Sequence record: OZ346212.1
Reading direction: 5' to 3' (one strand)
Source of the DNA: a phage
DNA length: 64,000 nucleotides
The position numbers were made by a program, and so were the translations under genes. The notes below the pieces were generated by a model. That model saw only the letters and a list, made by a program, of their open reading frames with translations. It was not told the DNA's origin and searched no databases. Below are positions 1-64,000 of this stretch, piece by piece (positions within the stretch are counted from its first letter, which is position 1; each line of letters opens with the position of its first letter).

Positions 1-351
1 ACATCTGACGGTCAAACTGAAAGAATTTATTACTCCAAGGCAAACACCTACCGCCTAGATGTAAGAATTACCTACTCCGGTGCTGCGCTTTCTACAACCG
101 AAAAAGATGCCATTATAGAGGCTCTTTTGCAGGTTGTTAACGGACTGGATGTTGCAGATACGTTGTATAATATCCAATTGGTAGGTGCTGCATCTGCTGC
201 TGTGTCAATAGGCAGATTTAATAGGCTGGTAATTCAAGTTAAATCCGTAGGAGCTTCTGATGAAGCTTACACTACAAACGATATTGTTGCGAACATGACC
301 GAGGTGTTTGACCTCGACGAAAGTAATATAACTTTCCAACAAACTATTTAA
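1..351 (+). CDS. structural (baseplate-region) protein, C-terminal fragment; 5' end lies outside window
   Basis: Frame 1 is open from nt 1 with no stop and is in frame with track ORF 127..351; sits directly upstream of baseplate/tail fiber genes. Confidence 0.5.
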   Translation, partial: TSDGQTERIYYSKANTYRLDVRITYSGAALSTTEKDAIIEALLQVVNGLDVADTLYNIQLVGAASAAVSIGRFNRLVIQVKSVGASDEAYTTNDIVANMTEVFDLDESNITFQQTI

Positions 352-362
352 GGCGGCGAGAT

Positions 363-1049
363 ATGGCAGAGATTAAGTCGGATGTTAACCACATCCACAC
401 TCTGCCAGATTTTGTTCAGGGAGGTCTTGACTACCTGCCTGGAGATTTTCTGGCTGAGAAGGTTAATTTAGTCACATTCTTAACCGTATACCTTAAAAGG
501 TTGGAGGATGTTGATAAGATGCTGGTAGGTTTGGCTGAAGGAAGATTGCTTAACAATGCCAGCGGAAGATACCTTGACGAAGTTGGTAATCAACTTGGTA
601 TTCTTAGGAATGGACTTTCAGATGCTGATTTTCGTGCCACACTAATTATTCAGCAGGCCGCAGCATCAAGGGGCGGGACTCGCGAAGATGTCATCTCCAC
701 CTTGCGACAATTGTTCGGAAGAGACAATTTCGATACGTGGAAAGGAGACAACTTCAGGTTTGACATAAATATTAGAAAAACTTGCTTTGACATATTGCAG
801 TCTATCGATCAGATCTTAGATATGCTACCATTGCCTTGTCATTTGCGTCTTACAGAATCGCAAGGGCAAGCTTTTGGTTTTGAAGGGGACTCTACAGCTC
901 TTGGCTTCGGATCAGTATGGGAAGAAAACCAGTTTGGAGTTGGTGGACTGGCTACTTTGCTGTATGTTCCTGACGTAAGACCTGATTGGGACACCACAAC
1001 CATTTATTGTGAAAGTATTACAGTAAACGCAACTAGACAGGAGGGTTAA
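363..1049 (+). CDS. putative baseplate/tail structural protein (228 aa)
   Basis: ORF in structural operon, start 11 nt after previous stop, stop overlaps next start (TAATG). Confidence 0.6.
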   Translation: MAEIKSDVNHIHTLPDFVQGGLDYLPGDFLAEKVNLVTFLTVYLKRLEDVDKMLVGLAEGRLLNNASGRYLDEVGNQLGILRNGLSDADFRATLIIQQAAASRGGTREDVISTLRQLFGRDNFDTWKGDNFRFDINIRKTCFDILQSIDQILDMLPLPCHLRLTESQGQAFGFEGDSTALGFGSVWEENQFGVGGLATLLYVPDVRPDWDTTTIYCESITVNATRQEG

Positions 1050-2767
1050 TGGCAACAGCTGTTTTTAAACCTTACCGTGATTACTCTACAATGGCTGCAC
1101 GGTTTCATTACCGAACAGTTCAGGATACTGCCGTTCCTGGTAGGGATTATGATCATGTTGAGGGCGATGTAACTATCCCAGTTGGGGCAACCAGTATTGA
1201 GATCCCCGTGGAAATTGTTGACAAATTACCCAACAGGTTGCCAAGAAGCTTCTTTATGGAGTTTTCATCAAAATCTCAAGGGGTGATGATTGGAACACAA
1301 AGGGCGAAATGTACAATAGTTTCAGATGAGAATCTTGACAGGATATCTTGGGATACTGTTGAGGAGAGAATGTTTCACCCAAGATATTGGGTTACAACCA
1401 CTCAGCAGACTGAAAGTACCTGTATTGTTGCAGATAACAACTGTTGTATTAACCGTTTAGTGTCAAGAACATATGGAGGTATGGCTGGGTGCATTTGGGA
1501 AACAGTTGACAAGTATGACCATTTCGGTATTGGGTTTGATGATCACTATGAGATGAGAAACACCAAGCTTTGGTTCAGAATGTCAATAACCAACGCCAGC
1601 AACTTCTCCACTCCTGAAAAGATGATTATGACTGTAGACCTTGTTGATGGCACAATCATCTATGTTCCTTTAGCTCAATATGCTGTCAGCATCTCAGAGG
1701 ATAAGAATGTTGCAGAAATTCATATTGATTTTGAGGACTGCGTCGGGATGGACCAGAACAACAACATGATGGGTGTTGATCCTCGGCAGGTGAGAAGGAT
1801 TTTAATACCGCTTATGCCTAAAGACTGGGTAAGTAATAGCACAGACCCGAGAACGGAAAATGTAAAGTGTGAGTTGCGCCTAGATCTGCTTCAGCCAGAC
1901 ACAGGCTGGAAAATGATGCAACTTAACAATATCCAGGTGAGAGAGCACGATGTTGGGATCTGCACCGCATATGACGATATGTGGAACGTGTCTCCTTTAA
2001 GGGTGTTGAACAATATCAAGCGTCTGGGCTATACCGGAACCATAAACCATTATGTTGGTATGAGTCATTATTATGACTACACATGGTCAGGAACCCAATG
2101 GTCTATAAACAGAACAGGAGCGCTAAACGCTGCAGCTTATAAATGGCATGATGATTTTATGTACAATGCCAAACGACATAACTTCGACGTTATGCAATCT
2201 GTAAGTTTTGAGCTTTTCAGCGATGCCTGCCCGTTGGAATGGACCCAAAGAGACTGGAACGATAACTACGCTAAAACAGGGTATACACCTTGTAGCTACC
2301 TCCTGTCTCCAACCATTGAAGAGGGTATGAATTTCCTTACTGCAGTATTTAAGAATTTTGCATCAGCCGCTATGAGAAACAACCTGCCAGTGATTATGCA
2401 GGTTGGTGAACCGTGGTGGTGGTACAATACCGATACTCGTAGACCTTGTATTTATGATTACCCTACAAAACAGGCGTTTTATGATGAGACAGGCGAGTAT
2501 GCATTAGATATTGGGACTATTGACGATCCTAAAACTGGCGGTGTTTACGATAAGTATGTAGCATTTTGTCGTGGTAAGCTTGGCGCTCGTATTGCGGCTA
2601 TTTCAAAGGCAATAAAGGCACACGCTGCATCAGCTCAGATGACAGCTCTGCTGTTTTCCCAACCATTATGGAAACCGAGCTTACGCAAAAGCTTAACCTT
2701 GCTGACCAATATAAAAAGGAAGCAGGTGCTCTTGATTTCTTCTGCACCGAGTGCTACGATTGGGTGA
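1049..2767 (+). CDS. putative tail fiber / baseplate-attached protein (572 aa)
   Basis: Large ORF translationally coupled to upstream gene; N-terminal stretch DYDHVEGDVTIPVGATSIEIPVEIVD resembles a Calx-beta-like beta-sandwich motif; position equivalent to fiber gene after baseplate genes. Confidence 0.65.
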   Translation: MATAVFKPYRDYSTMAARFHYRTVQDTAVPGRDYDHVEGDVTIPVGATSIEIPVEIVDKLPNRLPRSFFMEFSSKSQGVMIGTQRAKCTIVSDENLDRISWDTVEERMFHPRYWVTTTQQTESTCIVADNNCCINRLVSRTYGGMAGCIWETVDKYDHFGIGFDDHYEMRNTKLWFRMSITNASNFSTPEKMIMTVDLVDGTIIYVPLAQYAVSISEDKNVAEIHIDFEDCVGMDQNNNMMGVDPRQVRRILIPLMPKDWVSNSTDPRTENVKCELRLDLLQPDTGWKMMQLNNIQVREHDVGICTAYDDMWNVSPLRVLNNIKRLGYTGTINHYVGMSHYYDYTWSGTQWSINRTGALNAAAYKWHDDFMYNAKRHNFDVMQSVSFELFSDACPLEWTQRDWNDNYAKTGYTPCSYLLSPTIEEGMNFLTAVFKNFASAAMRNNLPVIMQVGEPWWWYNTDTRRPCIYDYPTKQAFYDETGEYALDIGTIDDPKTGGVYDKYVAFCRGKLGARIAAISKAIKAHAASAQMTALLFSQPLWKPSLRKSLTLLTNIKRKQVLLISSAPSATIG

Positions 2768-3120
2768 TGCAGGGAGGTATTGAAAAGGCAAAAGAGTCTG
2801 TAAACATACCTATCGTTAAGTTAGGTTGGCAACCGTCTGAAATACAATACCTTGCAGGGTTCGTTCCTAGTAAAGAGCTTGCTCCGGTATATGGCTACGA
2901 CCCAACCAGGAATTACCAAGAATTTTTATGGAGATGTATCTGCGGAAACATGGCAACCATAGAGTATAGATACCCTGAGGTAAAACAGTATGTGTGGGCA
3001 TACCCGCAAGTAATGTCTGACAGCATCACTGTTACAGCCAGAGATTCTACCGTGCTTCATATGGGGCAGGTTGCTCTGAAAGGGTATGTAGAAGATGTTG
3101 TCCCTCCAGACTTCTCATAA
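2767..3120 (+). CDS. hypothetical structural-module protein (118 aa; alternative start 2668 gives 150 aa)
   Basis: ATG at 2767 overlaps the TGA of upstream gene (TGATG); track ORF 2668..3120 would overlap upstream gene by 100 nt. Confidence 0.5.
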   Translation: MQGGIEKAKESVNIPIVKLGWQPSEIQYLAGFVPSKELAPVYGYDPTRNYQEFLWRCICGNMATIEYRYPEVKQYVWAYPQVMSDSITVTARDSTVLHMGQVALKGYVEDVVPPDFS

Positions 3121-3132
3121 TCAGGAGATAAA

Positions 3133-4173
3133 ATGTCAAAACCTAGTTTTCCATTAGAGATTTGGGCAGAGGAGGATCAGGTTCTGCCTAACACCCACAG
3201 ACAGAACAGGCTACGCCCGATCGATGATTTGTGGAGAAAAGGTTGGGATCTTGGTCAAAAGCCATCCTGTGAAGAACTTAACTATATTTTCAATATGCTC
3301 GGAACTTGGGCAAAATACATTGCTGACGAGCAGATCCCCGCTCAAGAAGGCCGTTATCTGGTACGTGATAATAACTTGAGCGATCTTTTGAACATCCCTG
3401 TTGCCCGTAGAAACCTTGGGATTATCACTAAGGAAGAGGCAGACGCCAGGTATGTAAAAGTTACAGGTGATACAATGACAGGCCCCTTGGGGTTGCAACG
3501 TATCAACTTTAAAGCTGCCGAGACAGATAAGGCTTGGATAGAGACAACTATTGGCCCAGATAAGACAACTCTCGACTTTGGGTTAAGTGATAATACCGGG
3601 TCGTTTGATGATGGTGGTACATCTACAGTGGATGCGTTTCGTTGGAGATTCCAGCCAACTCAGCCGGATATTAATCCAGAGTTCACTTTGATGTACCTTA
3701 ACGCGATCACGGCTAATCGTGCGCTGTTGAAAGTGGTAGGCAATGTTGAAGTTGTCGATAACATGAGGTGCAATAACCTTACTATCAGCAATACAGCAAC
3801 ATTCACCAACTGTAATGTGGCTAGTCAGTTGACGGCTGGGTCAGTATATGTTAATGGTGGTGCAAGTTGTGACAGTATGGTTGTAAGAAGCCAGCACTGT
3901 GTTGTCGGTAACAGAAATGTGGTGCGCTCCGTGAATGGAGTGACGGCTAACGGTAACGGTGATGTAACGATCACTATCCCGCAGACAGGTGTGCAAGACA
4001 TCAGAATCGGTGCAAGACTTGTGGACGGCGTTTCTGAATCTCCAATCCGCAACGGCTACGTTGTCACAGGCTGGCATTTCGGTGACAAAAAAGAGATGCG
4101 TGGTTCAACCTACTGGGCAGGACCCTTACAAAAACTTGTAAATGGTCAATGGATCACTGTTAATTATGCATAG
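3133..4173 (+). CDS. tail fiber / receptor-binding protein, paralog A (346 aa)
   Basis: SD AGGAGA upstream; N-terminus PLEIWAEEDQVL and C-terminus YWAGPLQKLVNGQWITVNYA shared with ORF 5186..6229, central region divergent; GDTMTGPL fiber-like motif. Confidence 0.8.
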   Translation: MSKPSFPLEIWAEEDQVLPNTHRQNRLRPIDDLWRKGWDLGQKPSCEELNYIFNMLGTWAKYIADEQIPAQEGRYLVRDNNLSDLLNIPVARRNLGIITKEEADARYVKVTGDTMTGPLGLQRINFKAAETDKAWIETTIGPDKTTLDFGLSDNTGSFDDGGTSTVDAFRWRFQPTQPDINPEFTLMYLNAITANRALLKVVGNVEVVDNMRCNNLTISNTATFTNCNVASQLTAGSVYVNGGASCDSMVVRSQHCVVGNRNVVRSVNGVTANGNGDVTITIPQTGVQDIRIGARLVDGVSESPIRNGYVVTGWHFGDKKEMRGSTYWAGPLQKLVNGQWITVNYA

Positions 4174-4187
4174 ATCGGAGGGCTAGC

Positions 4188-4772
4188 ATGAAAATACTTC
4201 AAGAGTTTAAACTTTACCAACCAGGATCTGGCGAATACCACTCCAACAAGGAAACCAAGGAGCTGACCCCTCAAGAGGTAGAGGATTACACCGCATACAC
4301 TGGGTATTTTTTACGTAATGATGATGGTGATTGGTATGTGCAGTCACGAACATTACGACAAGAAAATCCAGGGTGTATCTTCCTACTTGTTGACGAGAAG
4401 GGAATTCTTAAGACATCTACAGAAGAACCTGATGCCTTATGGCCTGCTCCAGGTCTTCGTGTGGTTATCGCCAAAAAAGAAGAGGTACCAGAAAACATTA
4501 TGCTTCACCACGACGCTTTGCGTTTAGTTGGTGATGAATTTGTCACAGACAATGAATTCTTTGTTCAACAGGCAGAGGGTGTCATAGAGACAGAACTTGC
4601 TTGGGCTACTGCTAGAATTGGTGCCTATCAAGACATGATTGACCTTGAATATGATCTTACTGATGACCAGAAACGTAACATCAGAGATTTGAAAATGTAC
4701 AGGGTAAAACTTCTTGAAATAGATACATCTAAAGCCCCTGACATTTTCTTCCCAGAGCGACCTACCCTCTAA
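4188..4772 (+). CDS. tail fiber assembly chaperone (Tfa-like, 194 aa)
   Basis: C-terminal segment ...DLTDDQKRNIRDLKMYRVKLLEIDTSKAPDIFFPERP matches the conserved C-terminus of caudoviral tail fiber assembly proteins; lies immediately downstream of a fiber gene. Confidence 0.75.
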   Translation: MKILQEFKLYQPGSGEYHSNKETKELTPQEVEDYTAYTGYFLRNDDGDWYVQSRTLRQENPGCIFLLVDEKGILKTSTEEPDALWPAPGLRVVIAKKEEVPENIMLHHDALRLVGDEFVTDNEFFVQQAEGVIETELAWATARIGAYQDMIDLEYDLTDDQKRNIRDLKMYRVKLLEIDTSKAPDIFFPERPTL

Positions 4773-4783
4773 GAGGAGGTGTT

Positions 4784-5098
4784 GTGGAGTTGGATTTGGC
4801 GGCATTGTACGGTATCTGCATGGGTACCGTTGTCCCGATCTGTGTATGGGCTTTCAACCAGTGGCACACCAAATGGAAAGACATTTCCAAGAGGTTGGAT
4901 GAGCTGGAGAAAGACCTCATCTTAGTGAAAAACAGTATGGTTACAAAAGATAAACTTGATTCCGTTATAGAGACCCGGTTAAGCAAGCTAGAGGCCGATA
5001 TTAACGACCTTAAGCAGGATGTCAGGACAGATGTCTCCGGCATCAGAGCCGATGTACAAAAGATTTTGCACATGCTCGTAGAGCATAGTAAAAGGTAA
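4784..5098 (+). CDS. hypothetical protein with N-terminal hydrophobic segment and coiled-coil (104 aa, GTG start)
   Basis: ORF preceded by GAGGAGG; start codon uncertain (GTG 4784 or TTG 4790). Confidence 0.5.
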   Translation: MELDLAALYGICMGTVVPICVWAFNQWHTKWKDISKRLDELEKDLILVKNSMVTKDKLDSVIETRLSKLEADINDLKQDVRTDVSGIRADVQKILHMLVEHSKR

Positions 5099-5125
5099 AC
5101 AAAGGTCAGAACGGAAAGGACTCCT

Positions 5126-5154
5126 CTTGCATTTTGTTCCCTAAAGTGTTAAAA
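5126..5154 (+). promoter_or_regulatory. sigma70-like promoter (TTGCAT-N17-TAAAAT)
   Basis: -35 TTGCAT at 5126, 17-nt spacer, -10 TAAAAT at 5149, followed by SD and ATG 5186. Confidence 0.5.
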
Positions 5155-5185
5155 TAGTCCTAAGGAATTTTCTCAGGAGAACGTG

Positions 5186-6229
5186 ATGACTAAACCAGTT
5201 ATCCCTCTTGATATTTGGGCCAATCAGGATGTTGTGCTTGAAAATACGGGAGAGTTGAATAAGTCTCAACCAAAAAAAGAAGAGAGATTGAAAGGTTGGG
5301 ATATGACACAAAGAGTGGCATGTGAAGTTGTTAACTTTGAACTTCACATGCTTTCTGCGTGGTTAAAGCATTTAACAGAAGATGTTGTCCCAGGATGGGA
5401 TAATAGATTCTTAAGGGTCACTAATAATCTAGCAGACGTTCCAGACAAAGCTGCTGCACGTCAAGTTCTCAATGTATACTCGCCTGAAGAAATGGACGAT
5501 CTGTATGTTGACAAGTCTGGAGACATAATGACTCAGACTCAAACTTTAGGCCTTCAAAGAATCGAGTTTGCATCTGCGTCAACAGACAATGCGGCAATAT
5601 ATACCACCATAACTCCAGACAAGACGACGATGGACTTCTGGATTATGGACAACATCGGTGGTGCTGACGGCACAGACCTTGATGATCCTTCTCACCAAAT
5701 AGACGGGTTCCGTTGGAGATTTCAACCTTCTGGTGGGCAGCCTGTGTTTTCGGCTATGAAGCTCAATGCTATAACTGCCAACCGTGCAAGACTGGCTATC
5801 CAAGGAAATCTTGAATGCAACGATGCAAAAAGTTCCTCTGCAAATGCCAATGCGGTCACGATACCAAGAGCCACTGTTAACGGACAACAATCCTGCGGAA
5901 GCGCTCAAATAGGTGGAAGAGTTGATTGTAACGATGAAACCGTTAGAGGCCAATATGCAACCGTTGGTGGAAGAAACGTGGTCCGCAGGGTAAACGGTAA
6001 CAGCGCAGACGGTAGTGGTAACCTTACTGTCCCTATGCCCAGTAGAGGGGTTGACGATGTAAGGATAGCGAACCGTTTCAAAACCACCTACAGAGAGTCA
6101 AGGGTCTACCCTGGACATGTGATGTGCTCTGGTAACTACGCTTATAAACACCCTTATCAAGGTGATTACTGGACAGGTGCTATCCAAAAACTTGTAAACG
6201 GTCAATGGATCACTATATCTTATGCTTAA
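5186..6229 (+). CDS. tail fiber / receptor-binding protein, paralog B (347 aa)
   Basis: ATG 5186 preferred over GTG 5183 by alignment with paralog A (MTKPVIPLDIW vs MSKPSFPLEIW); conserved C-terminus YWTGAIQKLVNGQWITISYA. Confidence 0.8.
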   Translation: MTKPVIPLDIWANQDVVLENTGELNKSQPKKEERLKGWDMTQRVACEVVNFELHMLSAWLKHLTEDVVPGWDNRFLRVTNNLADVPDKAAARQVLNVYSPEEMDDLYVDKSGDIMTQTQTLGLQRIEFASASTDNAAIYTTITPDKTTMDFWIMDNIGGADGTDLDDPSHQIDGFRWRFQPSGGQPVFSAMKLNAITANRARLAIQGNLECNDAKSSSANANAVTIPRATVNGQQSCGSAQIGGRVDCNDETVRGQYATVGGRNVVRRVNGNSADGSGNLTVPMPSRGVDDVRIANRFKTTYRESRVYPGHVMCSGNYAYKHPYQGDYWTGAIQKLVNGQWITISYA

Positions 6230-6240
6230 AAAGAGGGTAA

Positions 6241-6507
6241 ATGAAACTAACTCAGTTTTTATGGGGACTGGTTGCGGAATCTGATGACCCTACGAAAGTA
6301 TCCCAATCTAAGCTATGGTCGAACATAGGCATGGTGGTGATGACTGGGGTGTTTATTCATATGGGGTATAATGATACGCTTCCTGAATGGTATGCGTGGA
6401 TATATGCACCTTCAGTAGCCTGCCCCCAGCTTATTAGCAAATTCATCTCGCTCCGGTGGGGTTGCCAGCACCCTGACCACGTTAAAAACGAAGAGCAAAA
6501 AGCTTAA
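6241..6507 (+). CDS. hypothetical small protein with hydrophobic segments (88 aa), accessory gene downstream of fiber paralog B
   Basis: ORF with SD AAGAGGG upstream, 11 nt after fiber gene stop. Confidence 0.55.
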   Translation: MKLTQFLWGLVAESDDPTKVSQSKLWSNIGMVVMTGVFIHMGYNDTLPEWYAWIYAPSVACPQLISKFISLRWGCQHPDHVKNEEQKA

Positions 6508-6516
6508 GGAGAAATC

Positions 6517-8262
6517 ATGGCGCAAGACATGACAAGCTTCGAGCAGGCGGTAGATCAAGTAATTGTTGATTCTGAACGTTTGCACTTGATTGTCAACGGT
6601 AACGCTGTGGATGAAGTTGTCGTAGAGGATGGGACCACTATCCCTACGGTACGAAAAGCCATGCTTGACACCCTTTATTTTAAAACGCCACCAATCCCTT
6701 GGGCGTATGGTGCATCCACAACAGTTTTTAACCAGTTGTATGAGTTTAAAGGGGATACAGGCACTCAGTGGTGGTACGCCCCAGCAGCATCAAAATCTAA
6801 CCCGGTTAGAATGCCAGCAGATCCTTCACAATCTCCAAACTGGAGATTATACACCGACTCTGCAGTAATGGCAAAATACTACGCAAAACTTAACAGCCCA
6901 AGGTTCGAAGGTGACCCGCGAGTACCTACACCTCCAATGGACGATAAGTCAGAGTCCATAGCAAACACAGAGTTTGTTGTTGACTATGTTGATAGCATAT
7001 TTAAAGCCATGGAGGGGATGAAAGTTACTGTAGGATCTTTGGTGGTAAAAGGTCTTACAGAACTCGCTAACACTATAGTTGGTGGCACCCTTACCTTACA
7101 TGGACCTGTTAATGGGGCAGATTCTACTGCACGCTTTAGGAATCTAATCCTCACGGCAAATACTTCTACACTTACTTTTGCGTGGAGCGATCCTAAGCAT
7201 GCAGACTGGAGAAGTACAGAGCTGCAACCTCATGAAGTGTCCACCCACAGGGTTATAGCTGACACTATAACTTCTGGGAAACCAGTGGCTAATAATAACG
7301 ATGTGCATTTTGATGGTCTGGGTAATAACTTTTTTGACTACGTGTACATTCGTGGTAATGCCATGAAGGCAGCAACCGAACCGACATTGCAGGTAGATGG
7401 GACCACCAGGGTTAAGAACCTTGAGGTGACAGGTACCGTTACAGGGATAACATACTCTGTCGATGGCACCATGATCTACCCTAGCTATATTGAAAGCACT
7501 GGTGATGCATTGATAAATGGCGATTTGGAGGTTGGCGGGTCTGTAGTTATTCGAGGTACGGCCTCTATCCAAAACATAGCTCTGAATACCTTAAGAGTCA
7601 ATGAGCGTGCAACTTTTGAAGGAGAAGGGCTTACAGCCAACAAAGGTGTAATTACCGAGCTGACAACAACCACTTTAACTGCAACAGCTGCAAACTCTGA
7701 AAACTGCAACGTTACCCGCAACTTGCAGGTAAATGGAGATGTCAGTTTAAACGCAGCAGGGCCTGGCACCACCTCTGTTCACAACCTTGAAATATCCGGC
7801 ACGGTGACTGGGTGGTTGCCTGACTTCTCTAATGTCACCTTTGTCTGTAATGGCATTAACTCCAGTGGCAAGATAACCACCTCTCAAGAAATTGAGGCGG
7901 GTAAAACCATTACTGCCCCTACTTTCCACGCAGGAAAGGTAGATTTTGATTTAGAGGAGGTTGACGCGTCCAGTGGGACATGGACACCTAACGGGCAGGC
8001 CAGTATGTATGTTGTTCACGCGAAAGGGGATTTTACAATAGGACAGTGGCCTGGGACATCAGCGGAAGATAAACCTTATCCATTCACTGCGGTTATCTAT
8101 GTAATTCAGGATGCTGTAGGTCACAACGTGACTTTGCACGATAAGTATGCTATCCTGTCGGCAACACCTGTTATTAACAACAAGGCTAACAGTGTTACCT
8201 TGCTGCAATTAACGTATTGTGGTGTTGGTGATATCGTAGACGTAGTAATTGCACAACGTTAA
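6517..8262 (+). CDS. putative tail fiber protein (581 aa)
   Basis: SD AAGGAGA upstream; large ORF in structural operon, Thr/Gly/Asn/Val-rich composition typical of fiber shafts. Confidence 0.7.
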   Translation: MAQDMTSFEQAVDQVIVDSERLHLIVNGNAVDEVVVEDGTTIPTVRKAMLDTLYFKTPPIPWAYGASTTVFNQLYEFKGDTGTQWWYAPAASKSNPVRMPADPSQSPNWRLYTDSAVMAKYYAKLNSPRFEGDPRVPTPPMDDKSESIANTEFVVDYVDSIFKAMEGMKVTVGSLVVKGLTELANTIVGGTLTLHGPVNGADSTARFRNLILTANTSTLTFAWSDPKHADWRSTELQPHEVSTHRVIADTITSGKPVANNNDVHFDGLGNNFFDYVYIRGNAMKAATEPTLQVDGTTRVKNLEVTGTVTGITYSVDGTMIYPSYIESTGDALINGDLEVGGSVVIRGTASIQNIALNTLRVNERATFEGEGLTANKGVITELTTTTLTATAANSENCNVTRNLQVNGDVSLNAAGPGTTSVHNLEISGTVTGWLPDFSNVTFVCNGINSSGKITTSQEIEAGKTITAPTFHAGKVDFDLEEVDASSGTWTPNGQASMYVVHAKGDFTIGQWPGTSAEDKPYPFTAVIYVIQDAVGHNVTLHDKYAILSATPVINNKANSVTLLQLTYCGVGDIVDVVIAQR

Positions 8263-8271
8263 TATATCTAA

Positions 8272-8298
8272 CCGCTCCTGACGGGGCGGTTTTCTTAT
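8272..8298 (+). terminator. rho-independent terminator
   Basis: Hairpin CCGCTCC-tgac-GGGGCGG followed by TTTTCTTAT. Confidence 0.6.
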
Positions 8299-8310
8299 CT
8301 GGAGAACACA

Positions 8311-11300
8311 ATGCTTCCAATCCCTTTGCTAAAACTTGGTCGTCATTTCCTCGATAAGAGGGGTGGAATTAAGGAACTTGCTGTTCTGTCATACCCAATA
8401 GACAACAGTGATGGTACAAGCAACACAGTATCCTATGTAAATAGCTTAGCTATACTTTTTGATGATGGTCAGCTTAATATTACTGGCTATAACAAGTTCG
8501 GAGAGTGCCGCACTGGGGATCGTAGCCCTATAAACTATCCGAGCGAAACAGCCTGGAATGTTGATCATGTGTGGAGAGCAGACCGCGCGTTTGTGATCCG
8601 GACTTTTGATAACCAGTTTTTCTACATCGGCTGCACTGCAGGTCTTATCGGATCCACTGCGGCAGGCGGTAATGATGTTTGCGTAAACGAGTGGACACCA
8701 CTCCCAGAGCAGATTGTTAAAGGATTGCACCTTGACACCCACCCAGAACGCCTTATTGAGGTGATGGGCGGTATTAACAACACTGTCTGGGTTATTGCAG
8801 AGGCAGAAGGTACTGGCATACTTAACCTGTATGGATCTGGTAACAACACCTACGGATCTTTGCATGTAGATAAAAATCAGCATGCAACCCCTGTAAAGAT
8901 TGGTGAGACATCGGAAAATCCTGAAACAGGCCCTTGGAAAAACCCAAGCATCAACTGTGAGGTGCATGACAACTCTGTTATTTTCGGTGGTCCTAGGGGT
9001 TTCTGGATTGCTGGATACGACTTTCTGAGAAATAACAGTAGAAACGACCTTGTTTGGCCTCCTGTGCAGATTACTCGTAACGATTTGAGGGGCATTCCTG
9101 CAGATGAGGAGTGGAAAGGGTTTATGTGTGGTCCTAACGGGGCAGTAATTGCTACACAGAGGATGCATAGACCCGATGACCAGCAGCTTGTTAACGTATT
9201 TTATGGTCAAAACATTTGGGGAGATGATACATGGCGGGAACTGAATATCACCTACACCCATGAGGTAATGATGGCTCGTGGGTACGGCACAAGTGGCATT
9301 TTCTTCAATAATGGCACTAAGCAGTATCGTGGGTTCTCTCGCAACTTATGTAATGATATTGGTGCACAATCTGCAAACAATAGTCCTAGGGCCGATTTTA
9401 TCCACTATCAAGCTCTTGCTACAGCTAAATATGTTGAGCAACGCCTGCCAGTCAGCTGGACAGAGAGTGTTTATTTCCAAGGCATCCACAGAGAAGGTTT
9501 CTTAGGGACCTTTACTGTTGTTAATGGTAAACTTTGGTGGTCAGGTATCCCAAGGGGAAGTTTTACAGGCTCTAATAACCTGTTTGGCGGCAGACTTAAT
9601 AGTCAGGGGTTCACAGAGGTTCCTGAGAATTGGTATAAAAATGTCCCAGTAGACAGTTGGGGCGTTGATGATATTTTCGACGTTAATGGTGTTAGCAGTG
9701 TTAGCAATATCTACATTGGTGACACGGTCAAGATGAAATTGAAGCCTCAGCCAGAGGGAGCTACGTTCATCATTGACAAGATTGAACTGGTGAATGCTGC
9801 AGGTACGGTTGTTACAGATGCAAATTACCAATTCTCCACCAACTGGAACCACGGCGGGGCCAACGAAGTTGTTGTTACCCAGTATAACAGAAATGTTAAC
9901 AGACGTGGCCTGTACTCTGTAAAAATAACCTATCATGACAAGCATGGCACAGGCAGAACTCACACGACAAGGACTTTGAACTGGAACACCATAGTTCCTG
10001 CGTATCCGTCCAACGGCAAGTGGCATACCGTTGGTAGAAACAAGCAGTTCCATGTTAACGATACTGTATACTTTGGGCTGAATGGGACCCAGCCTGCAGT
10101 AGAAGGGGATACATCGTATATGGTCAGACTCCACAGAATGGATGCTGGATCAGTCACTTATGATGTGACCCAAGAGATCTACGATCAAAGACGCGCCACG
10201 TATGACAATATTGTGAAAACACAAGCCTTGTGGGAGTTCAATCCTAATGGCAAGGGTGGTAAAATGTTGCAGGTTAATGAGCAGAACGGAACGTCGTTGA
10301 CTGTTCACGAACACCCAGACCCTTGGCCTGATCCTGGAAAACCTCACCCGGGAGCTCGTACACTGAAAATTGTCAGCCATGATGCAGGATATTTCGGAAT
10401 ACGCTGGGAAGCTACAGTAAGATATGTCGACGGGACAACAAACAACATAGGGATTACACTTGGCGGCACTAGTGAAGATAGCTCGCTGAAAATTGCCTAC
10501 ACGCCCAGAGGTATCTCTATTGATAATATGGATGTTGTTCGCAATGGTTACGGCGATGTGAATGTCAAAGTTACTCTTGGCGAACATCTTGGTGGGGAAA
10601 GGATCATCATGTATGCCTTTGATCATGATCCACGCACCAATGGAACTTATGCAAATCAGGCATGGAGTTACCTGATAAATGCACCTGAGCCGAATACTAA
10701 AGAGTTCTACTATGGCATGAAGCGAGATGTGTGCAAGAAAACAGGAACACATGACTGGATTGCTATCTGCGTTAAAGATGAGCGCACAGCTTGGGATGAG
10801 CCTGTTAACAGATGGTTCATAGGTATTCCTACCAGAAGTGATAAGTATGTCGCAGAATATATTGTATGCATGGGCGGTACCAACCTAAACATGTGTTGGA
10901 ACGAAGATGTAAACAAATACTCTGATTATGACTATATGAGGGATTACTCTTGTAATTTGTGGTTTAACCAAACTACAGGTTACCCTCCAAGACAGGCGAG
11001 AGTAAACCCTGCAATCTTCACAGACACGCAGGTTTTCTTGACAAAACAGGCCAACGAGGTTCAGACCTTCAAGAATAAATACGATCCTAACAAGTGGTTC
11101 TACAACTGTTACGGCGCATTTTTCTGGGGACCTGGTGAGTTACCTGGTGGTGGATCTTGCTTGAATGAGGCAACTTACGCAAGTGACTACATCATGGGGC
11201 AGGTCAAGAAGTATAAGATAATCCCCGGTCCTGAGACTTTGGGCAATGCCGTTGACCCTTATATCATCATGACTGCACTGAGATCAAACATGGATGGGAC

Positions 11301-13947
11301 ATCCATGTCCATGCAAATTCCGGTAACAAACGGATACAAACGTGTTGTGATGATCATTAAGTGCGACCTGATAGGTAAACAAGTTCTTGCAGAAAACGGG
11401 ACATCCACACATCCTTTTGAGATCGCTCTGCACTATCAGTTTGCTGACTCACCTTTTGCAGGGGATAAGAGAATATCTGATACAGACGCACAGCGTTGTA
11501 AGAAAGTATTGTTGGGTGCAGGTTGGTGGTGGTATGAGTTTGATTTAACAGACAAATTCACCGACACGTCTAAAGTTGTAACAGGACTTCGTCTAGACCT
11601 TGGCGAGAACATGCACAAAGCTGTTTGTGATGGCACCTATGGTGACCCTACAATATACCTAAAATATGTTTCTTTTGAGCATCCGGAAGATGTTGTCTAC
11701 GGTCCAAAACTGAGATTGTTTGGCAGCTGGATTGCAAAAGATAGGGTAGGCATGGGTAAGAAGGTAAGAGGGTTCTTGGTTGATGCAGGAACAGAAGACA
11801 TGCTGGTTAATGCAGTATGGCCTGAATTACCTGGGACTCAGTGGGACAACTCAGCCAAATCTATAAACTGGTTTAACATTCATAGGGCCATGTGGACCAC
11901 TAACTGCTACTTGTGGAGAGAGCTTAACGATCAGGCCTTTGGATTCAGCGAGGGTAGAAGGATGGCGATCATTTGCTGGACAACACTGCAAAGATGTTAT
12001 GACCATGACTATGAGATTGGAGGCAGGGCATGGAAAAATATCAGGGATAGAATCATAACCAATTTTGCAGACGACAACGGTGGTGGAGCACATAACTTTG
12101 GCACAAGCCGACTCATCCATTTGAACGGATCCTCAGCCTACAAGAAAGAAGGTTACTCTGGGTCTATGATCGAGCGGGGTCTGGTGAAAGATGCTCGCGT
12201 ATTGATGGGCCAGCAACTTGCTGCCGCAGTAGGTCCCAGCGCAGTGCAGTCGGTTAAACCAGCGTGGTTCGATATTCCATTGTGGTCACCCGGAACACCG
12301 GGAACTGCTGCAATCAACCCTACCACTGGGGATCTGGAAATCTCCTGGGAAGACCTGAAGCAGGTCGGTGGTTGGGACAAAACAGGGTATCAGGTTCAAT
12401 GGTGGAGGGCTGACGGATCTTTAGCCGCTGATGAGTTTGTTAAGGACAATTTCTACACTATGTCCTCTGCAAAAGCACAGCAATTATTTGGTCAGGCAAC
12501 TCCGTCAACGATCACCATGTCTATGTGCTGTAAAGACAACAGGACTGGAGCTTTGGGGCCAAGGGTTGCTAAAGTTTTCTCAGGTATTAAATGGAATCTA
12601 CCTGTCCAAAGTATTTCATGGAAGCAAATAGGTGATAACAAGCTGCTGGTTACCCCTGCCTGTCAGTTCAACGCAACTCTTAACGTTGATCCTGCTGTTG
12701 CGGCAAACTCAGCTAAAGCTTCTGACTTCTCTGTGTCTAACACTGCTATGGCAGATGTGAGGAAGATTGACACGCTGAACGCCAGAATTACCTGTAAAAA
12801 CACTTATGGCACATTCCAAATCATCAACAACTTCACAGATGCTGATTCTAAGGTAGTGAGGACAGCAAGCCAGACTCTGAGTTTAGGAACTCTGGCCTAT
12901 GCGGCCCTGATCACCGAACAGTCGGCAACACTCCAAGGAGGTGGTGTAGGCAAGTCCATTACAACACCTGTGTGGAAGCCAAATGAGTGGGTTGTGTTTG
13001 ATTTGACTGTGGACTTCTCCAGCGATAATAACTGGACATGGGTAAGGAATTGTTTGTCACAGTTGATGGGCGGTCCAAGCTCCGTTAGTGATAGTCACGA
13101 CTCTACTGACCCGAGTGTGTTCCAGGTAGGTAAAACTCACCCAGAGACTGGAGAAACGTTGCCTGACAGGAAGTATGCTTTGGTTTGCATCTCTTACGGG
13201 AAGGCAGATGTCGCCTTCTCAGGGACACACACTTATAACGGAACCTACAACTTCTCAAGGAAGTATAGTCTCAAAGCAGGGAACATTATAGACGAGGTTG
13301 GTGCGCTGTATAATCCGGGCAACGGCATAGGGATTGTTGGTGGTAAACTGCAGATGCAGGAACCTTCTATTACCCCTTCCAACGTATCCGGGATTAGAAA
13401 GACTTGGGAAAGTAGTAATACCAACATTGCAACAGTGGATGCCACCACAGGACTGGTAACATTTAAAGCTACTGGGAATGTCACCATAAAGTTTGTAGTT
13501 ACTGATGATGTAGGGCGCAAAACGTCTTCAACATCTTTTACTGTCAAACAGATGGCACCACAGTGGAGAATGTGGATAGGTACAGCAACAAACGGGGCAT
13601 ACCCTAATCCGTCAGGTACTTCTGGTATGAAGACTTTCTCTACAAGCAAACCGATGGAGTACGGCAGCGGTCCTAAGGTAGGGCAGATGGTGTACTTTGG
13701 TGCGTATATTCCTGAAATTATAGGGCTTCCTAGAAGTCAGCTTCAGTTGCTGTTTGGGGCTGGTGTTGACGATCTTGCCACTTTCGGGTATAGCGACAAC
13801 ATCGAGGCTGCAAGGAGTTCAGGATGGGTAGGGTTCAGAATGGAGTCTGGAAAGGAAGGCAGGATTCTAGGGACAGCCTCTATAGGTGTTATGTTCCCTG
13901 GTGACCAGCAGTATCGTCTAGAAGCCTACGCAACCTTTTCTCGTTAA
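8311..13947 (+). CDS. giant multi-domain structural protein (1878 aa), putative tail fiber/adhesin with RCC1-like, FN3-like and Big_2-like segments
   Basis: Single uninterrupted ORF; N-terminal repeats (GYNKFGECRTGD, YGSGNNTYGSLHVD) resemble RCC1 propeller blades; near C-terminus ...IRKTWESSNTNIATVDATTGLVTFKATGNVTIKFVVTD matches the bacterial Ig-like group 2 pattern. Confidence 0.8.
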   Translation: MLPIPLLKLGRHFLDKRGGIKELAVLSYPIDNSDGTSNTVSYVNSLAILFDDGQLNITGYNKFGECRTGDRSPINYPSETAWNVDHVWRADRAFVIRTFDNQFFYIGCTAGLIGSTAAGGNDVCVNEWTPLPEQIVKGLHLDTHPERLIEVMGGINNTVWVIAEAEGTGILNLYGSGNNTYGSLHVDKNQHATPVKIGETSENPETGPWKNPSINCEVHDNSVIFGGPRGFWIAGYDFLRNNSRNDLVWPPVQITRNDLRGIPADEEWKGFMCGPNGAVIATQRMHRPDDQQLVNVFYGQNIWGDDTWRELNITYTHEVMMARGYGTSGIFFNNGTKQYRGFSRNLCNDIGAQSANNSPRADFIHYQALATAKYVEQRLPVSWTESVYFQGIHREGFLGTFTVVNGKLWWSGIPRGSFTGSNNLFGGRLNSQGFTEVPENWYKNVPVDSWGVDDIFDVNGVSSVSNIYIGDTVKMKLKPQPEGATFIIDKIELVNAAGTVVTDANYQFSTNWNHGGANEVVVTQYNRNVNRRGLYSVKITYHDKHGTGRTHTTRTLNWNTIVPAYPSNGKWHTVGRNKQFHVNDTVYFGLNGTQPAVEGDTSYMVRLHRMDAGSVTYDVTQEIYDQRRATYDNIVKTQALWEFNPNGKGGKMLQVNEQNGTSLTVHEHPDPWPDPGKPHPGARTLKIVSHDAGYFGIRWEATVRYVDGTTNNIGITLGGTSEDSSLKIAYTPRGISIDNMDVVRNGYGDVNVKVTLGEHLGGERIIMYAFDHDPRTNGTYANQAWSYLINAPEPNTKEFYYGMKRDVCKKTGTHDWIAICVKDERTAWDEPVNRWFIGIPTRSDKYVAEYIVCMGGTNLNMCWNEDVNKYSDYDYMRDYSCNLWFNQTTGYPPRQARVNPAIFTDTQVFLTKQANEVQTFKNKYDPNKWFYNCYGAFFWGPGELPGGGSCLNEATYASDYIMGQVKKYKIIPGPETLGNAVDPYIIMTALRSNMDGTSMSMQIPVTNGYKRVVMIIKCDLIGKQVLAENGTSTHPFEIALHYQFADSPFAGDKRISDTDAQRCKKVLLGAGWWWYEFDLTDKFTDTSKVVTGLRLDLGENMHKAVCDGTYGDPTIYLKYVSFEHPEDVVYGPKLRLFGSWIAKDRVGMGKKVRGFLVDAGTEDMLVNAVWPELPGTQWDNSAKSINWFNIHRAMWTTNCYLWRELNDQAFGFSEGRRMAIICWTTLQRCYDHDYEIGGRAWKNIRDRIITNFADDNGGGAHNFGTSRLIHLNGSSAYKKEGYSGSMIERGLVKDARVLMGQQLAAAVGPSAVQSVKPAWFDIPLWSPGTPGTAAINPTTGDLEISWEDLKQVGGWDKTGYQVQWWRADGSLAADEFVKDNFYTMSSAKAQQLFGQATPSTITMSMCCKDNRTGALGPRVAKVFSGIKWNLPVQSISWKQIGDNKLLVTPACQFNATLNVDPAVAANSAKASDFSVSNTAMADVRKIDTLNARITCKNTYGTFQIINNFTDADSKVVRTASQTLSLGTLAYAALITEQSATLQGGGVGKSITTPVWKPNEWVVFDLTVDFSSDNNWTWVRNCLSQLMGGPSSVSDSHDSTDPSVFQVGKTHPETGETLPDRKYALVCISYGKADVAFSGTHTYNGTYNFSRKYSLKAGNIIDEVGALYNPGNGIGIVGGKLQMQEPSITPSNVSGIRKTWESSNTNIATVDATTGLVTFKATGNVTIKFVVTDDVGRKTSSTSFTVKQMAPQWRMWIGTATNGAYPNPSGTSGMKTFSTSKPMEYGSGPKVGQMVYFGAYIPEIIGLPRSQLQLLFGAGVDDLATFGYSDNIEAARSSGWVGFRMESGKEGRILGTASIGVMFPGDQQYRLEAYATFSR

Positions 13948-13960
13948 CAAGGGGATAAAT

Positions 13961-13990
13961 AAAAAGGGGCCAAACGGCCCCTTTCTTTTT
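13961..13990. terminator. bidirectional rho-independent terminator between convergent operons
   Basis: AAAAA-GGGGCC-aaac-GGCCCC-TTTCTTTTT; A-tract upstream and T-tract downstream. Confidence 0.75.
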
Positions 13991-13994
13991 ATAG

Positions 13995-14195
13995 TTAGTA
14001 ATACTCCCAACATGCCCCATCTTCAGACGGCTTGACGCGCTTACCTTTATGGTCAACATAGGTATAGCCACAACCTTCACAAATAACAGGTGCTGCATAG
14101 CCTTCCTTCCACTGATCCTCAGTGATCAGACCTTCCAAATCTTTGCAGTCAAAGCCAAACAACTCTTCAGAGCAATCTTTACAAAAATCAGCCAT
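13995..14195 (-). CDS. small Cys-rich zinc-ribbon-like protein (66 aa)
   Basis: ORF with two CxxC pairs (CKDC...CEGC), SD GAGGA upstream. Confidence 0.55.
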   Translation of the reverse strand: MADFCKDCSEELFGFDCKDLEGLITEDQWKEGYAAPVICEGCGYTYVDHKGKRVKPSEDGACWEYY

Positions 14196-14198
14196 TTC

Positions 14199-14606
14199 TC
14201 AGTCCTCGCATTTAACAAATTTTTCTATAGATCCACCAAGCACAGCTTGTTGTTTGATGGCACTTTCTTCATCATAGTGGATAGACTTATGTTCCGTACC
14301 TCCAAACTTACCTGTGTGGAAGGTGTGCACCCAAATCTCTTTAGGAAGGGATTTATTCTCTTCCTCCACCAACTCCCACATACCCCACAAGTGATCTGTG
14401 ATATCTCTGATGAAATATCCCTCGCCGAGGTTTGTATTCACACTGTAAGCTGATTCGTGATCTCCGCAAATATAACGGAAGGCAGTGTACTCTTTACCTG
14501 GTGTGAAGTGAGTATCCATTAGTATGGCTGTTAAAGAATAAGGGTCTCGAAAGCCCAAGAACTTTAGTTTAACAATTTCGACATTTACATCTGCAAGATT
14601 ATCCAT
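14199..14606 (-). CDS. hypothetical protein (135 aa)
   Basis: Start moved to ATG 14606 (MDNLADV...) because SD GAGGAG and a - strand promoter lie inside the longer track ORF 14199..14663. Confidence 0.6.
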   Translation of the reverse strand: MDNLADVNVEIVKLKFLGFRDPYSLTAILMDTHFTPGKEYTAFRYICGDHESAYSVNTNLGEGYFIRDITDHLWGMWELVEEENKSLPKEIWVHTFHTGKFGGTEHKSIHYDEESAIKQQAVLGGSIEKFVKCED

Positions 14607-14634
14607 GACGATCTCCTCTGTTTGGTTGGTGAGA

Positions 14635-14664
14635 ATTATATATAGATCTGGTGGTGGCGTCAAG
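14635..14664 (-). promoter_or_regulatory. sigma70-like promoter on - strand (TTGACG-N18-TATAAT)
   Basis: Reverse complement of 14659..14664 is TTGACG and of 14635..14640 is TATAAT. Confidence 0.55.
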
Positions 14665-14767
14665 CTTAATTTTAAGAGATCTGAGAGGGTATTTTATTCA
14701 GGAAGGCAATCGCACAGGGTGGAGAAATTTATGAAGGCACAGGCCTCGTTTGAGGCCTTAAATTCTA

Positions 14768-15148
14768 TTATGACACTTTGACATAGCGCTCTGACAAAGC
14801 TGGGAAGCCAAAAGTAGTGCCTATACTACCATAGGCTATCCACCATTGGAGTTCATCGTGACACCATTTTCCGATCAGGAAGGTGCTGGGATAGCGGGTC
14901 AGTATTTTGGCATAAGCTTTAGGATCTGCATCTTCTGGGATAATGATGCTTGGAATATCTTTGTTATGACCACAGCAGCAGTTTAGCGTTTTCAAACCTG
15001 CTGCCCACAAACTCATGATAGGCTTAGCCATACACTTATCAAGGCACACACGTTTTTTGCCGTCACGAAGATTTTTAGGCACATCAACGATAACATTTGG
15101 ATGCTTGGCACCTTTTACTTTCCAATTATAGGATTTACACTTGCACAT
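14768..15148 (-). CDS. hypothetical Cys-rich protein (126 aa)
   Basis: ORF with SD GGAGAC upstream; multiple Cys clusters (CKCK, CLDKC, CCCGH) suggest metal binding. Confidence 0.6.
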   Translation of the reverse strand: MCKCKSYNWKVKGAKHPNVIVDVPKNLRDGKKRVCLDKCMAKPIMSLWAAGLKTLNCCCGHNKDIPSIIIPEDADPKAYAKILTRYPSTFLIGKWCHDELQWWIAYGSIGTTFGFPALSERYVKVS

Positions 15149-15198
15149 TTAATCAGTCTCCGTCTAGAAAGCCGCACTATACGTTTTTGAGGTATACT

Positions 15199-15369
15199 TT
15201 ACTTAAAGTCTTTATCACCTGCCACGATTGCATGAATCCACTCATTGTGATGCTCAATAGCGGTGAGATGTAACATGATGTAGTGATCGTCATTGCCAAA
15301 CATGATATGATAGGCTTTGGCAGCATTTTGATATAACTTCCACATCAGGTAATGATATCTTCGCCTCAT
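15199..15369 (-). CDS. hypothetical small protein (56 aa), not in ORF track
   Basis: ATG preceded by GGAGTAAGAG; fills the gap between flanking - strand genes. Confidence 0.4.
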   Translation of the reverse strand: MRRRYHYLMWKLYQNAAKAYHIMFGNDDHYIMLHLTAIEHHNEWIHAIVAGDKDFK

Positions 15370-15374
15370 GGCTC

Positions 15375-15845
15375 TTACTCCGGTTCAGGATCTGGGTAAT
15401 CTTCAATAATAAAGGGCCATCCGTTCCGCTTAGCCTCAGACTTATACTCAATCTCCTTCATTGCAAACTCTAACTGATTCTTAGCCGGAATACATGCCGG
15501 AGAATCATCAATCCAGATATCTGGGTAGATATCAAACTGCGCCAGGTAGGCTGCCTTCTGAACACCACCTGTGTAGAACACACCAACATCGAGCTCCTTG
15601 CGCCAATACTCAATGTCTACATTGTCTTGAGTAATGAATCGGAAAGTCACAAGGTAGACTGTCCACCCCTCCTTCTTCAGATCCCTGATCAGGCGGGAGA
15701 AGATGAAAGGGCTCGCATTAAACGTTCCATCAAAGTCGATGGCAATGATGTGCGTGCCGTGGCGAGTCTCATATGGATTGCTCGTGGTAAGATTGCTGTA
15801 ATTAAAAGGGACTTCTTCCCCGCAGTAGCTGTAGTCCATATTCAC
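15375..15845 (-). CDS. HAD-superfamily hydrolase, putative nucleotidase/phosphatase (156 aa)
   Basis: Motif I IIAIDFDGT (DxDxT) of HAD-like phosphatases; SD AAGGTG upstream. Confidence 0.65.
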   Translation of the reverse strand: MNMDYSYCGEEVPFNYSNLTTSNPYETRHGTHIIAIDFDGTFNASPFIFSRLIRDLKKEGWTVYLVTFRFITQDNVDIEYWRKELDVGVFYTGGVQKAAYLAQFDIYPDIWIDDSPACIPAKNQLEFAMKEIEYKSEAKRNGWPFIIEDYPDPEPE

Positions 15846-16117
15846 ACCTTCTCGTTGATAAATTTACGGGCGGTTTGGTGAGTTGTTTCTGCTGTCTTCA
15901 GAATGATATTAATTTTATCGTCAAGATCATTCATCTCGGCAGTTAATTCAGGAATCTCTCCGGCATGCATGGTGAAATCATACATAGACATGCCCAAGAT
16001 CTCATTGATGCGGCGGTTGCATTCTGCAGCACGCTGGTTCATTTTCCAAGCTAACACCAAAGCCTCCTGCGTAGCCTCTAGTGCAAAATCTAATACGTCG
16101 GCCTCTTCTTTCGTCAT
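15842..16117 (-). CDS. hypothetical protein (91 aa)
   Basis: ORF with SD GGAGAG, start overlaps downstream gene. Confidence 0.6.
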   Translation of the reverse strand: MTKEEADVLDFALEATQEALVLAWKMNQRAAECNRRINEILGMSMYDFTMHAGEIPELTAEMNDLDDKINIILKTAETTHQTARKFINEKV

Positions 16118-16174
16118 CTTAGTCTCTCCTGTTGTATTGTTGGTAGGTGTATGAATACCTTATAACTCACCTTT

Positions 16175-16741
16175 TTATTCAAACTGCAATAGTAAGTCCA
16201 CCACCGCGCTAGGTCTGTCAACAAATTCCCCAGGTCCACATGCCCACAGAGGGTATCCGTCTACATACCGCCAAATCCAACCTGCAGTGTGGAGTTCGAG
16301 CAGGGCAGTACCGTCCTTACTGTCAACCACTCTTTCCCACAGTGTCGGGCAGCGAAGCTTGAGGATCGGATCCCCTCCCTTATACCCATCCATGTAGATA
16401 CCCATTGCAAAGTTCAGCATCATCTTTTTGTGCACTGATCTTTTACTGAGGGTACTCATCACTTCCTCTTTGTGAATGTTTGTAAGCTTCTCCTTGGCTA
16501 CCCGCAGATCGTTGCAACCATTGTTCAGCAGATCTTCCAGACACTTGATCCGAAGGTCGTGAATGTCTTTGTCGTGTACCGTTGGCACAGGGTCGTAGCG
16601 GTATAGCACTGTTGATACAAGGTTGCTCGGGTGTGGGTCTGACAGCAACCCATAACCCCAATACTCTTCTGTATCTGAAAGGACAAGACACCCAATGTCT
16701 CTGTCAAGCTTTCCTGTGTTGTAAGCCACATTGACCGCCAT
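16175..16741 (-). CDS. hypothetical protein (188 aa)
   Basis: ORF in - strand operon with SD-like GGAGC upstream. Confidence 0.6.
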   Translation of the reverse strand: MAVNVAYNTGKLDRDIGCLVLSDTEEYWGYGLLSDPHPSNLVSTVLYRYDPVPTVHDKDIHDLRIKCLEDLLNNGCNDLRVAKEKLTNIHKEEVMSTLSKRSVHKKMMLNFAMGIYMDGYKGGDPILKLRCPTLWERVVDSKDGTALLELHTAGWIWRYVDGYPLWACGPGEFVDRPSAVVDLLLQFE

Positions 16742-16743
16742 GA

Positions 16744-16989
16744 CTATAGCTCCACTAGCAAAGTGCTTTCAAAGTGACGTTCATGCAGACCGTTGTAAGG
16801 GACCACTTCCACAACGCCATCACGGACATATGGGGCCATCATGGTGGTATAATCTCCAAACGGGTTGGTATTGTCACTAACCACAACCACCTTCTGCCCT
16901 TCCTTGGCAGAGTGCCAAATAGATCTGCACTTCATCAGGTGTTCGAGAGCCCCAGGTAAAATTTTGTTACGTTCTTTACGGGTCTTCAT
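16744..16989 (-). CDS. hypothetical protein (81 aa)
   Basis: ORF with SD AAGGAG upstream. Confidence 0.6.
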   Translation of the reverse strand: MKTRKERNKILPGALEHLMKCRSIWHSAKEGQKVVVVSDNTNPFGDYTTMMAPYVRDGVVEVVPYNGLHERHFESTLLVEL

Positions 16990-17435
16990 AACAGGTATAG
17001 CTCCTTATGAAAGTGATCTTTTAATTTCTCACTGAGAAACTTCTTGATACCTTCCTCTAAAGTGTTTTCGATGTAGTCCAGCTTAACTGCTTCGATGGAC
17101 ATATCATAGATCGCCAGCTCTAAGCTGTCAAGTCCCATCATAGCATGAACCATAAGATTTTCATCTTCAGATACATTCAGGGGACTTCCTATAACATCTG
17201 GAGGCAGAATAGTTTCCCAATTATTCTGGGTGGTAGTTCTCCCTCCCTCTACTTTACGGCGCAGTTCGAATGTGTTCTTAGTGTAGAACACTTCATAAGA
17301 AACGATACGACTGTCGCTCTCGTAATAAACGAAGTTCAGGTAGGAGCCTAGCCGCAGTCGGCAAACTTCTACCCCAAACCATTGTTTCTTATAAGAATTC
17401 AGGCTAATGCTGTCGCATTCACGTTTGCTCAACAC
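16986..17435 (-). CDS. hypothetical protein (149 aa; start GTG 17435 or TTG 17432)
   Basis: ORF preceded by AAGGAGAGAG; non-ATG start. Confidence 0.55.
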   Translation of the reverse strand: MLSKRECDSISLNSYKKQWFGVEVCRLRLGSYLNFVYYESDSRIVSYEVFYTKNTFELRRKVEGGRTTTQNNWETILPPDVIGSPLNVSEDENLMVHAMMGLDSLELAIYDMSIEAVKLDYIENTLEEGIKKFLSEKLKDHFHKELYLL

Positions 17436-17451
17436 GGCTCTCTCCTTTTTG

Positions 17452-17688
17452 TTAATCTTCGTAAATCAGGATTTCTGCTTTAGGTTTTCGTGCTTTCATG
17501 TCCAGCTCTATCCAGTGCACCATAGCTGTTTCAAGAAAAACAGCCTGGATGCATCCGTCCTCAGCAGCGTGTCCTAGCAGCATAACAAGATCTTCTCCTT
17601 CGTCATCTGCACCACGAACATACAGAATCTCCCCGGGTTCAAAATCTTTAACAACCTGATTGTTGGATAATTTACGAATTTTCGCCAT
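17452..17688 (-). CDS. small protein, member 4 of tandem paralog array (78 aa)
   Basis: Shares the PGE..V....DDEG...V..L...WIELDMK pattern with the three upstream 87-aa genes. Confidence 0.6.
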   Translation of the reverse strand: MAKIRKLSNNQVVKDFEPGEILYVRGADDEGEDLVMLLGHAAEDGCIQAVFLETAMVHWIELDMKARKPKAEILIYED

Positions 17689-17689
17689 A

Positions 17690-17953
17690 TTAGAAACCCT
17701 CTAAAAAGCTCTTGTAGAAAATAATTTCAGTATCTACACCAGTCACGATCTTATCGTTCCTGATTTCATCTGTAAGGTAGGTGTCAAAACGCAGAACCTG
17801 TGTGGTGTTGTCACACATCCACTCAGCTGTGACCATTGCGAAAATCTTAGCATCTTCATTATCTGGTGTGAATGTTACCACCTCACCGCACTTAAACTTT
17901 TCGATAGGCTGAGTGTTAGCTTTCGGTTCTGCGATAGTGATTTTTGTGGTCAT
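17690..17953 (-). CDS. small protein, member 3 of tandem paralog array (87 aa)
   Basis: SD GGAGGAG; motif F.CGEVV...IVTGVDTEIIFY parallels the neighbours. Confidence 0.65.
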   Translation of the reverse strand: MTTKITIAEPKANTQPIEKFKCGEVVTFTPDNEDAKIFAMVTAEWMCDNTTQVLRFDTYLTDEIRNDKIVTGVDTEIIFYKSFLEGF

Positions 17954-18216
17954 TATTCTCCTCCTTCTTTTGAATAGCTTGTCTCTCCAAGGATGGTAAT
18001 TTTGGTGTCAAGCTCTGTAACTTTCATGTTTGGCGGCAGATCGTACAACTCATTATTTTCTAAATCGAACCCCCACACACAATGTTCTCCTGTTTTGACA
18101 ATCATAACTATGTTTTGAATGCCGTCTCCGTCGCAACTTACCACAGTCCCACACGGAAAGCTGTCTGCACGCTTTTTGTTCTTCACCTTAGAATTGAATA
18201 CAATGCTGGTAGCCAT
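17953..18216 (-). CDS. small protein, member 2 of tandem paralog array (87 aa)
   Basis: SD GGAGGA; CGTVVSCDGDG...VTELDTKITILGE aligns with 18216..18479 product. Confidence 0.65.
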   Translation of the reverse strand: MATSIVFNSKVKNKKRADSFPCGTVVSCDGDGIQNIVMIVKTGEHCVWGFDLENNELYDLPPNMKVTELDTKITILGETSYSKEGGE

Positions 18217-18479
18217 TATTGTTCCTCCACCATAACTTCGCCAATAATTTCTATGCAGGCATCCATTTCTGTAACAACCAAACTGTGAGGTAGTTCTACA
18301 AACACCTTTCTGAACAGGTCAAATACCCCAACATATATGTTTGCAGGATGTGATTTTACAACAAGTGCTGTATTCACATCCCCAAGTTCATCAACAAACA
18401 TCACCACAGTGCCTGGAGCTACTGAGGACAGATACTTCTTAGTTTTACGGTTTGATGCAAATTTTAACTCTGTTGCCAT
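18216..18479 (-). CDS. small protein, member 1 of tandem paralog array (87 aa)
   Basis: SD GAGGAGG; PGTVVMFVDELGD...VTEMDACIEIIGE. Confidence 0.65.
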   Translation of the reverse strand: MATELKFASNRKTKKYLSSVAPGTVVMFVDELGDVNTALVVKSHPANIYVGVFDLFRKVFVELPHSLVVTEMDACIEIIGEVMVEEQ

Positions 18480-18494
18480 AAATAACCTCCTCTC

Positions 18495-19955
18495 TTACTT
18501 AGCGTACTCGATTAATTCCACAGTTTTACCAAAGCTCGGGATATAATTTTTATTATACCCCTCAGTGAGGACCCATAGAGTATCGTACTTTTTCCACTTG
18601 TTGTCAACAACCTTTTGTTCAAAGTTATGCTCAAAGTATAGGTCGGTCAGGACGATGACATCTTTTGCATTAGGTATGTTGGCATCCAGATACTCGAACA
18701 CGCAAGCAGCTGTTGTGCCCCATGTTGAGTGGACCTCATAGTTGATCATCTCGTCTATGTTGCCGCGAGTGTATACTTTAACCTCTCCAACCTCAGTTGA
18801 CCAACAGAACATTGTAACCTTAAACTCTTTATACAGATTGCACAATCCGGTGATTTCATTGAACATTTTCTTTAAAGTTCTTTGAGAGATCGAGCCAGAA
18901 ACGTCTAAAGCCACCACAATATCTATAGTGTTTTCCGGATTACGACCAGGAACAATAACGTGCTGGTTCTTGTTTATAGCCCCAACTTTTCGCATTGTGC
19001 TGGTCAAAGACCCAGATCGGCGACCAGGTTTTCTGTAGGTCAGTTCGGCCTTTCTTTTAGACAACATACGTTGCTTAATGATGTCTATATAGTTGATTAC
19101 AGGCTTACCTCTGTTCTTGACAAACTCACGCACCGCCTCAGGGCAACGGCCTCCGGACGCTTGCATTGCTGCCTCCAGCATATCACCAGAGTCCTGCATG
19201 GCCTGATCTTTATCAGATTGGCTGATTACAGGTTGTGGCTGATCATACCCCATAGCCTTTCCAAGATTATCACTGGTGCCACCGTTCCCACTCATGTGAT
19301 CATCGGTTTGTCGCTTATCACTTTGAGAGTTCTCACCTTTACCGTTCTTACTTTTACCGTTATTCTGATCTCTTTGCTTATCAAGAACTGCATAAACGTT
19401 CTCAGCAATCCATCCATGAAACTTCATGTCGCAGTAGCAGCTGGCTAAGAAGCCAAAAGGCTTACCTTTCATGAACGTAGTGCTTTTCCCCTTCGGGAAG
19501 AAAACACAAGGGGGTTTGCTAAAGTCAACCACAAGGCCTGTGTTGATAACGTGATCACAAGCAATATTGAACAGTTCCGGCTCAAAGCTTTTACCACGGA
19601 CTAGGTGATCACAGATAATATGCCCCACCTCATGTGACAGAAGGAAGGCCACCTCTTTCACAGATTTTGGGGAATAGAAAACTTCAGCCATCTCAAACTG
19701 CTCGTCAGTTAGAGAAGCCTTAAGAATAGCCTTGCGCTCATCAGCCAATCCCATAATGAACTCAGGACTGTAATAGATGCGTTTATGGTCGGTTGCCATG
19801 GTGGAGCACCATGTGTGGTTTTCTACGAACTGCAACCCTGACAGTAGTGTGCCATAAAACGGCAGCTTTTCAAGGAGATACATACGTGCAGCCTGCAACA
19901 TTCTCAGGGCATCATCTTTCTGCGAGGCAATGATTTCTGAACTTCTGCTATCCAT
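18495..19955 (-). CDS. metallopeptidase-like / von Willebrand factor A domain protein (about 486 aa)
   Basis: HExxH zinc-metallopeptidase-like motif (HEVGHIICDH) in N-terminal half; MIDAS-type VWA motif (VVALDVSGS) in C-terminal half; start set to ATG 19955 (SD GGAG) because ATG 19976 lies in the loop of a hairpin. Confidence 0.7.
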   Translation of the reverse strand: MDSRSSEIIASQKDDALRMLQAARMYLLEKLPFYGTLLSGLQFVENHTWCSTMATDHKRIYYSPEFIMGLADERKAILKASLTDEQFEMAEVFYSPKSVKEVAFLLSHEVGHIICDHLVRGKSFEPELFNIACDHVINTGLVVDFSKPPCVFFPKGKSTTFMKGKPFGFLASCYCDMKFHGWIAENVYAVLDKQRDQNNGKSKNGKGENSQSDKRQTDDHMSGNGGTSDNLGKAMGYDQPQPVISQSDKDQAMQDSGDMLEAAMQASGGRCPEAVREFVKNRGKPVINYIDIIKQRMLSKRKAELTYRKPGRRSGSLTSTMRKVGAINKNQHVIVPGRNPENTIDIVVALDVSGSISQRTLKKMFNEITGLCNLYKEFKVTMFCWSTEVGEVKVYTRGNIDEMINYEVHSTWGTTAACVFEYLDANIPNAKDVIVLTDLYFEHNFEQKVVDNKWKKYDTLWVLTEGYNKNYIPSFGKTVELIEYAK

Positions 19956-19968
19956 TAAAACTCCAGAA

Positions 19969-19983
19969 GGGGCCATCGGCCCC
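19969..19983 (-). terminator. hairpin between - strand genes, possible terminator/attenuator
   Basis: GGGGCC-atc-GGCCCC, followed on the - strand by U-rich ttctggagtttta. Confidence 0.35.
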
Positions 19984-19988
19984 TGTCA

Positions 19989-21029
19989 TTATTTAACGTG
20001 TTTGAAAATACCTGCCAACTCGGTCATTGTCATGCGGGTGGTCTTCATAAGATCTGTCATAGCTTTCTCCATAATTGGAGATACTACCATAAAGTTTCCT
20101 TTAGTGAAACCTTTATTCCAGTCGGTCACCAACAGGGGTTTAAGTCCAGCTCCAAGACGTTCACCAGTTAAAGCACAGCATTTGCGAATATACGAACTCT
20201 TAAATTGGCTGAACGACAGATCAACTTTCATACCTACATCGTAGAACGTTTGACAATAGAAAGTGTAAGCTTTGGCAATCTCAACATCATCAGGTAGTGC
20301 AGGAACCTCTTCTGTAAGCTCCTCTTCGACCTCCTGAGTCTCTTTTTCCTCTTCATGCACCTGTTGCGTCATTTCTTCAATCTCTTCTGTGATAGGCTCG
20401 TTTACAATGTCGGAAATGTGCTTCTTGGGTGCACGATAAGTAACTTTAGACATCGGTAGCATATCTTCCTCCTCTTCTTCGTCAAAGAGTGCTAGTTTAT
20501 CCTCTTCCGTTCCATATTGCAAGATGAAATCTTCAAAAGTATAATCACCTTTCAATTTCTCCATACGCTCTTCGCTCAGGTGGAGCATCATCTGCTGGAC
20601 AATTTTTCGATCAGTTTCGTCTTTAATCAAGACTGCAGTCTTTTTATCTACCAGACAGTCCTTTAGAGAGTTGCATCTCAATCCCACCACACAACAGTTA
20701 TCAACCGCATAAGGACCTTCATCATCTATCCGCTCCAGAGATGGGTAGAAAGGATTCCCCAGCCCGTTTTCATCTGTGTGCATGTCAAAAGGTATAAGGG
20801 TATAGTCGCATACTCCATCTCCTAAAAGTTTTTTACCAAATAGGAGGTATTCTTCCCATGACAGGTCGAACTCTATATCTCGTTTCCGTGCGTTATTCTG
20901 TTTGCGTCTATATTTTTTGAGCAAGCGCTCTAACTCTTCTGGTGTATAATATTTTTCAAGATTCATGAGTCGTCTCTCGTGCTCTGTAAGTGAAGAAATC
21001 GTATCAATTGTCTCAACAGATGTCAACAT
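19989..21029 (-). CDS. hypothetical protein with two related Cys-containing domains and an acidic linker (346 aa)
   Basis: ATG 21029 preferred over TTG 21032; internal duplication (...PSLERIDDEGPYAVDNCCVVGLRCN... and ...CCALTGERL...NFMVVSP...); internal ATG sits in a 29-bp repeat shared with 22292..22320. Confidence 0.6.
   Translation of the reverse strand: MLTSVETIDTISSLTEHERRLMNLEKYYTPEELERLLKKYRRKQNNARKRDIEFDLSWEEYLLFGKKLLGDGVCDYTLIPFDMHTDENGLGNPFYPSLERIDDEGPYAVDNCCVVGLRCNSLKDCLVDKKTAVLIKDETDRKIVQQMMLHLSEERMEKLKGDYTFEDFILQYGTEEDKLALFDEEEEEDMLPMSKVTYRAPKKHISDIVNEPITEEIEEMTQQVHEEEKETQEVEEELTEEVPALPDDVEIAKAYTFYCQTFYDVGMKVDLSFSQFKSSYIRKCCALTGERLGAGLKPLLVTDWNKGFTKGNFMVVSPIMEKAMTDLMKTTRMTMTELAGIFKHVK
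20431..20459. repeat. 29-bp sequence identical (inverted) to 22292..22320, includes an ATG
   Basis: Reverse complement of 20431..20459 = TACCGATGTCTAAAGTTACTTATCGTGCA = 22292..22320. Confidence 0.8.
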
Positions 21030-21039
21030 CAAAAACGTG

Positions 21040-21068
21040 TTGACTTTACTCTAACTCCACAATATAGT
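21040..21068 (+). promoter_or_regulatory. sigma70-like promoter (TTGACT-N17-TATAGT)
   Basis: Hexamers at 21040 and 21063 in the divergent intergenic region upstream of 21109. Confidence 0.55.
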
Positions 21069-21108
21069 GCACCCATTCGAAAGAAAACTAACATAGGAGC
21101 ACTTACTT

Positions 21109-22008
21109 ATGGCAAATCTTAACAGTTTTAGTACGCGGTGGAAACAGGACATAACAACCAATCTTTCAGCTGGGGACATCCTTTCTGCAATTTACGAGGC
21201 TTTAGATGATAAAGCTACTTCAAAAGCGGTTTGTACCAACCCATTAATTCCTATAGTGATGAAGGTTATTGAGCGTAGATTGGTATCTGGGTCTGATAAG
21301 TGGACATATTTAGATAATGAAGGACACACCTATTCCAATGGGTATGTCGATATAAAAGTAGAATACGCGGTATCATACCGCCGGAGCGGTTCTGTAACTT
21401 TCAACTTCTCTGGAGGTTTTCGATCTCTGGCTACCTCACCTTTTGTTTCCTCAGAGGAGAAGTATGAGCTGCCATTTCTTTGGATGATGGCTAACGCGAC
21501 AGGAAAAACCCCCGTTAGCATCCGAGTAAAATACAACTACAACGGATCTAGTAAGATCTATGCCGAAAGTGTCTCAGCAAGTTTTTATTTTGTGATGGGG
21601 GATGGAATCCTCAAACATATAAAGATGTGCGATATGCATGATGTTATAAATGAAGTGACTGATAAGAATGTTCTAGTGAAAGACCTCAACAATTTTTATA
21701 CACCTGGAGACTATTACGTCAGCCGTCCACTGTGCATCTTTAATGCCGCACACCCTCTAGGTGAGTATTTGATCGCCAATAGCGATATTGCCAATAACCG
21801 CTTCGAGGTAGCAAGAGTTCAGAATGAGGTATTGACATCTTGCAAGAGCGGTGATAAGTTTACCGAAGAAGAGATGGGTGTTTTAGAAATGATGGGATAT
21901 AAGTGTAGCCTTTGGGTAGATGAGGTGTTTAATGATTGCATCTATGGACAGGATATTTACCCATTAAAGAAGTATACTGATACAAGTTTAATTTATGCGA
22001 GGGTTTGA
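21109..22008 (+). CDS. hypothetical protein (299 aa)
   Basis: ORF with SD AGGAG 9 nt upstream. Confidence 0.65.
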   Translation: MANLNSFSTRWKQDITTNLSAGDILSAIYEALDDKATSKAVCTNPLIPIVMKVIERRLVSGSDKWTYLDNEGHTYSNGYVDIKVEYAVSYRRSGSVTFNFSGGFRSLATSPFVSSEEKYELPFLWMMANATGKTPVSIRVKYNYNGSSKIYAESVSASFYFVMGDGILKHIKMCDMHDVINEVTDKNVLVKDLNNFYTPGDYYVSRPLCIFNAAHPLGEYLIANSDIANNRFEVARVQNEVLTSCKSGDKFTEEEMGVLEMMGYKCSLWVDEVFNDCIYGQDIYPLKKYTDTSLIYARV

Positions 22009-22283
22009 CTATGATGAAGGCATGTGGTAATGTATATTACGTCGGTGAACATGTTCAGGCAGACAGTGTGTGGAAATCTATTAAGTCCACCACTGACGAT
22101 GCCCTTCTGAGTGGACTATGTTTCCCCAATCCGGGAGACATCCTCCCTCATCCTGGAGATTTTGTTGTCAACAAGATGGACGGTTATACCGTGTGCCTGA
22201 TGGTTGAAAAAATCTTTTTAGACACTAGACACAATCACCGTCTTGTGTTAAAATTTCAAGAATGTAAAATGACAATTGCCTAA
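22005..22283 (+). CDS. hypothetical protein (92 aa)
   Basis: ORF overlapping upstream stop (ATGA), SD GAGGG. Confidence 0.6.
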   Translation: MTMMKACGNVYYVGEHVQADSVWKSIKSTTDDALLSGLCFPNPGDILPHPGDFVVNKMDGYTVCLMVEKIFLDTRHNHRLVLKFQECKMTIA

Positions 22284-22291
22284 GGAGACCT

Positions 22292-22320
22292 TACCGATGT
22301 CTAAAGTTACTTATCGTGCA
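22292..22320. repeat. 29-bp repeat copy spanning the start codon of gene 22297..22653
   Basis: Identical to the reverse complement of 20431..20459. Confidence 0.8.
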
Positions 22321-22653
22321 GCTATTTACTGCAATGAACACCCAATCAATAATGATGGTCACTGCCTTTTTAAAGAAAATCAATTGGGCTGTATTGTCCT
22401 CCCTGATGAAGGGGAAGGTTATCTGATTGCATTGACAGGGTTTGAACCTGAGGCTCTGGAAGCCAATCTGGACTACCTGGTAGAAGAGGGTGCTGCAGAC
22501 CTGGTTGCCAATGGCCTCTCCATAAGCCTTGACGAAGTAGAGCGCTTCATGGGCAATTACCGTGTAGTGCGTGAGTTTACTATCGAGGTGGAAACTCCCG
22601 AGTGGAGTAGCCATGAAACTAATGCCGAAGAAAAAGAAGAGGAGGTAGAATAA
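22297..22653 (+). CDS. hypothetical acidic protein (118 aa)
   Basis: ATG 22297 with SD AAGGAG at 22282 preferred over track start 22276; N-terminus MSKVTYRA. Confidence 0.6.
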   Translation: MSKVTYRAAIYCNEHPINNDGHCLFKENQLGCIVLPDEGEGYLIALTGFEPEALEANLDYLVEEGAADLVANGLSISLDEVERFMGNYRVVREFTIEVETPEWSSHETNAEEKEEEVE

Positions 22654-22910
22654 TGAAAGTGCAGATCTTGACTAATGCCGAGAAGATGTTTATTGAAGAT
22701 ACACCTTTTGAAGCTGGTGAGCTACAGTTCGTTTATTTTGTTGACTTAGATAAGGTGTTTCCTGCACTGAATCTAGGTTTGGATGAAGTTCCTCATAAGG
22801 TTTTGTGCCAAGTTGTTCGTGCCTTAGCGGCAGAGGGGGAGTTCCACACCCTTCAAGATGTCCAGACCTACGGGTATCTTGAACTACAACGAGAAGAAGA
22901 GGTGGACTGA
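22653..22910 (+). CDS. hypothetical protein (85 aa)
   Basis: SD GAGGAGG upstream, start overlaps previous stop. Confidence 0.6.
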   Translation: MKVQILTNAEKMFIEDTPFEAGELQFVYFVDLDKVFPALNLGLDEVPHKVLCQVVRALAAEGEFHTLQDVQTYGYLELQREEEVD

Positions 22911-22912
22911 TA

Positions 22913-23293
22913 ATGGCTCAGTGGAAGACGACAGTTGACCTTCATGATCAGTGGTTAGGACGCATCACTGAAGACGGGAAGCTAGTGGAGTGGGACAATA
23001 AGCATGTTAGCGAGTTGGCAAGTATTGTGGCTGGCAAGTTACGCTCCAAGTTCCCTGAACAACTGGATCCTGATAGTTCAAAGTTCGATCCTGAGTTGGA
23101 GGATGTTGTATACTACTTCGATACCGTGGATGACTACGATGCGTGGTTTGCAGCACGGGAGCTTTACCCACAAGGCTCTGCTATGCGCCAGATGGAAGAA
23201 GATTATCCTCCGTGTGAGCAATTCAATAGTGCAATGACTTGCCTCTATGATTGGGCAGATAAGAACCTTGTCTGGATTCGGACTGCATTTTAG
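22913..23293 (+). CDS. hypothetical protein (126 aa)
   Basis: ORF with SD GAGGTGG upstream. Confidence 0.6.
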   Translation: MAQWKTTVDLHDQWLGRITEDGKLVEWDNKHVSELASIVAGKLRSKFPEQLDPDSSKFDPELEDVVYYFDTVDDYDAWFAARELYPQGSAMRQMEEDYPPCEQFNSAMTCLYDWADKNLVWIRTAF

Positions 23294-23337
23294 TGGGCAG
23301 GAATGGCGGCAAGGATGCCGCTTAAGGAGTAGTAGAG

Positions 23338-23607
23338 ATGTTATACCAGCAATATGAACTTCGTGCAGAAAAAGAGTTAAATTTTGACAAAGATATTCAC
23401 AGATATTATTATGGGAAAGTTAGAGGGCAAGCAAGAAAGTGTACTCCAACACTCTTTTATGCCAGCAGACGACTAGCGCCAGAAGAGGCAACAGCAGAAA
23501 GGGTTGCGTACAACTGGAGAGTCACGTATGATATTGACAGATTCGATGTGATATCTGTTTTGGAAAACTTTGAAAACACTTACACACAAGTAGAGGACTT
23601 TTACTAA
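23338..23607 (+). CDS. hypothetical protein (89 aa)
   Basis: ORF with SD AAGGAG upstream. Confidence 0.6.
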   Translation: MLYQQYELRAEKELNFDKDIHRYYYGKVRGQARKCTPTLFYASRRLAPEEATAERVAYNWRVTYDIDRFDVISVLENFENTYTQVEDFY

Positions 23608-24791
23608 TGTCAAGAAACGTATTCGAAAGTGGTCAAATCACTGTCCGTGAGTTGCCAGCTATTATTCAGTTTGCCCAACGTCATAGCCGATCTGTCCTAA
23701 TTTTGGGACCAATGGGTGTGGGTAAAAGCCAGGTGATGAAGCAGATCGCTGATAATATGTTCGGTGAGCGAGATGACAACCTTGTTGACGTGCGACTGTC
23801 AGATAAAGATCCTGCCGACTTATCTGGGCTACCTATCCCTGTAGAAGCGGATGGAACTACACGTACAGTGTTTGCAATTCCAGAATTTTGGCCTGCGGAT
23901 CCTGACTGGAGCGGAATTATCTTTCTGGATGAGCTCACTCATGCAGATAACTACCTGCAAAAGGTTGCAATGCAAATTATGCTTGACCACAAGTGCGGCA
24001 CCTATGCATTCCCTAAGGGTTCTGTTTTTGTGGCTGCGGGTAACCGTTCTACAGATGGTGCGGTTCTTTCGGCGCTCGAAGCCCCTCTGGCTAACCGTTT
24101 TATCATTGTAGAGGTTACAAGCAATGCAGAGGTGTTTATTGAGGACTACGCATTCCTCAACGGGGTTCACTCCTCTGTAATTGGGTATCTGAAAAGAGTT
24201 CCATCAGCTATTGATAATTATGAGGCTATGGCTGAGATTAATTGTCCATCTTTTGCCACACCACGATCTTGGGTTGCTGCATCTGACATCTTGCACGATT
24301 TTGACAGCGGTATTATTTCTGACGCTATGGCCCGTGTTCTTCTGCAAGGTGCTATTGGTCACACTGCAGCGGTAGAGATCTGGACATACCACACCAAGAA
24401 ACGCAATTTACCGGAAATCGGTCGGATTATGGCAGGTGGCTGCAAAGAATACGTAGGCCCTAAGCAGCCAGACATTTTGTGGATTCTTGGATCTGAAGGT
24501 TGTATCGCTATTCGTAATATGATGGAAAATGCAAGTATCTCAGACGAAGATCTTGTCAGCTGTGTGGCAAACTTCCTCGATTTCCTTTGGGAAAACTTCA
24601 AGGACGAGAACCGAGATTTTGTATTCTCAGTCTTTATGGCGATGATGAAACCTAATGCCTTAGGAAATGCCTTGCTTATCGGTAAAGGGCGTGACAAGAT
24701 TGTTGCTCAGCTGATCAAAGCATACCCAAACCTGATGAAGATTGTAAAAGAGTTTGGTGAAGAGTTTAGCGCCATTTTGGCTAAAGCTTAA
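23607..24791 (+). CDS. MoxR-like AAA+ ATPase (394 aa)
   Basis: Walker A GPMGVGKS and Walker B IIFLDELTHA; size and layout typical of MoxR/AAA_5 ATPases. Confidence 0.75.
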   Translation: MSRNVFESGQITVRELPAIIQFAQRHSRSVLILGPMGVGKSQVMKQIADNMFGERDDNLVDVRLSDKDPADLSGLPIPVEADGTTRTVFAIPEFWPADPDWSGIIFLDELTHADNYLQKVAMQIMLDHKCGTYAFPKGSVFVAAGNRSTDGAVLSALEAPLANRFIIVEVTSNAEVFIEDYAFLNGVHSSVIGYLKRVPSAIDNYEAMAEINCPSFATPRSWVAASDILHDFDSGIISDAMARVLLQGAIGHTAAVEIWTYHTKKRNLPEIGRIMAGGCKEYVGPKQPDILWILGSEGCIAIRNMMENASISDEDLVSCVANFLDFLWENFKDENRDFVFSVFMAMMKPNALGNALLIGKGRDKIVAQLIKAYPNLMKIVKEFGEEFSAILAKA

Positions 24792-24801
24792 GGGGGGTTG
24801 T

Positions 24802-25182
24802 ATGGCTAAAGTAGGTAAGCGGGGAAACTACCTGGTGGTATTGACCGAGGAGCCGGAGAAGGAGTACGAATGCAGCTCCACTTGCGTGATCGATATCCGA
24901 GAAAAAGATGTAGATGAAATCTGGTTTAAAATATTGGACGCTTGCGATAGCAGTGATTATTTCTTCATTTATGTCAACGATAAGGCTGGATTCTTCCATG
25001 ACGACGGAGAGTTGCCGTATGAAATCTATGAACTTGTAGAGGCTTGCCATCGTGGAGATGCGGAGTTGTTTGGCCTACGGCTGAAAAGCGGTAAATTCTT
25101 CTATCAAGATGAGTGCATGAATCTTCATAACTTTGTAGAGGGAACTTGCAACGATGGAGAGATTTTGGCACACTACGATTAA
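24802..25182 (+). CDS. hypothetical protein (126 aa)
   Basis: ATG 24802 with SD GGGGGG preferred over track start 24754, which overlaps the upstream gene. Confidence 0.6.
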   Translation: MAKVGKRGNYLVVLTEEPEKEYECSSTCVIDIREKDVDEIWFKILDACDSSDYFFIYVNDKAGFFHDDGELPYEIYELVEACHRGDAELFGLRLKSGKFFYQDECMNLHNFVEGTCNDGEILAHYD

Positions 25183-25194
25183 TTTCTAAGACCT

Positions 25195-25222
25195 CCCCCG
25201 CTTCGGCGGGGATTTTCTATTT
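25195..25222 (+). terminator. rho-independent terminator
   Basis: CCCCGC-ttcg-GCGGGG followed by ATTTTCTATTT. Confidence 0.65.
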
Positions 25223-25231
25223 GGAGTCATT

Positions 25232-25732
25232 GTGAAAATTAAGATCTTTGCTATTATTTTGAGCGCACTTTTATCGCTGCCTGTTGTTGCAGCACCAAAA
25301 CAAAAAGTATATCATACTTGCAAGCCCTCAGATACTAAGGAAAACATTCTGGCATGCAATATCTACAGGGAGGCTAGAGGGGATGGCACGATGGGTATGC
25401 TGGCATCAGGGTTTGCCACACTAAACAGGAAATCTCACCCCAAATACCCAGACACTATAAGAAAGATTGTCTACCAACCTAACCAGTTTTCGTGGACAAA
25501 CCACGGCAAAACTTTTAAGGTGACAGAAAAAGATTCATGGGATCACGCTAAAAGTCTTGCAAAGATGCTTCTAAAGGTCTATAATAACAACCATGTTGCA
25601 TACATGGCTATGGACATAACAGGTGGAGCAACACACTACCATACAACCAAAGTACGACCGAAATGGGCAAAAAAGATGCAGAGGACAGCTCAATTCGGGA
25701 GTCATATCTACTACAAGGAGCGCAATAAATGA
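25232..25732 (+). CDS. secreted SleB-like cell wall hydrolase (166 aa, GTG start)
   Basis: N-terminal signal-peptide-like segment (KIFAIILSALLSLPVVAAP); core NIYREARGDG...LNR...YPDTIRKIVYQPNQFSW matches the SleB-type lytic hydrolase pattern. Confidence 0.7.
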   Translation: MKIKIFAIILSALLSLPVVAAPKQKVYHTCKPSDTKENILACNIYREARGDGTMGMLASGFATLNRKSHPKYPDTIRKIVYQPNQFSWTNHGKTFKVTEKDSWDHAKSLAKMLLKVYNNNHVAYMAMDITGGATHYHTTKVRPKWAKKMQRTAQFGSHIYYKERNK

Positions 25733-26274
25733 TTGTAAACAGTAATGAAACTAAAGCAGTACTAACCGGAAATATGGAGGTCACCAGGGGCTCAATTTCT
25801 CTGAACAAAGAGACTTTTGGGCTAATCATTAAAGGGATTTACGAAGATAAGGTGCTGGCAAGCTGCCGTGAACCAATCTTCAATGCTGTGGACTCCCATG
25901 TTGAGTCTGGACGGGGTGATGTACCGATCATCATTCACTCTCCTACAGACCTTGAACCATACTTCTTTGTGCAGGACGTTGGATTGGGCATGTCGGAAGA
26001 GATGGTCCGCAACACTTTCATGAACCTCGGGGAGTCAACCAAGCGCAACAGCAACGCTCTGGTAGGTAATAAAGGTGTAGGTTCAAAGGCCCCGTTCAGC
26101 ATGGTGGACACTTTCGATGTGATCAGTGTGCCATACCAACACAACAGTGCTAAGTGCCGTGCATGCCGCTACGAAATAGTAGCAGCACCGGAATCACGCA
26201 AAGATGGCGATCCGATTGAATACGTAGTTGACCGTGATGGTAACATCATCGACATTATCTACGAGGAGGCGTAA
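25729..26274 (+). CDS. small GHKL-fold (HATPase_c-like) ATP-binding protein (181 aa)
   Basis: Bergerat-fold motifs in canonical order: N-box EPIFNAVDSH, G1 VQDVGLGM, G2 GNKGVGSKA; SD AAGGAG. Confidence 0.55.
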   Translation: MIVNSNETKAVLTGNMEVTRGSISLNKETFGLIIKGIYEDKVLASCREPIFNAVDSHVESGRGDVPIIIHSPTDLEPYFFVQDVGLGMSEEMVRNTFMNLGESTKRNSNALVGNKGVGSKAPFSMVDTFDVISVPYQHNSAKCRACRYEIVAAPESRKDGDPIEYVVDRDGNIIDIIYEEA

Positions 26275-27644
26275 TGGAAAAAGGGCAGTATGACGTAGGC
26301 ACAGATGCTGCCCTCATTGCAATCATGAGTGGTGAGAATGTCTTCGTTTCAGGACCTGCAGGTTGTGGGAAGACGTATCTCATCAACATGATCCAGTCAA
26401 TGTATGGAGACTCTTGCATAACGGTTGCCCCGACAGGGGTAGCCGCTTTAAACGTTAATGGAGCAACAGCACACCGAACATTCGATCTTGCAGCAGGTGT
26501 GAGCATGGAGTCGGACTGGACCGCAATAAGGGCAAAAACAGCAAAGCCTTTGAAAAGCAAGGCATTTACCATCCTAATTATCGATGAAATCTCTATGATC
26601 CGTGCTGATAAGTTTATAGAGATGGATAGGAAACTCCGCTTCCTTCGAAAAAATGACAAACCTTTCGGAGGCATACAGGTCATATTGTTTGGCGATTTTT
26701 ACCAGGCACCTCCTGTTGTCTCTTCTATGGAGAAGGAAGCCTACTTCAACTTCTACCATACGGACCTGTGTTGCTACACCGAATCTTGGAAAGAGCTTGA
26801 CCTCCACAACATAGCCCTAATAGATCAGTTCCGACAGGAGTCTATTCGATTTGCCACAATGCTTAACTGTGTTCGTGAGGGTCGTCGCATAAAAGAGGTT
26901 GTAGCAGAACTTAATGCTCGCTGTTACAAAGGTGGTGTACCAACAGATGCTCTCACAATTTGCGCCACCAACAAACAAGCAGAGGAAGTAAACAGAAGGT
27001 TCTATGATGCCATCAACGCCCCAGAGAAGGTATACACTGGTGAAATGAAGGGTAAGTTTCCCTCCACCCTGCCAGTTGAGCAGGAGATGAAGTTGAAAAT
27101 TGGCATGAAAGTTATGATAACCGCCAACGATGTTGACCCGACGCACAAAGTACCTTATTATGTTAACGGAACACGTGCCACAATTGTTAAATTTAAGAAC
27201 AAGGCGGTGGTGGTAGAGCTTGAAGATGGAACACAGGTTGACATAGAGCAGAGGTTGTGGGAGAATAACGAGTATAAGCCCTCTCAGAGATACAACATTG
27301 CAGAAAGGAAGATGGAGAAGTTTATAGAGAGGGTAGTGATTGGGTCATACAAGCAACTTCCTCTGAAATCTGGGTACGCCGTAACATCTCATAAAAGTCA
27401 AGGACTTACGCTAGATTGTTACAACCTAGACCTTGGAAAGAACGGAGCTTTCTCTCCTGGGATGACGTATGTCGCTTTGAGTAGAGTTAAGACAATACAA
27501 GGAATAAACTTGTTGCGTCCCCTAAGAGAAGTTGACATTATTGTTGACCCGCGAGTAGTAGAGTTTTACAATACAACATTCCCTGACTTAGACAAAATTG
27601 TCAGGAAAGATTTTGAAACCAGAGCAGAAGAGGGGGACGTATGA
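26274..27644 (+). CDS. Dda/Pif1/RecD-like SF1 DNA helicase (456 aa)
   Basis: Walker A GPAGCGKT, motif II IIDEISM, ...ILFGDFYQAPPV..., C-terminal ...SHKSQGLT... Confidence 0.85.
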   Translation: MEKGQYDVGTDAALIAIMSGENVFVSGPAGCGKTYLINMIQSMYGDSCITVAPTGVAALNVNGATAHRTFDLAAGVSMESDWTAIRAKTAKPLKSKAFTILIIDEISMIRADKFIEMDRKLRFLRKNDKPFGGIQVILFGDFYQAPPVVSSMEKEAYFNFYHTDLCCYTESWKELDLHNIALIDQFRQESIRFATMLNCVREGRRIKEVVAELNARCYKGGVPTDALTICATNKQAEEVNRRFYDAINAPEKVYTGEMKGKFPSTLPVEQEMKLKIGMKVMITANDVDPTHKVPYYVNGTRATIVKFKNKAVVVELEDGTQVDIEQRLWENNEYKPSQRYNIAERKMEKFIERVVIGSYKQLPLKSGYAVTSHKSQGLTLDCYNLDLGKNGAFSPGMTYVALSRVKTIQGINLLRPLREVDIIVDPRVVEFYNTTFPDLDKIVRKDFETRAEEGDV

Positions 27645-27982
27645 GTTTGTGGAGAAATATCGTTAACTACGTGTGTGGCAATCCGACTCCTGAAGAGAAG
27701 GATGTTGTGATTCACGATTTTACTAAAAGATCTCGTGAAAAAGATCTACTGCTAACAAAGGTGACTGATAAAGATCCTGCAGTAGGGGACTGGGCAGGTT
27801 TTGCGTTTACATCGGACAAATACACCTTTAACAAAGGTGACTACCTTGTTGTGGATTTTAACGAAGACATTGAGGGTGCTGAACCTTACTATCAAACCCT
27901 TATTGTTGCAGGGTGTGTTAATCTCTCTGCAGGTATGCACAGTTTGATTCTTTTTGAGCTTGACTCTGAAGACCTTGAGTAG
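27641..27982 (+). CDS. hypothetical protein (113 aa)
   Basis: ORF overlapping upstream stop, SD GAGGGGG. Confidence 0.6.
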   Translation: MSLWRNIVNYVCGNPTPEEKDVVIHDFTKRSREKDLLLTKVTDKDPAVGDWAGFAFTSDKYTFNKGDYLVVDFNEDIEGAEPYYQTLIVAGCVNLSAGMHSLILFELDSEDLE

Positions 27983-28043
27983 TAAGATGTGAGTATAAAG
28001 GGGAGGCACTCCTCCCCACAAAAACTAAGGAGAGCACCAAACG

Positions 28044-29369
28044 ATGAGTAAAACCAAATTAGAACTAACCTGGATAGGTAAAAACGAGCGCAAAAAGTTA
28101 GAGCCGCACATTTTGTTAGAAGATTCTAGCAAGTCTTACCACAGCCAGAAAGTGACCGAAAACGATATTTTTGATAATAAACTGATTTTTGGAGATAACT
28201 TATTAGCATTGAAGGCGCTAGAGCAAGAGTATGCAGGCAAAGTGAAGTGTGTTTACATAGACCCGCCATTCAATACCGGGAGGGCTTTTGAGCACTACGA
28301 TGATAGCCTGGAGCATTCCATTTGGCTGGGCTTAATGAGGGATAGGTTAGAAATAATTCGTAATCTTCTAAGTGATGATGGGGTAATATTCGTTCACTTA
28401 GATGATTGCGAAATGGCGTATTTAAAAGTTTTGATGGACGAGATTTTTGGTCGTGCAAATCAGTTAAATACCATATCGATGACCACAAATTCCCCTTCGG
28501 GATTTAAGGCAACAGGAGCCACAGTTTTCTCCACAGCAAACTTTTTGCTTGTATATGCAAAAGATCGCACCCAGAAACCGCTTAATAAAATCTATATACC
28601 TAAAGGGTACGATACAGGATATAACAAATACCTATTAAACCCGGATGACCATTATAAAAATTGGACGTGGTGCAGTATTGCCGATGCGTTTGCAAAGGCC
28701 AATGGCTATAAGGATGCAAAAGAAGCCAAGAAAAAACTGCCTGACACATTCGATGATGAATTAGCACAATTCGCAATTGATAATGCAGAACGTGTATTTC
28801 AATCTGTTGCAATTGGTGGTGGTGCTAAAATAAAGAGAAAAGAAACTATCGAGAAGTCAAAGAAAGATAGGGATAAGGTTTATGTACATCCAAATGAGGA
28901 TGTTGAAGGATTTTATATCGCAAATGGTAGGCAAATGGTCTTTTACTCCAATAGGCTTTTGGAAATTGACGGTGAGATGCAACCTGCGGAACTAATAACT
29001 GATGTTTGGACAGACATTAGTTGGAATGGAATAGCAAATGAAGGCGGCGTTAGTTTCAAAAATGGGAAAAAACCAGAAGCGCTTTTGAAGCGGATTTTCG
29101 AAATGTGTACGCGAGAAGGCGATTTGGTATTGGATTCATTCGGTGGTTCGGGAACTACTGCTGCTGTAGCTCACAAGATGAAAAGACGTTGGATCTCAAT
29201 CGAGCTAGGTGATCATTGTCATACCCATATTATTCCGCGCTTAGAAAAAGTGATCGATGGCGAAGATCAAGGTGGTATTTCTAAGTCTGTAAGCTGGCAA
29301 GGTGGTGGTGGCTTCCGTTATTACAAACTCACCCCGGCCTTAGTTGCGAAAGATAAGTCTGATCAATAA
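28044..29369 (+). CDS. DNA methyltransferase, N6-adenine/N4-cytosine class, beta-type motif order (441 aa)
   Basis: Catalytic motif IV IDPPFNTG precedes AdoMet motif I LDSFGGSGTT; SD AAGGAGAG. Confidence 0.8.
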   Translation: MSKTKLELTWIGKNERKKLEPHILLEDSSKSYHSQKVTENDIFDNKLIFGDNLLALKALEQEYAGKVKCVYIDPPFNTGRAFEHYDDSLEHSIWLGLMRDRLEIIRNLLSDDGVIFVHLDDCEMAYLKVLMDEIFGRANQLNTISMTTNSPSGFKATGATVFSTANFLLVYAKDRTQKPLNKIYIPKGYDTGYNKYLLNPDDHYKNWTWCSIADAFAKANGYKDAKEAKKKLPDTFDDELAQFAIDNAERVFQSVAIGGGAKIKRKETIEKSKKDRDKVYVHPNEDVEGFYIANGRQMVFYSNRLLEIDGEMQPAELITDVWTDISWNGIANEGGVSFKNGKKPEALLKRIFEMCTREGDLVLDSFGGSGTTAAVAHKMKRRWISIELGDHCHTHIIPRLEKVIDGEDQGGISKSVSWQGGGGFRYYKLTPALVAKDKSDQ

Positions 29370-29382
29370 AGAGTACAATCAA

Positions 29383-29688
29383 ATGATGAAACGTTATAAA
29401 CCATACACTTTTGAAATCGATTTCGAACTTGACGATATGTTCACTGTGGAAGCTCAGGCAGTTGTCCAGTTGCCAGACCCAGAGTGTCGTGATTCTGATG
29501 TTGACTATTATGGATTTAGACAGATCACTGATGTGCATGTTTACCACAACGGTGAAGAGGTGGACTTCCACCAATTGCCAAACGATATGCGCCACTCAAT
29601 TTACAAACGTGCAGCCCGTGAACTAGAGTCCTATCTGGATGCAGCGACGACAGCAGCTGCATTTGCTGAAGAAGTGGGAGGTTTCTGA
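29383..29688 (+). CDS. hypothetical protein (101 aa; track start 29344 is TTG overlapping MTase gene)
   Basis: First in-frame ATG after the MTase stop. Confidence 0.5.
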   Translation: MMKRYKPYTFEIDFELDDMFTVEAQAVVQLPDPECRDSDVDYYGFRQITDVHVYHNGEEVDFHQLPNDMRHSIYKRAARELESYLDAATTAAAFAEEVGGF

Positions 29689-30083
29689 TGATTACAGGTG
29701 TGAAGATTATCCAATACCACTTAACCAAATTGGAAGATGCTGAAAAAGAGCTTGCAGAAGTTCTAAATAGTGGATATACTTTGCTATCATGCGCCTGCTC
29801 AGACACCTACGCTGTGTGGACACTTATCCGGAAGGAGGAGCCTGCAGGGATCTTGGTGCCAAACCCTAAGATTATCAGTGAAGTGGATGACTGCTCTCAG
29901 GACGGCCTGTCAGAAGACTGGGAAGCATGGGAAGGTGGTGAAAACCCTGCACCAGGTAAGTGGGTAAAATACAAACTACGTAGCGGTGCACAGCACGCTG
30001 GATACTCTGATAACCTGGACTGGAGTCATTCTTCACCGGAATCATTGGTAAGTGCATATGATATCGTTGCTTTTCAGGAATAA
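29688..30083 (+). CDS. hypothetical protein (131 aa)
   Basis: SD GGGAGG, start overlaps upstream stop. Confidence 0.6.
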   Translation: MITGVKIIQYHLTKLEDAEKELAEVLNSGYTLLSCACSDTYAVWTLIRKEEPAGILVPNPKIISEVDDCSQDGLSEDWEAWEGGENPAPGKWVKYKLRSGAQHAGYSDNLDWSHSSPESLVSAYDIVAFQE

Positions 30084-30095
30084 GGAGAGAGTGTT

Positions 30096-30578
30096 ATGTC
30101 AGATTTTATGTGGAAAGTAGGTTATGCCTCTCCTGAAATGTGCGAGGCTTGCTTTGTAAAAATAGGCCGCGAGGATATTGACAAAGTGATCTTTAAGTTT
30201 CGTGATGTATCTGTGATCGGCAACCGAGTGCTTAAGCACTTAAAGAATCTGAAGCTCACCAAAAAGAAGTTCTTCGGACTTTTCGAAGAGAAAGTTGATG
30301 CTTGGACCCATTGCATTCAGGAAGCTAAATCTCACTACAGTGCTATCGTTACCCCAGAACGGGTAGCCAAGATGGAAGGATTCATCAACAGCACAGAGTT
30401 TGAGTGCCTAAAGGCTGCCCTTAATAGTTATCCAAAGTGCCTCAAACACCTTGACAAGTATGTAGAAAAGGATGGGGAAATGTATCTCACCCTGGACGCA
30501 TATTATGAGATGCAAGAAATTTTAAATTTAGATTTGACATTGGTATCCACCGAGTATACAATAGGTATCCGGGTTTAA
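30096..30578 (+). CDS. hypothetical protein (160 aa)
   Basis: SD AAGGAGAGAG upstream. Confidence 0.65.
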   Translation: MSDFMWKVGYASPEMCEACFVKIGREDIDKVIFKFRDVSVIGNRVLKHLKNLKLTKKKFFGLFEEKVDAWTHCIQEAKSHYSAIVTPERVAKMEGFINSTEFECLKAALNSYPKCLKHLDKYVEKDGEMYLTLDAYYEMQEILNLDLTLVSTEYTIGIRV

Positions 30579-30584
30579 CACTAG

Positions 30585-30611
30585 GCCCTGCCCGAAAGGG
30601 TGGGGCTTTTT
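30585..30611 (+). terminator. rho-independent terminator with GAAA tetraloop
   Basis: GCCCTGCCC-gaaa-GGGTGGGGC followed by TTTTT; near-identical hairpin recurs at 41573. Confidence 0.7.
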
Positions 30612-30629
30612 GCATTAGGAGACAGCAAA

Positions 30630-31394
30630 TTGAAATTTATCTACAAAGAACACTACCACAAAGGTGTTGTGTGGAGTCTATTTGACGGGTCTGGTGGTGC
30701 AGTCATTGACTGGGCAAAAGCTGGGTACCTGTGCCTGTGCTTTAATGCAGAAGGCGCTGATCACGGCAGTTATGCAGAGGTTATAACCGATCATCCCAAC
30801 ATTCACTATGTGGATTATTGGATTGACCCATGGTTCCCTCAGGAAACTTTTTGCATGTACCCAGCTCCAGACTTTATTCTTGCATTTCCTCCGTGCACGC
30901 ATTTAGCGGTATCAGGTGCTGCACATTTTAAGAAAAAGCTGGCTAAGGACCCTCTGATCCAAATTAATGCCGTAAAGGATGCTCGGGTTGCGGAAGAGCT
31001 GGGAGAGATTTACGATTGCCCGTGGCATGTAGAGAATCCTGTGGGTGTTATGTCCACACTGTGGCGCAAACCTGATTACCGTTTTCATCCTTCTGACTAT
31101 GGTGGGTATTTACCGGAGGATGATGTAAACCCTTGGTTTCCTGAATTTATAGCTCCACGTGATGCCTATCCAAAAATAACTTGCGGCTGGATAGGTAATG
31201 GATTTATAATCCCGCCCACAAAACCTGTCCCGCAAATAGTTGACGCGGTTAGCGGGTATTCTATGCAACACGCCAAGCTGGGTGGAAAGAGTGCAAGAAC
31301 GAAGATGATTCGAAGTCTCACACCACGTGGCTGGGCAAAAGCCGTATTCTTAGCAAACGAGCCTGTAGTAAGGAGCAGAATTAATGGGAAGTAA
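30630..31394 (+). CDS. DNA (cytosine-5)-methyltransferase-like protein (254 aa, TTG start)
   Basis: Motif I LFDGSGG, motif IV FPPCTH (PC dipeptide, Q replaced by T), motif VI VENPVG; TTG start at 30630 with SD AGGAGA because track ATG 30600 lies in the terminator hairpin. Confidence 0.5.
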   Translation: MKFIYKEHYHKGVVWSLFDGSGGAVIDWAKAGYLCLCFNAEGADHGSYAEVITDHPNIHYVDYWIDPWFPQETFCMYPAPDFILAFPPCTHLAVSGAAHFKKKLAKDPLIQINAVKDARVAEELGEIYDCPWHVENPVGVMSTLWRKPDYRFHPSDYGGYLPEDDVNPWFPEFIAPRDAYPKITCGWIGNGFIIPPTKPVPQIVDAVSGYSMQHAKLGGKSARTKMIRSLTPRGWAKAVFLANEPVVRSRINGK

Positions 31395-33462
31395 ATTTAT
31401 GGCATCTGCATACAACCGTTTCGGTGAGCCAAACCCGAAAGCAACTAAGTATAAAAGTGGGGGGAGTGTGAAACGAGACTATCGTGATGAAAAAGAAGTT
31501 GAAACTGTAGAGACTGTTTTAGAAAATACTAAAATTGTCCCTGTCCCACAACAAAATATCGGTCTGATGGCTGCACAATATTTTGGTGTGCGATCAGCAT
31601 TGTCCCAAGAAGACGGTGTGACAGTCACTGCAACATATTTCCCATATTACGACCGCTACGGAAATCTGTCTGGTTTCAAAAAGCGTGACTGGACTATTCC
31701 TAAAGAGCAAAGGGGCCATTTCTCCGTTGTTGGCATCGTAAAGGCCAACTCCCAGATGTTTGGTCAAAAGCTGTGTGCATCTTCCAACAACCGTAAGCAG
31801 ATTAATGTTTGTGAGGGAGAAGGTGATGTTATTGCAGCATGGCAGGCTGCATATCAAATACAAGTAAAAGGGATTCTCACCAACGCTAAAGCCCCGGCAA
31901 AGGTGAAACAGTGGGCTAAAGAGGTCCAGGACGGGATCGATGCAGTTATCAACGGGGGTGATTTGGCAGGAAAACCCTGCCTGCCTTTTGTTGGAATTAA
32001 CTGTGGATGTGCAAACGCAGTAGATACTTTTGCAAACAATGAGAAATTTATCCGTAGCTACGGAACAGTGGTCCTTGCAATGGACAACGATGCGGCTAAC
32101 GAGGTAGAGAAGCAAAAACACGTTATCAAAGGTGTTGAAGCCACACATAATATTGCAGCATTTTTGATGGCTGACAACGTTTACCACGTGGAATATCCTG
32201 GCGAGGTAAACGACCCTGATGGTGTAAAAGATATCCGTGACATGCTGAAGGCTAAAAAGCTGGAAGATATTGTAAACATGTTCCGGCATCCTGTTAAGTA
32301 TGTGCCTGATGCTGTGTCGGATTTAGAAGACTTCTCTATCGAATCTTTGCGGAAAAAGACTTCCAACGGGGTAGATATCAGCGCAGAGTTTCCAAAACTG
32401 CAAAAAATGCTAAAAGGCTTGCACAAAGGGACACTCGTAATGCTTACAGGTCCATCAGGAGGTGGTAAAACAACTGTAGCCAAAAAACTGGAACACTGTA
32501 TTGCAAGATACCTAATGGACCCGACATGTCCAAAGGCCGATGACTACGAAGAGGATGATCGTCTATGCATGATTCATCTTGAGGAGGACCCAGAGGAAGC
32601 AATTAACTCCTTGTATGCAAACCAGTTAGGGTTTGATGTTAAAGAGTTTGTTGAAGATCCTAGCCAGTTTTTAACTGATCAAGAACATGCAGAGATTCAC
32701 CAATCATGGGCAAAAGCTGGAAAAATCAAAGTGTTCAAACATTTCGGGTCTATTCCAGTGGACGAGTTGATTACCAAGCTTAAGCAAATGGTCTGCCTGT
32801 ACCATTGTCGCTATATTGTGCTGGATCACCTGTCTATGGTAATTTCAGGGCTTAATGTTAAAGATGAGCGAAAAGAACTGGACATGGCTATGACTCAGCT
32901 GGCTGCGTTTTGTAAGCAGTTTAACGTGTTTATCTTGGTGATCGCTCACCTCAAACGTACAGAGATTGTGCCTCCTAAGGACAAGGATGGTAACCCATTA
33001 CCTTTCTGGTATCCTGTGCGAAAAGAGAATTTGCGAGGATCGGCTGGGCTTGAACAGTTGAGTTGGGTAGTCATAGGTGTCGAGGCCGAAGAAATGGTGG
33101 ATCGTTCTCGTGGGCGTGTCCGTCTGGTAGGTCTTAAAAACCGTCCAGCAAAAACTTTAGGTATTGCTGACACTTTAGTTATGGACCCACATACAGGTAA
33201 GTTCCATGATGCCAGTAATTGGTACTGGGACAAAGAAATGCAGATGTTTACAGACGGAGAAGGTGGGGAGGTTGTTTGGAGACCTCAGGCCATGTTTGAG
33301 GACCAAGAGCATGCAGTTGTAGAAACACCTATGGGCAAGGTTGTAGCCGATAAGGTTGTAACTCCTACTATTAAGCCTGTTGACACGCAGGAAGACCTTC
33401 AGTACGATGATCCATCCTCTGATCCGGTCCCCGGTTTTGAGGATGATGAAACACCTTTTTAA
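31384..33462 (+). CDS. T7 gp4-type primase-helicase (692 aa)
   Basis: N-terminal TOPRIM-like acidic motifs (CEGEGD, AMDNDAAN); C-terminal DnaB-like helicase Walker A GPSGGGKT and Walker B IVLDHL. Confidence 0.8.
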   Translation: MGSKFMASAYNRFGEPNPKATKYKSGGSVKRDYRDEKEVETVETVLENTKIVPVPQQNIGLMAAQYFGVRSALSQEDGVTVTATYFPYYDRYGNLSGFKKRDWTIPKEQRGHFSVVGIVKANSQMFGQKLCASSNNRKQINVCEGEGDVIAAWQAAYQIQVKGILTNAKAPAKVKQWAKEVQDGIDAVINGGDLAGKPCLPFVGINCGCANAVDTFANNEKFIRSYGTVVLAMDNDAANEVEKQKHVIKGVEATHNIAAFLMADNVYHVEYPGEVNDPDGVKDIRDMLKAKKLEDIVNMFRHPVKYVPDAVSDLEDFSIESLRKKTSNGVDISAEFPKLQKMLKGLHKGTLVMLTGPSGGGKTTVAKKLEHCIARYLMDPTCPKADDYEEDDRLCMIHLEEDPEEAINSLYANQLGFDVKEFVEDPSQFLTDQEHAEIHQSWAKAGKIKVFKHFGSIPVDELITKLKQMVCLYHCRYIVLDHLSMVISGLNVKDERKELDMAMTQLAAFCKQFNVFILVIAHLKRTEIVPPKDKDGNPLPFWYPVRKENLRGSAGLEQLSWVVIGVEAEEMVDRSRGRVRLVGLKNRPAKTLGIADTLVMDPHTGKFHDASNWYWDKEMQMFTDGEGGEVVWRPQAMFEDQEHAVVETPMGKVVADKVVTPTIKPVDTQEDLQYDDPSSDPVPGFEDDETPF

Positions 33463-33520
33463 TGTTTAACAAAGAGTGGGAGGGGTAGTACAACCGCCTC
33501 CCCTTTAAGGAGAACTGTAT

Positions 33521-35944
33521 ATGAGCATGTGGTCGTTCGACTTTGAGTCATCCGGTTTGCTGGAAGACCCAGATCTTTATTATCACTGCGGCCTGTTTAA
33601 AGAGCTGAATAAGAACCGTTTTATGCTGTTCCTTCCTCTAAATGACCGCACACACTACTCCGAGGAGGATATAGAAAAGGCTAAGAACTTCATTCTGGCA
33701 AAGAAAACTCTTTATAAAGATTTTGAAGTTCGCATAGCAGATTTTTCAGAGTTGGAAGGTTGGCTTACAGGAAATTCTGACTGGTCACCAACAGCTTTGA
33801 ACTGCCATAACTGCTACAGTTATGACTTTATGCTGATGGAAAGATTATCTGGTATTCATTTTGATATGTTCCGTGATCCTAAGTGTATGGGGACTATCAA
33901 CGATCACCAGGTTAACCTGTTTGATACGTTGGCGATGAGCCGAATCTTGTGGCCTGATCGCCCTTTACCAAAAGGTTGTCCGGACTCTGTATTCAACCCG
34001 GTTACTAAGAAAATGCAGCCTGTTGGTCCTCACGGCCTTATGGCATGGGGCTACGCCCTTGGTAACCAGAAAGTTCAAATTGATGACTGGCGCGATCTTC
34101 CGTTATGGAAGTATGTGGATCGTGTATTTGAGGACGTTATCATCCAGGAGCTGCTCTGGAAAGAGCTGGTAGCGGAATCAAAAGGTGTATTCTACGGCAA
34201 ATCTGACATGCAGAACTTTATGTACGATCCTGCCAAAGAGAAGCCGAAAGGGTTCAAGAAGATCACCTGGAAGAACGCATTACGTCGAGGCATGTTGCAG
34301 CACTTCCTGATGGAGCTGCAGGCCCGTCAGGGTGTATACTTCGACATAGATGGGGCTATTGCTTTACGTGACCGCTGCGATGCGTGGATGAAAGAGATCG
34401 CTGATCGTGTTGAACCACAACTGCCTTTAAAAGAGCTGTCAATGTCTCAGCGGCCCAAGTTCCCTGAAAAGCCGTTTAACCAAGATGGGACAATCTCTAA
34501 TAATGGTTGGAAATGGTTAAAAGATAAGCTTGGCTATCCTGTGGACATGAGTGCTTTAGAGTTCAAAGCCCCACCTAAGCGAGCATTTACCTCTACAGGA
34601 GATGTCAGTAAGATGGGGATAAAATGGTGTGAAGAGATGGGCTGCAAAGACCACGATAAGATGGCTGATTTCTTGAGAGGTTATATTAAGGGCACCTCCA
34701 CACCACAACCTTTACCTAAAGAGCTGATGGATCAGGCAATAAGCGATCTGCAACAGAAGCGAATGCCTGACTGCAAGATACCTATGAAAATCAGCAATCA
34801 GGACGACATTAAGCGATACCTGATCAGTGCTGGTTGGCTTCCGACAATGTGGAGAACTAAGGATGTAACTAAGGACAGCAAGAAGAAAGCTCTACCTGAT
34901 GCAGATGTTGATGCACGAGTATATGCATACATGGACGAGCTTTTAGAGTCAGAGTATTGTGACCTAATTATCAACTTCTGGAACAAAACTGATGCTAAGT
35001 TTCAGACAACAGTGCACAAGTTCCGAAGCTTTCCTAACTCCGAAAGGATTAAAAAGGAAGTGTTCGGGAAAATACGCAGAAAAGCCAGGGCACTTATTAC
35101 TTCTCCGCAACTGAAAGATACGTTTGGACACCTATGTCCGAATCTTGAAAAATTGAACGGAGAGATGGCTAAAGATATCGTCTTGTGGTTATCATTGCGA
35201 AACCGCAGATCGGTCCTTGATCCAATCAAGGAGGATAAGGTTGATACTGGTCTTCTTAATCACCCACGTTTGAAGATTGACCATAAGCTTCCTGCTAAAA
35301 GCTCTGGATTAACAAACACTTCCCGACAGAAACACAGTATTTGTGCAAACATGCCTAAACCATCTCCTAAAGTGGTTATGGGTAAAGAGATGCGTAGCTT
35401 GTGGGGTGTTCCTCCTGGATACTTTGAGATCGGTATTGACGGGTCCAACTTAGAGCAGCTTATCGGGGCTTGGGGTGCCTTTGAGTTCGACAACGGCTTG
35501 TACTATGATGTTGTAAGTAACGGGGACGCACACCAAAACAATGCTGAGGCATATACAAAAGTAGCAGGCAGAGAGGTGTCTCGTAACGACGGTAAACCTA
35601 TCACGTATGGGGTTATGTACGGGGCACAAAAAGATAAAGTTGCAGATATGCTGGATATCTCCCCAGAGTTGGGGCAAAGGGTGATCGATGCACTTTGGGA
35701 TGCCAACCCAGGTCTTAAGGGGCGCAAAGAGGATCTGGAGAAATTCTGGGAAGCAACAGGTAAGAAGTTTATCTACTCTTTTGATGGTCATGCTATCTGG
35801 ACCCGATCTAAACACTCTTTACTTAATGCATACCAACAAAATGGCGGCGCATCGTTGTGTGACTTAGTTGGGATACTCATGCACCATCAAATGGTGAAGC
35901 GTGGGTGGTACGATGAAGGTGTTCGTCGTATTATCTATTACCAT
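33521..35944 (+). CDS. DNA polymerase, family A, exon 1 (exo domain through motif B)
   Basis: Exo I SFDFES; motif A ...EIGIDGSNLEQL...; motif B ...RNDGKPITYGVMYGA...; the ORF reaches a stop 2 codons after the proposed 5' splice site and lacks motif C. Confidence 0.8.
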
Positions 35945-36786
35945 AAATAACATTGTGGCTTCGTGCAGTGATGCACGTCGAAAACCTCTTTAATTGACGG
36001 GAAGGCTAAGTTGACTTTTACACCTAAACATGGTAAAAGCTCAATATGCTAATCCGCAGCGAAGACTAAAGGGGTGTAGTTAAAATGGCTAGATCAGTTG
36101 AGTATCACGGATATACCGTGTTTGATGATGGAACAATACCTTTATCGAAACGTGATCATACAACAATGTTTTGTTTTGATAATGGTCGAGGTTACCTTTG
36201 CGTAACCATGTTCATCGAGGGGAAGCAGTGCACAAAAGGTGTCCACCACTTGGTTGCTGAATGCTTTGTATCAAACCCTGATCCTGAAAGGCTCACATGG
36301 GTGAACCATAAGGACGGAAACAAATACAACAATGCATACTGGAACCTTGAATGGACCACCCCTGGTGGAAATATCAAACACGCTTATGATAATGACCTCA
36401 GAGTAAGGCCAGTCGGTGAGTATAATGCCAACGCTGTACTGACCGAGGATGAGGTAACGGAGATTTGCGAACTGTTACAAAGTGGTTTACGACAATGCGA
36501 GATTAGGGATCTTGGGTATCCTTATGAGACGGTCAGAGCCATAAAGCAAAGAAGACAGTGGAAACATATCTCTAAAAACTACACCTGGTAGTAACGTTCA
36601 GAGACTATCGAAAGCATAGCGCCAACATAAATTGGTGCGAAGAAGCGAGTAGAGTAGACCAGCAAGTGCGGTCGAAATGGGAGGTGCCTTGGTAACAAGG
36701 TAGTGAGATAGTCCGATCCATACAGGAAACTGTATGGCTGTGCACGTAATGGTGCGGGGTAGCTTAACGACCTACCTGAACTATTG
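35945..36786 (+). ncRNA. group I self-splicing intron (842 nt) interrupting the DNA polymerase gene
   Basis: Core elements P aattgacgggaagg (35992), Q aatccgcagcgaag (36051), R gttcagagactatcg (36596), S gagatagtccgatcc (36705); exon ends in U pairing with intron GUGG; intron ends in G; removal restores RIIYYH-DEYQLQV (motif C). Confidence 0.75.
36085..36591 (+). CDS. HNH homing endonuclease encoded within the intron (168 aa)
   Basis: HNH_3-like motif VHHLVAECF...VNHKDGNKYNNAYWNLEWTT; lies between Q and R elements (P6-loop position). Confidence 0.8.
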   Translation: MARSVEYHGYTVFDDGTIPLSKRDHTTMFCFDNGRGYLCVTMFIEGKQCTKGVHHLVAECFVSNPDPERLTWVNHKDGNKYNNAYWNLEWTTPGGNIKHAYDNDLRVRPVGEYNANAVLTEDEVTEICELLQSGLRQCEIRDLGYPYETVRAIKQRRQWKHISKNYTW

Positions 36787-37140
36787 GATGAGTACCAACT
36801 TCAAGTCCCTGACACACCGAAGTATAAGACTGTGTACACCTTCGACACAATCGAAGAACTGGAAGCATTTAAGGCAGAGCAGGAGGCCAAACTTCATGTG
36901 TTCGACGGTCATAAGTACAAAAAGGCACGCAAGGATGAGGACGGAAACGAAGTGGTTGACAGAGACGGAAACACGGTGTACGATCCTATCCTGAACGATG
37001 ACGGAAAGCTTGAACTTATCTGGAGCCCTGTGGGTGAAATGGTGGTGCATTGCTTCTGGCAAGCTTCTAAAATGATGGGCGTCCCGTTCCAGATCACGGG
37101 TGAATACCTGTGTGGTCGTAATTGGGGTGATTGTCACTAA
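36787..37140 (+). CDS. DNA polymerase, family A, exon 2 (motif C to C-terminus)
   Basis: Begins DEYQLQV in frame with exon 1; no plausible independent start or RBS. Confidence 0.7.
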   Translation, partial: DEYQLQVPDTPKYKTVYTFDTIEELEAFKAEQEAKLHVFDGHKYKKARKDEDGNEVVDRDGNTVYDPILNDDGKLELIWSPVGEMVVHCFWQASKMMGVPFQITGEYLCGRNWGDCH

Positions 37141-37189
37141 TGTAAACTATCAACACATGGAAGTGTTGTTGAGCAAAGAGGAGACTTTT

Positions 37190-37474
37190 ATGGTAGTAGA
37201 ACCAACAAAAACATTTACATCCATGACTATCCCTGTTATTATGCAGGTGGAGTGTGTTCAGGTATCTCAAGTGTGGCCTGGCACCAAAATCCCGACAGGG
37301 CCTGATTTCTTTCAGGTTGGCAAAGTGTACAATGTCTGGAAGGCACCAGATTGTTACCCTTTCATCAAAGATGACCGTGGGATGCTGTGGTATCTTGGAA
37401 ATGATTTGACACTGCACCTTGGGAATGCTATTATTGCAGTATTCAGACTTAACAAGAAGGAGACTGATCAATGA
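37190..37474 (+). CDS. small protein of the KDDxGxxW family (94 aa)
   Basis: ATG 37190 with SD AAAGAGGAGA; motif FIKDDRGMLWYL shared with the next two genes. Confidence 0.55.
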   Translation: MVVEPTKTFTSMTIPVIMQVECVQVSQVWPGTKIPTGPDFFQVGKVYNVWKAPDCYPFIKDDRGMLWYLGNDLTLHLGNAIIAVFRLNKKETDQ

Positions 37475-37698
37475 CGACTTTGGTTAAAGCTACCTTTGTA
37501 GAAGAAAAGATGACAGACCTGTCATTCTTTAAAGAAGGAAAGACCTACGAGGTTTATTACGATAAAGCTCGTGCAAATAAAATGATTAAAGACGAGGAAG
37601 GGGTTGCCTGGTTTATCTCCCATCTGGCAAACGGTGAGTATCATATCTACGGAACCACCCTGCTTGCCAAGTTTGTAGCTGTTGAAGAGGACCTATGA
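37471..37698 (+). CDS. small protein of the KDDxGxxW family (75 aa)
   Basis: SD AAGGAGA; motif MIKDEEGVAWFI. Confidence 0.6.
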   Translation: MTTLVKATFVEEKMTDLSFFKEGKTYEVYYDKARANKMIKDEEGVAWFISHLANGEYHIYGTTLLAKFVAVEEDL

Positions 37699-37889
37699 AA
37701 GTAAAGTATCTGGCTGAGGGTATGAGTAGGTATTTCACCCTTGGTGAAGAATATTGGCCATTTACAAGCAACGGCGATGTCTACGTGAAAGATAATTTCG
37801 GCACGCCATGGTTTTTGCACCCTAACGGGTTAGGGTATTCTATTTATCGCAGTGCAATGAGCGACACAACCCTTGCAGAGTTTGTATAG
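37695..37889 (+). CDS. small protein of the KDDxGxxW family (64 aa)
   Basis: SD-like GAAGAGG; motif YVKDNFGTPWFL. Confidence 0.6.
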   Translation: MKVKYLAEGMSRYFTLGEEYWPFTSNGDVYVKDNFGTPWFLHPNGLGYSIYRSAMSDTTLAEFV

Positions 37890-37899
37890 AGGAGGTAGA

Positions 37900-38271
37900 A
37901 TGTTAGTAAAAGGTACTCACACAGTCAAACAACGTATCGAAGTTGAGATCGATGACTGCGAGCTGAAGCATATTTTACGGTCATGTTCCAACGTTTTGCT
38001 CCTTAGTATTCTCCAGGAGCGAGCGGAGAACGAGTTCTTAAATGCACTGGCAGGCCGCCCTGGTGATTTCTGTGTGCGTAAGCGTGGTGACAACAAGTCA
38101 TGGCTGTGGGAGATAGACGCAGAATGGGATTACCATAAAAATGAGGGTATAGATGAACCTATTCGTGAATTGACGGACAACGAGGTTCAGATGTACAATG
38201 AAGTTTGTCAGTGGGCAAAAAGTCAACAAACTTATCTTGATCCTTGGTGGATGATCGAAAATAGTCGTTGA
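37900..38271 (+). CDS. hypothetical protein (123 aa)
   Basis: ATG 37900 with SD GAGGAGG preferred over upstream track start 37873. Confidence 0.6.
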   Translation: MLVKGTHTVKQRIEVEIDDCELKHILRSCSNVLLLSILQERAENEFLNALAGRPGDFCVRKRGDNKSWLWEIDAEWDYHKNEGIDEPIRELTDNEVQMYNEVCQWAKSQQTYLDPWWMIENSR

Positions 38272-38347
38272 CAGGAAGTAAGATTAGATATAAGATGCTT
38301 CACACAAACAGAGCGTTGATTGTTTAACACTTAAGGAGACCGCTAAG

Positions 38348-38602
38348 ATGAAAATTACTCTGAAGCCAGAATGCGTTGAAAATGACCGAGCTTTTAAAGA
38401 TTGCACAATCGGTGCAATTTATGAAGCAGAGTTTTGTGAGAACCCTTTGGTAAAAGCCCTTCTGGAAGAAGGAGCTCCTCTATCACAGGAAGAGCTTGAT
38501 GAGTTGGAAAACTCAGCACAGTGCCTTACCTTTAAAGATGATGAAGGAGACTCTGTCTGGTGCACTGTTAATGAAGTAGTTTTTGTAAAACCTGAACATT
38601 AA
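38348..38602 (+). CDS. small protein, paralog pair member (84 aa)
   Basis: SD AAGGAGA; KPECVENDRAFKDCT...TFKDDEGDSVWCT aligns with 38666..38938. Confidence 0.6.
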   Translation: MKITLKPECVENDRAFKDCTIGAIYEAEFCENPLVKALLEEGAPLSQEELDELENSAQCLTFKDDEGDSVWCTVNEVVFVKPEH

Positions 38603-38605
38603 TGC

Positions 38606-38634
38606 TTGACAACAGTCATAGGGCCTACTATAAT
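38606..38634 (+). promoter_or_regulatory. consensus sigma70 promoter (TTGACA-N17-TATAAT) with inverted repeat AGGGCC/GGCCCT flanking the -10
   Basis: Perfect hexamers at 38606 and 38629. Confidence 0.7.
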
Positions 38635-38665
38635 GGCCCTATCAAAACGAAAGGGGACCACAGCA

Positions 38666-38938
38666 ATGACCAAACAATATCAACGAATTAAAGCCAAGGT
38701 TAAGCCAGACTATCTGGAGAAGGACTCTGCTTTTCGGGACTGCACAGCTGACAAAGTTTACACAGGGGCCGTCCTGTTGAACGATGAACTTGAAGTAGAT
38801 ATTCTGGGTAAAGAGGCCACTATTAAGGACGACCAAGGCGATTATGTTTGCTGCACCACACGTGAGCTAGAAATCTTAGAATACTTCGGTGAAATCTTCA
38901 CCTCTCTTGATGATTACTTAGATGATGAGGAAGCGTGA
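38666..38938 (+). CDS. small protein, paralog pair member (90 aa)
   Basis: Start moved to ATG 38666 because track start 38606 lies inside the promoter; KPDYLEKDSAFRDCT...TIKDDQGDYVCCT. Confidence 0.6.
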   Translation: MTKQYQRIKAKVKPDYLEKDSAFRDCTADKVYTGAVLLNDELEVDILGKEATIKDDQGDYVCCTTRELEILEYFGEIFTSLDDYLDDEEA

Positions 38939-39327
38939 TGAAAAATATTTGGGATATCGATATCTTTGAAGCCTCTAAGCTTGATGGTGCTGATGGAGTG
39001 ATTATGGTGTCTGATGGCAAAGCAACACTAACTTCCGGAGATATCATCTATGCCTTGGACGAGCTGGCGCTTCTGAAATCTACCGGTAACACTTTAGAGG
39101 AGCGTCTTCAAGGCTTCGCCTTCAAAGAAGGCACAAATACCGCCATGATGTGCACCACACGGACAGTTCAAGTTGGTAACGGTGTCTATATGATCATTGC
39201 TGTGTGTCCTAAATTCAGCAACGTCAACAAAGATGATGCTGACGCTGTCAACGATGTGGTTGTTCTCTTCGTGGGTGACGCTATGGCAGATCTGATGAAT
39301 GCAGGAGAAGCAGCAAATGAAGACTGA
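38935..39327 (+). CDS. hypothetical protein (130 aa)
   Basis: SD GAGGAAG, start overlaps upstream stop. Confidence 0.6.
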   Translation: MMKNIWDIDIFEASKLDGADGVIMVSDGKATLTSGDIIYALDELALLKSTGNTLEERLQGFAFKEGTNTAMMCTTRTVQVGNGVYMIIAVCPKFSNVNKDDADAVNDVVVLFVGDAMADLMNAGEAANED

Positions 39328-39619
39328 AAACATCACCCCCGCAGGGTTCTTAAAAGTATACCGTGAACTGCTATATACTACAGAGGACAGTGTTCTAGAG
39401 TATCCAGAATATCTTTTGCTGTATAAGTATCTGCAGGAGGCTGGTGAAAATCTGCCAGTTAGTGCAGAAGGTGGTCCGAACTGGATATACAGCGCATGGA
39501 GAAAGGTTGACATTCTCCCAGATCCGGGTAAAGATATGGTAGTTTGGCAGCTTATCAACAACATCGGGATTCCAATCTTTGATGAAGCTGTTAAAATCTA
39601 TTTTGAACTTGACGATTAA
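39317..39619 (+). CDS. hypothetical protein (100 aa)
   Basis: ATG 39317 with SD AGGAGAAG; overlaps end of upstream gene. Confidence 0.5.
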   Translation: MKTENITPAGFLKVYRELLYTTEDSVLEYPEYLLLYKYLQEAGENLPVSAEGGPNWIYSAWRKVDILPDPGKDMVVWQLINNIGIPIFDEAVKIYFELDD

Positions 39620-39636
39620 TATCAGGAGACCTTAAG

Positions 39637-39882
39637 ATGGCTGAAGTAGTTGCTCGCGCAGGACAGAAAGTACGTTGTGTGGAAGTAGGTTTTGGTGGCA
39701 AAGGGTGTCAAAACTTGACTCAAGGTAAGGAATACGCTGTTATTTCTGGTGGTGGCGACGAGAGTATTGTGTTCGAGGGCCACATCCTGGATGCTGAAAA
39801 CTTTGAAATCTTTGACGACGATGGAGATCCGATCACCTGCCTGCTGGACGGGAATTGGGGAACTTTCGAAGTGATTGGCTAA
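39637..39882 (+). CDS. hypothetical Gly-rich small protein (81 aa)
   Basis: SD AGGAGAC upstream. Confidence 0.6.
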   Translation: MAEVVARAGQKVRCVEVGFGGKGCQNLTQGKEYAVISGGGDESIVFEGHILDAENFEIFDDDGDPITCLLDGNWGTFEVIG

Positions 39883-39965
39883 CAAATACCTATTGTAATT
39901 TACAGAAGGGGATGCTAAAATAGTGTCTCCTTCTATGTTGTTCAAATAAAATCGGAGATTCCATA

Positions 39966-40331
39966 ATGGAACAAATGAACGATCAAGCGTCGGTTGCGAT
40001 GAACGAGCAAGAACAACCTCAAGAATTTTTCTTAGGGTTAAGTAAAGATCAAGTGTCTCTTCTGCTAGTGCTTTCTTCTTTCATGGGAAGACTTCAGGAG
40101 CTCACACAACAGCCAGAGGCTGAACAATTATTCCAAGCTTTGCGTGAAGAAGAAAAATATCGTCGTTTGGACTATGCCTTAGGTTGGGTAGCTCAACAAC
40201 GAGATATGCTGATGGCCCTCTCTGGGACCACAAGTTTTGCAATGGGGCTGTTGGCTCAAGTTCAGGACAAATTAATTCAAGCAGGGTTTGCACACACGGC
40301 AAACACTAACGAAGAACAAGGAGACAAATAA
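39966..40331 (+). CDS. hypothetical protein (121 aa)
   Basis: SD GGAGA upstream; start of next gene overlaps stop. Confidence 0.6.
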   Translation: MEQMNDQASVAMNEQEQPQEFFLGLSKDQVSLLLVLSSFMGRLQELTQQPEAEQLFQALREEEKYRRLDYALGWVAQQRDMLMALSGTTSFAMGLLAQVQDKLIQAGFAHTANTNEEQGDK

Positions 40332-41557
40332 TGAGCGTTATTCAACAATTCGCTAACCCGATGAATCCGCGTGAAACTGTTTTACTGGCTCACGGCATGA
40401 TTAAACGTGTCAGCATCAAGCCTATCAAAGGTGCTGATCCTACAACAGGTATTAAAACCACTGTGTGGCAAGGTAAGAAAATTGAATCCAGCCACACCAT
40501 CTCTTTACTGATTTCTGAACTGGATTCCTCTGATAACCTGCTTCAAGGTGGTGAAGAAGTTTGGATCAGCATGGGTGATAAGCTGCTTAAACCTGGTCAT
40601 CAAGACTCTGTCTCTGTTAAAATTGATGACAAGTGGGAAACCGTAACGCCGGGATGGATCGTAAATATTCCTTTGAAGGCAAACGAGCATAACGGTAAGA
40701 CCTATTACAAAGGCTCACTGGCTAAGATGGTCAAGCTGGGTGCAGGAGAGGCTCCAGCAGCGACTCAGCAGCAAAAACAGCAACAAGGTGCACAATCACA
40801 AGGCCAGAAGCAGAAACCTCAGCAGAATGCCAATCAGGACGTTTTACGCATCTATGGTGATGTGACTCAGATTGTTGGCAACGTGGTTACTGTTAATGAC
40901 CACAAGATTGGCGAAGGTGCTATGGTTGTAACTGATGAGCAGCTTAAAGACCTGGTGGTAGGTGGTCGTGTTGCAGCCATTGTTGACAAAGACACCGGAA
41001 ACATTATCAGTGGTTTCAAGGCCTATCCTCCTAAGGCAGAGAACGGCACTCAAGGCTCTGGTGGCAAGCGTAAATCCTCTTACGACCCTATCGGTGTGGA
41101 AACGGGGCATAGCATCAATGCGTTGCAGATCATCCTGGATCGCGGGTTTAAGGTAGACGACCCACTGGGCGTGGCTAAAACACTGCACGTAGTCACCATT
41201 GAGCTTAAGAAAGAGTATGCTCAAGCCACCAACCGAGCTGAAGATGAAGTAGGTGCCAGTGTCGGTAATGCGGTGTTGAACGCTTGTCGCCGTATTGACA
41301 AGAAAACGAAAGTTGATGATTTTGCAGTGGCAATTACTGCAGAAGCAAAAGATGTCTTGACTAATCTAGCTGAGCCGTTGTACGATTGGATCAAGAACGG
41401 TGCTGAGTCCACTGACCATCAAGAACCTCAGGCTGCCAAACAGGAAGCAGCTCCACAGCAAAACACTGTAGACGCTCCTCCTGTAAATGATGCGGAAGAT
41501 GACCCAATGGATCAGAATCCAGCACAGTACGTCTTTGATGATGACATCCCATTTTAA
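40331..41557 (+). CDS. ssb: single-stranded DNA-binding protein with host-like acidic C-terminal tip (408 aa)
   Basis: C-terminus ...VFDDDIPF ends in the hexapeptide DDDIPF of E. coli SSB; Gln/Gly-rich linker precedes it; located in replication module. Confidence 0.65.
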   Translation: MSVIQQFANPMNPRETVLLAHGMIKRVSIKPIKGADPTTGIKTTVWQGKKIESSHTISLLISELDSSDNLLQGGEEVWISMGDKLLKPGHQDSVSVKIDDKWETVTPGWIVNIPLKANEHNGKTYYKGSLAKMVKLGAGEAPAATQQQKQQQGAQSQGQKQKPQQNANQDVLRIYGDVTQIVGNVVTVNDHKIGEGAMVVTDEQLKDLVVGGRVAAIVDKDTGNIISGFKAYPPKAENGTQGSGGKRKSSYDPIGVETGHSINALQIILDRGFKVDDPLGVAKTLHVVTIELKKEYAQATNRAEDEVGASVGNAVLNACRRIDKKTKVDDFAVAITAEAKDVLTNLAEPLYDWIKNGAESTDHQEPQAAKQEAAPQQNTVDAPPVNDAEDDPMDQNPAQYVFDDDIPF

Positions 41558-41572
41558 CATTTAGTTAACATA

Positions 41573-41600
41573 GCCCTGCCAGAAAGGGTGGGGTATTTTT
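41573..41600 (+). terminator. rho-independent terminator
   Basis: GCCCTGCC-agaaa-GGGTGGGG followed by TATTTTTGT. Confidence 0.65.
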
Positions 41601-41619
41601 GTATAAGGAGATCTAAAAA

Positions 41620-42036
41620 ATGACATTAGAAGATATCATTGTTAAACCTGAGAACTATGACCAATACAACCTGTCAACTCAATCTGTAGACCTTGGATGC
41701 GCCACGGTCAGTGCGTGGCTGGTTAACGGAAAAGAGCTGGATAAATGCTTAGAAGCTCACATGTCTATTAACAAGTTTCTGGATGAAAATACTCACTGGC
41801 TTGAGGGTGCAGGAGTATATGCTTCATGGTTGGAAAGTATGGGATTCGACTACCAATCTGAAGAAGGGTGGTGGAGCTATTTAGCTATCTGCCCAGAGAC
41901 GCTGCAATGCTTCATGAAATATTCTGAAGATTTGGAGTACCGGGCGGTGGTTGATAGTGCTATTGCCCGTTATAGCCGTAAACCTTTTTCCCACGACATT
42001 AAAACTGTGGAAGAGTTTGTTGAAGTTTTCTGTTGA
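41620..42036 (+). CDS. hypothetical protein (138 aa)
   Basis: SD AAGGAGA upstream. Confidence 0.6.
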   Translation: MTLEDIIVKPENYDQYNLSTQSVDLGCATVSAWLVNGKELDKCLEAHMSINKFLDENTHWLEGAGVYASWLESMGFDYQSEEGWWSYLAICPETLQCFMKYSEDLEYRAVVDSAIARYSRKPFSHDIKTVEEFVEVFC

Positions 42037-42132
42037 CACAGGTGGAAAGGTGTGCAATTATAACTTCATAGAACGGGAGGACGTGATGAACGAAGAAAAC
42101 TGGGATGTATAACTAACAGGAGGCCACTGCCC

Positions 42133-42330
42133 ATGATTTATCGAATCCGTGTAAGAGAAGATGCACCAGGCTGTTACTTTGACTGGCGTGGGTGGTGGTT
42201 TCTCCACCCAATGGATGGACTCACAGATAGAATGCTGGATGCTGCCCTTTATACAGATACCGACATAGAATATAATCTCTATCTGAAGGACGGTATAGAT
42301 AACGGCCTGTTTGAAGCAATTCCTGTGTAA
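42133..42330 (+). CDS. hypothetical small protein (65 aa)
   Basis: SD AGGAGG upstream. Confidence 0.55.
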   Translation: MIYRIRVREDAPGCYFDWRGWWFLHPMDGLTDRMLDAALYTDTDIEYNLYLKDGIDNGLFEAIPV

Positions 42331-42398
42331 GAGACTGTAATAGCTATGTTTTATGATCTTCCTGTAGCACCACCACCTGTTGAACCCGGAGAACTAAG

Positions 42399-42824
42399 AT
42401 GATCTATGAAATGCCAAAACTGATTCGTGACGATGCCCAAAACGCCCACACCTTTATCATGGGCAAGCGCATGGATATTATTTGTCATAAAGATTTCTGG
42501 GAAGGTAGTTACTTCACAGAATATTTTGGTAAACTGGATAATGGTCTGCTGATCCAGTTCTACACCGATGCGGAAAACAATATCTGCTGGGAGTTCGAAA
42601 CTGAAGATATCCATAAACTTTTCACCTTCCTAGGTATTAAGGTTGAGGCCAAGTTTGAAGAAGGCGAGTGCGACGATTGTGGATTCTACGAGGTAACAGA
42701 TTTCTATCTCCCAAGTGGTGAGAACCTTTACTATGAAAGCCACTTCGGCAACTCAAATATGCCACAAGGTTGGGATGAGTTTTTTGAAATTGCGGAAGAG
42801 GAGCTGACATACCGTGATTATTGA
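42399..42824 (+). CDS. hypothetical protein (141 aa)
   Basis: SD GGAGAA upstream. Confidence 0.6.
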   Translation: MIYEMPKLIRDDAQNAHTFIMGKRMDIICHKDFWEGSYFTEYFGKLDNGLLIQFYTDAENNICWEFETEDIHKLFTFLGIKVEAKFEEGECDDCGFYEVTDFYLPSGENLYYESHFGNSNMPQGWDEFFEIAEEELTYRDY

Positions 42825-43272
42825 TACTGTAGCGGGAGATTTAATCTCCCTTTTTAAGAGCGGTGCTGGTCACCTGATCCACGGTTGTAACTGCTTTCAT
42901 ACAATGGGTGCAGGCATAGCGAAAGATATTGCCCGTGAGTTCCCTCAAGCACTGGCAGCCGACAAAGAGACTGCCTATGGTAATCTGGACAAGCTGGGTA
43001 TGTTTTCTTGTTGGGAGCATTTTGCCAAGAACAGGGTCGTATATGGAATCAACCTGTATACCCAGTTCTACCCAGGGCCCAATGCTGAATACTTCTCAAT
43101 AATGAAAGGTTTTGAGCGAGTCAACGAGGTATTCAAAGGTGTGTCATTGCCGTTCTACATTCCTAAAATTGGATGCGGTATTGGCGGTCTAAAGTGGGAA
43201 CATGTAGAAGATGTAATTAATCTTGCAACCACAGATATTGATGTGGTTGTAGTAGAGTACAAAAAGTGTTGA
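42814..43272 (+). CDS. macro-domain (ADP-ribose-binding/processing) protein (152 aa, GTG start)
   Basis: Macro-domain pattern: ...GDLISLF...AGHLIHGCNCFHTMGAGIAKDI (matches VNAAN...GGGV..AI region) and ...LPFYIPKIGCGIGGL (matches the FP.I.TG..G region). Confidence 0.65.
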   Translation: MIIDTVAGDLISLFKSGAGHLIHGCNCFHTMGAGIAKDIAREFPQALAADKETAYGNLDKLGMFSCWEHFAKNRVVYGINLYTQFYPGPNAEYFSIMKGFERVNEVFKGVSLPFYIPKIGCGIGGLKWEHVEDVINLATTDIDVVVVEYKKC

Positions 43273-43297
43273 CGACCATCTTCTGAGGTGATATAGT
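43269..43297 (+). promoter_or_regulatory. sigma70-like promoter (TTGACG-N17-TATAGT)
   Basis: Hexamers at 43269 and 43292. Confidence 0.6.
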
Positions 43298-43523
43298 TTC
43301 CACAACAACTAAGAGAGGAGAGCACTGTGGAGACTAAAATCTTAATTCTTGCTGTGGTAGATACAACCGAAGGAGCTATATTCGAATCTGCAGGGGGGTA
43401 TTTCTACCTACCATACGGAAAAAGAACTTCCGAGCCAAGTAAAGATTCAATCCTCAAGGTGTTCCCGTGTGCTTTCTGGCTGGAGATTTTGGTATAAGAT
43501 TGCAGAGGATTTGGGAGAGAATT

Positions 43524-43718
43524 ATGAGAAACAAGAAAGAGCTTTACTCTGGTGAGTGGATCAACGATCAACAGGTGGGAGAGGTAACCTGCTTCCGATG
43601 TTTTACCAGGTACAATCTTAAAACTGCACCAAAAAGTGTTCCAAAGACTGACGGTTATTACATAAAAGAACCTCATTGCCCAAAATGTAAATGCCGATTA
43701 TACTGGAGTAACCTGTAA
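43524..43718 (+). CDS. small zinc-ribbon protein (64 aa)
   Basis: ATG 43524 with SD GGGAGAGA; CFRCF...CPKCKC cysteine pairs. Confidence 0.55.
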   Translation: MRNKKELYSGEWINDQQVGEVTCFRCFTRYNLKTAPKSVPKTDGYYIKEPHCPKCKCRLYWSNL

Positions 43719-43722
43719 AAGA

Positions 43723-43750
43723 TTGACATCTGAAAACTGCAGTGTATAAT
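43723..43750 (+). promoter_or_regulatory. consensus sigma70 promoter (TTGACA-N16-TATAAT)
   Basis: Hexamers at 43723 and 43745. Confidence 0.7.
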
Positions 43751-43781
43751 ATATGCATAAACTAACAGAGAGTGATGTATT

Positions 43782-43973
43782 ATGGTAATTTTTAACCGGG
43801 ATGGTATCATAGTTAGACAGCACCCGTTCCTTGAATACTATCAAATTGAGCAATGGTGCTACGGGGATTGCAGTCACTCCTATGGGCAAAGTTGGGGATA
43901 TCGTACAGTTTTTGAATCCACAGACCTTGACAAAGTAAAACAGAAAGTTTTAGAACTTCTTAACAACAAGTGA
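43782..43973 (+). CDS. hypothetical small protein (63 aa)
   Basis: ORF downstream of promoter 43723. Confidence 0.55.
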   Translation: MVIFNRDGIIVRQHPFLEYYQIEQWCYGDCSHSYGQSWGYRTVFESTDLDKVKQKVLELLNNK

Positions 43974-43983
43974 GTATCGTGCC

Positions 43984-44316
43984 ATGGTAACATTGGAAAG
44001 ACGTAAAGCTATTGCCGCCACACTGGCAGACATCTTTTGGGATTGTAATTTAAAATCTACCCGAAATTGTGGTGCATCTGTAGATGTATTATTCCCACGG
44101 CCTACTATTGTTGCAATGGGCAACCTGCTCGATGTGGTATATGGAGCATGGGACAAGGAAGGTGGATTCTATATCTGGCAACCTGACTACGGGACTTGGA
44201 AAGAGGTTAGTGGTTCTTCGGACTTCACTCCTGCAGTGGCTAAAATGGATGGCTGGAAAATCTATGTCGGTAACGACATGGAACTGAAAGGCGAAATTGT
44301 TTACTGGTTACCTTAA
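43984..44316 (+). CDS. hypothetical protein (110 aa)
   Basis: ORF in + strand early operon. Confidence 0.55.
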   Translation: MVTLERRKAIAATLADIFWDCNLKSTRNCGASVDVLFPRPTIVAMGNLLDVVYGAWDKEGGFYIWQPDYGTWKEVSGSSDFTPAVAKMDGWKIYVGNDMELKGEIVYWLP

Positions 44317-44337
44317 GAAAGTCCAGGAGATAAAGTT

Positions 44338-44583
44338 ATGAACAAAGGGTGGACATTTGTAGACGGCGTTAAAAACATGCCTCTAGGAAAGTATATTGTA
44401 GCCATGGCAGATGAGAATGGCAAGGTTGATTTCGGAGTTTGCGAGGTTGTTCTTGCAGGATCTGGTGACTATGCTCACAAAACTGGGATAATTAACGGTC
44501 ATTTCTACTTTGATTACAACCCTGTTGTGGCGTATATGGCTATGCCAGAGTTCGAGCTCCCAAAGGAAGGTGCAGATGTTTAA
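44338..44583 (+). CDS. hypothetical protein (81 aa)
   Basis: SD AGGAGA upstream. Confidence 0.6.
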   Translation: MNKGWTFVDGVKNMPLGKYIVAMADENGKVDFGVCEVVLAGSGDYAHKTGIINGHFYFDYNPVVAYMAMPEFELPKEGADV

Positions 44584-44773
44584 GCTTAAATCTGCATGGA
44601 ACATCGCTGTGGGGGACGAGATCCGTATCCCAGGTGGAAAGACCATTATGAAAATATCTCGTATCGAGTACGAAGGTGATCGTGTATTTCATATCTTTGC
44701 AGAAGATGGTCGAGAGATTTATATACAGGTAGGATCTCACATCTATATTCGTAAGAAAGGGGAGGACAAATGA
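44576..44773 (+). CDS. hypothetical small protein (65 aa)
   Basis: ATG 44576 with SD AAGGAAGG; track start 44510 lies deep inside upstream gene. Confidence 0.5.
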   Translation: MFKLKSAWNIAVGDEIRIPGGKTIMKISRIEYEGDRVFHIFAEDGREIYIQVGSHIYIRKKGEDK

Positions 44774-45099
44774 CAGAGATCATCATTTCAACTGCAGGGT
44801 ATGTATTCCTGACAATCATTGCACTGGCTATTTTGGTGACAGTGTATGGGTTTGTTATCCTTCCTATCCTTGAGACATTTAGTTTGTGTCGGTGTTGGAG
44901 AAAAGCTTACGGTCCACAACCATGGAAGGACTGGCCCCACCTGGTGCGCTTAGCGTTCTCTTATGCTTACGATCACTCCAGTAGTGCATGCATAACCGGA
45001 TACCACGCCCACAACTGGAGCTGGGAAGGGTTGAGGAAATGGAATGTTACAAAGACCATACCTCTGCGCATGTACAAACCTAAAAACAAAGACAACTGA
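44770..45099 (+). CDS. hypothetical membrane protein (109 aa)
   Basis: SD GGGGAGG; N-terminal hydrophobic helix IISTAGYVFLTIIALAILVTVYGFVILPIL. Confidence 0.6.
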   Translation: MTEIIISTAGYVFLTIIALAILVTVYGFVILPILETFSLCRCWRKAYGPQPWKDWPHLVRLAFSYAYDHSSSACITGYHAHNWSWEGLRKWNVTKTIPLRMYKPKNKDN

Positions 45100-45129
45100 T
45101 ACTTGAAAATTCCTGGCATATCAAGTATA

Positions 45130-45600
45130 AGGGGGATTTCTAAAATGGATTTCCTCCTTTTGATATTTCACCGGGCTGGATATTTTAAAATTCTTAGAAA
45201 ATCAGAAAATGGATCGAAAACTAAAATGGATTTTTCAGAGTAGGCGCGACAAGCTGAATAACTCATCCTATCGTTTGCACCATATTCCAGGCCACCATTA
45301 TAGATTTCCCACACATGCTAACCTCTCCCTACTAGAACTTCCTCCACTTACCCTTGACCTTCTATGGTAACAATCTAACCGCTATCTTGAAGTTGCGGTG
45401 CAGCTTTCCAGGTACTCGATCTACTTTTCATTTCAGGGCTTGGATTTTCTGAAAATTTTTCTCGATAAATTTCTCAGTACTCGATCTGTTTTTCGTTTTC
45501 TGAATCGGATTTTCTGGAAATCGTTCCGGCTCTCAACCTGAAATTTTTGGGGACGAAATCGATTTTTCGTTTTCAGAAATGGATTTTTAAAATTTCTATA
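45130..45600. repeat. AT-rich noncoding region with iteron-like short direct repeats
   Basis: AAATGGAT(T/C) x4, GTACTCGATCT x2, GGATTTTCTG x2, TTTCGTTTTC x2; no credible ORF. Confidence 0.6.
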
Positions 45601-45648
45601 TGGGAATATTTTAGTGGATACTGTTTTATAGGAAATTGTTACGGAGGG

Positions 45649-45666
45649 TAATTAGCATGCTAATTA
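45649..45666. promoter_or_regulatory. 18-bp perfect palindrome TAATTAGCATGCTAATTA (candidate protein-binding site)
   Basis: Perfectly self-complementary 18-mer in noncoding DNA. Confidence 0.5.
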
Positions 45667-45689
45667 AATTTATTAAATGCGAGGAGTTC

Positions 45690-45960
45690 TCATTTAGAAT
45701 TTTGAATGATAATCATTCTCGTTTGCAGAATAACGGGCAGGCCCGGTGATTGTCTCCCGGCCCCTGTTGCCCCGGCTTGTTATTATAGTATCACACAGGA
45801 CAAAGAAAGCAAGGACTTTTTGCATAAATTTTTAAATGATAATGATAACCGTTCTCATTTTATGCAGCGCCCATCCCCGGTGGTTGTCTCCCCCGTCACC
45901 GGTGCCTGCCGTCCTTTCGATATGTATATTGTGCCACCTGGCGGGGCCGCTGTCAACACT
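45690..45960. repeat. two tandem structured noncoding repeats with Fur-box-like head (ATGATAAT...) and conserved core CCCGGTG(A/G)TTGTCTCCC
   Basis: Copy 1 about 45692..45790, copy 2 about 45838..45960; track ORF 45706..46062 spans them but looks noncoding. Confidence 0.5.
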
Positions 45961-46120
45961 TTTCAAAAAATTTTTCTAACCTGGTGCGCTAACCGTTGCA
46001 ACCTGGCGGGGCCAGCCTGGCAGGACCTAACTGACCAGGTAGGGGAGAATGAAGGCTTGTAAACCTGGTGGGCCTATGCTACAGGATAGGTAACAATTGA
46101 AGAGGAGGTACAAAAATGAT

Positions 46121-46231
46121 ATGATCCCCCTGGAAAATGTAGCTATTAATGACTCTGAGGCTATCGCCCTGGTTGAAAAGGCTATGGCGGGAGCGTTGGA
46201 ACATAAAGAAGAGTACGAAAATGGTGGTTAA
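46121..46231 (+). CDS. hypothetical small protein (36 aa), not in ORF track
   Basis: ATG preceded by strong SD GAGGAGG at 46102; ends in TAA inside motif GGTTAACCTGGCGGGG. Confidence 0.4.
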   Translation: MIPLENVAINDSEAIALVEKAMAGALEHKEEYENGG

Positions 46232-46283
46232 CCTGGCGGGGGCGGCAGGTGGATTCTATCATAAAAATAATTTAAAATAGTAG

Positions 46284-46311
46284 TTGACAACAAGGTTAAT
46301 CATGGTATTAT
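46284..46311 (+). promoter_or_regulatory. sigma70-like promoter (TTGACA-N16-TATTAT)
   Basis: Hexamers at 46284 and 46306. Confidence 0.6.
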
Positions 46312-46361
46312 TACCCTACAAGGTGAACAACACCGCACTAACCAGTAAAGAGGATAAATTT

Positions 46362-46559
46362 ATGAACGCATACGGGATCAAAGTACGTCGCAACACTCGC
46401 CAGGTGGTCACCAATCAAGTGATTTGCCGGGTGGATGTAACCATCAACAACGGGCAAGGCCTTTATAAATTTCGTCGCGGTCATAGCTATACCCTGCAAC
46501 AGCTTAATCGTTGCGCCCTGACAAAAGGTCAGATCAACCACTGGTTTAATAAAAAATAA
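46362..46559 (+). CDS. hypothetical small basic protein (65 aa)
   Basis: ATG 46362 with SD AAAGAGGA; track start 46284 lies in the promoter. Confidence 0.55.
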   Translation: MNAYGIKVRRNTRQVVTNQVICRVDVTINNGQGLYKFRRGHSYTLQQLNRCALTKGQINHWFNKK

Positions 46560-46562
46560 GTA

Positions 46563-46591
46563 TTGACATACAGTCAGACACCAAATACACT
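46563..46591 (+). promoter_or_regulatory. sigma70-like promoter (TTGACA-N17-TACACT)
   Basis: Consensus -35 with weaker -10. Confidence 0.5.
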
Positions 46592-46623
46592 AAAAGCACA
46601 AAAGACACTAAGAGGATAAAATC

Positions 46624-46809
46624 ATGAAAACCACTACCTTTAATTTTGATAATGCAGACTTTTCTTTTTCTGATGTCAAGAACTGCCGCCGTGATCGTGG
46701 ATTTTACAAGGCTTATAATCTGGTGGGCCTGGACGATGACAATAATTTGCACGAAGTAGCTGAGATCCAGCTTGACAGATTGGACGGGAAAGTACTAAAA
46801 ACTTATTGA
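46624..46809 (+). CDS. hypothetical small protein (61 aa)
   Basis: SD AAGAGGA upstream. Confidence 0.6.
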   Translation: MKTTTFNFDNADFSFSDVKNCRRDRGFYKAYNLVGLDDDNNLHEVAEIQLDRLDGKVLKTY

Positions 46810-46810
46810 G

Positions 46811-46857
46811 TTTATTTTTAGATGGCCTTGACACCAGGGCCATCAATAAAGTAAACT
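46811..46857 (+). promoter_or_regulatory. promoter-stem-loop cassette, copy 1
   Basis: TTTATTTTTAG-ATGGCC-ttgacaccag-GGCCAT-CAATAAAGTAAAC; -35 TTGACA sits in the hairpin loop, -10-like TAAACT 18 nt downstream. Confidence 0.6.
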
Positions 46858-46889
46858 AACCACAGTTGAGCGGAAAAGGAGGCTTAAAG

Positions 46890-47009
46890 ATGAGCACTAC
46901 ACGCCAGCACACAAAGGTAACCATCATCGTTTGCATCATTGGGTACATCCTGGCGCAAATGTTGATGGGTAGCGCCAACGGTGTCGCAAAATTTTTCTTA
47001 AACTTTTAA
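46890..47009 (+). CDS. hypothetical small hydrophobic peptide (39 aa), not in ORF track
   Basis: ATG with SD AAAGGAGG directly downstream of cassette copy 1. Confidence 0.4.
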   Translation: MSTTRQHTKVTIIVCIIGYILAQMLMGSANGVAKFFLNF

Positions 47010-47037
47010 TTGACAAGCTAACTTAAATCGATATAAT
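47010..47037 (+). promoter_or_regulatory. consensus sigma70 promoter (TTGACA-N16-TATAAT)
   Basis: Hexamers at 47010 and 47032. Confidence 0.7.
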
Positions 47038-47088
47038 AAGCACATAAACGGGAAAACTTCCCAGAACACACAAAAGGAGAAAAACACC

Positions 47089-47430
47089 ATGACTACTATG
47101 ACCGCCTCAGAAAAAGCTATGCAGATCGCTGAACTGAAAAAACAGATCGCAGACCTTGAGAATAAGATCGATAACTTTGAAATCGACGAGGACAAGTACG
47201 ACGAAAACTATGATGAATGGTTAGACGAGATCTACGGCGAAATTATGATCGGAAACATTTCTTTTCTTCCGTCGCGTATCCTCAAGGAGCTAGATCCTAT
47301 CGCTTACCGCTGCGGATTTAGCGACTACATCGACAGCCTGGATATTGAGGACGATGAAGAATACCAGGAATTACAGACAGAGTTAGAAGAAGCAAAAGAA
47401 GAGCTTGCGGAGCTGGAAGAAAACGAGTAA
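47089..47430 (+). CDS. hypothetical acidic coiled-coil protein (113 aa)
   Basis: SD AAAGGAGA; leader hairpin GGGAA-aac-TTCCC at 47050. Confidence 0.65.
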   Translation: MTTMTASEKAMQIAELKKQIADLENKIDNFEIDEDKYDENYDEWLDEIYGEIMIGNISFLPSRILKELDPIAYRCGFSDYIDSLDIEDDEEYQELQTELEEAKEELAELEENE

Positions 47431-47433
47431 GCT

Positions 47434-47478
47434 TATTTTTAGATGGCCTTGACACCAGGGCCATCAATAAAGTAAACT
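47434..47478 (+). promoter_or_regulatory. promoter-stem-loop cassette, copy 2 (identical to copy 1 over 45 nt)
   Basis: TTATTTTTAGATGGCCTTGACACCAGGGCCATCAATAAAGTAAAC. Confidence 0.6.
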
Positions 47479-47519
47479 TTATACTGTTAACACTGAACTA
47501 ATGCATAGGAGTTAAAACC

Positions 47520-47765
47520 ATGGCAGCACTAATCACCAAATATTATGCCCCTACCAACACCAAAAGCGCCCGTATCATGGTAAAAGGCTTCGGACGTAAA
47601 AAGGTGTACACCTGGGATTATGCCTTAGACACGGAAGACAACTACACCAACGCAATGACCGATTTTATTAATGAACTAAATAAGCAGATCTTGACAAGTT
47701 ATAAAGTGACCGATATTGCTTATATAGGTGAAGGCGGGATCTGTTTTGTAGGCATTGTGAAATAG
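47520..47765 (+). CDS. hypothetical small protein (81 aa)
   Basis: RBS context ATAGGAGTTAAAACCATGGC shared with gene 51771. Confidence 0.6.
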   Translation: MAALITKYYAPTNTKSARIMVKGFGRKKVYTWDYALDTEDNYTNAMTDFINELNKQILTSYKVTDIAYIGEGGICFVGIVK

Positions 47766-47815
47766 TTATTTTTTCGGTGGTCCTGGTTGCAGGGCCATCT
47801 ATAAAGATAATTTAT
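47766..47815 (+). promoter_or_regulatory. degenerate copy of the promoter-stem-loop cassette
   Basis: TTATTTTTTCGGTGGTCCTGGTTGCAGGGCCATCTATAAAGATAA aligns with the cassette but -35 and stem are degraded. Confidence 0.35.
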
Positions 47816-47839
47816 TAACACCATGAAAGGAGAAAGTAC

Positions 47840-48193
47840 ATGATCAGCGGGGCAAGTTTTATTATTGGCGCTATTGCTACGGCTTTAATTGTAAATAAGA
47901 TCCAGGATAAAAAGGAAAGAGGAAGTACCGCCCTTGCAGAATATCCATTTTGGGCATTCAACGATAACGAAGATTATATTATAAAGTATAAAAATAAAGA
48001 AGGTGACCAAGTAACACCGCGACCGATCCCGGCTTACAAAATGCAGGAAACACTATACCGCCTGGAGGCGGGTGGCGCAAAAATTGTAGACTTTTGGGGA
48101 TACGACCACACAGATCAGGAAGTTATAAAGCGCCGTATCCGGGCTATTCAGGCCAATATTGAAGTTAGCAAGGGGGGAATATATGAAAATTAA
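47840..48193 (+). CDS. hypothetical protein with N-terminal transmembrane helix (117 aa)
   Basis: SD AAAGGAGA; N-terminus ISGASFIIGAIATALIV. Confidence 0.6.
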   Translation: MISGASFIIGAIATALIVNKIQDKKERGSTALAEYPFWAFNDNEDYIIKYKNKEGDQVTPRPIPAYKMQETLYRLEAGGAKIVDFWGYDHTDQEVIKRRIRAIQANIEVSKGGIYEN

Positions 48194-48380
48194 TTTCGAG
48201 AAAATTGTAAAGCGCCCTCATGATTCCGAAGAGCTGCCAGAACGCCGCCAGCGTAACAATAAACTGAATAAGCCAAAAAGGTTTGGGAAGATCTGGCGTA
48301 ATCATTATGATCGTAAATTGCCCGGCCTACTTTTGGAACGTGAACGACAGGCAGAACGATACCGCCATAAAGACAAATAA
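48183..48380 (+). CDS. hypothetical small basic protein (65 aa)
   Basis: ATG 48183 with SD AAGGGGGG; overlaps end of upstream gene. Confidence 0.5.
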   Translation: MKINFEKIVKRPHDSEELPERRQRNNKLNKPKRFGKIWRNHYDRKLPGLLLERERQAERYRHKDK

Positions 48381-48388
48381 CAACCAAC

Positions 48389-48417
48389 GCCCCGCCATTG
48401 TGCGGGGCTTTTTATTT
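48389..48417 (+). terminator. rho-independent terminator
   Basis: GCCCCGC-cattgt-GCGGGGC followed by TTTTTATTT. Confidence 0.75.
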
Positions 48418-48537
48418 CTATCCTACGAATAGCGCCCCTGGTTGGCCCTGTAAGCGCCAAAAAGGCCCCCACCTATGCAATCGCCCCTTTAACCTGAAAA
48501 CATCGCCCAGGGCCGTTTCATGGCGTTAAAAATATCA

Positions 48538-48565
48538 TTGACATCGTCAACAGGTTAGCTATACT
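48538..48565 (+). promoter_or_regulatory. sigma70-like promoter (TTGACA-N16-TATACT)
   Basis: Hexamers at 48538 and 48560. Confidence 0.6.
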
Positions 48566-48597
48566 AACCACATCAAAGAGAGAAAGGAGTAAACGCC

Positions 48598-48858
48598 ATG
48601 CGTAAATTAAAAAATTTTGATAAAGTTGATGTTATCCTGAATAATTTTTACTACTGCAACAACAAGGCTATTTGGTGGCGTGATAGTTCCACCGATAAAG
48701 TCAGGGCGCGCTTTCTTCAGGGGCACTGGCAAGGCCGCCCAGTGATTAAAATCATGGGGCAATCGGTAGCGTTTAAAAATTGCCGCCGTGTTGATGACGT
48801 TGAGGAGATTTTAAACATTTTGCGCCACAATAATTTAAAAAATAGTGTTGACAAGTAA
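48598..48858 (+). CDS. hypothetical basic protein (86 aa)
   Basis: SD AAAGGAG upstream. Confidence 0.6.
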   Translation: MRKLKNFDKVDVILNNFYYCNNKAIWWRDSSTDKVRARFLQGHWQGRPVIKIMGQSVAFKNCRRVDDVEEILNILRHNNLKNSVDK

Positions 48859-48875
48859 GCCTCAATAAGTATACT
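48848..48875 (+). promoter_or_regulatory. sigma70-like promoter (TTGACA-N16-TATACT) overlapping the 3' end of the upstream gene
   Basis: Hexamers at 48848 and 48870. Confidence 0.55.
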
Positions 48876-48932
48876 TAAACACACAGGCGGGAAAACTTCC
48901 CGCCACTAACAAAGAAAATAGGAGAAAATATC

Positions 48933-49556
48933 ATGACCACCGTTAACATTACCGCAGGTTACAATTTATCTTTCGACGTGCTGACCGACGAACAAAAAGA
49001 AAAAGCCGTTGAAATGGTCCGCGAAAGAGAAGAACACAGCGGGGATAACTTTTTTGCAGAAAGTGTAATTGAATACTATAAAGAATATGTTTTTCCAGAG
49101 TATGGCCTTGAAGATACCGAAGTACATTGGTCAGGCTTTTGGTGCCAGGGTGACGGCGCGTCAATCAGTGCTGAAAACGTGGATTTAGAAAAATTTTTAC
49201 GTAAAGTAAAGGCCCTGACCAAGTTCCGATCAATTCGTCACTTGTTCGGCACAATGCACGATGGCGAGTTATCAGCCAGTGTTGAACGCGACAAGTACAG
49301 CCATTACAGCCATGAAAACACTGTAAGCGGGTACATTGATACCACTTGGCTAGATCTGACCGCCAAACAAGAAAACAAAGTGGAAGACCTGGAAGAACTG
49401 ATCACCGAGACGGTACGGGAGCTATCCCGCAAGGTTTACGTAGACCTGGAGGAGGCCTATCTAGAACAGTTCACCGCAGAAAACCTGATCGGCCTTATCG
49501 AGGCCAATGATTGGCGGTTTGATGTCGATGAATATGGTGAGATGACTTTTTCATAA
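48933..49556 (+). CDS. hypothetical acidic protein (207 aa)
   Basis: SD AGGAGAA; leader hairpin GGCGGGAA-aac-TTCCCGCC at 48886. Confidence 0.65.
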   Translation: MTTVNITAGYNLSFDVLTDEQKEKAVEMVREREEHSGDNFFAESVIEYYKEYVFPEYGLEDTEVHWSGFWCQGDGASISAENVDLEKFLRKVKALTKFRSIRHLFGTMHDGELSASVERDKYSHYSHENTVSGYIDTTWLDLTAKQENKVEDLEELITETVRELSRKVYVDLEEAYLEQFTAENLIGLIEANDWRFDVDEYGEMTFS

Positions 49557-49564
49557 ATAAAGTG

Positions 49565-49592
49565 TTGCAATAACCTAAAAACCTGCTATATT
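49565..49592 (+). promoter_or_regulatory. sigma70-like promoter (TTGCAA-N16-TATATT)
   Basis: Hexamers at 49565 and 49587. Confidence 0.5.
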
Positions 49593-49646
49593 AAAACTCA
49601 AGGGGGCAAGACGTTTGCCCCAACACAAAACAAAGAGGATAACATC

Positions 49647-50027
49647 ATGAAAAACACTACCAAGGCTATTGACACCGTTATGTTTAACCTGGTTACATTC
49701 CGTGAAGATATGAAAGATCTTCCTCGTGAAACAGTGTGCGACCATATCGAAAACTATCGCAAACTAATCAAAGAGTTGCCTTTAAAACGTGATCAATATG
49801 CGGCTAACGCCATGCTTAATGCCATGATCAAAAAGATGATCCAGTGTGATTTAACCCTGGCCTATGATTATGCAGGCGGTCGTTTTGCAGTATACAATCA
49901 GCCCGTGCCCGGTATGAGCACCACCGAAGAATTGCACGCGCTCAATCTAAAACAAGACGTGTGGGATAGTATGCCTCGCGTGGTGGTATGGGTAGAAAGC
50001 GGAAAGATTTACGGCGATAATTTTTAA
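49647..50027 (+). CDS. hypothetical protein (126 aa)
   Basis: SD AAAGAGGA; leader hairpin GGGGCAA-gacgt-TTGCCCC at 49603. Confidence 0.6.
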   Translation: MKNTTKAIDTVMFNLVTFREDMKDLPRETVCDHIENYRKLIKELPLKRDQYAANAMLNAMIKKMIQCDLTLAYDYAGGRFAVYNQPVPGMSTTEELHALNLKQDVWDSMPRVVVWVESGKIYGDNF

Positions 50028-50036
50028 TCAGGTAGC

Positions 50037-50063
50037 AGGCGGCATATTTGCCGCCTTATTGTT
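50037..50063 (+). terminator. terminator-like hairpin with weak U-tract
   Basis: AGGCGGCA-tatt-TGCCGCCT followed by TATTGTT. Confidence 0.5.
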
Positions 50064-50091
50064 AATCAGAACTGTAAAAGAGGTACATAGA

Positions 50092-50463
50092 ATGGAATTT
50101 ATTATTTTGGCTGTATTGGTTGCCTTGTTTAACGCCTGGATCGCTGGCAAGATGGGAAGATCCGCCTTTTTATGGTTTATTATATCTATTTTCCTGGGGG
50201 TGGTTGCAACTATTGTATTGGTTATCCTTGCAATTGTTGACAAGGGGAATAATAGAAAGGGTAAAGTATTTTCAGACCTGTACGACGCTCAAACGTTTGT
50301 CAACGCCTATTATAGTGATCTTCCAGTCTCCCTACGTTGCAGCCTTGCACAACAGGTTTTCGATGAAGCTAAAACCAGAGATCACGCCCATGAGATTTGT
50401 TTAACTGAGGCGGATCGCCTATTTGAGAGGAATAGAAAATATGTGGACCAGCCGTTTAAATAA
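50092..50463 (+). CDS. hypothetical membrane protein (123 aa)
   Basis: ATG 50092 with SD AAAGAGG; two hydrophobic helices near N-terminus. Confidence 0.55.
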   Translation: MEFIILAVLVALFNAWIAGKMGRSAFLWFIISIFLGVVATIVLVILAIVDKGNNRKGKVFSDLYDAQTFVNAYYSDLPVSLRCSLAQQVFDEAKTRDHAHEICLTEADRLFERNRKYVDQPFK

Positions 50464-50573
50464 TGCCACGTTAATTAACCCCTTTAGTAAAGATTTGAAG
50501 CCAGCCGCCTGGCGGGATGGATTCAATAACGAACGCTTTATTTTCAGGCCTGATCTTGAGGAATTTTATAACA

Positions 50574-50699
50574 ATGGATCGAACAACAGCGGAGATAATT
50601 TTTCTTGTGGTGTGTGTCGTGATAGGACTCCTGGGGGCCATTGTAGATCGCGTCACTACTACCAGAAGGAAAGGGGGAGACGATGACAACCAAGGATAA
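50574..50699 (+). CDS. hypothetical small membrane peptide (41 aa)
   Basis: Internal ATG of track ORF 50517..50699; hydrophobic helix IIFLVVCVVIGLLGAIV; start uncertain. Confidence 0.35.
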   Translation: MDRTTAEIIFLVVCVVIGLLGAIVDRVTTTRRKGGDDDNQG

Positions 50700-50802
50700 G
50701 CCCCGCACCGATAAGGTGCGCCGTGTTATGGTATGGCTTGAGATCATCGCCCTTGAAATATTGTTAGGCGTAGGGATGTATTTTATCTCTGTAAGTAACT
50801 GA
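50683..50802 (+). CDS. hypothetical small membrane peptide (39 aa), not in ORF track
   Basis: ATG preceded by AAGGGGGAGA; hydrophobic helix; followed by terminator. Confidence 0.4.
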   Translation: MTTKDKPRTDKVRRVMVWLEIIALEILLGVGMYFISVSN

Positions 50803-50806
50803 TAAC

Positions 50807-50838
50807 GGCCCCCGATCCCTGGGGGGCCTAACTTTTTT
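50807..50838 (+). terminator. rho-independent terminator
   Basis: GGCCCCC-gatccct-GGGGGCC followed by TAACTTTTTT. Confidence 0.7.
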
Positions 50839-50861
50839 CAAAAAATTTTTCTTCCGGGGTG

Positions 50862-50890
50862 TTGCAATCCGGTCCTGAATATGGATAATA
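50862..50890 (+). promoter_or_regulatory. sigma70-like promoter (TTGCAA-N17-ATAATA)
   Basis: Shares AATATGGATAATA with promoter 51679. Confidence 0.5.
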
Positions 50891-50945
50891 ACAATCAACG
50901 GGGAAACATCCCCACCAACACAAAAACCAGAAAGGAGAAACAAAA

Positions 50946-51146
50946 ATGAGCAACAATATCCGCGTTATTAACTTCAAAAAAGAAGAAAAAATTGCCGTGC
51001 TGATTGACGGTCAAGAAATCTTCAAGGGCGACTATGAAGATCATCAAACGGCGATTAGTATCACTCGCGTGATTGGTTACCATAATTTTTACCCCCAAGG
51101 CGCTGAGGCGGCGGTTAAACGAATCAAAGAGATTGTAGGCCTGTAA
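50946..51146 (+). CDS. hypothetical small protein (66 aa)
   Basis: SD AAAGGAGA; leader hairpin GGGGA-aaca-TCCCC at 50900. Confidence 0.6.
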   Translation: MSNNIRVINFKKEEKIAVLIDGQEIFKGDYEDHQTAISITRVIGYHNFYPQGAEAAVKRIKEIVGL

Positions 51147-51148
51147 AA

Positions 51149-51194
51149 TTTATTTTTAGATGGCCTTGACTCTAGGGCCATCAATAAAGTAAAT
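51149..51194 (+). promoter_or_regulatory. promoter-stem-loop cassette, copy 3
   Basis: TTTATTTTTAGATGGCCTTGACTCTAGGGCCATCAATAAAGTAAAT; differs from copies 1-2 at 3 positions. Confidence 0.6.
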
Positions 51195-51239
51195 TTAAAC
51201 CCTGTTAAAATACCACGCAGTTAACAAGGAGTAATGATC

Positions 51240-51539
51240 ATGTTTATCCAGGCTAATAATCTTTATTTCTTTGATGGTCAGATCGTAGATGGTGTGGAAG
51301 TGGAGATCACTGGGTGCCCTGGTGGTCAGGCTATGACTTTTCGGAATAATGCCTTTGATGATTCTCATATCGTTATGAGAATGGAAGTTACAAAGCTGGA
51401 CGACAAGAAAACGCTCATTGACTATTCCGTGAAAGATCATCCAGACTACCACATGATCTATGGTGATTTGTGCATTGTTGACCGTGACAAGGTGGGCGGC
51501 ATTGTGATCGCTATTGTGAACGATGTTTTCTCTGTATAG
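51240..51539 (+). CDS. hypothetical protein (99 aa)
   Basis: ATG 51240 with SD AAGGAG. Confidence 0.55.
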   Translation: MFIQANNLYFFDGQIVDGVEVEITGCPGGQAMTFRNNAFDDSHIVMRMEVTKLDDKKTLIDYSVKDHPDYHMIYGDLCIVDRDKVGGIVIAIVNDVFSV

Positions 51540-51597
51540 TTCCGGCAAATGATGCAAAATAAGGCCCCTAGCAGGGCCTACAGCGATATAATCACAT

Positions 51598-51632
51598 AAA
51601 GGCCATGCAACCGCATGGCCTTTATTATTTTG
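51598..51632 (+). terminator. rho-independent terminator
   Basis: AAAGGCCATGC-aacc-GCATGGCCTTT followed by ATTATTTTGG. Confidence 0.8.
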
Positions 51633-51678
51633 GCGTTACAGCGGCCCCAAGGCGCTTAAAAATTTTTTAAAGAAGTAC

Positions 51679-51707
51679 TTGCATCAAGCCCTACAATATG
51701 GATAATA
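51679..51707 (+). promoter_or_regulatory. sigma70-like promoter (TTGCAT-N17-ATAATA)
   Basis: Hexamers at 51679 and 51702. Confidence 0.5.
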
Positions 51708-51717
51708 GGACGTGTCA

Positions 51718-51731
51718 GGGGGGGGGGGGGG
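51718..51731 (+). repeat. homopolymeric G14 tract between promoter and RBS of gene 51771
   Basis: 14 consecutive G, then a, gg, cccc. Confidence 0.9.
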
Positions 51732-51770
51732 AGGCCCCAATCATTAACCGGATAGATAGGAGTTAAAACC

Positions 51771-52055
51771 ATGGCTATTGTTACCGCTGGCGATGTAGTA
51801 GAAATGGAAGCAAAATACTTAAAAGCGGGTATGCATATCCTACGCAACGATCTTGAACTGGTCCTGACAATGGTTGACTATAACCCAGGGCAAGATTATC
51901 CAAGTGTTGACTACTTTTTTGAGTATGTTGATGAAGAGTTGAAAGAGGATGAGGCCTATTGCGGTGAGTTCTGCAACTTCTTTTGTCCTGATGAGGTTGT
52001 AAAGGTTATCTATCAACCTGGCGTAGCTTTCCCGCTGCACGCTATCAATAAATAA
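51771..52055 (+). CDS. hypothetical acidic protein (94 aa)
   Basis: RBS context ATAGGAGTTAAAACCATGGC. Confidence 0.6.
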   Translation: MAIVTAGDVVEMEAKYLKAGMHILRNDLELVLTMVDYNPGQDYPSVDYFFEYVDEELKEDEAYCGEFCNFFCPDEVVKVIYQPGVAFPLHAINK

Positions 52056-52060
52056 ACCTG

Positions 52061-52084
52061 GCGGGGCCGAAAAGGCCCCCGCCT
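52061..52084 (+). terminator. GC-rich hairpin (terminator-like, weak U-tract)
   Basis: GGCGGGGCC-gaaaa-GGCCCCCGCC directly after the stop codon. Confidence 0.45.
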
Positions 52085-52117
52085 GAAATTATGAAAAATA
52101 AAAAGAGGCAAACTATC

Positions 52118-52351
52118 ATGATGGAACAAATTAAACGCGCTGAGGCTATTAATGGCAATGTAATCTATTTTGTCAGCAAAAACGAAAAAGGCGTACCCTA
52201 TGCGGCGGTAATAGTACAGCCTGACGGCGATTATTGGTGCACTGTGTACGGCGCTTATTCTTTTGGGCGTCCAGTGCATGATAAAATTTTGAAAGTAGCG
52301 AACCCTACCGGGAAAAATATTACAGCAGAAAAATTTTTTGAAAAAAGTTGA
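52118..52351 (+). CDS. hypothetical small protein (77 aa)
   Basis: ATG 52118 with SD AAAGAGG. Confidence 0.55.
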   Translation: MMEQIKRAEAINGNVIYFVSKNEKGVPYAAVIVQPDGDYWCTVYGAYSFGRPVHDKILKVANPTGKNITAEKFFEKS

Positions 52352-52378
52352 CATGACCATATAAAACTGTAGTATATA
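52348..52378 (+). promoter_or_regulatory. sigma70-like promoter (TTGACA then AGTATA/TATATA)
   Basis: Consensus -35 at 52348; -10 register ambiguous (17 or 19 nt spacer). Confidence 0.45.
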
Positions 52379-52427
52379 AATCAAAGGGGGCAACAAGCCC
52401 CACCAACCACAAAGAGGATAAAAAATC

Positions 52428-52607
52428 ATGGCTATTATTGCAAAGACCGAGATCGTAGGCTTAGATTCTATTCTCCTCGCATATGAGGAAGCTATAGAAA
52501 TGTATGTGGTTTCCTATGGTGAGTATATCCGTGAATATGAATCTATTGATCTAGCTTTTGAATGTTATATTCGCCAGGTTAATAAAGCGTACGATGATTA
52601 TCGTTAA
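52428..52607 (+). CDS. hypothetical small protein (59 aa), not in ORF track
   Basis: ATG with SD AAAGAGGA downstream of leader hairpin GGGGC-aacaa-GCCCC at 52386. Confidence 0.5.
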   Translation: MAIIAKTEIVGLDSILLAYEEAIEMYVVSYGEYIREYESIDLAFECYIRQVNKAYDDYR

Positions 52608-52698
52608 AATAGTTTGACAACAAACAACCATCTAACAAAGCATAATACATAAGGTGGTAGAATGATCCGCCACCCGGAACAAAGAAGAGGTAAACACC

Positions 52699-52944
52699 AT
52701 GAAAAGCAATAAAGGTTATAACGGTTACAAAAACAAAACTCATTGGAATGTAAGCCTTTGGATTAATAACGATGAGTCATTGTACCGGTTGGCCCAAGGA
52801 TTTATTAACGCTAATGCTAATCGTAATGATGCGGCGCGGGATATGATGCTTTTTCTGGAGCTAACCGGACAAGATAAGACCCCGGACGGCTTCAAGTACA
52901 GCACTACGGCGATCCGTGCCGCGATGGTTGGAATGAAACACTAA
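52699..52944 (+). CDS. hypothetical small protein (81 aa)
   Basis: SD AAGAAGAGG upstream; last + strand gene before convergent intergenic region. Confidence 0.6.
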   Translation: MKSNKGYNGYKNKTHWNVSLWINNDESLYRLAQGFINANANRNDAARDMMLFLELTGQDKTPDGFKYSTTAIRAAMVGMKH

Positions 52945-53259
52945 AAGCACATAGCCGCCAGATCTCAGAATTTACGTACGCTCACCAGTCTATAGCCTGC
53001 TAAGTATTTATTCCAACCATAGAATAACGGAATAGTCAATACCTGCATAAAATAATTATTCGTGTAAACTGCATAACATAAATCGGCTAGGATGTCAACA
53101 TTTTTCGTAAACAGCTCGAAATTATAACGGTGAGTTATAATAAACAGAGAAATCTTTAGTCGTCTAATGTTTACTGTACATTACTATACTGACTGGAATC
53201 ATTAGATGACTAAGAGAAAGATAAGAAATCATTAACAATGCAATTGTTTTATTCGTAAC

Positions 53260-53560
53260 AATAAGGCAACTATGCAAACGGATGGCATGGCGCGACGGAG
53301 TCGCGACATAATATAAAAGCAGTAACCATCACCCCCGTGATAGTTTGTCTGCAAACTATTAATCAGATCATAGTTGCCTTGTATTTAGTTAATCATGACA
53401 TAACAAGCAAGGCAACTATAGATCTGCTAATAGTTGCCCTGCTTTTATATTATGTCATAGATTATTAGCCTGTTAATTGTTAGTCAGTCAAATCAACAAC
53501 GTTATCATTTCAGTCTTTATTGTTGTTGATCGTTATTGTTATCATGCAAACGAATGGCAT
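53260..53560. repeat. repeat cluster in convergent intergenic region
   Basis: AAGGCAACTAT in forward (53262, 53411) and inverted (53372, 53432) orientation; hairpin TAGTTTG-tctg-CAAACTA; direct repeat TGCAAACG(G/A)ATGGCATGGC at 53273 and 53541. Confidence 0.6.
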
Positions 53561-53936
53561 GGCTTATCATTTTTGAGTAAACAATCTATACGTGAACAGT
53601 GAGGCAAGTTAGCAGCCGATAGATTAGATATTAACCTGCAGACTTCTGACCGTCTAGACGTCTAAACGCCCACACAACAAGGATTATACATACAATACTG
53701 AATGTAAACAGGGCCGCAAAAATGCTACCATACCACAGATTGTAAATTTTTCATGCAGCACTTGACAAAGAGGAGAACTTAATTTTATCAGGATAGGCAA
53801 GAATGTCAAGGCATGACTGCTCACTAAACAAGCAAACAGTCATGTGTGGGAGGTAAGTGATTGTGGTGGTAGGAAATTTAGTTGAAAGATGTGTTATAGG
53901 TGCTTCCAGCACTTTAGCCGGGCAGCTAATTGTGTG

Positions 53937-54152
53937 TCAGTCCAGCGGTTCATCCTCTACTTCACTGAAATCAATGTTCATGGTCTCTTCCCAACCATCG
54001 ATCTCAGCACAAGAGTGGAGTTCTTTAGGGTTTACTCCTAAAGCCTCAGCAACAGAGTCTATATTTAACACCTCTGGCAGGTATGATTCATCAAATTCAA
54101 GGTAAATCAGGCCACGAGTGTTGTCAGCTCCACCAAATATTTCTATCTTCAT
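53937..54152 (-). CDS. hypothetical acidic small protein (71 aa)
   Basis: SD GAGGAG upstream on - strand. Confidence 0.6.
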   Translation of the reverse strand: MKIEIFGGADNTRGLIYLEFDESYLPEVLNIDSVAEALGVNPKELHSCAEIDGWEETMNIDFSEVEDEPLD

Positions 54153-54273
54153 AAAATCTCCTCTGGAAATGAGAGTGTGAACAGGGTTTTATACGTCCCA
54201 ATGCACAGGAATTATGCACGTTTTCCTCTTCAGGCCATGCTTTAGCATGAGGAACCTGTGTGGGCTCGGTGCT

Positions 54274-54486
54274 TCATAGTCTACCACCTCTGAACTCTTC
54301 GTGCTCAGGCATAATAGAGAACCAGATATCTACGATGTCCTCCCACGTCAGGTCATCAGCCTCAGGATCTGTCTGGGACGAAGATGAAGAGTCCTCAGAA
54401 TCTAAGTTTTCCTCTTTAACTGGCTCATCCAAGGGACATATGGTCACTCCTTCGGATGTCTCTTCAGATGCATGTGTGTTGATCAT
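54274..54486 (-). CDS. hypothetical highly acidic small protein (70 aa)
   Basis: ORF in - strand block; weak SD. Confidence 0.5.
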   Translation of the reverse strand: MINTHASEETSEGVTICPLDEPVKEENLDSEDSSSSSQTDPEADDLTWEDIVDIWFSIMPEHEEFRGGRL

Positions 54487-54791
54487 GTTCCACCCGTGAG
54501 TATTCCGGCAACAGCTGCTATGGACGTAATGATCATCAGGATCACCACTAAAACTTCGGACAATGTTCTCATTGTGTACTCCATATTCTACAAACTATGT
54601 GTGGATACTATCACTGGATCGGTAATGTGTCAACAGAAACGCCGCGAGGGTTTGGTTAAAATCCGAGCGTATGGTGATTTGGGTCAAAACGGACGTGCGT
54701 TCTCGCTACGCTCGAAAGAGAGATTTGTTTGTAGGAAGCTCTTAAACGCTCTGTAATGAGATTATCTGTCCAAGGTATGCAATCGTGCACC

Positions 54792-54821
54792 AGATAAAGA
54801 AAAGGACGCCACAGAGCGTCC
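54792..54821 (-). terminator. rho-independent terminator on - strand
   Basis: GGACGC-cacaga-GCGTCC with U-tract on the - strand side. Confidence 0.6.
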
Positions 54822-54846
54822 TAGGTGTCTTAAATTTGATATTTTG

Positions 54847-55146
54847 CTATACCCATGAGGGCTTATCAAGGTTGGAGTAGCTGAAAGGTGTCAAAAGGTG
54901 ACTGTCAAAATCTCTCAAACTATCTAAATCTTTTTCCTCGTCCTGACACCATCTGTGCCTACATTTATTGTTGTAGTGCATAGAATGCATAGCGTTCTGC
55001 AACTTAACAGGTACAAGTGATTCAGGAGTAGATAGTATTGTTGGGTATGCCAGAATCACCTCAAACAGTGGAAACACATCGAAACTAAAGTCTACCTCTG
55101 CAGAGGTTGATGGCATATAGGAGTATTTAGCCGCCTTTGTAGACAT
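54847..55146 (-). CDS. hypothetical protein (99 aa)
   Basis: ATG 55146 with SD GAGGTGG preferred over the first Met of the track ORF. Confidence 0.55.
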   Translation of the reverse strand: MSTKAAKYSYMPSTSAEVDFSFDVFPLFEVILAYPTILSTPESLVPVKLQNAMHSMHYNNKCRHRWCQDEEKDLDSLRDFDSHLLTPFSYSNLDKPSWV

Positions 55147-55154
55147 AATCCACC

Positions 55155-55481
55155 TCACACAGGTTTGATAATACCTTTACCGAATAATTCTTCGTATCTA
55201 ATCTTATCCGGATCCCACTCTTGGATAATTTCGAAGACAATATCCAACCCAGGGATAATCACTTCTCCAGTGTCAAGTTTGGCAAGAACAAAACCAGAAG
55301 GCTGAATGGTTTCCCAGTTGCGCCGATTGGAATAGAAGACCTCGAAAATATCGCCGACCTTTATCTGTTGATCAAGATGTTCAAGATTCTCTTTCATATA
55401 GACGCAGCGGATTTTTCGTGCAGGCCATAGACCACCTGCATCACGTTCATTTAGCTCTTTTACAGTAATCGGTATACCCAT
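55155..55481 (-). CDS. hypothetical protein (108 aa)
   Basis: SD AAGGAG upstream. Confidence 0.65.
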   Translation of the reverse strand: MGIPITVKELNERDAGGLWPARKIRCVYMKENLEHLDQQIKVGDIFEVFYSNRRNWETIQPSGFVLAKLDTGEVIIPGLDIVFEIIQEWDPDKIRYEELFGKGIIKPV

Positions 55482-55504
55482 CTCAAATCTCCTTCATAGA
55501 TAGT

Positions 55505-55530
55505 AAAGAGGGGCCCAAGCCCCCCTCTTT
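55505..55530 (-). terminator. GC-rich terminator hairpin after gene 55535..55840
   Basis: AGAGGGGC-ccaa-GCCCCCCTCT, U-rich on the - strand side. Confidence 0.55.
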
Positions 55531-55534
55531 GTCA

Positions 55535-55840
55535 TCATTCTACAGAGCGTTTGAACAGAATGTCTGCCTCAGACATGTGCTCAACCTCTTCTTCGATTTT
55601 AGCGCGACGTTTTTCAGCCTCATAGCGAATATCGAACTCGGTAGCCACCAGAGATTTGATGAATTTAGGAGAATACAGGTGATCCTGCTTCTCAACGAGA
55701 ATGATATCCTTAATGGCATCTTTCAGATCTTTAATCTGAAGTTGGAGTTCTACCAGTTCTTCGATTGTTTTGCGAAGGCGATCACGCTCTGCAGTGTCAG
55801 AAGGAAGAGAGGTGAACAGTTCAACTTTAGATTTAGCCAT
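55535..55840 (-). CDS. hypothetical coiled-coil protein (101 aa)
   Basis: SD AAGGAGAC upstream. Confidence 0.65.
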   Translation of the reverse strand: MAKSKVELFTSLPSDTAERDRLRKTIEELVELQLQIKDLKDAIKDIILVEKQDHLYSPKFIKSLVATEFDIRYEAEKRRAKIEEEVEHMSEADILFKRSVE

Positions 55841-55868
55841 AGTAAGAGTCTCCTTATGTTGTTTTAAA

Positions 55869-56120
55869 TTAACGTTCTACAAAAATACCGTTCAGTTCAA
55901 TAACCAGGAATTTCTGGTCTTCACTATCGTCTCGTGCCAGCACCTCACAGACGTATCGGTCATCCCCATCATCATCGCAGTCAAATACAAGACTGAGGAC
56001 TTTATCATGGTAAACCTTCGCCACTACCGCCTCGTAAGTATTGCCGATTGTGAATCCAAGATAATCTCCGATGCATTTGACAACAACATGGTCTCCAGCA
56101 TTTAAGTCAATCTTCGTCAT
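55869..56120 (-). CDS. hypothetical acidic small protein (83 aa)
   Basis: ATG 56120 with SD AAGGAG preferred over track start 56186. Confidence 0.55.
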   Translation of the reverse strand: MTKIDLNAGDHVVVKCIGDYLGFTIGNTYEAVVAKVYHDKVLSLVFDCDDDGDDRYVCEVLARDDSEDQKFLVIELNGIFVER

Positions 56121-56275
56121 TACTGCGCTCCTTGGGTAATAATACTGTATGTAAAACTTTAACCAGAGATGTGAATAACGCCCCAAAACACACCGATAGC
56201 GCTAAAACAGACAAGGCCATCATTAAAGCTTCAGTAAAATCAGTCATTCCTCACCTCTTGTTAGCCACTATACTA

Positions 56276-56539
56276 TCATTTATCCTTTTCGTCAAGAACT
56301 TTTTTAAATCTTTCAGGGATATCTCCCGTTCTTAGATAGTTCATGACCTCGCAAGGTTCCCACTTGAATTTCTTACAGAGCAGGGCGGCTGAGATTGTTT
56401 CATTGCGAAAAGAAAGGATATTAATATCCCACTCTGAGAACCCCAACTTCCGAAGGGTAGCTACAGAAATCCTCACCGCAACCCAGCAGCAAAAACATGC
56501 AACAAACGCCACTGCTACAACCCACATCAGGATGTTCAT
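56276..56539 (-). CDS. hypothetical membrane-anchored small protein (87 aa)
   Basis: SD AAGGTG; N-terminal hydrophobic helix ILMWVVAVAFVACFCCWVAV. Confidence 0.6.
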   Translation of the reverse strand: MNILMWVVAVAFVACFCCWVAVRISVATLRKLGFSEWDINILSFRNETISAALLCKKFKWEPCEVMNYLRTGDIPERFKKVLDEKDK

Positions 56540-56628
56540 ATAAGCACCTTACTGAAATACAAGACACAGTGTTAAGGTTACTGACCAGCAAATAATTAGC
56601 AGGACCATTGCAACCTTGGCAAGATTTA

Positions 56629-56916
56629 TCATAGTGCCTCTAAGATTTCATATCCTTCAGGTCGAAATACAAGCCACTCCGTGGCTCCGTTTGGTCGATA
56701 CGCTTTATACAGAACAACCTGATCTCGGCACATGCACATGGCTACATAGTTTTCATCCACACCTGCAGCCTGCATTGCATCTTCTTCTCCGGCAACTGCT
56801 TTGCTTACAACTTCCTTGGTAGGTAGGTGTGCGATCAGCTCGTCACCATCATTAATTCCAAAATGACTGAGTTCTCCATTGGTATCTTTAATCTTAATCT
56901 TAACCAGATCTTTCAT
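56629..56916 (-). CDS. hypothetical small protein (95 aa)
   Basis: SD GGAGAAAG; start overlaps the stop of gene 56916..57245. Confidence 0.6.
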   Translation of the reverse strand: MKDLVKIKIKDTNGELSHFGINDGDELIAHLPTKEVVSKAVAGEEDAMQAAGVDENYVAMCMCRDQVVLYKAYRPNGATEWLVFRPEGYEILEAL

Positions 56917-57245
56917 TAGTCTTTCTCCAGGTTCAAAGGTCCTAAGATTTCATATGCCAGATTAGAAGTTACCAGAGGGTCTTCTGCATCTTTAGTATTG
57001 TACCACCCGTGAATAACCAGAGTCCCACTTTGTTTCATATCCAACTGGAACTGTTCTGCAGTTTCCTCATCCAGCTCCAAGATTTCCATAAGGTATTTGA
57101 TGTTAGGAAGGTATGCAGCTGTTACAGTTCCCTCCACCAAACCTTCGGGCCAACCTACATCCGGATGACAAGTAGGAACCAGGTTGGTCAACTTAATGGT
57201 GTACGCTTTTTCTGCACGAGCCTTCAGTAACGGGTCAATCTTCAT
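56916..57245 (-). CDS. hypothetical protein (109 aa)
   Basis: SD GAGGAGG; translationally coupled. Confidence 0.6.
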   Translation of the reverse strand: MKIDPLLKARAEKAYTIKLTNLVPTCHPDVGWPEGLVEGTVTAAYLPNIKYLMEILELDEETAEQFQLDMKQSGTLVIHGWYNTKDAEDPLVTSNLAYEILGPLNLEKD

Positions 57246-57595
57246 TATTCGTCCTCCTCTTCGGTGCCTGCTTCCAGTAATAAGTTAAGAATATCTTCTG
57301 CACAAGGCTCATAGAACTCTTGGCCTTCATTATCGATGATTTTGTAGTCATCTCCACGAATAATCAGGGGATCACTCTCAAAATTATCGAGACCTTTAAC
57401 AACGACAACACGATCGATTGCCATCATTGTAAGAACTTTATCGACATCTTCCTCTGCTACACCATACTGCAGCAGAATGTCTTTGGTAGGAGGAACAGCA
57501 TCCACCACAACGCCGTTACCAAAACCTTCTGGAAGTTTAGCTAAAATATCTTCCGGAACCACATTCACATCAAAACCGGTAATTTCTACTTTCAT
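57245..57595 (-). CDS. small acidic protein, MK(I/V)K family A (116 aa)
   Basis: MKVEITGFDV...LPEGFGNGVV resembles products of 57596..57856 and 59020..59289. Confidence 0.6.
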   Translation of the reverse strand: MKVEITGFDVNVVPEDILAKLPEGFGNGVVVDAVPPTKDILLQYGVAEEDVDKVLTMMAIDRVVVVKGLDNFESDPLIIRGDDYKIIDNEGQEFYEPCAEDILNLLLEAGTEEEDE

Positions 57596-57856
57596 TTACA
57601 GCACCTCTTCGTCAACTACTTCATAAAAATGGCCTGGGATTGCAATAGCGTTCTCACCTTCACCTGCAAACACAGTTCCGTCAAGAATCAACATCATAAG
57701 AATTTCTGTAATATCCTCTTCCGGAACGTTGCCAAAACCTTTAATCAGCTCGTAGGTTGGAATATTTACATCTAAGATGTCACCATCTTTAGAACGGAAA
57801 TCAACACCGTCCTGAATCTCTGCCGTTTCAAGGTTTTTCAATTTAATCTTCATCAA
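57596..57856 (-). CDS. small acidic protein, family A paralog (86 aa)
   Basis: SD AGGAGAC; MMKIKLKNLE...IKGFGNVPEED. Confidence 0.6.
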   Translation of the reverse strand: MMKIKLKNLETAEIQDGVDFRSKDGDILDVNIPTYELIKGFGNVPEEDITEILMMLILDGTVFAGEGENAIAIPGHFYEVVDEEVL

Positions 57857-57932
57857 TCGGTCTCCTGTCTTGTTAAGATGAAGGTATTATTTCACACAGG
57901 GTTGGCGTTGTCAACACCTGTGTGCAAGAAAA

Positions 57933-58328
57933 TTACTGAAACAGTGCGGATAAATTACCTTCTGGTGGGAACTTATCTGCCAAAAACGGTGTTAGCACAG
58001 TAGCCTTCTGAAGATCTGGGGTCCACTCGTTGTTCAGAACATCCCAGTAGTACGCAATGTTGCTGTGTGGGTGCCGCATTACGAACTTTTTCCCTTCGTA
58101 GTCGTCTGAAACCTCTACAGAAGAAATAACAACAGAATCTTCAAGGGTTTCTTCATAGAAAGATCCCCCTTCAAATTTCCAACGAGATGCAAGAGCCCCT
58201 GCCTTGAACGCTGCAGATAACGGACTGTCGGCAAGAACATACATTTCTTGCACTCTGTCGCTGCGATCTTTGCTTCTTACGTTGTATACAGTATCTGAGC
58301 TATACTCAACACGGTATAGGCTTACCAT
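57933..58328 (-). CDS. small protein, family B paralog (131 aa)
   Basis: SD GAGGAGG; ...RHPHSNIAYYWDVLNNEWTP... aligns with ...HPDSRVKHYWNSRTKTWTP... of 60140..60538. Confidence 0.65.
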   Translation of the reverse strand: MVSLYRVEYSSDTVYNVRSKDRSDRVQEMYVLADSPLSAAFKAGALASRWKFEGGSFYEETLEDSVVISSVEVSDDYEGKKFVMRHPHSNIAYYWDVLNNEWTPDLQKATVLTPFLADKFPPEGNLSALFQ

Positions 58329-58660
58329 TACCGCACCTCCTCAATAACTTCCACATCTGAACCTACCACAAATGCAAAAGGACAGGTTTCATGAAAGACA
58401 TCTGGATCGCCGCCAAGCTTGCTAACAATCTCTCCACCACTAATAAACACAAGCTCACCGATATTCATCAGATTGCTGAAATAGTAACCATAATGATTAA
58501 AGAATGCAGCAGGGTCAGGTAGACTGGTAGCCTCAAGCACTACATCGGTTGAGGTTACTTTCTTATCATAACCTCTCGCCTTTTGAGATGCAAGATCTGC
58601 AGAATCCTCAGGAGACCGGAGATGCACAGGAATTGTTTCACCAATAAAGCGTACTTTCAT
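58328..58660 (-). CDS. small protein, family C-like (110 aa)
   Basis: ATG 58660 preferred; C-terminus ...VGSDVEVIEEVR resembles family C endings. Confidence 0.55.
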   Translation of the reverse strand: MKVRFIGETIPVHLRSPEDSADLASQKARGYDKKVTSTDVVLEATSLPDPAAFFNHYGYYFSNLMNIGELVFISGGEIVSKLGGDPDVFHETCPFAFVVGSDVEVIEEVR

Positions 58661-58664
58661 ATTA

Positions 58665-58928
58665 TCACCCAACAACCATAGCTTCAAAAGGAGTCATGAA
58701 CGAATAAACGGCATCATCATCTGCTTCAGGGAATGCTCCCAAAGACTTCATATCTGAACCCTTGACAAATACAAGGTTTTGATCAAAGGCTTCTTGGGGG
58801 TCAATCCGATACATATTTCGTAGAATATCGCTTACCTCCTCATCAAGAGGTGAGTATGCTGTGCACGTTTTTCCGATCAAGCTTTGAGAATCAGGGTATC
58901 CACCTGAAGTTTTAAAATAAACAATCAT
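58665..58928 (-). CDS. hypothetical small protein (87 aa)
   Basis: SD GAGGTGA upstream. Confidence 0.6.
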   Translation of the reverse strand: MIVYFKTSGGYPDSQSLIGKTCTAYSPLDEEVSDILRNMYRIDPQEAFDQNLVFVKGSDMKSLGAFPEADDDAVYSFMTPFEAMVVG

Positions 58929-59019
58929 ATAGTATCACCTCTGGTAAGAGATTGGGATTCCTTTCCCACAAATAATTACAAATCTTCCTTATCGAGGAAG
59001 TATGCTAATCCAAGCAGGA

Positions 59020-59289
59020 TTATTCCTCTACAATCTCATACACATCAGGAGTTACAATCAACTCTTCTCCGTTACCCGGTGCAACAAACACCACCAAACC
59101 TTCAGGTGTGTGCTTTTTAGCCATCTCGATAACATCTTCTCGCAGAGCTGGCTCCATCAGATCAAAACCTTCACCCAGGGCATCACGAACCACCTTCATA
59201 TAGTCAACTGGTTGTGCTTCAACAATCATGCCTTCAACCAGTCCACAGTTTTTGTCTGCCAGCTCAGTTTTGAATAATTTAATTTTCAT
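59020..59289 (-). CDS. small acidic protein, family A paralog (89 aa)
   Basis: SD GAGGAGAC; MKIKLFKTELA...ALGEGFDL. Confidence 0.6.
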   Translation of the reverse strand: MKIKLFKTELADKNCGLVEGMIVEAQPVDYMKVVRDALGEGFDLMEPALREDVIEMAKKHTPEGLVVFVAPGNGEELIVTPDVYEIVEE

Positions 59290-59426
59290 TTAGAGGTCTC
59301 CTCAATTATTTGATATTAATAGCCGTAACCTAACACATTAACTACAACTGCGATTGCAAACATAATTTCAAAGCATGCAATCTCTACATTTGGGACTAAT
59401 TTCTTAATCACACCCATTGTAGCACC

Positions 59427-59747
59427 TCATTCTCCAAAGTCAATCTTTACTTTGCCTTTCCCCTTACCTTTCTTTCCACCGCATTTAGCCAGCTGACGTG
59501 CTGCAACATCTACCATACGGTCAGTTGCCTCGTAAGCATCACTGCCTTTAGCCTTGGCAATAACTTCTTTTCCAGAATTGTCAAAAATGAACGCCATAAC
59601 TTCCTGGTGATCATTTTCAACTTTTACACTTACACGTGCATAGTTAACAGAGGGATGTAAACGCTCCAGCTTGGACATTTTGCGGGAAATAAAAGATACC
59701 ATACCTTCTGTGATTTCTACATTGTTGCCAGTGATTTCAATTTGCAT
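59427..59747 (-). CDS. ribosome hibernation promoting factor / RaiA (S30AE family) homolog (106 aa)
   Basis: MQIEITGNNVEITEGMVSFISRKMSKLERL...VKVEND...GSDAYEATDRMVDVAARQLAK parallels bacterial HPF/YfiA along the whole length; Lys/Gly-rich C-terminal tail. Confidence 0.75.
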   Translation of the reverse strand: MQIEITGNNVEITEGMVSFISRKMSKLERLHPSVNYARVSVKVENDHQEVMAFIFDNSGKEVIAKAKGSDAYEATDRMVDVAARQLAKCGGKKGKGKGKVKIDFGE

Positions 59748-59830
59748 AACGTGTTCCTTTTAAGGAAGAGGGAATAACTATCTCTCTTTGAAAACAATGA
59801 TACTAAATCTGAAGCGTTGTGTCAACAGTT

Positions 59831-60122
59831 TTTACAGCTTGTTGTCGATAGTTTTTAAAATATCCACAGCAAGATCTGCCATTTTTCGAACATACTCTGC
59901 AAACTCAACAGGATCCTTGATCAAAGAATTCACAGGGTCGTACCCTAGAGCGTTTAAAATGGCTGCAGCATCTACAACCTTCTCATCATTTGCGAAGATC
60001 TCTCCGTCAAACTTGTAGGTCTATTTTGAGTCAACCTTAGCAGAGCAGGGTTTGTCCATGCTTGTTACACCATCGTCTTTAAACTCTCCTGCGTTATCAA
60101 TATTTAGAATTAAATCCATCAT
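59831..60122 (-). pseudogene. disrupted small gene: in-frame TAG then a second stop and a frame change
   Basis: ATGATG at 60122 with SD GTGAGGTG; 33 codons to TAG (60021..60023); 26 more codons to TAA; protein-like sequence continues in the +1 frame to the stop at 59831. Confidence 0.4.
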
Positions 60123-60139
60123 GGTGACACCTCACTGTT

Positions 60140-60538
60140 TCAGTTTAGCTTTTCTTCAACAACCCCATAACTTGGGGCAGAGTCAAGAGCTTTCTGGTTT
60201 AAAAGTGGCGTAGCAGAATCTGCAAACGGTGTCCAAGTTTTTGTTCTGGAATTCCAGTAATGCTTCACTCTGGAATCTGGATGCACTATAACAAAAACTT
60301 TTTCACTTGTCAACACATTAATTTCTTCTACACCCTTGCTGATAATTTCTCCGTCATAGCCCCCAGTCTGGTATCCTTCGTACCAGGTTCTTGCATAGGC
60401 ATAGCCAGCCTGCCAGCATGCAGCCTCCTCCGAGGTGGAGACTACGTAGAAGTCTTTCTCAAATTCCGGAATACGCCCTTGCTTTACGCTCCAAGCTCCG
60501 CGAATTTTCATTGTTACTTTGAAAAGCTTGTTCTTCAT
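60140..60538 (-). CDS. small protein, family B paralog (132 aa)
   Basis: Coupled to upstream gene; aligns with 57933..58328 product. Confidence 0.65.
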   Translation of the reverse strand: MKNKLFKVTMKIRGAWSVKQGRIPEFEKDFYVVSTSEEAACWQAGYAYARTWYEGYQTGGYDGEIISKGVEEINVLTSEKVFVIVHPDSRVKHYWNSRTKTWTPFADSATPLLNQKALDSAPSYGVVEEKLN

Positions 60539-60539
60539 A

Positions 60540-60794
60540 CTACCGCTCTACAATCTCTACGTCTGTTCCTACACCGAAGGCATAGTAATGTTCTTCCCCA
60601 AAGTAATACTTGGGGACACCCGCTTTGATCAGATCTAACCCGCGAATAAATACCACACCGTGTGATACAGTGGAATGCTTCTGACGCACAGGATCGTTGT
60701 CAGGCAACCATTCAAAGTACACCGCAGGTACAACCTTTCCCTTCAGGAAGGATTGTCCCAAGTAGACGTTAGAATCAAGAATTTTAACCTTCAT
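60540..60794 (-). CDS. small protein, family C paralog (84 aa)
   Basis: SD GGAGGAC; MKVKILDSNVYLGQSFLKGKVV aligns with MMKVKVLDSSFYIGQEPLVGKVF of 60784..61011. Confidence 0.65.
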   Translation of the reverse strand: MKVKILDSNVYLGQSFLKGKVVPAVYFEWLPDNDPVRQKHSTVSHGVVFIRGLDLIKAGVPKYYFGEEHYYAFGVGTDVEIVER

Positions 60795-61011
60795 TCTCGT
60801 CCTCCACTATCTCTGCATCCTCACCAAGGGCAAAGTTGTAGGTCCACTGGCTGTCAAAGCAGTCCTGAGATGCACCAGCGGCAATAAGATCTGCACCTTT
60901 TATTTTTAAAAGGTCAGGATAATCTTCGTTAGGGATAGCGGTAAACACTTTCCCCACTAAGGGCTCCTGACCAATATAGAAGCTTGAATCTAAAACTTTA
61001 ACTTTCATCAA
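60784..61011 (-). CDS. small protein, family C paralog (75 aa)
   Basis: SD GAGGGAG; overlaps downstream gene start by 11 nt. Confidence 0.65.
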   Translation of the reverse strand: MMKVKVLDSSFYIGQEPLVGKVFTAIPNEDYPDLLKIKGADLIAAGASQDCFDSQWTYNFALGEDAEIVEDENEG

Positions 61012-61295
61012 CGGTCTCCCTCAGGCGGTTGTGGGACGTAAACACTGTTACGAATATCGTCAGCAGTGTAGTAATAAGTGGTTCCAACCCTATCTCGGGC
61101 TGCAATGTACTCTGCTATACCAACAAGTGCCATTGATTTGGTGGCGTATCTTCCCCACTCGTTAGCTCCCCAGTAGAATTTAGACCAGTAGGGAATAAGA
61201 CCGAACAAATATACCTTTTGACGAACTTCCCAGTAAGTGCCTTTTCCGACAAGTTTAAACTCTACTTCACTACTGTTAATCTTTTTCATTATCAA
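61008..61295 (-). CDS. hypothetical Trp/Tyr-rich small protein (95 aa)
   Basis: SD GAGGGAG; start overlaps stop of upstream gene. Confidence 0.6.
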   Translation of the reverse strand: MIMKKINSSEVEFKLVGKGTYWEVRQKVYLFGLIPYWSKFYWGANEWGRYATKSMALVGIAEYIAARDRVGTTYYYTADDIRNSVYVPQPPEGDR

Positions 61296-61588
61296 TCTCC
61301 CTCTACCGTGGTCGGATTGTCAGTAAGAAATTGAGCATTGGCTGGAGGCACGCCTGACATTTTCCACACAACCATAAGTTTATAACCAGGCACTCTATTA
61401 AGTGCAGATCGAGTAGAGTTTGTGCACGTATACTTTCGCTTTCCAAACCCGTTCTCCATCATAATCCAGTACCCAGTATCTTTGTCACCAGGTATCGGTA
61501 GACCACCTTCATCAACCCACTGAATTGACCACGGCACGATGGCTACAGCTTTATATTTAAACTTTTTAAACCACTCAAAAAGTTTCAT
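61292..61588 (-). CDS. hypothetical small protein (98 aa)
   Basis: ORF coupled to downstream gene. Confidence 0.6.
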   Translation of the reverse strand: MKLFEWFKKFKYKAVAIVPWSIQWVDEGGLPIPGDKDTGYWIMMENGFGKRKYTCTNSTRSALNRVPGYKLMVVWKMSGVPPANAQFLTDNPTTVEGD

Positions 61589-61888
61589 AATTCAGCCCCG
61601 CATAGACATAATCACTATAAATAGGCAAACAATGAATCCGAATGCCACGCCACCCATAAACGTTAATATTGATGCAATCATAGTCAATCAGCCTCGCCTG
61701 GCAACTCTTCTACCTTAACATGCCGAAAAGTGTTACCGTAATGGTTGATCCATGACATCAGCTCACTTTCTTGCTCTTCCTCTGGGATGAACTCTCGAAT
61801 ACTGACAAGTTTTAAGAAAACCTAATCACAATCTGCACCCATTCTACCAGACAGACAATAGTGCTTCATAAAAACCCTCCCGCCCGGT

Positions 61889-62083
61889 TTAGAATATTGC
61901 TTCTTCCATTGCGCCTGAGAGCAACAAAGAGGTGATCTGGCTAACATTCATCTCAGACTCTACTTCCTCCCCTTTGAAAGGTTCGCGGCAGAATAGGACT
62001 GTTTCAGGACTTTTACTTCGAACAATATAATACAAATCATTCAATGTGTTGTAGTAATAAGTGTTAAAACGTAAGTTTTTCAT
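61889..62083 (-). CDS. hypothetical small protein (64 aa)
   Basis: SD AAGAGGA; followed by a weak hairpin and about 200 nt with no credible ORF. Confidence 0.55.
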   Translation of the reverse strand: MKNLRFNTYYYNTLNDLYYIVRSKSPETVLFCREPFKGEEVESEMNVSQITSLLLSGAMEEAIF

Positions 62084-62367
62084 TTTCTAGTCCTCTTCTT
62101 AGATTTTTGGGGAGAAACGCTTTCTGCAATACGAGACAGACGTTCTTCTGAAGCCTTACCTACTCCAGGTTTTTTGAGTGGATTATCTTTATGACCACAA
62201 TCCAACTGGATATTGGATACCTCTCCAACTTTGTAAGTCAATTCTAGCAAAAGGTTGTCGTCCTTGTCAAATGTTTTTACGATAAATTTTTTATCGTTCT
62301 CCTGAACTTCATATCTGGTACCTGCAGTATACAGCATGGTGCCATCAGCATAGGATATCCAGATCAT
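62080..62367 (-). CDS. hypothetical basic small protein (95 aa)
   Basis: SD AAGGAGG; coupled. Confidence 0.6.
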   Translation of the reverse strand: MIWISYADGTMLYTAGTRYEVQENDKKFIVKTFDKDDNLLLELTYKVGEVSNIQLDCGHKDNPLKKPGVGKASEERLSRIAESVSPQKSKKRTRK

Positions 62368-62711
62368 TGAGCCTCCTTTTGCTGCAACAGCATTAACTCT
62401 TTGTTAGAGATCTTTACTGCTGTTTTTATTGTTCCATCTTCACGAAACCACGACCAGAACTCTACAGTGTCACCACTATCAAGTAAAGCATGCCCATGGT
62501 AAAAATCTTTGTCCTTAGACAGTTTCTCATCTATATCTGCATCAACACATTCGTGATCCAGAGCATTTTGCCTGAACGCATCGGTTATGCCAATGCACGC
62601 CTTGCTCTCAAGACTGGTATATCCGATATCTTTTAATTCAGTTTCCCAAGTCCAGTACCCTATAAAAGCTAAAACAGCTACCCACAGTAATAACGTTTTA
62701 ATCTTTGGCAT
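62364..62711 (-). CDS. hypothetical exported/membrane-anchored protein (115 aa)
   Basis: SD AAGAGG; N-terminal hydrophobic segment TLLLWVAVLAFIGYWTW. Confidence 0.6.
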   Translation of the reverse strand: MPKIKTLLLWVAVLAFIGYWTWETELKDIGYTSLESKACIGITDAFRQNALDHECVDADIDEKLSKDKDFYHGHALLDSGDTVEFWSWFREDGTIKTAVKISNKELMLLQQKEAQ

Positions 62712-62773
62712 TCTCTCTACCTCTTTCTTAGTTTATTTCACTATGGCACATCCTTTGTGCCATATCTCAACTA

Positions 62774-63238
62774 CTACTTAAATAGTAGTTCAAAATAGTG
62801 CAAAATTAACAGAAGTTGAACTACACCTAGTGCAACGGCGAGTATGTTAATCTTAGAATCGAAAAACTTCTTAACTTTTACTCTAAAAGGTTCCTTAATG
62901 TCCTTTACGATCCTATCTATAGATGACCTCATATCTCTGATTACCATCCTGAACATTAAAGACGGATGCTCCCCCATCTCCGTAACGGAATCGAAAACAT
63001 ACTCTCTTCGGTCATAAGGGCCGCCAGCTCTGCGTATTAACCTCTCCACAGAGACCTCGAACGTCACACCTGTAACGTAATCATCTATAACAAGTCGTGA
63101 CGGGTCTTTACCTTTACTATCAAGAGGTATCAAAGTTATCTTTCCAGATTTTGTTAAAATTTCCCCTTTTTCAAGCAAGGTGTACCAATGCTCTCTGCCA
63201 AGACTGTTGAGGCACGTTTTTACATATTTAACAAACAT
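62774..63238 (-). CDS. hypothetical protein with C-terminal transmembrane helix (154 aa)
   Basis: ATG 63238 with SD GAGGGGTGA preferred over GTG 63244; C-terminus ILAVALGVVQLLLILHYF. Confidence 0.55.
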   Translation of the reverse strand: MFVKYVKTCLNSLGREHWYTLLEKGEILTKSGKITLIPLDSKGKDPSRLVIDDYVTGVTFEVSVERLIRRAGGPYDRREYVFDSVTEMGEHPSLMFRMVIRDMRSSIDRIVKDIKEPFRVKVKKFFDSKINILAVALGVVQLLLILHYFELLFK

Positions 63239-63240
63239 CG

Positions 63241-63426
63241 TCACCCCTCATCGCACGTCTGATATAACCACTCTATAAAATCTTGATACCATTCGCCCTC
63301 TGAGCGCTCCGTAGGCCAATAATCTTCACCCTCTCGTGCATTAAAATCTGAGTATTCAACTTTCCACTCCTTTACCAGCTCGTGGAGAAGGTTTTCAGCC
63401 TGCTCTAAAGATTTATTTTTTACCAT
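63241..63426 (-). CDS. hypothetical acidic small protein (61 aa)
   Basis: ATG 63426 with SD AAGGAG preferred over TTG 63444. Confidence 0.55.
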   Translation of the reverse strand: MVKNKSLEQAENLLHELVKEWKVEYSDFNAREGEDYWPTERSEGEWYQDFIEWLYQTCDEG

Positions 63427-63509
63427 TGCTGTCTCCTTTTTCAAGATAGTTATACATCAGAACTGCACCACCTAAGATGGCTACCAGTAACAATATCCCA
63501 GATAGCATC

Positions 63510-63662
63510 TCAATAAACATGGCTTGAAACACTGGAAGGTCTCCCTAAATTAACGCACCATTTTAAATACATGCTCTTTTCCCATAAAGGTGCCTGGCTA
63601 AGATCTGCGTAGAACGCAATCTCTTTAAGAACAGTATAGATAGTTTTAGGTGCGGTCTCCAT
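63510..63662 (-). CDS. hypothetical small protein (50 aa; start uncertain)
   Basis: Internal ATG of track ORF 63510..63698 with SD AAGGAG; a competing 35-aa hydrophobic ORF overlaps in another frame. Confidence 0.35.
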   Translation of the reverse strand: METAPKTIYTVLKEIAFYADLSQAPLWEKSMYLKWCVNLGRPSSVSSHVY

Positions 63663-63873
63663 CCCTACTCTCCTTCCTGATATTCTTGTAGTAATCAACT
63701 AGGCACATTATTACGATGAAGATAACAACAGGCCAAAAAGGTGCAGCAGTGATGATGGTGATAAAATCATCAAACTTCACCCTTCGTCTGGACACGATGC
63801 ATACACCTGTCAAGAATACCGCTGTTATAACGGACATTACCAGGTAACCTATTAGCACAACATTTATACTCAT
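63646..63873 (-). CDS. hypothetical small membrane protein with two transmembrane helices (75 aa)
   Basis: SD GGGAGG; hydrophobic helices VVLIGYLVMSVITAVFLTGVCIV and PVVIFIVIMCLV. Confidence 0.6.
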   Translation of the reverse strand: MSINVVLIGYLVMSVITAVFLTGVCIVSRRRVKFDDFITIITAAPFWPVVIFIVIMCLVDYYKNIRKESRDGDRT

Positions 63874-63903
63874 TGGTCCTCCCTTTGTAGGTTAAATTGT
63901 ATA

Positions 63904-64000
63904 CTACAAATGGTCGCTGAGGGTGTCAAGAAAATTATCCCGTTCTTTCTCAGAGTTTTCATGTGTGTAGCTGAAAAACATATCGAGAATAACCTTATTG
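63904..64000 (-). CDS. 3' end of a - strand gene whose start lies beyond the window end
   Basis: Frame open from the window edge to TAG at 63904..63906; no RBS before the internal ATG at 63981. Confidence 0.3.
   Translation of the reverse strand, partial: NKVILDMFFSYTHENSEKERDNFLDTLSDHL

Follow-up and report, generated by a model that had tools for sequence, protein, structure and literature searches.

The window that we analysed (the whole stretch of phage DNA, 64,000 nucleotides or 64 kb) belongs to a Vequintavirus, an rV5-like phage of the Murica type. Two genes on its opposite strands share a perfect inverted repeat, whose two arms we call A and B, and the features of the locus are these:

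19989..20966, minus strand: Srd-like two-domain gene, 325 aa, homolog of rV5 gp11 (phrog_3118, annotations and alignments)
20430..20458, minus strand: arm B, the recipient patch, an exact match covering codons 170-179 (L-P-M-S-K-V-T-Y-R-A) in the acidic linker
20430..20437, minus strand: right microhomology block ATCGTGCA, the same as 22313-22320 of arm A
20438..20450, minus strand: core templated tract TCTAAAGTTACTT, 13 nt, from the B-region alignments
20451..20457, minus strand: left microhomology block ACCGATG, the same as 22293-22299 of arm A
21026-20998, minus strand: predicted sigma-70-like promoter TTGACA-17-TACGAT (consensus scan), inside the extension of the 347-aa ORF
21040-21068, plus strand: predicted sigma-70-like promoter TTGACT-17-TATAGT (consensus scan)
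22282-22287, plus strand: SD AAGGAG of the 118-aa gene
22292..22320, plus strand: arm A, the donor, an exact match covering the last 5 nt of the SD-to-ATG spacer, the ATG and codons 2-8
22297-22299, plus strand: ATG of the 118-aa gene, inside arm A
22297..22653, plus strand: 118-aa gene, homolog of rV5 gene 8 (phrog_12908, record annotations)

The product of the minus strand gene matches phrog_3118 over its full length (E=6.5e-113) and has two domains, N- and C-terminal, joined by an acidic linker; alignments show that the linker varies both in sequence and in length. The N-terminal domain has weaker matches to Srd, EndoVII and sigma70-decoy PHROGs, and deposited records annotate the gene as an anti-sigma factor or an HNH endonuclease. 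No Pfam domain was found in gp11, gp8, gp9 or gp10. rV5 gp11 has been proposed to be a homolog of Srd (PMC3606486). The gene was first listed as a 347-aa ORF of the minus strand, but its TTG start (21032) is over-extended: many deposited records begin at the ATG at 20966, which gives 325 aa, and some at the longer start. The two predicted promoters stand back to back and diverge (20998..21068), and they would drive the two transcription units that hold the arms.

An exact-match search of the window found two copies of the 29-mer TACCGATGTCTAAAGTTACTTATCGTGCA, at 22292-22320 (plus strand) and 20430-20458 (minus strand), 1,833 nt apart, which bears out the perfect 29-bp inverted repeat claimed in an earlier note on this DNA and its position for the plus strand arm. 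In-frame translation agrees that both arms read MSKVTYRA. The minus strand arm had been placed at 20431-20459, one base off, and the internal ATG, given as 20454, is therefore at 20453..20451. There is no third copy in the window even when three mismatches are allowed, and none of 100 dinucleotide shuffles matched the 29-mer. No other perfect inverted repeat in the window is as long as this pair (the runners-up are 23 and 18 nt), and about 1e-8 perfect 29-nt inverted repeats are expected per 64 kb, as estimated from sequence size. Both arms are perfect in at least 23 independent phage records and in a 137-kb human-gut metagenome contig; no phage record holds more than two sites, and no host source of the 29-mer was found among 5,426 E. 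coli genomes. The worry that re-sequencing might expose an assembly artefact is laid to rest by the independent records and the gut contig, and these, with the shuffles and the size ranking, rule out chance as well.

Distribution and polarity of the two arms

Arm A is found at every Vequintavirus locus examined and shows ordinary polymorphism there: 7 of its 29 columns vary (0.24), against a regional mean of 0.22, so that it is no better conserved than its surroundings. Even among Murica-type phages it has drifted, to 28/29 identity in nomine, PMBT16 and A51.2 and to 27/29 in Alma, while arm B is invariant in all four. Alma pairs a Murica-type B arm with an A arm like that of slur16 and ev147.

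Arm B (nt 509-537 of the Srd-like gene) is limited to the Murica-type allele, which is present in 28 of 118 phage records, and no intermediates were seen. Identity across the B region is bimodal in these records, at least 95% in the 28 and at most 81% in the other 90. The Murica-type alleles form one clade, with at least 97.1% identity outside the patch. In the remaining 90 records, and in an outgroup of 64% identity, the form is 12 nt longer (MSPMQDFKNFMADRAANK) and shares with arm A only the edge blocks ACCGATG and ATCGTGCA(GC). The four outgroup loci (L005-L008, 64% aa identity) read MTPAQELREFMEKR-AEKHI, which aligns with the long form. Since the 90 records and the outgroup have this form, and it matches arm A only at its edges, sequence comparison indicates that the long form is ancestral and arm B derived.

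The ancestral linker reads ...ATG TCA CCG ATG CAG GAT TTT AAA AAT TTC ATG GCT GAT CGT GCA GCC... (MSPMQDFKNFMADRAA). B-region alignments, first of 9 and then of 16 loci, show that in the Murica-type allele the 13 nt of TCTAAAGTTACTT have taken the place of 25 ancestral nt (CAGGATTTTAAAAAYTTCATGGCTR), so that 12 nt were lost on balance and the frame was preserved. Long and Murica-type alleles differ at 20-22 of 41 arm columns, the 12-nt indel included, and at 4.6-7.4% over the rest of the gene, and within the arm each Murica-type difference brings B into full agreement with A. Across Vequintavirus and the 64% outgroup the segment that was replaced, Q-D/E-F/L-K/R-x-F-M, is kept. Both edge blocks are older than the patch: ACCGATG is already present in ancestral-type (rV5-type) B alleles, as when TCACCGATG at locus L014 is set against TTACCGATG of the A arm, and the right block is longer in rV5-type alleles (ATCGTGCAGC). 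The edge blocks of FV3-type alleles are weaker (ACCAATG and ATCGTG).

Three Murica-specific substitutions at the borders of the patch are not templated by arm A and count against a templated origin, namely T to C 2 nt before the arm, G to C 1 nt after it and C to G 6 nt after it, and no second donor for them was found in the window. They could be ordinary linker divergence, could reflect error-prone synthesis at the switch points, or could derive from donor or recipient alleles unlike those sampled, for example intermediate B alleles or A alleles with CTACCGATG or GTGCACC.

The gene that received the patch is not a recent fusion of two genes, a history we reject on finding full-length two-domain homologs in phages of Seunavirus, Mydovirus, Stephanstirmvirinae and Plateaulakevirus. 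Its relatives retain the full-length two-domain ORF down to about 23-40% identity, which answers the question whether the ORF is two genes elsewhere and points to an ancient two-domain gene. An internal duplication relating its N- and C-terminal domains is unsupported (E=1.5), and we also reject the idea that the edge homologies go back to an ancient paralogy of the 118-aa protein with the C-terminal half of gp11 (BLASTP E=55).

Origin and possible roles of the repeat

We conclude that arm B is probably the trace of one templated mutation, which took place in the ancestor of the Murica-type Srd-like allele, and the repeat has the look of a single accident of copying, not of a regulatory device. 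The alignments show that the donor is ancestral and unchanged, that the recipient is derived, that its changes fall in one cluster, and that the microhomologies at its edges were there beforehand. A template switch during replication, with an unusually distant donor, most likely lies behind it. By chance the ancestral linker had ACCGATG and ATCGTGCA(GC) in common, and in one reading frame, with the gene-8 start, 1.8 kb away and on the opposite strand. A nascent strand ending in ...ACCGATG would have left its template during DNA synthesis and paired, across the fork, with the complement of this block in the other strand at the gene-8 start. There it would have copied some 13 nt (TCTAAAGTTACTT) before it returned to its own template by way of the ATCGTGCA block. 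This one event, with microhomology of 7-10 nt to prime it at either side, would have turned 25 nt into 13 nt, a two-block imperfect inverted repeat into a perfect 29-bp one, and would have moved MSKVTYRA into the linker. Among the marks of template switching we find clustered changes, a 29/29 donor identity, an ancestral donor with a derived recipient, and edge homologies, but not a donor close to its recipient, the distance being 1,833 nt. Two-block pairs of this kind are plentiful: for about 1.2% of random window sites a comparable donor exists within 64 kb. The earlier idea of a recombination event that left a gene start fused into the larger ORF holds in that a footprint was copied from a gene start, but the copy is of some 13-29 nt and no fusion took place.

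The same footprint and polarity might instead have come about by short-patch gene conversion, through heteroduplex repair or synthesis-dependent strand annealing, between the two loci within one genome or a concatemer, or between co-infecting phages. We give this a minor share of the probability. Recombination among phage genomes is heavy; the inoa allele has a mosaic make-up, with a divergent N-terminal half and an identical linker and C-terminal half; Alma's combination of arms is a further mosaic; and mutagenic template switches are also on record in break repair. Against conversion, the homology that existed beforehand was just 7 and 8-10 nt, and the crossover product, an inversion, appears in 0 of 114 records. 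Lengths of 7-10 nt are well under the minimal processing segment of RecA/UvsX-type or Red-type recombination. Because such lengths fall far short of the homology that recombinases require, we infer that the template switch is the more likely enzymology.

No sign of a function was seen: the repeat probably has no regulatory role today and would persist because the frame was kept within a linker of variable length, where the change is tolerated. The patch may nevertheless be non-neutral, since the segment that it replaced is conserved between Vequintavirus and the 64% outgroup. We see a slim chance that it created or strengthened an internal start, by bringing a real initiation region (-5 to +24) up to the purine-rich Glu codons of the linker, or that it permits rare inversions that would swap gp11 and gp8 domains. 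In both cases a long-range template switch would have given a new protein isoform in one step.

Taken by itself, initiation at Met172, by which Murica-type phages would make the Srd-like C-terminal domain separately, is unlikely, and the sequence case for it is weak. From -5 to +24 around this ATG the letters are exactly those of a genuine start site, the purine-rich GAGGAGG is found upstream, and relatives of several genera have an in-frame linker Met with an SD-like motif. That GAGGAGG precedes the minus strand MSKVTYRA was correctly reported (it is at 20474-20468), but it ends 14 nt before the ATG, too far for a good SD; no SD core is present 4-10 nt upstream, and the donor's own SD (AAGGAG) was left uncopied. 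GAGGAGG sits 5 nt upstream of another in-frame ATG, that of Met169 (20462-20460), which is 9 nt upstream of Met172 and outside the repeat. It is Met169, not Met172, that has a properly spaced SD, and this conserved candidate is older than the repeat and independent of it. Met172 is present in Vequintavirus and is Ala in the outgroup; most lineages have a linker Met with an SD, at positions that cannot be aligned, and an SD with a Met is frequent in Glu-rich contexts (base rate 21%).

A shared operator, whether a site for a translational repressor, an sRNA or an RNase, by which gene 8 and the Srd-like gene would be co-regulated, is very improbable, even though both divergent mRNAs contain the 29 nt in sense orientation, over the start codon in one of them. 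The Srd-like mRNA has the site within the ORF and not at its start; 90 of 118 relatives do without arm B; arm A lacks the excess conservation of an operator; and in the four Murica-type phages named above the arms have diverged by 1-2 nt without compensation. RNA folding at the arms is not significant (z = -1.8 and 0.0), neither arm has an Rfam match, and the 29-mer is absent from the E. coli genomes searched. The translational operator offered in the earlier note thus finds no support in these comparisons.

Least probable of all is an invertible segment of 1.8 kb, comparable to the Mu G segment or a shufflon, with the two arms as its crossover sites: the arms are inverted repeats in the same frame within two coding sequences, around a divergent promoter region, and because both encode the same peptide in frame an inversion would yield in-frame chimeras (Srd N-domain with gene-8 body, and gene-8 start with Srd C-domain), but the predicted junction ...GAAGATATGC-[29-mer]-GCTATTTACTGC... 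is missing from all 114 phage records, collinearity over 3.8 kb holds in 116 of 120 records, the sole metagenome match has native junctions, the repeat is recent, lineage-specific and absent from sister species, and no site-specific recombinase is annotated within the 6.8-kb loci inspected. rV5-like phages are lytic, and we know of no invertase reported in them.

Significance and comparison with known systems

The locus offers a clean natural case of templated multi-nucleotide mutation, in which donor, recipient, polarity and flanking microhomologies are all visible. The template that a polymerase or repair synthesis apparently used lay at a distance of 1.8 kb and on the opposite strand, a range much beyond the usual scope of comparative searches for template switching, and the case suggests that a single step can carry a start codon and an eight-residue peptide into another phage protein with the frame kept. 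Since one such event resembles about 20 substitutions and an indel, alignment-based selection tests could be misled by it. It also cautions that a perfect inverted repeat covering a start codon need not be regulatory. The practical value of the patch is modest: it marks the Murica-type gp11 allele, and the repeat could serve to measure how often long-range template switching occurs in a lytic phage.

Schultz & Drake (2008) reportedly described templated mutagenesis in T4 with direct and reverse repeats as donors, more distant ones included, and Dutra & Lovett (2006) are said to have traced a hotspot in E. coli thyA to templated mutation of a quasi-palindrome. Arm B resembles quasi-palindrome templated mutation in its one-step substitutions and indel, which are the reverse complement of existing sequence and are flanked by short homologies, in the perfecting of an imperfect inverted repeat, and in the replacement of several adjacent amino acids in coding DNA. 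Unlike in quasi-palindrome correction, the phage arms belong to two divergently transcribed genes, with 1,833 nt between them, and the tract brought with it a start codon and eight codons whose reading frame is kept where they now stand. Template switching is known to perfect imperfect inverted repeats and to make multi-nucleotide changes and amino acid replacements in coding DNA (PMC5941160, PMC8604942, PMC5453318), and the earliest description of the mechanism, according to those papers, is that of Ripley (1982) from phage T4. The documented evolutionary switches have spacers of at most 70 bp or come from search windows of 100-200 bp (PMC5941160, PMC8604942, PMC5453318), and long-range switches are explicitly outside the model of PMC5453318; the donor distance here far exceeds the tens to hundreds of bp that are typical of documented short-range switches.

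As in ectopic gene conversion and phage mosaicism, the transfer was non-allelic and left its donor unchanged, and recombination has since reshuffled the product (inoa, Alma). Its tract of 13-29 nt and flanking homology of 7-10 nt are much shorter than in usual conversion, and, unlike in phage mosaicism, there is no module boundary and no gene gain or loss at arm B. With the Mu G and P1 C segments and the shufflons it shares inverted repeats that are in frame in two ORFs, so placed that an inversion would exchange C-terminal parts; unlike in those systems, the other orientation was found in none of the 114 records and the repeat is not conserved among sister species. The likeness to T4 Srd concerns the recipient gene only: it comes from sequence, with no Pfam domain there, through the matches of the N-terminal domain of the gp11 homolog to Srd, sigma70-decoy and EndoVII-like PHROGs.

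The repeat and the genes that carry it

The window holds two exact copies of the 29-mer TACCGATGTCTAAAGTTACTTATCGTGCA, which together form its longest perfect inverted repeat over 64 kb, with an arm-to-arm distance of 1,833 nt; no third copy was found there with up to 3 mismatches allowed, and none of 100 shuffled sequences matched it. The exact match at both sites bears out the repeat described in the earlier note, as does the peptide MSKVTYRA, which is read in frame from both arms; the plus-strand site was also placed correctly there, but the minus-strand arm was set one base too high, and the internal ATG given as 20454 is at 20453..20451. Both arms are perfect in at least 23 phage records, and in a 137-kb human-gut metagenome contig in which they have their native flanks.

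Repeat arms, Srd-like gene and predicted promoters
22292-22320, +, arm A, exact match to TACCGATGTCTAAAGTTACTTATCGTGCA, at the start of the rV5 gene-8 homolog
20430-20458, -, arm B, exact match to TACCGATGTCTAAAGTTACTTATCGTGCA, in the acidic linker of the Srd-like gene
19989-20966, -, Srd-like gene, 325 aa (record annotations; phrog_3118 match)
21026-20998, -, predicted promoter (consensus scan), divergent and back to back with the next
21040-21068, +, predicted promoter (consensus scan)

The window is from a Vequintavirus, an rV5-like lytic coliphage; over 3.8 kb its identity is 99.9% with phage naswa and 99.7% with Murica, and 116 of the 120 matching records are collinear with it. Arm A lies at the start of a 118-aa gene annotated without a function (phrog_12908): it takes in the ATG, the codons that follow (2-8) and, ahead of them, the final 5 nt of the spacer between an AAGGAG ribosome-binding site and the ATG. 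The gene that holds arm B is annotated in records as an anti-sigma factor or HNH endonuclease; phrog_3118 matches its protein from end to end, the N-domain matches Srd, sigma70-decoy and EndoVII-like PHROGs, and a Pfam search of the protein gave no domain. Since the predicted minus-strand promoter falls inside the 347-aa ORF of the earlier note, the true start is likely 20966, giving 325 aa. The arms therefore belong to transcription units that diverge, and each arm is sense in its own unit; the repeat reads identically in the two mRNAs and is not complementary between them. Between the homologs of genes 10 and 11, a palindrome, GTCAAC-ATCAAAAACGT-GTTGAC (21022-21044), encloses the -35 boxes of the two predicted promoters; it was also scored as a stem-loop by a terminator scan and might be a shared regulatory site of both early units.

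Origin of arm B

We gathered the region from 30 loci, comprising Vequintavirus species, four IMG/VR outgroup contigs (about 64% amino acid identity) and other genera. All the Vequintavirus loci collected have arm A at the start of gene 8, with ordinary polymorphism (7 of 29 positions vary), and arm B is restricted to one form of the Srd-like gene, the Murica-type allele. The other Vequintavirus alleles, here called the long form, read GATATG TC ACC(G/A)ATG CAGGAYTTTAAAAAYTTYATGGCT(G/A) ATCGTG(C/G)AGCC AACAA(A/G)CAC, are 12 nt longer and encode MSPMQDFKNFMA(D/N)R(A/G)ANKH; they have just two blocks in common with arm A, ACCGATG and ATCGTGCA(GC), each in the same reading frame at both sites. Of 41 alignment columns beneath the arm, 20-22 differ between Murica and these relatives; elsewhere in the gene the difference is 4.6-7.4%. 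Each difference within the arm makes B identical to A. Because the outgroup loci, which read MTPAQELREFMEKR-AEKHI, align with the long form, we infer that the Murica form, MLPMSK----VTYRAPKKHI, arose from an ancestral long form. Over a 141-nt B region the phage collection is bimodal, with 28 records at 95% identity or more, 90 at 81% or less and none of these between, and the Murica-type alleles group into a single clade (at least 97.1% identity) when the patch is set aside. This pattern indicates that arm A served as donor once, in the ancestor of the Murica-type allele.

The Srd-like gene of Alma (L017, OV101294, 2494-3470) is 99.9% identical, with 977 versus 978 nt aligned, and its ORF is annotated as truncated (264 aa); the missing nucleotide reflects either a frameshift or an error of sequencing in the N-terminal domain. 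The label 'Campylobacter phage' is attached to sixteen UNVERIFIED records (MG0656xx) whose identity to E. coli Vequintaviruses over the region is 90-99.6%; mislabelled hosts or contaminated preparations are the probable explanation.

A cluster of changes identical to the reverse complement of nearby sequence, its bounding by pre-existing microhomologies, and the passage from an imperfect to a perfect inverted repeat together carry the signature of templated mutation. The simplest path to arm B is an inter-strand template switch, in which a nascent minus strand ending ...ACCGATG would anneal to the complementary block at the gene-8 start, copy TCTAAAGTTACTT and realign at ATCGTGCA, for a net loss of 12 nt with the frame kept; the peptide is identical at both sites because the two blocks already shared a frame. 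A two-block donor is rare for the arm B site itself (1 of 200 shuffles), and about 1.2% of random window sites have one within 64 kb. Such quasi-repeats are common, so the pre-existing similarity needs no special explanation; paralogy was rejected as its source, no similarity being detected between the 118-aa protein and the unpatched C-terminal half (E=55). The main mechanistic rival, recombinational short-patch conversion, could make the same copy but would need to act on just 7-10 nt of homology. Three Murica-specific border substitutions (T->C 2 nt before the arm, G->C 1 nt after it and C->G 6 nt after it) are untemplated by arm A, and no second donor for them was found within the window; they may be ordinary divergence, because the linker varies at 4-6 per 30 columns, or errors introduced where the strand switched, or else the alleles that actually served as donor and recipient may not have been the same as the sampled ones.

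A promoter-like match, TTGACG-16-TATGCT (20458-20485, -), directly adjoins arm B; owing to a TC->CT change at the patch border its -10 box is found only in Murica-type alleles, the ancestral reading being TATGTC. Promoter-like matches around arm B are at chance level (8 found, 6.2 +/- 2.1 expected).

Internal initiation and other proposed roles

The repeat's ATG, Met172, is a candidate internal translation start, but with GAGGAGG ending 14 nt away it lacks an SD core at 4-10 nt upstream; the copy does not include the donor's SD, and the outgroup has Ala at this residue. Another in-frame ATG, Met169 (20462-20460), follows GAGGAGG at a spacing of 5 nt. The pairing of an in-frame Met, where the acidic linker begins, with an SD-like GGAG(G) 5-9 nt upstream is found in Vequintavirus, the 64% outgroup, Seunavirus, Mydovirus and KP13-16 (one Stephanstirmvirinae phage), and is absent from ChuuTotoro and the Aeromonas phages.

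Linker Met with SD-like motif
20460-20474, -, in the window, gaGGAGGaagatATG
about 5540-5560, in outgroup loci L005/L006
linker regions of loci L021-L024 and L028

The positions of these Mets are not alignable between lineages, and SD plus Met has a base rate of 21% in Glu-rich contexts against 6.3% overall. There is thus only a hint of a conserved internal start that would yield the C-terminal domain alone, and the linker Met may instead be a by-product of Glu codons.

Of the readings in the earlier note, a recombination footprint that fused a gene start into the ORF is closest to the truth, although nothing was fused. Its copying part stands: some 13-29 nt of a gene start appear to have been copied once, in one lineage, into the linker of an ancient two-domain gene. 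Fusion is rejected, since full-length two-domain homologs extend down to about 23-40% identity in several genera. A shared translational operator, also proposed there, finds no support: arm B is lacking in 90 of 118 relatives, arm A shows no more conservation than its neighbourhood (variable columns 0.24 vs 0.22), and the arms have diverged, A having changed and B not in nomine, PMBT16, A51.2 (28/29) and Alma (27/29). Neither arm has a significant RNA fold (z = -1.8 and 0.0) or an Rfam match, and the 29-mer was not found in E. coli genomes. An invertible segment is improbable: among 114 records with a match to one or other half, none has the predicted in-frame chimeric junction. No evidence emerged that the repeat acts in regulation or recombination; a minor role would be excludable only by experiment. 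Because the segment lost to the patch is fairly well conserved from Vequintavirus to the outgroup, the patch may not be strictly neutral; the Murica-type allele is carried by isolates from at least Denmark, Germany and Ireland.

Other repeats, and comparison with known template switching

Elsewhere in the window a 49-nt element, a GGCC...GGCC hairpin with A/T-rich flanking arms, is present in four copies.

Copies of the 49-nt element (71-100% identity)
46809-46857
47430-47478
47764-47812
51147-51195

AT-rich inverted repeats related to these copies are found at 45951, 50830 and 52327, and the 49-nt elements look like repeated terminator/promoter cassettes between small genes. Another initiation region, too, is perfectly repeated: ATAGGAGTTAAAACCATGGC, a 20-nt direct repeat (47505-47524 and 51756-51775, 4.25 kb apart), comprises an SD, spacer, ATG and 2 nt, and may have arisen by templated copying as well or be a start-region module that the two sites share. 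Next to the DUF2201/VWA metallopeptidase gene are paralogous genes in tandem, of about 87 aa (MAT...F.S..K.KK...; 17953-18479, -), and the number of adjacent annotated genes of about 260 nt downstream of the metallopeptidase gene differs between phages (L009-L014, L017-L018).

Template switching of the kind proposed for arm B was first described in T4 (Ripley 1982, as cited in PMC5941160, PMC8604942 and PMC5453318), and according to the same three papers it homogenises inverted-repeat arms and replaces several adjacent amino acids in coding DNA. Arm B is a fresh example of this known mutational process, of note mainly because its donor lies 1.8 kb away and because a start codon and eight codons were transplanted with their frame intact. 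Published template-switch screens covered spacers of at most 70 bp or windows of 100-200 bp, whereas the arms here are 1,833 nt apart, and it is this distance to the donor that is unusual.

Follow-up and report, generated by a model that had tools for sequence, protein, structure and literature searches.

Comparison of sequences and of a predicted structure confirms that positions 25232-25732 of the window (the whole stretch of 64,000 nucleotides of phage DNA analysed here, from sequence record OZ346212.1) hold a genuine gene, the product of which is an SleB-like wall hydrolase with predicted export. The hydrolase is probably not the principal endolysin of the phage but a second wall enzyme; the role that we favour, and would put at slightly better than even, is that of a holin-independent accessory periplasmic lytic transglycosylase, made at low level in the early or middle phase and coupled to rIIA. 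Among the three functions that a preliminary description of this DNA had offered (the endolysin, wall remodelling and superinfection), the first is the least probable. Earlier work covers the gene and its family, the signal peptide and the unusual position, and databases already carry a name for the gene: rV5 gp2 has been called "cell wall hydrolase" since 2013, and a 2020 paper described the signal peptide and conservation in all Vequintavirinae genera (PMC7344957). Our finding is correct but ordinary, and adds little to existing descriptions.

The window belongs to a Vequintavirus and shares 99.85% identity with phage naswa across its first 26 kb. Sequence comparison identifies the hydrolase as the orthologue of gp2 of rV5, of the rV5-type E. 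coli phages; the gene shows 0 nt differences from naswa_94, and at least 116 phage records carry it at 95% identity or more. The 166-aa open reading frame lies on the + strand exactly where the preliminary description had placed it, starts with GTG, and contains all of the SleB-type motifs quoted there (NIYREARGDG, LNR and QFSW). The features of the gene and its product are:

25232..25732, + strand: hydrolase gene (166-aa precursor, Hydrolase_2, SleB/CwlJ-type), from profile, fold and comparison with naswa
25222..25225, + strand: Shine-Dalgarno sequence GGAG, 6 nt 5' of the GTG start, from the sequence
25232..25291, + strand: predicted Sec signal peptide, aa 1-20, MKIKIFAIILSALLSLPVVA, with cleavage before A21, rule-based
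25319..25720, + strand: catalytic domain (about aa 30-163), from the AF2 model, DSSP, Foldseek and the stretch matched by TIGR02869
25370..25372, + strand: codon GAG of Glu47, putative catalytic residue in the motif Y-R-E-A-R-G-D, from alignment with SleB structures

Assignment to the SleB-type family is borne out by profile, fold, motif and comparative evidence, all of which agree. Pfam Hydrolase_2 (PF07486) matches the hydrolase with 70.4 bits (gathering score, 27; E=2.1e-19) over profile positions 2-100 of 100; PHROG 938 matches with E=1.6e-27; and a phmmer search of the PDB returns only the SleB catalytic domains 4F55 (E=2e-6) and 4FET (E=2e-5). The HMM search that could have refuted the family leads to Hydrolase_2 and to no unrelated family. 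A word-indexed homologue search gave 10 proteins, which sufficed for a confident structure model but were too few for family statistics; these were taken from a full HMMER scan, in which the set of Hydrolase_2-like homologues is large (11,355 clusters at E<=0.001), and motif and signal counts were made on the 150 best cluster representatives. The AlphaFold (AF2) model has a mean pLDDT of 88.9, and the only significant PDB matches in Foldseek are again 4F55 and 4FET (probability 1.00; TM 0.73-0.78 normalised to the target; rmsd 2.7 A for 4FET).

Our alignments point to Glu47 as the catalytic residue: its counterpart in 4F55 and 4FET is the first E of YGESRGE, and it is conserved in at least 90% of aligned homologues; the surrounding Y-x-E-[AS]-R-G motif is present in 142 of the 150 representatives; and little or no variation is seen among homologues at the QFSWT, D128, T130 and G132 positions. 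The hydrolase has just two cysteines, Cys30 and Cys42, which flank the helix bearing this Glu in the AF2 model; the closest orthologues keep both, in line with a periplasmic location. The precursor has a mass of 19 kDa, and the mature form, of about 17 kDa, would be very basic (pI about 10).

The hydrolase is not SleB proper. Against the NCBIfam equivalog profile of the spore cortex-lytic enzyme (TIGR02869) it scores 48.3 bits, below the cut-off of 236.5, with a match confined to profile positions 82-201 of 201 and hydrolase residues 30-162; the Pfam scan yields Hydrolase_2 only, with no N-terminal PG_binding_1 domain, residues 1-29 being the predicted signal peptide and a short Lys-rich linker; and there is no YpeB-type partner, the gene 3' of the hydrolase being rIIA (a remnant here) and no conserved partner appearing across the lineages inspected.

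We infer that the hydrolase most likely cuts the glycan strands of peptidoglycan via Glu47 as a lytic transglycosylase. Bacillus SleB is specific for cortex peptidoglycan and needs muramic delta-lactam, which E. coli murein does not contain, so that activity of the hydrolase on the host wall is an assumption. The same cortex specificity, together with the absence of published activity for phage members, could be taken to mean that the protein is an inactive or murein-binding relic on E. coli walls. We consider this extremely unlikely, given the (near) invariance of the catalytic Glu and of the other motif positions, the retention of the gene in so many phage records and unchanged from naswa, the size of the family, and the report that the Certrevirus orthologue CB7_83 is toxic when expressed in E. 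coli (data not shown in that paper; PMC7344957). For phage Hydrolase_2 biochemistry, T5.083 and CR3_087, the literature searched offers annotation-level statements only; on close orthologues it consists of this unpublished toxicity remark and a genome-note statement, "implicated in lysis".

The preliminary description had called the N-terminus signal-peptide-like, and it does have a typical Sec layout. The segment MKIKIFAIILSALLSLPVVAAPK combines a basic n-region, a hydrophobic core, Pro at −4 and a V-V-A|A site; in a rule-based reading it divides into MKIK, IFAIILSALLSL and PVVA|A, with V at −3 and A at −1, and the likely cleavage is predicted at VVA|AP. Its Kyte-Doolittle 19-mer value of 2.34 is the only strong one among the 13 genes at 21109-29369. 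By the same rules the layout recurs in seven orthologues; it is found with diverged sequence in PVP-SE1 gp243, Certrevirus F4M1E, three Stephanstirmvirinae and T5.083. A small-x-small site lies at equal distance in every orthologue inspected and, by a crude rule, in 108 of the 150 representatives; 108-131 of the 150 show signal-peptide architecture. A signal peptide has also been reported for CB7_83 (PMC7344957). These features predict that the hydrolase is exported and cleaved.

A different reading of the same segment is that of an uncleaved SAR domain, tethering inactive enzyme to the inner membrane until depolarisation. It draws on the Ala/Ser/Thr-rich N-termini (58-65%) of the PVP-SE1, F4M1E and T5 orthologues, as in SAR domains, and on the conserved cysteines around the catalytic-Glu helix, reminiscent of the disulfide caging used by P1 Lyz. 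The core in the hydrolase, however, is short (~12 residues) and rich in Leu/Ile, with 35% Ala/Ser, and together with Pro at −4 and V-x-A it makes a classical signal-peptidase-I layout that favours cleavage; the small-x-small site is kept as described above; and there is no pinholin nearby. We consider tethering very unlikely.

Cleavage and export, as predicted, place the hydrolase apart from the ordinary lysin of these phages. The naswa protein naswa_11, a lambda R homologue (PDB 1AM7, E=3e-56), is the same as the 156-aa LysECP26, an enzyme with muralytic activity in vitro that lyses Gram-negative cells after outer-membrane permeabilisation (PMC9728275); in rV5 it is gp89 that is named the lysin. 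The naswa lysin and a small membrane protein occupy 5.0-5.7 kb of that genome, and the spanin is found at 15.8 kb; the window includes neither locus. Because near-identical genomes carry this lambda-R-type lysin elsewhere, and the LysECP26 orthologue is muralytic, the hydrolase is probably not the main endolysin. Unlike a canonical holin-dependent endolysin, it has a signal-peptide-like segment and no lysis cassette nearby. [quoted passage not shown] Several unrelated large lytic phage groups keep a second wall enzyme, predicted to be Sec-exported, beside a normal endolysin.

The hydrolase might still be a true holin-independent endolysin or co-endolysin, exported by Sec, restrained in the periplasm and unleashed when a holin collapses the membrane potential. 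Such enzymes have precedents in Lys44, the signal-peptide endolysin of Oenococcus phage fOg44, and in SAR endolysins; the hydrolase is basic, like Gram-negative phage lysins; PHROG 938 and many records label it "endolysin"; CR3_087 is said to be implicated in host lysis; and the Certrevirus orthologue is overlapped at its 3' end by a holin candidate, a 65-aa protein with two transmembrane segments (PMC7344957). The labels, however, are automatic transfers and not tests; genomes of this type already have a proven lambda-R-type endolysin, just as T5 has both a Hydrolase_2 gene and a canonical lysin; no holin or pinholin adjoins the hydrolase here; and the gene belongs to the early/replication block, where its surroundings show no late-promoter motif. 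We regard this reading as unlikely. A virion-associated lysin was also considered and set aside, as gp2 does not appear in the portion of the rV5 virion proteome text consulted and a Sec signal fits packaging poorly.

The surroundings of the gene agree with the preliminary description in part. The position in an early/replication block behind its own terminator stands, and no holin-like or structural gene is found beside the hydrolase; among the 13 neighbouring genes at 21109-29369 there is no membrane protein (holin, pinholin). The downstream "GHKL ATPase/helicase" as a separate operon does not stand: comparison with PHROG 612 and with naswa shows that the supposed ATPase is a remnant of rIIA fused to the end of rIIB and no independent ATPase. 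Nor is the hydrolase a unit apart from the downstream gene, as its stop overlaps the rIIA start and relatives keep the order hydrolase-rIIA-rIIB-helicase, with a MoxR-like ATPase upstream of the hydrolase. The features at the 3' side are:

25729..25732, + strand: ATGA overlap of the rIIA-remnant start and the hydrolase stop, from the sequence, and the same in naswa
25729..26274, + strand: in-frame fusion ORF of rIIA(1-134) and rIIB(last 47 aa), from PHROG 612 and comparison with naswa
26101..26131, + strand: deletion junction, a 31-nt imperfect repeat common to rIIA and rIIB, from comparison with naswa

Relative to naswa, a 2,653-nt deletion joins the first 134 rIIA codons in frame to the last 47 rIIB codons; the fusion ORF matches positions 1-134 of 725 of PHROG 612 (RIIA), both copies of the junction repeat encode MVD..DV.SV, and the crossover falls within exact AGTGTGC. 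This exact rIIA::rIIB fusion protein is not on record in public assemblies. Assuming correct assembly, the deletion means that rIIA and rIIB are dispensable for the phage, and offers a naturally occurring mutant in which a possible interaction between the hydrolase and rII could be studied. The naswa genome has the same ATGA overlap, with the end of naswa_94 at 75356 and the start of rIIA at 75353, and the overlap suggests translational coupling of the two genes.

Such coupling, with the order hydrolase-rIIA-rIIB kept also in Seunavirus, allows a non-lytic role for the hydrolase: superinfection exclusion, competition, or rII-linked envelope remodelling such as murein trimming against rival phages, or vesiculation. 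The early location, the persistence of the gene next to a canonical lysin in a number of unrelated phage groups, which argues for a non-redundant role, and an intact hydrolase with 0 nt changes from naswa although the rII genes are deleted in the window are all in line with it. Spackle, the T4 periplasmic exclusion factor, is by comparison an inhibitor and not an enzyme, and Certrevirus, Stephanstirmvirinae, T5 and Pakpunavirus all lack the link to rII; we hold such a role to be highly improbable. A conserved downstream partner, either inhibitor or holin, was rejected, since the gene 3' of the orthologues varies by lineage (rIIA, a 54-aa ORF, a 65-aa two-transmembrane protein, acidic 92-94-aa proteins, or a 56-aa ORF).

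The following sites bear on expression of the hydrolase:

25196..25221, + strand: intrinsic-terminator-like hairpin CCCCGC TTCG GCGGGG with T-rich tail, ATTTTCTATT, from the sequence and a terminator scan
21040..21068, + strand: sigma-70-like promoter TTGACT-17-TATAGT, from a consensus scan, heading the rightward block that contains the hydrolase
23384..23412, + strand: sigma-70-like site TTGACA-17-TATTAT, 11/12, the best of the region, a consensus match only

The upstream terminator described earlier was found again as a hairpin with T-run, 20 nt upstream of the hydrolase, in the gap that follows the upstream 127-aa gene (stop, 25182); related records carry a "terminator" annotation at this position, and similar hairpins lie 5' of the orthologues in the lineages inspected, except T5 and Aeromonas phage 4L372XY. 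The promoter at 21040..21068 faces a divergent promoter-like site on the other strand. The 23384..23412 site precedes the MoxR-like ATPase gene and could act as an internal promoter, the transcripts of which would meet the terminator at 25196. A promoter scan found none between the terminator and the hydrolase start; a promoter-like match at 25230-25257 lies inside the gene and cannot serve it; and the putative rV5 late-promoter-like motif TGGTAAAATA does not occur on the + strand of 12041-28822. Stephanstirmvirinae and Menderavirus have a sigma-70-like promoter after the terminator and use GTG or TTG starts; the Stephanstirmvirinae orthologues differ from the hydrolase here in having a promoter of their own. 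Given that the hydrolase stands directly behind a terminator and starts with GTG, it is probably a low-level product of read-through transcripts; the early or middle timing is read from the consensus scans.

These observations can be assembled into the favoured role of an accessory periplasmic lytic transglycosylase, as follows: a host-type promoter would drive the rightward early/middle block, in which the hydrolase would be the first cistron of hydrolase-rIIA-rIIB-helicase, translationally coupled to rIIA; read-through past the terminator and the GTG start would keep its level low; the Sec signal peptide would carry it to the periplasm without a holin; and there the mature single Hydrolase_2 domain would cut glycan strands via Glu47, nicking the sacculus from the periplasmic side during infection. 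Such accessory wall loosening may allow faster or more complete holin-triggered lysis, or cell enlargement, while the main lysis would be the work of the cytoplasmic lambda-R-type enzyme encoded elsewhere in the genome. Wall conditioning of this kind is the most economical of several options and, in our inference, the most likely. An early-exported, soluble and active muralytic enzyme might be expected to lyse cells prematurely; we propose that low dose and tolerance of E. coli to extra lytic transglycosylase activity prevent this, such tolerance being reported in a published study (PMC10139938).

More broadly, exported single-domain Hydrolase_2 enzymes may form a conserved class of early periplasmic effectors in large virulent Gram-negative phages (Vequintavirinae, Stephanstirmvirinae, T5-like and Pakpunavirus), kept beside the endolysin for a job other than terminal lysis, e.g. 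sacculus thinning or remodelling, and tied to rIIA/rIIB in rV5-like phages; we offer this as a tentative and rather doubtful generalisation. The role, once settled, should improve models of phage lysis and put an end to the routine mislabelling of this gene as "endolysin", and the hydrolase could provide a naturally periplasm-targeted lysin scaffold.

Compared with known systems, the hydrolase is closest to rV5 gp2, which matches it in length (166 aa), pI (10.0) and Pfam family and, as does naswa_94, occupies the same place upstream of rIIA and downstream of the MoxR-like ATPase; the "cell wall hydrolase SleB" genes of Vequintavirinae (CB7_83, CR3_087 and PVP-SE1 gp243) are the same gene. The gene itself is no different from these; only its downstream context is, as rIIA/rIIB are largely deleted here. 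The Hydrolase_2 proteins of T5 (T5.083), Stephanstirmvirinae and Pakpunavirus share 35-41% identity and the single-domain architecture with predicted export, and their genes are found not in a lysis cassette but in the company of early, nucleotide-metabolism or tRNA genes, in many cases preceded by a hairpin terminator, and have no link to rII; in PaoP5_032 the N-terminal membrane segment lacks a basic n-region. With the catalytic domain of Bacillus SleB (4F55, 4FET), a germination-specific lytic transglycosylase, the hydrolase has in common the fold, the Pfam family and the Y-x-E-[AS]-R-G-[ED] motif, whereas identity is only 21-24%, PG_binding_1 and a YpeB-like partner gene are missing, a Sec signal peptide for the Gram-negative periplasm is predicted, an extra helical insertion is present at about residues 100-127, and the substrate would have to be ordinary murein instead of delta-lactam cortex. 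The lambda R-type endolysins (LysECP26, rV5 gp89 and naswa_11) are likewise small, basic, single-domain and predicted MurNAc-GlcNAc cutters, but belong to an unrelated fold family (1AM7), are encoded at a different locus outside the window, and, having no signal peptide, depend on a holin. Sec-exported and SAR endolysins (fOg44 Lys44, P1 Lyz and phage 21 R) resemble the hydrolase in their N-terminal hydrophobic segment and holin-independent Sec export; each of them is the sole endolysin in a lysis cassette, whereas the hydrolase is a second enzyme in an early block, with an N-terminus that looks cleavable and not SAR-like.

We consider it likely that the SleB-like hydrolase of this phage is an exported Hydrolase_2 muralytic enzyme and not its principal endolysin. 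The gene lies where the preliminary description had placed it, and the observations made there on the hydrolase proved correct throughout, beyond chance. It and its immediate signals are as follows:

25196-25211: GC hairpin CCCCGC-TTCG-GCGGGG, 20 bases upstream of the hydrolase start, followed by ATTTTCTATT
25232-25732, + strand: hydrolase open reading frame, GTG start, 166 codons, GGAG six bases upstream of the start
25729-25732: ATGA overlap of the hydrolase stop codon and the start of the next open reading frame

As the next in-frame ATG is downstream of the catalytic motif, GTG is the sole start that yields a complete enzyme. The gene does have its own upstream terminator, as had been claimed: the hairpin was detected by a terminator scan, and a terminator is annotated at the same place in several related GenBank records.

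The window belongs to a Vequintavirus, an rV5-like myovirus of E. coli: megablast returned 122 related phage records, and the window is collinear with Escherichia phage naswa (MN850595), its position 1 corresponding to naswa 49623 and its first 26 kb being 99.85% identical. The hydrolase gene is identical in nucleotide sequence to naswa_94 (“cell wall hydrolase SleB”) and is already known, having been annotated since the rV5 genome, where it is gene 2 (“cell wall hydrolase, 166 aa, pI 10.0, PF07486” in the 2013 table; PMC3606486). By tblastn, the protein occurs at no less than 95% identity in 116 phage records, with more divergent forms in 1,124 additional records. Sixteen “Campylobacter phage” GenBank records (host Campylobacter jejuni; among them MG065635, MG065646, MG065654-56 and MG065666) share 99% identity with E. 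coli Vequintaviruses over the hydrolase region, and a further one, C3, matches Stephanstirmvirinae-type phages; either the host is apparently mislabelled in these records, or contaminants were sequenced as isolates. The window diverges most from naswa at 46024-53777, with several indels and unmatched gaps (e.g. 52623-52951 and 53458-53607); the 171 nt at 53607-53777 match naswa 109574-109406 in inverted orientation, near a repeat-containing naswa region with few annotated genes.

The SleB-type assignment is upheld by profile search: Pfam Hydrolase_2 matches over its whole profile (70.4 bits vs. a gathering score of 27, E=2e-19), PHROG 938 matches at E=1.6e-27, and no unrelated family appears. 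The only PDB sequences matched are the Bacillus SleB catalytic domains 4F55 and 4FET, the latter named a lytic transglycosylase by its depositors. An AlphaFold model built from ten homologues (mean pLDDT 88.9, core >94) gave significant Foldseek matches in the PDB to these two entries only (TM 0.73-0.78, normalised to target), all others having E>2. Glu47 of the Y-R-E-A-R-G-D motif corresponds in the alignment to the Glu in the YGESRGE motif of SleB, and a motif of this type is present in 142 of the best 150 of 11,355 related cluster representatives; that the protein is an inactive relic is, in our view, very improbable. It is not SleB itself: it matches only the C-terminal half of the NCBI SleB equivalog model, with 48 bits vs. 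236.5 required, and a Pfam scan found no peptidoglycan-binding domain in it. The same gene is variously named cell wall hydrolase, SleB, endolysin (from RefSeq re-annotations, T5.083 among them), lytic transglycosylase, spore cortex-lytic enzyme precursor and hypothetical protein. Two papers call the phage protein an N-acetylmuramyl-L-alanine amidase, whereas the solved SleB domain was deposited as a lytic transglycosylase; we regard the amidase name as an inherited database label in conflict with the structural entries.

By rule-based reading, the signal-peptide-like N-terminus noted earlier is built as a tripartite Sec signal peptide in residues 1-20 (MKIK / IFAIILSALLSL / PVVA): positions −4, −3 and −1 are occupied by Pro, Val and Ala, respectively, and cleavage one Ala later is disfavoured, since Pro would then fall at +1. 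No other strongly hydrophobic segment is present in the 13 genes at 21.1-29.4 kb. Our argument for a functional signal peptide is comparative: PVP-SE1 gp243, a Certrevirus orthologue (F4M1E), three Stephanstirmvirinae orthologues and T5.083 keep this architecture and a small-x-small end with different sequences, which predicts export. In the best 150 of the 11,355 clusters, an N-terminal hydrophobic core is found in 131, and 108 pass a crude rule for the three parts. Both cysteines, C30 and C42, are kept in the closest orthologues, as expected of a periplasmic disulfide. Such an N-terminus could possibly also act as an uncleaved signal anchor, but its core is short and rich in Leu/Ile and the layout of its cleavage site is conserved, both of which disfavour this, and a SAR-type tethered enzyme seems to us improbable. 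In 2020, Buttimer et al. already described a signal peptide in the Certrevirus orthologue CB7_83, its toxicity on expression in E. coli (as data not shown), Vequintavirinae-wide conservation and distance from the lysis genes (PMC7344957).

The hydrolase is probably not the principal endolysin, as a lambda-R-type lysin is present at a separate naswa locus. This 156-aa protein, encoded 5 kb from the left end of naswa and outside the window, is clearly homologous to lambda R (PDB 1AM7, E=3e-56) and adjoins a 68-aa membrane protein; the spanin genes adjoin terminase. Its counterpart rV5 gp89 was “an obvious lysin” to the rV5 authors, and LysECP26, the 156-aa counterpart from an rV5-like phage, lysed 29 of 29 tested Gram-negative strains (PMC9728275). 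Similar pairs are found elsewhere: an M15 peptidase and a SleB-like protein in Certrevirus CB7; an M15C endopeptidase and a SleB-like protein in Septuagintavirus; Phage_lysozyme and Hydrolase_2 proteins in Phapecoctavirus; the characterised endolysin gp146 and gp243 in PVP-SE1; and, in T5, an L-alanyl-D-glutamate peptidase endolysin and T5.083, which lies among early genes and tRNAs. As several unrelated phage groups keep both an exported Hydrolase_2 enzyme and a cytoplasmic endolysin, we infer that the former has a distinct, non-redundant role. That it is a holin-independent co-endolysin we think unlikely. The “two endolysins” puzzle has been raised repeatedly, including in a Salmonella phage paper that describes SleB-domain “endolysins far from holin” and does not decide which one is used (PMC11180984).

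The hydrolase block runs rightward from a divergent sigma-70-like promoter pair at ~21.0 kb (consensus scan), in the order MoxR-like ATPase, hydrolase, rIIA, rIIB, helicase, methylases, primase-helicase and DNA polymerase. Between the terminator and the hydrolase start codon there is neither room for a promoter nor a consensus match, and the putative rV5 late-promoter motif is absent from the + strand at 12.0-28.8 kb; the gene would thus most simply be expressed by terminator read-through, which, together with the GTG start, predicts a low dose. The best sigma-70-like match of the 9.5-kb scanned region is:

23384-23412: TTGACA-17-TATTAT, 11/12

It is located within a small open reading frame (23338-23607), shortly before the MoxR-like ATPase gene, and possibly serves as an internal promoter for the ATPase gene and the 127-aa gene, a pair that ends at the pre-hydrolase terminator. 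Seven inspected genomes have a GC-rich hairpin and T-run directly upstream of the orthologue:

L005, 3875-3904: Seunavirus PVP-SE1; TTG start as annotated at 3905
L006, 3807-3898: Stephanstirmvirinae; TTG start at 3899
L009, 3314-3398: Stephanstirmvirinae; TTG start at 3399
L010, 3299-3398: Stephanstirmvirinae; TTG start at 3399
L008, 3350-3398; L011, 3260-3323; L013, 3307-3398: Certrevirus, Pakpunavirus and Menderavirus

The inspected genomes of T5 and Aeromonas phage 4L372XY lack it. In the three Stephanstirmvirinae and Menderavirus, a near-consensus sigma-70-like promoter follows the hairpin (TTGCAA or TTGACA, 17 nt, then TACAAT, TAGAAT or TATACT), and the gene there seems to form a separate transcription unit for host polymerase. 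The non-ATG starts, GTG in Vequintavirus and TTG in the three Stephanstirmvirinae and, as annotated, in PVP-SE1, would fit deliberately weak translation of an exported enzyme that could be lethal; ATG is used in Certrevirus F4M1E, T5 and PaoP5.

We propose that the hydrolase, made at low dose, would be exported by Sec and cut at Ala20/Ala21, a prediction with strong comparative support; that it would form a C30-C42 disulfide as it folds in the periplasm; and that, by family analogy, Glu47 would cleave MurNAc-GlcNAc bonds non-hydrolytically. More speculatively, the sacculus might be partly nicked, with no lysis by the hydrolase alone, and so conditioned for the lysis that the lambda-R-type enzyme and spanins bring about once the holin has triggered. 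The main objection, premature lysis by an early exported enzyme, is removed insofar as one report describes E. coli as tolerant of raised lytic transglycosylase activity (PMC10139938). The specific conditioning role is a tentative suggestion; towards the whole statement, an exported muralytic non-endolysin with that role, we lean slightly. To a non-lytic periplasmic effector, e.g. an exclusion factor, we give little credence.

Further downstream, an insertion of ~0.8 kb absent from naswa splits the DNA polymerase gene:

33521-35950 and 36784-37140: DNA polymerase exon open reading frames
35935-36736: insertion
36085-36591: 168-aa HNH homing-endonuclease open reading frame in the insertion (PHROG 59, E=6.5e-38)

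Against the Rfam group I intron model, the insertion gives a full-length match of 39.1 bits (E=3.7e-8), under the gathering score of 50.

The hydrolase had been described as lying between two operons. It does lie between the MoxR-like ATPase and helicase genes, but not as a stand-alone gene; since the next open reading frame is an rIIA::rIIB remnant, it is the first cistron of the rII operon (hydrolase-rIIA-rIIB-helicase). The supposed GHKL ATPase (25729-26274, 181 aa) is rather the first 134 residues of rIIA fused in frame to the last 47 of rIIB. Naswa has the order hydrolase, rIIA (660 aa), rIIB (401 aa), helicase; Seunavirus PVP-SE1 has hydrolase, a 54-aa open reading frame, rIIA, rIIB and helicase, across the record ends; Certrevirus has no rII and, in its place, a 65-aa protein with two transmembrane segments. 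The window lacks 2,653 nt of naswa (75756-78408), a loss that takes away rIIB almost entirely and the greater part of rIIA:

26101-26131: deletion junction, a 31-nt imperfect repeat encoding MVD..DV.SV in rIIA and rIIB

The crossover falls within the exact stretch AGTGTGC, and the fusion keeps the native stop codon of rIIB, which overlaps the start of the helicase gene. No record among the 122 of related phages spans the junction or has the deletion, and the exact fusion protein has no record in a large gene collection of public assemblies. Unless the deletion is an assembly error, rII is dispensable for this phage. The classical rIIA-rIIB fusion deletion is r1589 of T4, and the fusion in the window resembles it.

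Follow-up and report, generated by a model that had tools for sequence, protein, structure and literature searches.

An in-frame rIIA-rIIB deletion fusion upstream of the Pif1/Dda-like helicase gene of an rV5-like Escherichia phage

The closest described counterpart of the locus reported here is the T4 r1589 deletion, a rIIA-rIIB gene fusion that reportedly goes back to Benzer and Champe and was used by Crick et al. in 1961. It keeps most of rIIB, and B function is retained. Proteins of the rIIA family have an N-terminal GHKL ATPase followed by a variable C-terminal region (PMC7824862). A T4 stock carrying a sequenced, r1589-like rIIA-rIIB fusion was found to be RexAB-sensitive (PMC8594841), and in the Vequintavirus EdH4 the knock-down of rIIA or rIIB was harmless in the absence of Rex and lowered plating on RexAB (PMC11879866).

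We analysed a window of 64,000 nt (OZ346212.1), DNA of an rV5-like Escherichia phage (Vequintavirus), in which a first-pass annotation had described a 181-aa open reading frame as a minimal GHKL module paired with a helicase and had found no obvious counterpart for it. The ORF exists as described (Table 1), and very probably it is the scar of a deletion in rIIA and rIIB, its product most likely inactive and the phage an rII-null mutant. As in T4 r1589, a deletion over the rIIA/rIIB boundary places the N-terminal part of rIIA in frame with the C-terminal part of rIIB. It differs from r1589 in that only 134/660 rIIA and 47/401 rIIB residues survive, in the subfamily of the phage (Vequintavirinae), and in its origin, a natural deletion that recurs at a single 31-nt homology and does not come from a laboratory mutant collection.

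Table 1. Features of the rII locus in the window
Feature	Position	Strand	Basis
SleB-type cell-wall hydrolase gene	25232..25732	+	PF07486 Hydrolase_2, E=2e-19
In-frame rIIA'-'rIIB fusion ORF, 181 aa, ATG start	25729..26274	+	Sequence comparison with naswa; PHROG profiles
rIIA-derived part, residues 1-134	25729..26130	+	Identity to naswa rIIA; PHROG 612
rIIA/rIIB resemblance stretch, 31 nt	26101..26131	.	Overlap of two BLAST arms; alignment
AGTGTGC, 7-nt exact microhomology holding the crossover of this genome	26125..26131	.	Alignment
rIIB-derived part, residues 135-181 (rIIB 355-401), and stop codon	26131..26274	+	Identity to naswa rIIB
GAGGAGG, Shine-Dalgarno site of the helicase gene	26263..26269	+	Read from sequence; function inferred
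Pif1/Dda-like SF1B helicase gene, intact, 456 aa	26274..27644	+	Pfam and PHROG profiles

A 2,653-bp deletion joins rIIA to rIIB

Compared by BLAST with the related phage naswa (MN850595), the window aligned in two arms, one 100% identical over 1332 nt (1332/1332 up to the junction) and the other, comprising the rIIB 3′ end and the helicase gene, 99.65% identical over 2000 nt. The arms lie 2,653 bp apart in naswa and overlap by 31 nt in the window; the missing segment is MN850595.1 75756..78408. At the naswa locus (positions in L001) rIIA occupies 2976..4958 and rIIB 4969..6174, with the helicase start at 6174, and the ORF is small because rIIA residues 135-660 and rIIB residues 1-354 were lost with the deletion. 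At the protein level the ORF matches naswa rIIA without a difference over its first 134 aa, and naswa rIIB likewise over its last 49 aa, S133 and V134 being common to both proteins. The reading frames of the two genes differ by one base, which the length of the deletion makes good (2653 mod 3 is 1); a single deletion across the gene boundary thus joined the rIIA N-terminus in frame to the rIIB C-terminus. Profile searches gave the same composition: PHROG 612 (RIIA) matched the ORF at profile positions 1-134 only, of 725 (E=1e-58), the RIIB PHROG profiles matched weakly at residues 125-153, and PF26926 (Phage_T4_rIIB) is recorded on P0031, a near-identical equivalent fusion.

Within the 31-nt overlap rIIA and rIIB are identical at 24/31 nt in the same codon phase (MVDTFDVISV versus MVDPADVVSV). 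No other pair of 31-mers from the two genes matches better, and the level is reached in 1/200 codon shuffles; from this alignment we regard the stretch as the substrate of the deletion. BLASTP of rIIA against rIIB was not significant (E=0.98), and we therefore make no claim of paralogy. In L006, which belongs to another genus, the two conserved rIIA and rIIB motifs have fewer nucleotides in common. The proposed mechanism starts from an ancestral genome with hydrolase, rIIA, rIIB and helicase in the order usual for Vequintavirus. Recombination, or slippage during replication, would then have taken out the 2,653 bp through an exchange between two short stretches of imperfect match, rIIA codons 125-134 and rIIB codons 345-354. 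Because the codon phase of the two stretches agrees, the product, rIIA 1-134 followed by rIIB 355-401, would automatically be in frame.

The fusion ORF occupies the genomic position of rIIA, with its start on the stop of the SleB-type hydrolase gene and the rIIB remnant next, within the same ORF. The hydrolase TGA and the fusion ATG overlap as ATGA (25729-25732), just as hydrolase and rIIA do in relatives; the arrangement in naswa is identical (L001, hydrolase 2479..2979, rIIA from 2976). At the other end the fusion TAA (26272-26274) and the helicase ATG (26274) have one base in common, TAATG, which bears out the overlap noted in the first-pass annotation. Its assignment of the downstream ORF to the SF1 helicases also held, the protein being of the SF1B type (PF05970 PIF1, E=1.5e-32; PHROG 325 'Dda-like helicase', E=1e-111) and full length, with the length and position of naswa_97. 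The helicase is the gene directly 3′ of rIIB in every relative examined, another genus included, and there too the rIIB stop overlaps the helicase start (L004, 6986..8221 and 8221..9528). The Shine-Dalgarno site sits within the 3′ end that the fusion ORF inherited from rIIB. On this comparison the overlap and the Shine-Dalgarno site are the native rIIB 3′ end and the normal rIIB/helicase junction, so the supposed pairing of a GHKL module with a helicase reduces to the ordinary coupling of rIIB. Promoter and terminator scans gave counts not above those of shuffled sequence. As the fusion retains the rIIA start over the hydrolase stop as well as the rIIB end with the Shine-Dalgarno site and TAATG, its translation probably continues and the helicase is probably expressed as before.

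The truncated GHKL domain

The Bergerat motifs pointed out earlier contain residues that are invariant in a 30-member rIIA alignment: E48 and N52 in the N-box, D83, G85 and G87 in G1, and G113, G116 and G118 in G2. In an HMM search Pfam HATPase_c_3 matched residues 50-153 of the ORF with E=9.7e-8 and 32.6 bits (cut-off 25 bits), and the GHKL call is thus better than chance. In both its motifs and its slot after the SleB-type hydrolase the fragment resembles the rIIA family (PHROG 612), its residues 1-134 being those of Vequintavirus rIIA; unlike that family it has lost 80% of the protein, so that the ATPase domain breaks off before its end and the Hsp90-like middle and C-terminal domains are missing altogether. 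The full rIIA architecture, of about 660 aa or more with a GHKL domain and Hsp90-like middle and C-terminal regions, is therefore absent, and of the 31 rIIA homologues returned, 29 were 659-873 aa long and one was a 407-aa fragment. Of the rIIB family (PF26926), whose domain covers about 400 aa, the ORF has kept the final 47 residues and the stop codon that overlaps the helicase start, and the first 354 residues are gone.

The cut falls inside the ATPase fold. The rIIA-derived part contains the N-box, G1, the ATP lid with G2 and the first post-lid β-strand of the GHKL domain. In the AlphaFold model of full-length rIIA (pLDDT 83) the lid is followed by strands E128-135, E138-147, E150-160 and E166-172 and by helix H175-189, and a piece stopping at residue 134 would, by this parent model, lack the last three β-strands and the closing helix. 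Conservation continues beyond the cut in the rIIA alignment, with G166 invariant and G137, Y142, G149, T161 and E163 nearly so; the invariant residues G166, Y246, R275 and E276 are all missing from the fusion. Judged by the parent model, the fragment does not form the complete α/β sandwich of a functional GHKL domain. The AlphaFold model of the fusion itself, built from a 10-sequence alignment, had a mean pLDDT of 39 and a pTM of 0.25 and was too poor to interpret.

The first-pass annotation had considered the ORF far too small for an Hsp90 homologue; the fold of its parent indicates that it is the stump of an Hsp90-like protein. The HSP90-family alignment of rIIA spans residues 47-184, Hsp90-like middle and C-terminal domains follow the GHKL domain in the rIIA model, and the whole model matches full-length Hsp90/TRAP1 structures with a Foldseek E of about 4e-16. 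A PDB sequence search with full-length rIIA returned marginal matches, with E of 0.07 or worse, and a fold search was needed to reveal the likeness. Relative to these GHKL chaperone ATPases, with which sequence identity is only 12-16%, the fragment corresponds to about the first two-thirds of the N-terminal nucleotide-binding domain and has no middle domain. In Hsp90 the middle domain supplies the catalytic arginine. The fusion protein keeps the ATP-binding motifs; missing are the remainder of the GHKL sheet, the Hsp90-like middle and C-terminal domains in full and 88% of rIIB. On the parent model it is most likely inactive and possibly misfolded.

From the EdH4 knock-downs and the T4 fusion mutant we predict that the phage is RexAB-sensitive and would grow on hosts without Rex-type exclusion; like phages with r1589-type fusions, it should be viable and is expected to have lost RexAB protection. 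The suggestion that the ORF might act in counter-defence is apt for its parents, the rII genes being a counter-defence module, and most likely fails for the locus here, which is broken by the deletion. For phage biology and phage therapy the isolate may accordingly be marked as an rII-null Vequintavirus, predicted to be sensitive to exclusion of the Rex type and perhaps to differ in the timing of lysis, and the truncated remnant should not be annotated as a new 'minimal GHKL ATPase-helicase module'.

Relatives and recurrence of the deletion

In 120/120 related GenBank records matching the region the order was hydrolase, rIIA (660 aa), rIIB (401 aa) and helicase. The two halves of the ORF were apart, and the junction absent, in all 120 of these phage records and in one phage-like 'plasmid' record. 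Megablast of the junction region gave no match in E. coli complete genomes, and among plasmids it gave one phage-like record with the locus intact. Neither the exact junction 37-mer and 26-mer nor a degenerate pattern for all three junction types described below was found in viral, genome or metagenome contig collections, and the exact 181-aa sequence was absent from a 15-billion-protein collection. The 90%-identity protein cluster held six further 181-aa fusions from independent assemblies of public read sets, on contigs of up to 133 kb. Three junction types occur among the fusions, ...TFDVISVPYQ, ...TFDVVSVPYQ and ...MVDPADVVSVPYQ. For the other fusions junction DNA came from L002 only, which encodes P0031 and has its crossover a few bases upstream of that in the window; the third type was read from protein sequences only. 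These six fusions with three different crossover points mark the deletion as recurrent.

Natural rV5-like phages thus lose rII repeatedly at one short homology. The spread of the deletion could be due to neutral loss in phages propagated on hosts without Rex, to an advantage of rapid lysis, or to escape from a defence that senses rII proteins. Unremarkable as a gene and of mild interest as a hot spot of deletion, the locus offers a natural analogue of T4 r1589 that could be used to measure microhomology-mediated deletion and rII selection outside T4.

Other readings of the fusion

The recurrence could be given a stronger meaning. In one form, which we consider unlikely, the 31-nt homology is a recurrent deletion switch that sheds rII, for defence escape or a gain in rapid lysis, and the in-frame 181-aa product might keep an activity such as nucleotide binding, a decoy function or the passage of ribosomes into the helicase gene. 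Somewhat more doubtful is the proposal that the fusion is itself a small protein under selection for a function, whether as a 'mini-rII' that binds ATP or acts as a dominant negative, or as a decoy, or that the deletion is an adaptive switch removing rII proteins sensed by a defence, for which the homology provides a built-in hot spot. That fusions with an open frame recur could mean selection for the product, at least three independent crossovers having led to the same 181-aa architecture in different genetic backgrounds with the ATP-binding motifs kept. A switch would also fit reports that RIIB triggers a bacterial gasdermin/CARD defence from which T6 escapes through rIIB loss (PMC10312443) and that T4 rIIA has a hypermutable contingency tract (bioRxiv 10.1101/2025.10.21.683753). 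However, homology in codon phase yields an in-frame fusion without selection, and the parent model has the GHKL fold cut mid-sheet. The differences between fusion variants match pre-existing rIIB alleles (P0039, P0040) and are uninformative on purifying selection, and the 120 phage records and the contig collections held no fusion.

An assembly or finishing artefact, with the locus intact in the phage and the junction arising from mis-joined contigs or reads, is very improbable. The region is prone to finishing errors, since in many GenBank records of Vequintavirus the linear sequence has been opened between the two genes, with rIIA at about position 1556 and rIIB at the far end. Yet the two genes share an exact match of only 7 nt here, much too little for an assembly graph to collapse on; they are joined exactly and in frame at their best homology, and like junctions occur at slightly different bases in independent assemblies of other runs. 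The motifs and the one-base overlap might suggest that the ORF is a true minimal GHKL ATPase, standing alone and evolved as a partner or regulator of the Pif1/Dda-like helicase. This is scarcely credible: in close relatives a 660-aa protein begins with the same 134 residues at 100% identity, the tail is rIIB, and the overlap belongs to rIIB in every relative examined.

A natural family of short rIIA N-terminal proteins was also considered. Short ORFs of 142-239 aa with the rIIA GHKL motifs, similar in this respect to the fusion, are found in related phages, for example Salmonella phage 40 (SP40_76), L004, L005 and L006; unlike in the fusion, in all three contigs examined the remainder of rIIA lies in another frame and rIIB is intact downstream. 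Such a family was rejected: by their sequences these split genes reflect frameshifts or sequencing errors and not deletions.

A very probable remnant of the rIIA/rIIB locus

The ORF, GHKL motifs and helicase overlap described in the first-pass annotation are all present. The ORF's ATG overlaps the TGA of the 166-aa gene upstream (ATGA), and its TAA overlaps the helicase ATG (TAATG). The GHKL assignment also holds: HATPase_c_3 scored above the Pfam threshold in the 181-aa protein (32.6 bits vs. a cut-off of 25, E=1e-7), and the N-box, G1 and G2 coincide with residues invariant in a 30-member rIIA alignment (E48, N52, D83, G85, G87, G113, G116, G118). The proposed pairing of a minimal GHKL module with a helicase did not withstand alignment with phage naswa (MN850595), a close relative with intact rIIA and rIIB, by which the ORF is very probably a remnant of this known locus, scarred by a deletion.

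Residues 1-134 of the ORF matched positions 1-134 of the 725-position RIIA profile (PHROG 612, E=1e-58), and the PHROG scan gave weak matches of residues 125-153 to RIIB profiles. The window comes from an rV5-like Escherichia phage (Vequintavirus). Over the first 25 kb of the window, identity to naswa is 99.8%; later parts show 95-99% identity to various relatives, and no identical record was found among the database records searched. One arm of the window (1332/1332 nt identical to naswa) ends within rIIA, and a second (1993/2000 nt) begins within rIIB; the two are separated by 2,653 bp in naswa but share 31 nt in the window. At the protein level, residues 1-134 are naswa rIIA 1-134 and residues 133-181 are rIIB 353-401, S133 and V134 being common to both. 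The fusion is in frame because the reading frames of rIIA and rIIB are offset by one base, and the deleted segment (MN850595.1 75756..78408), 2,653 nt long (3n+1), makes up for this. Both the stop/start overlap with the helicase gene and that gene's Shine-Dalgarno site belong to the original 3′ end of rIIB, and the rIIB/helicase overlap is found also in naswa and in a related genus (contig L004, 6986..8221 and 8221..9528).

Ahead of the hydrolase gene are a GC-rich hairpin leading into a T-run (25196..25211) and, immediately upstream of the gene, a promoter-like site (25230..25257), which together could mark the start of a hydrolase/rII remnant/helicase transcription unit. Counts of promoter- and terminator-type sites near 25196..25257 were no higher than in shuffled sequence.

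Features of the window, of naswa (segment L001), of the rIIA model and of the deletion junctions
Feature	Location	Length	Remarks
Fusion ORF, window	25729..26274, +	181 aa	in-frame rIIA/rIIB fusion
SleB-type cell-wall hydrolase, window	directly upstream of fusion ORF	166 aa	PF07486, E=2e-19
Pif1/Dda-like SF1B helicase, window	26274..27644, downstream	456 aa	PF05970, E=1.5e-32; PHROG 325, E=1e-111
Helicase Shine-Dalgarno site, window	26263..26269		GAGGAGG
Hydrolase, naswa	L001 2479..2979	166 aa
rIIA, naswa	L001 2976..4958	660 aa
rIIB, naswa	L001 4969..6174	401 aa
Helicase, naswa	L001 from 6174	456 aa
N-box helix, rIIA model	H41-59
Strands, rIIA model	E67-70, E78-82
Helix, rIIA model	H90-98
Lid, rIIA model	residues 99-117		low confidence
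Helix, rIIA model	H118-124
Four strands, rIIA model	E128-135, E138-147, E150-160, E166-172
Helix, rIIA model	H175-189
31-nt stretch, rIIA side			ATGGTGGACACTTTCGATGTGATCAGTGTGC; MVDTFDVISV
31-nt stretch, rIIB side			ATGGTTGACCCTGCGGATGTGGTTAGTGTGC; MVDPADVVSV
Junction type 1 (window, P0041, P0043, P0052)	crossover in AGTGTGC		...SMVDTFDVISVPYQ
Junction type 2 (P0031)	crossover in GATGTG		...SMVDTFDVVSVPYQ; DNA-based
Junction type 3 (P0045, P0053)	crossover in ATGGT		...SMVDPADVVSVPYQ; inferred from protein only

Truncation of rIIA and its expected consequences

Twenty-nine of the 31 rIIA homologues returned are 659-873 aa long, and one is a 407-aa fragment. The AlphaFold model of a full-length Vequintavirus rIIA (P0002, 99% identical to naswa rIIA; mean pLDDT 83) matched full-length Hsp90/TRAP1 structures (Foldseek E ~4e-16, 500-700 aligned columns) past the N-terminal GHKL domain, suggesting that the rIIA of relatives is built like Hsp90 from N-terminal, middle and C-terminal parts. 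The HSP90-family NCBIfam alignment of the parent rIIA covers residues 47-184. The rIIA part of the fusion ends at residue 134, keeping the GHKL motifs and lacking three of the four strands after the lid, the helix that closes the domain, the conserved residues G137, Y142, G149, T161, E163 and G166, the invariant Y246, R275 and E276, and all downstream domains. A direct model of the fusion reached a mean pLDDT of only 39. In Hsp90, GyrB and MutL, ATP hydrolysis depends on residues from the domain after the ATP-binding domain, and since the fusion has lost these, enzymatic activity would be very unlikely.

The rII genes form a counter-defence module that is needed only under certain conditions. 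Knocking down either rIIA or rIIB in the Vequintavirus EdH4 left growth without Rex unaffected and lowered plating on RexAB (PMC11879866), a T4 rIIA-rIIB fusion resembling the r1589 deletion is RexAB-sensitive (PMC8594841), and T6 escapes gasdermin/CARD defence through loss of rIIB (PMC10312443). Given these precedents, the window's phage is most plausibly an rII-null variant that remains viable. The deletion may owe its spread to neutral processes, to an advantage in lysis timing or to defence escape. The closest known thing to the 181-aa fusion is that of T4 r1589.

Origin and recurrence of the deletion

The crossover in the window lies within AGTGTGC (26125..26131), inside a 31-nt stretch (26101..26131) where rIIA and rIIB agree at 24 positions in identical codon phase. 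No other pair of 31-mers from the two genes matches as well, and 24/31 was reached in just one of 200 codon-shuffled rIIA/rIIB pairs; some rIIA alleles (Phage 203, ATT for ATC) extend the exact match to 9 nt. Overall homology between the two proteins was not detectable by BLASTP (E=0.98). The rIIB motif VDPAD[VI]VSVPY is kept in other genera, as is the rIIA motif, and in one of these genera (contig L006) the two stretches have fewer nucleotides in common. The deletion probably arose between the two stretches, by microhomology-mediated recombination or by slippage during replication.

Among related database records the deletion was absent, the halves lying apart in all 120 matching phage records and in one phage-like 'plasmid' record. 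The junction was not found in viral, genome and metagenome contig collections, nor the exact 181-aa protein in a 15-billion-sequence collection. A homology search did return a second 181-aa fusion, P0031 (97% identity), lying between hydrolase and helicase as in the window (28.7-kb contig, run ERR11457451), and its 90% cluster holds five further 181-aa fusions on contigs of up to 133 kb. Because the fusions show three junction types and carry differing rIIA and rIIB alleles, the deletion has occurred at the 31-nt hot spot at least three times, and this natural recurrence at a defined homology in Vequintaviruses is the sole new element here. The 6-9 nt of exact homology, far too short for assembly collapse, argues against the junction being an assembly artefact.

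Other short rIIA-N proteins (142-239 aa, including Salmonella phage 40 SP40_76) were set apart; two of them, examined on three contigs, derive from rIIA genes split by a frameshift, with rIIB and helicase intact downstream. In related-phage assemblies rIIA is often called as two ORFs (e.g. 202+460 aa, 239+431 aa) or as truncated products (split loci L004 5001..6986, L005 4456..6443 and L006 5001..7015; cluster members P0044, P0048, P0049, P0051 and P0054). Sequencing errors could account for these calls, as could genuine frameshift variation comparable to the hypermutable contingency tract reported for T4 rIIA (bioRxiv 10.1101/2025.10.21.683753).

Other features of the window

ARAGORN detected neither tRNA nor tmRNA genes in window 1..64000. 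In the DNA polymerase gene (region 35935..36786), an 842-bp insertion missing in naswa separates an 809-aa portion (33521..35950) from a 118-aa portion (36784..37140). The insertion gives a full-length match to the Rfam group I intron model (RF00028, 39 bits vs. a gathering score of 50, E=4e-8) and encodes an HNH homing endonuclease (36085..36591; PHROG 59, E=7e-38). Since several relatives are annotated 'DNA polymerase (x2)', presence of the intron appears variable within the genus.

Window 51532..53777 is rearranged relative to naswa (segments L007+L008, 54036..61078): some 3.6 kb (naswa segment 55471..59093) and a further stretch of about 1.1 kb have been lost or replaced, a 171-bp piece (53607..53777) aligns with naswa in reverse orientation, and identity falls to 94-96%. 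The pattern resembles that of a variable, mosaic stretch carrying small early genes.

Searches with window 24800..28100 and 1..25000 also returned 16-18 unannotated GenBank 'Campylobacter phage' records (host Campylobacter jejuni), ~97-98% identical to E. coli Vequintaviruses; such identity is odd for hosts so distant and suggests mislabelling or contamination.
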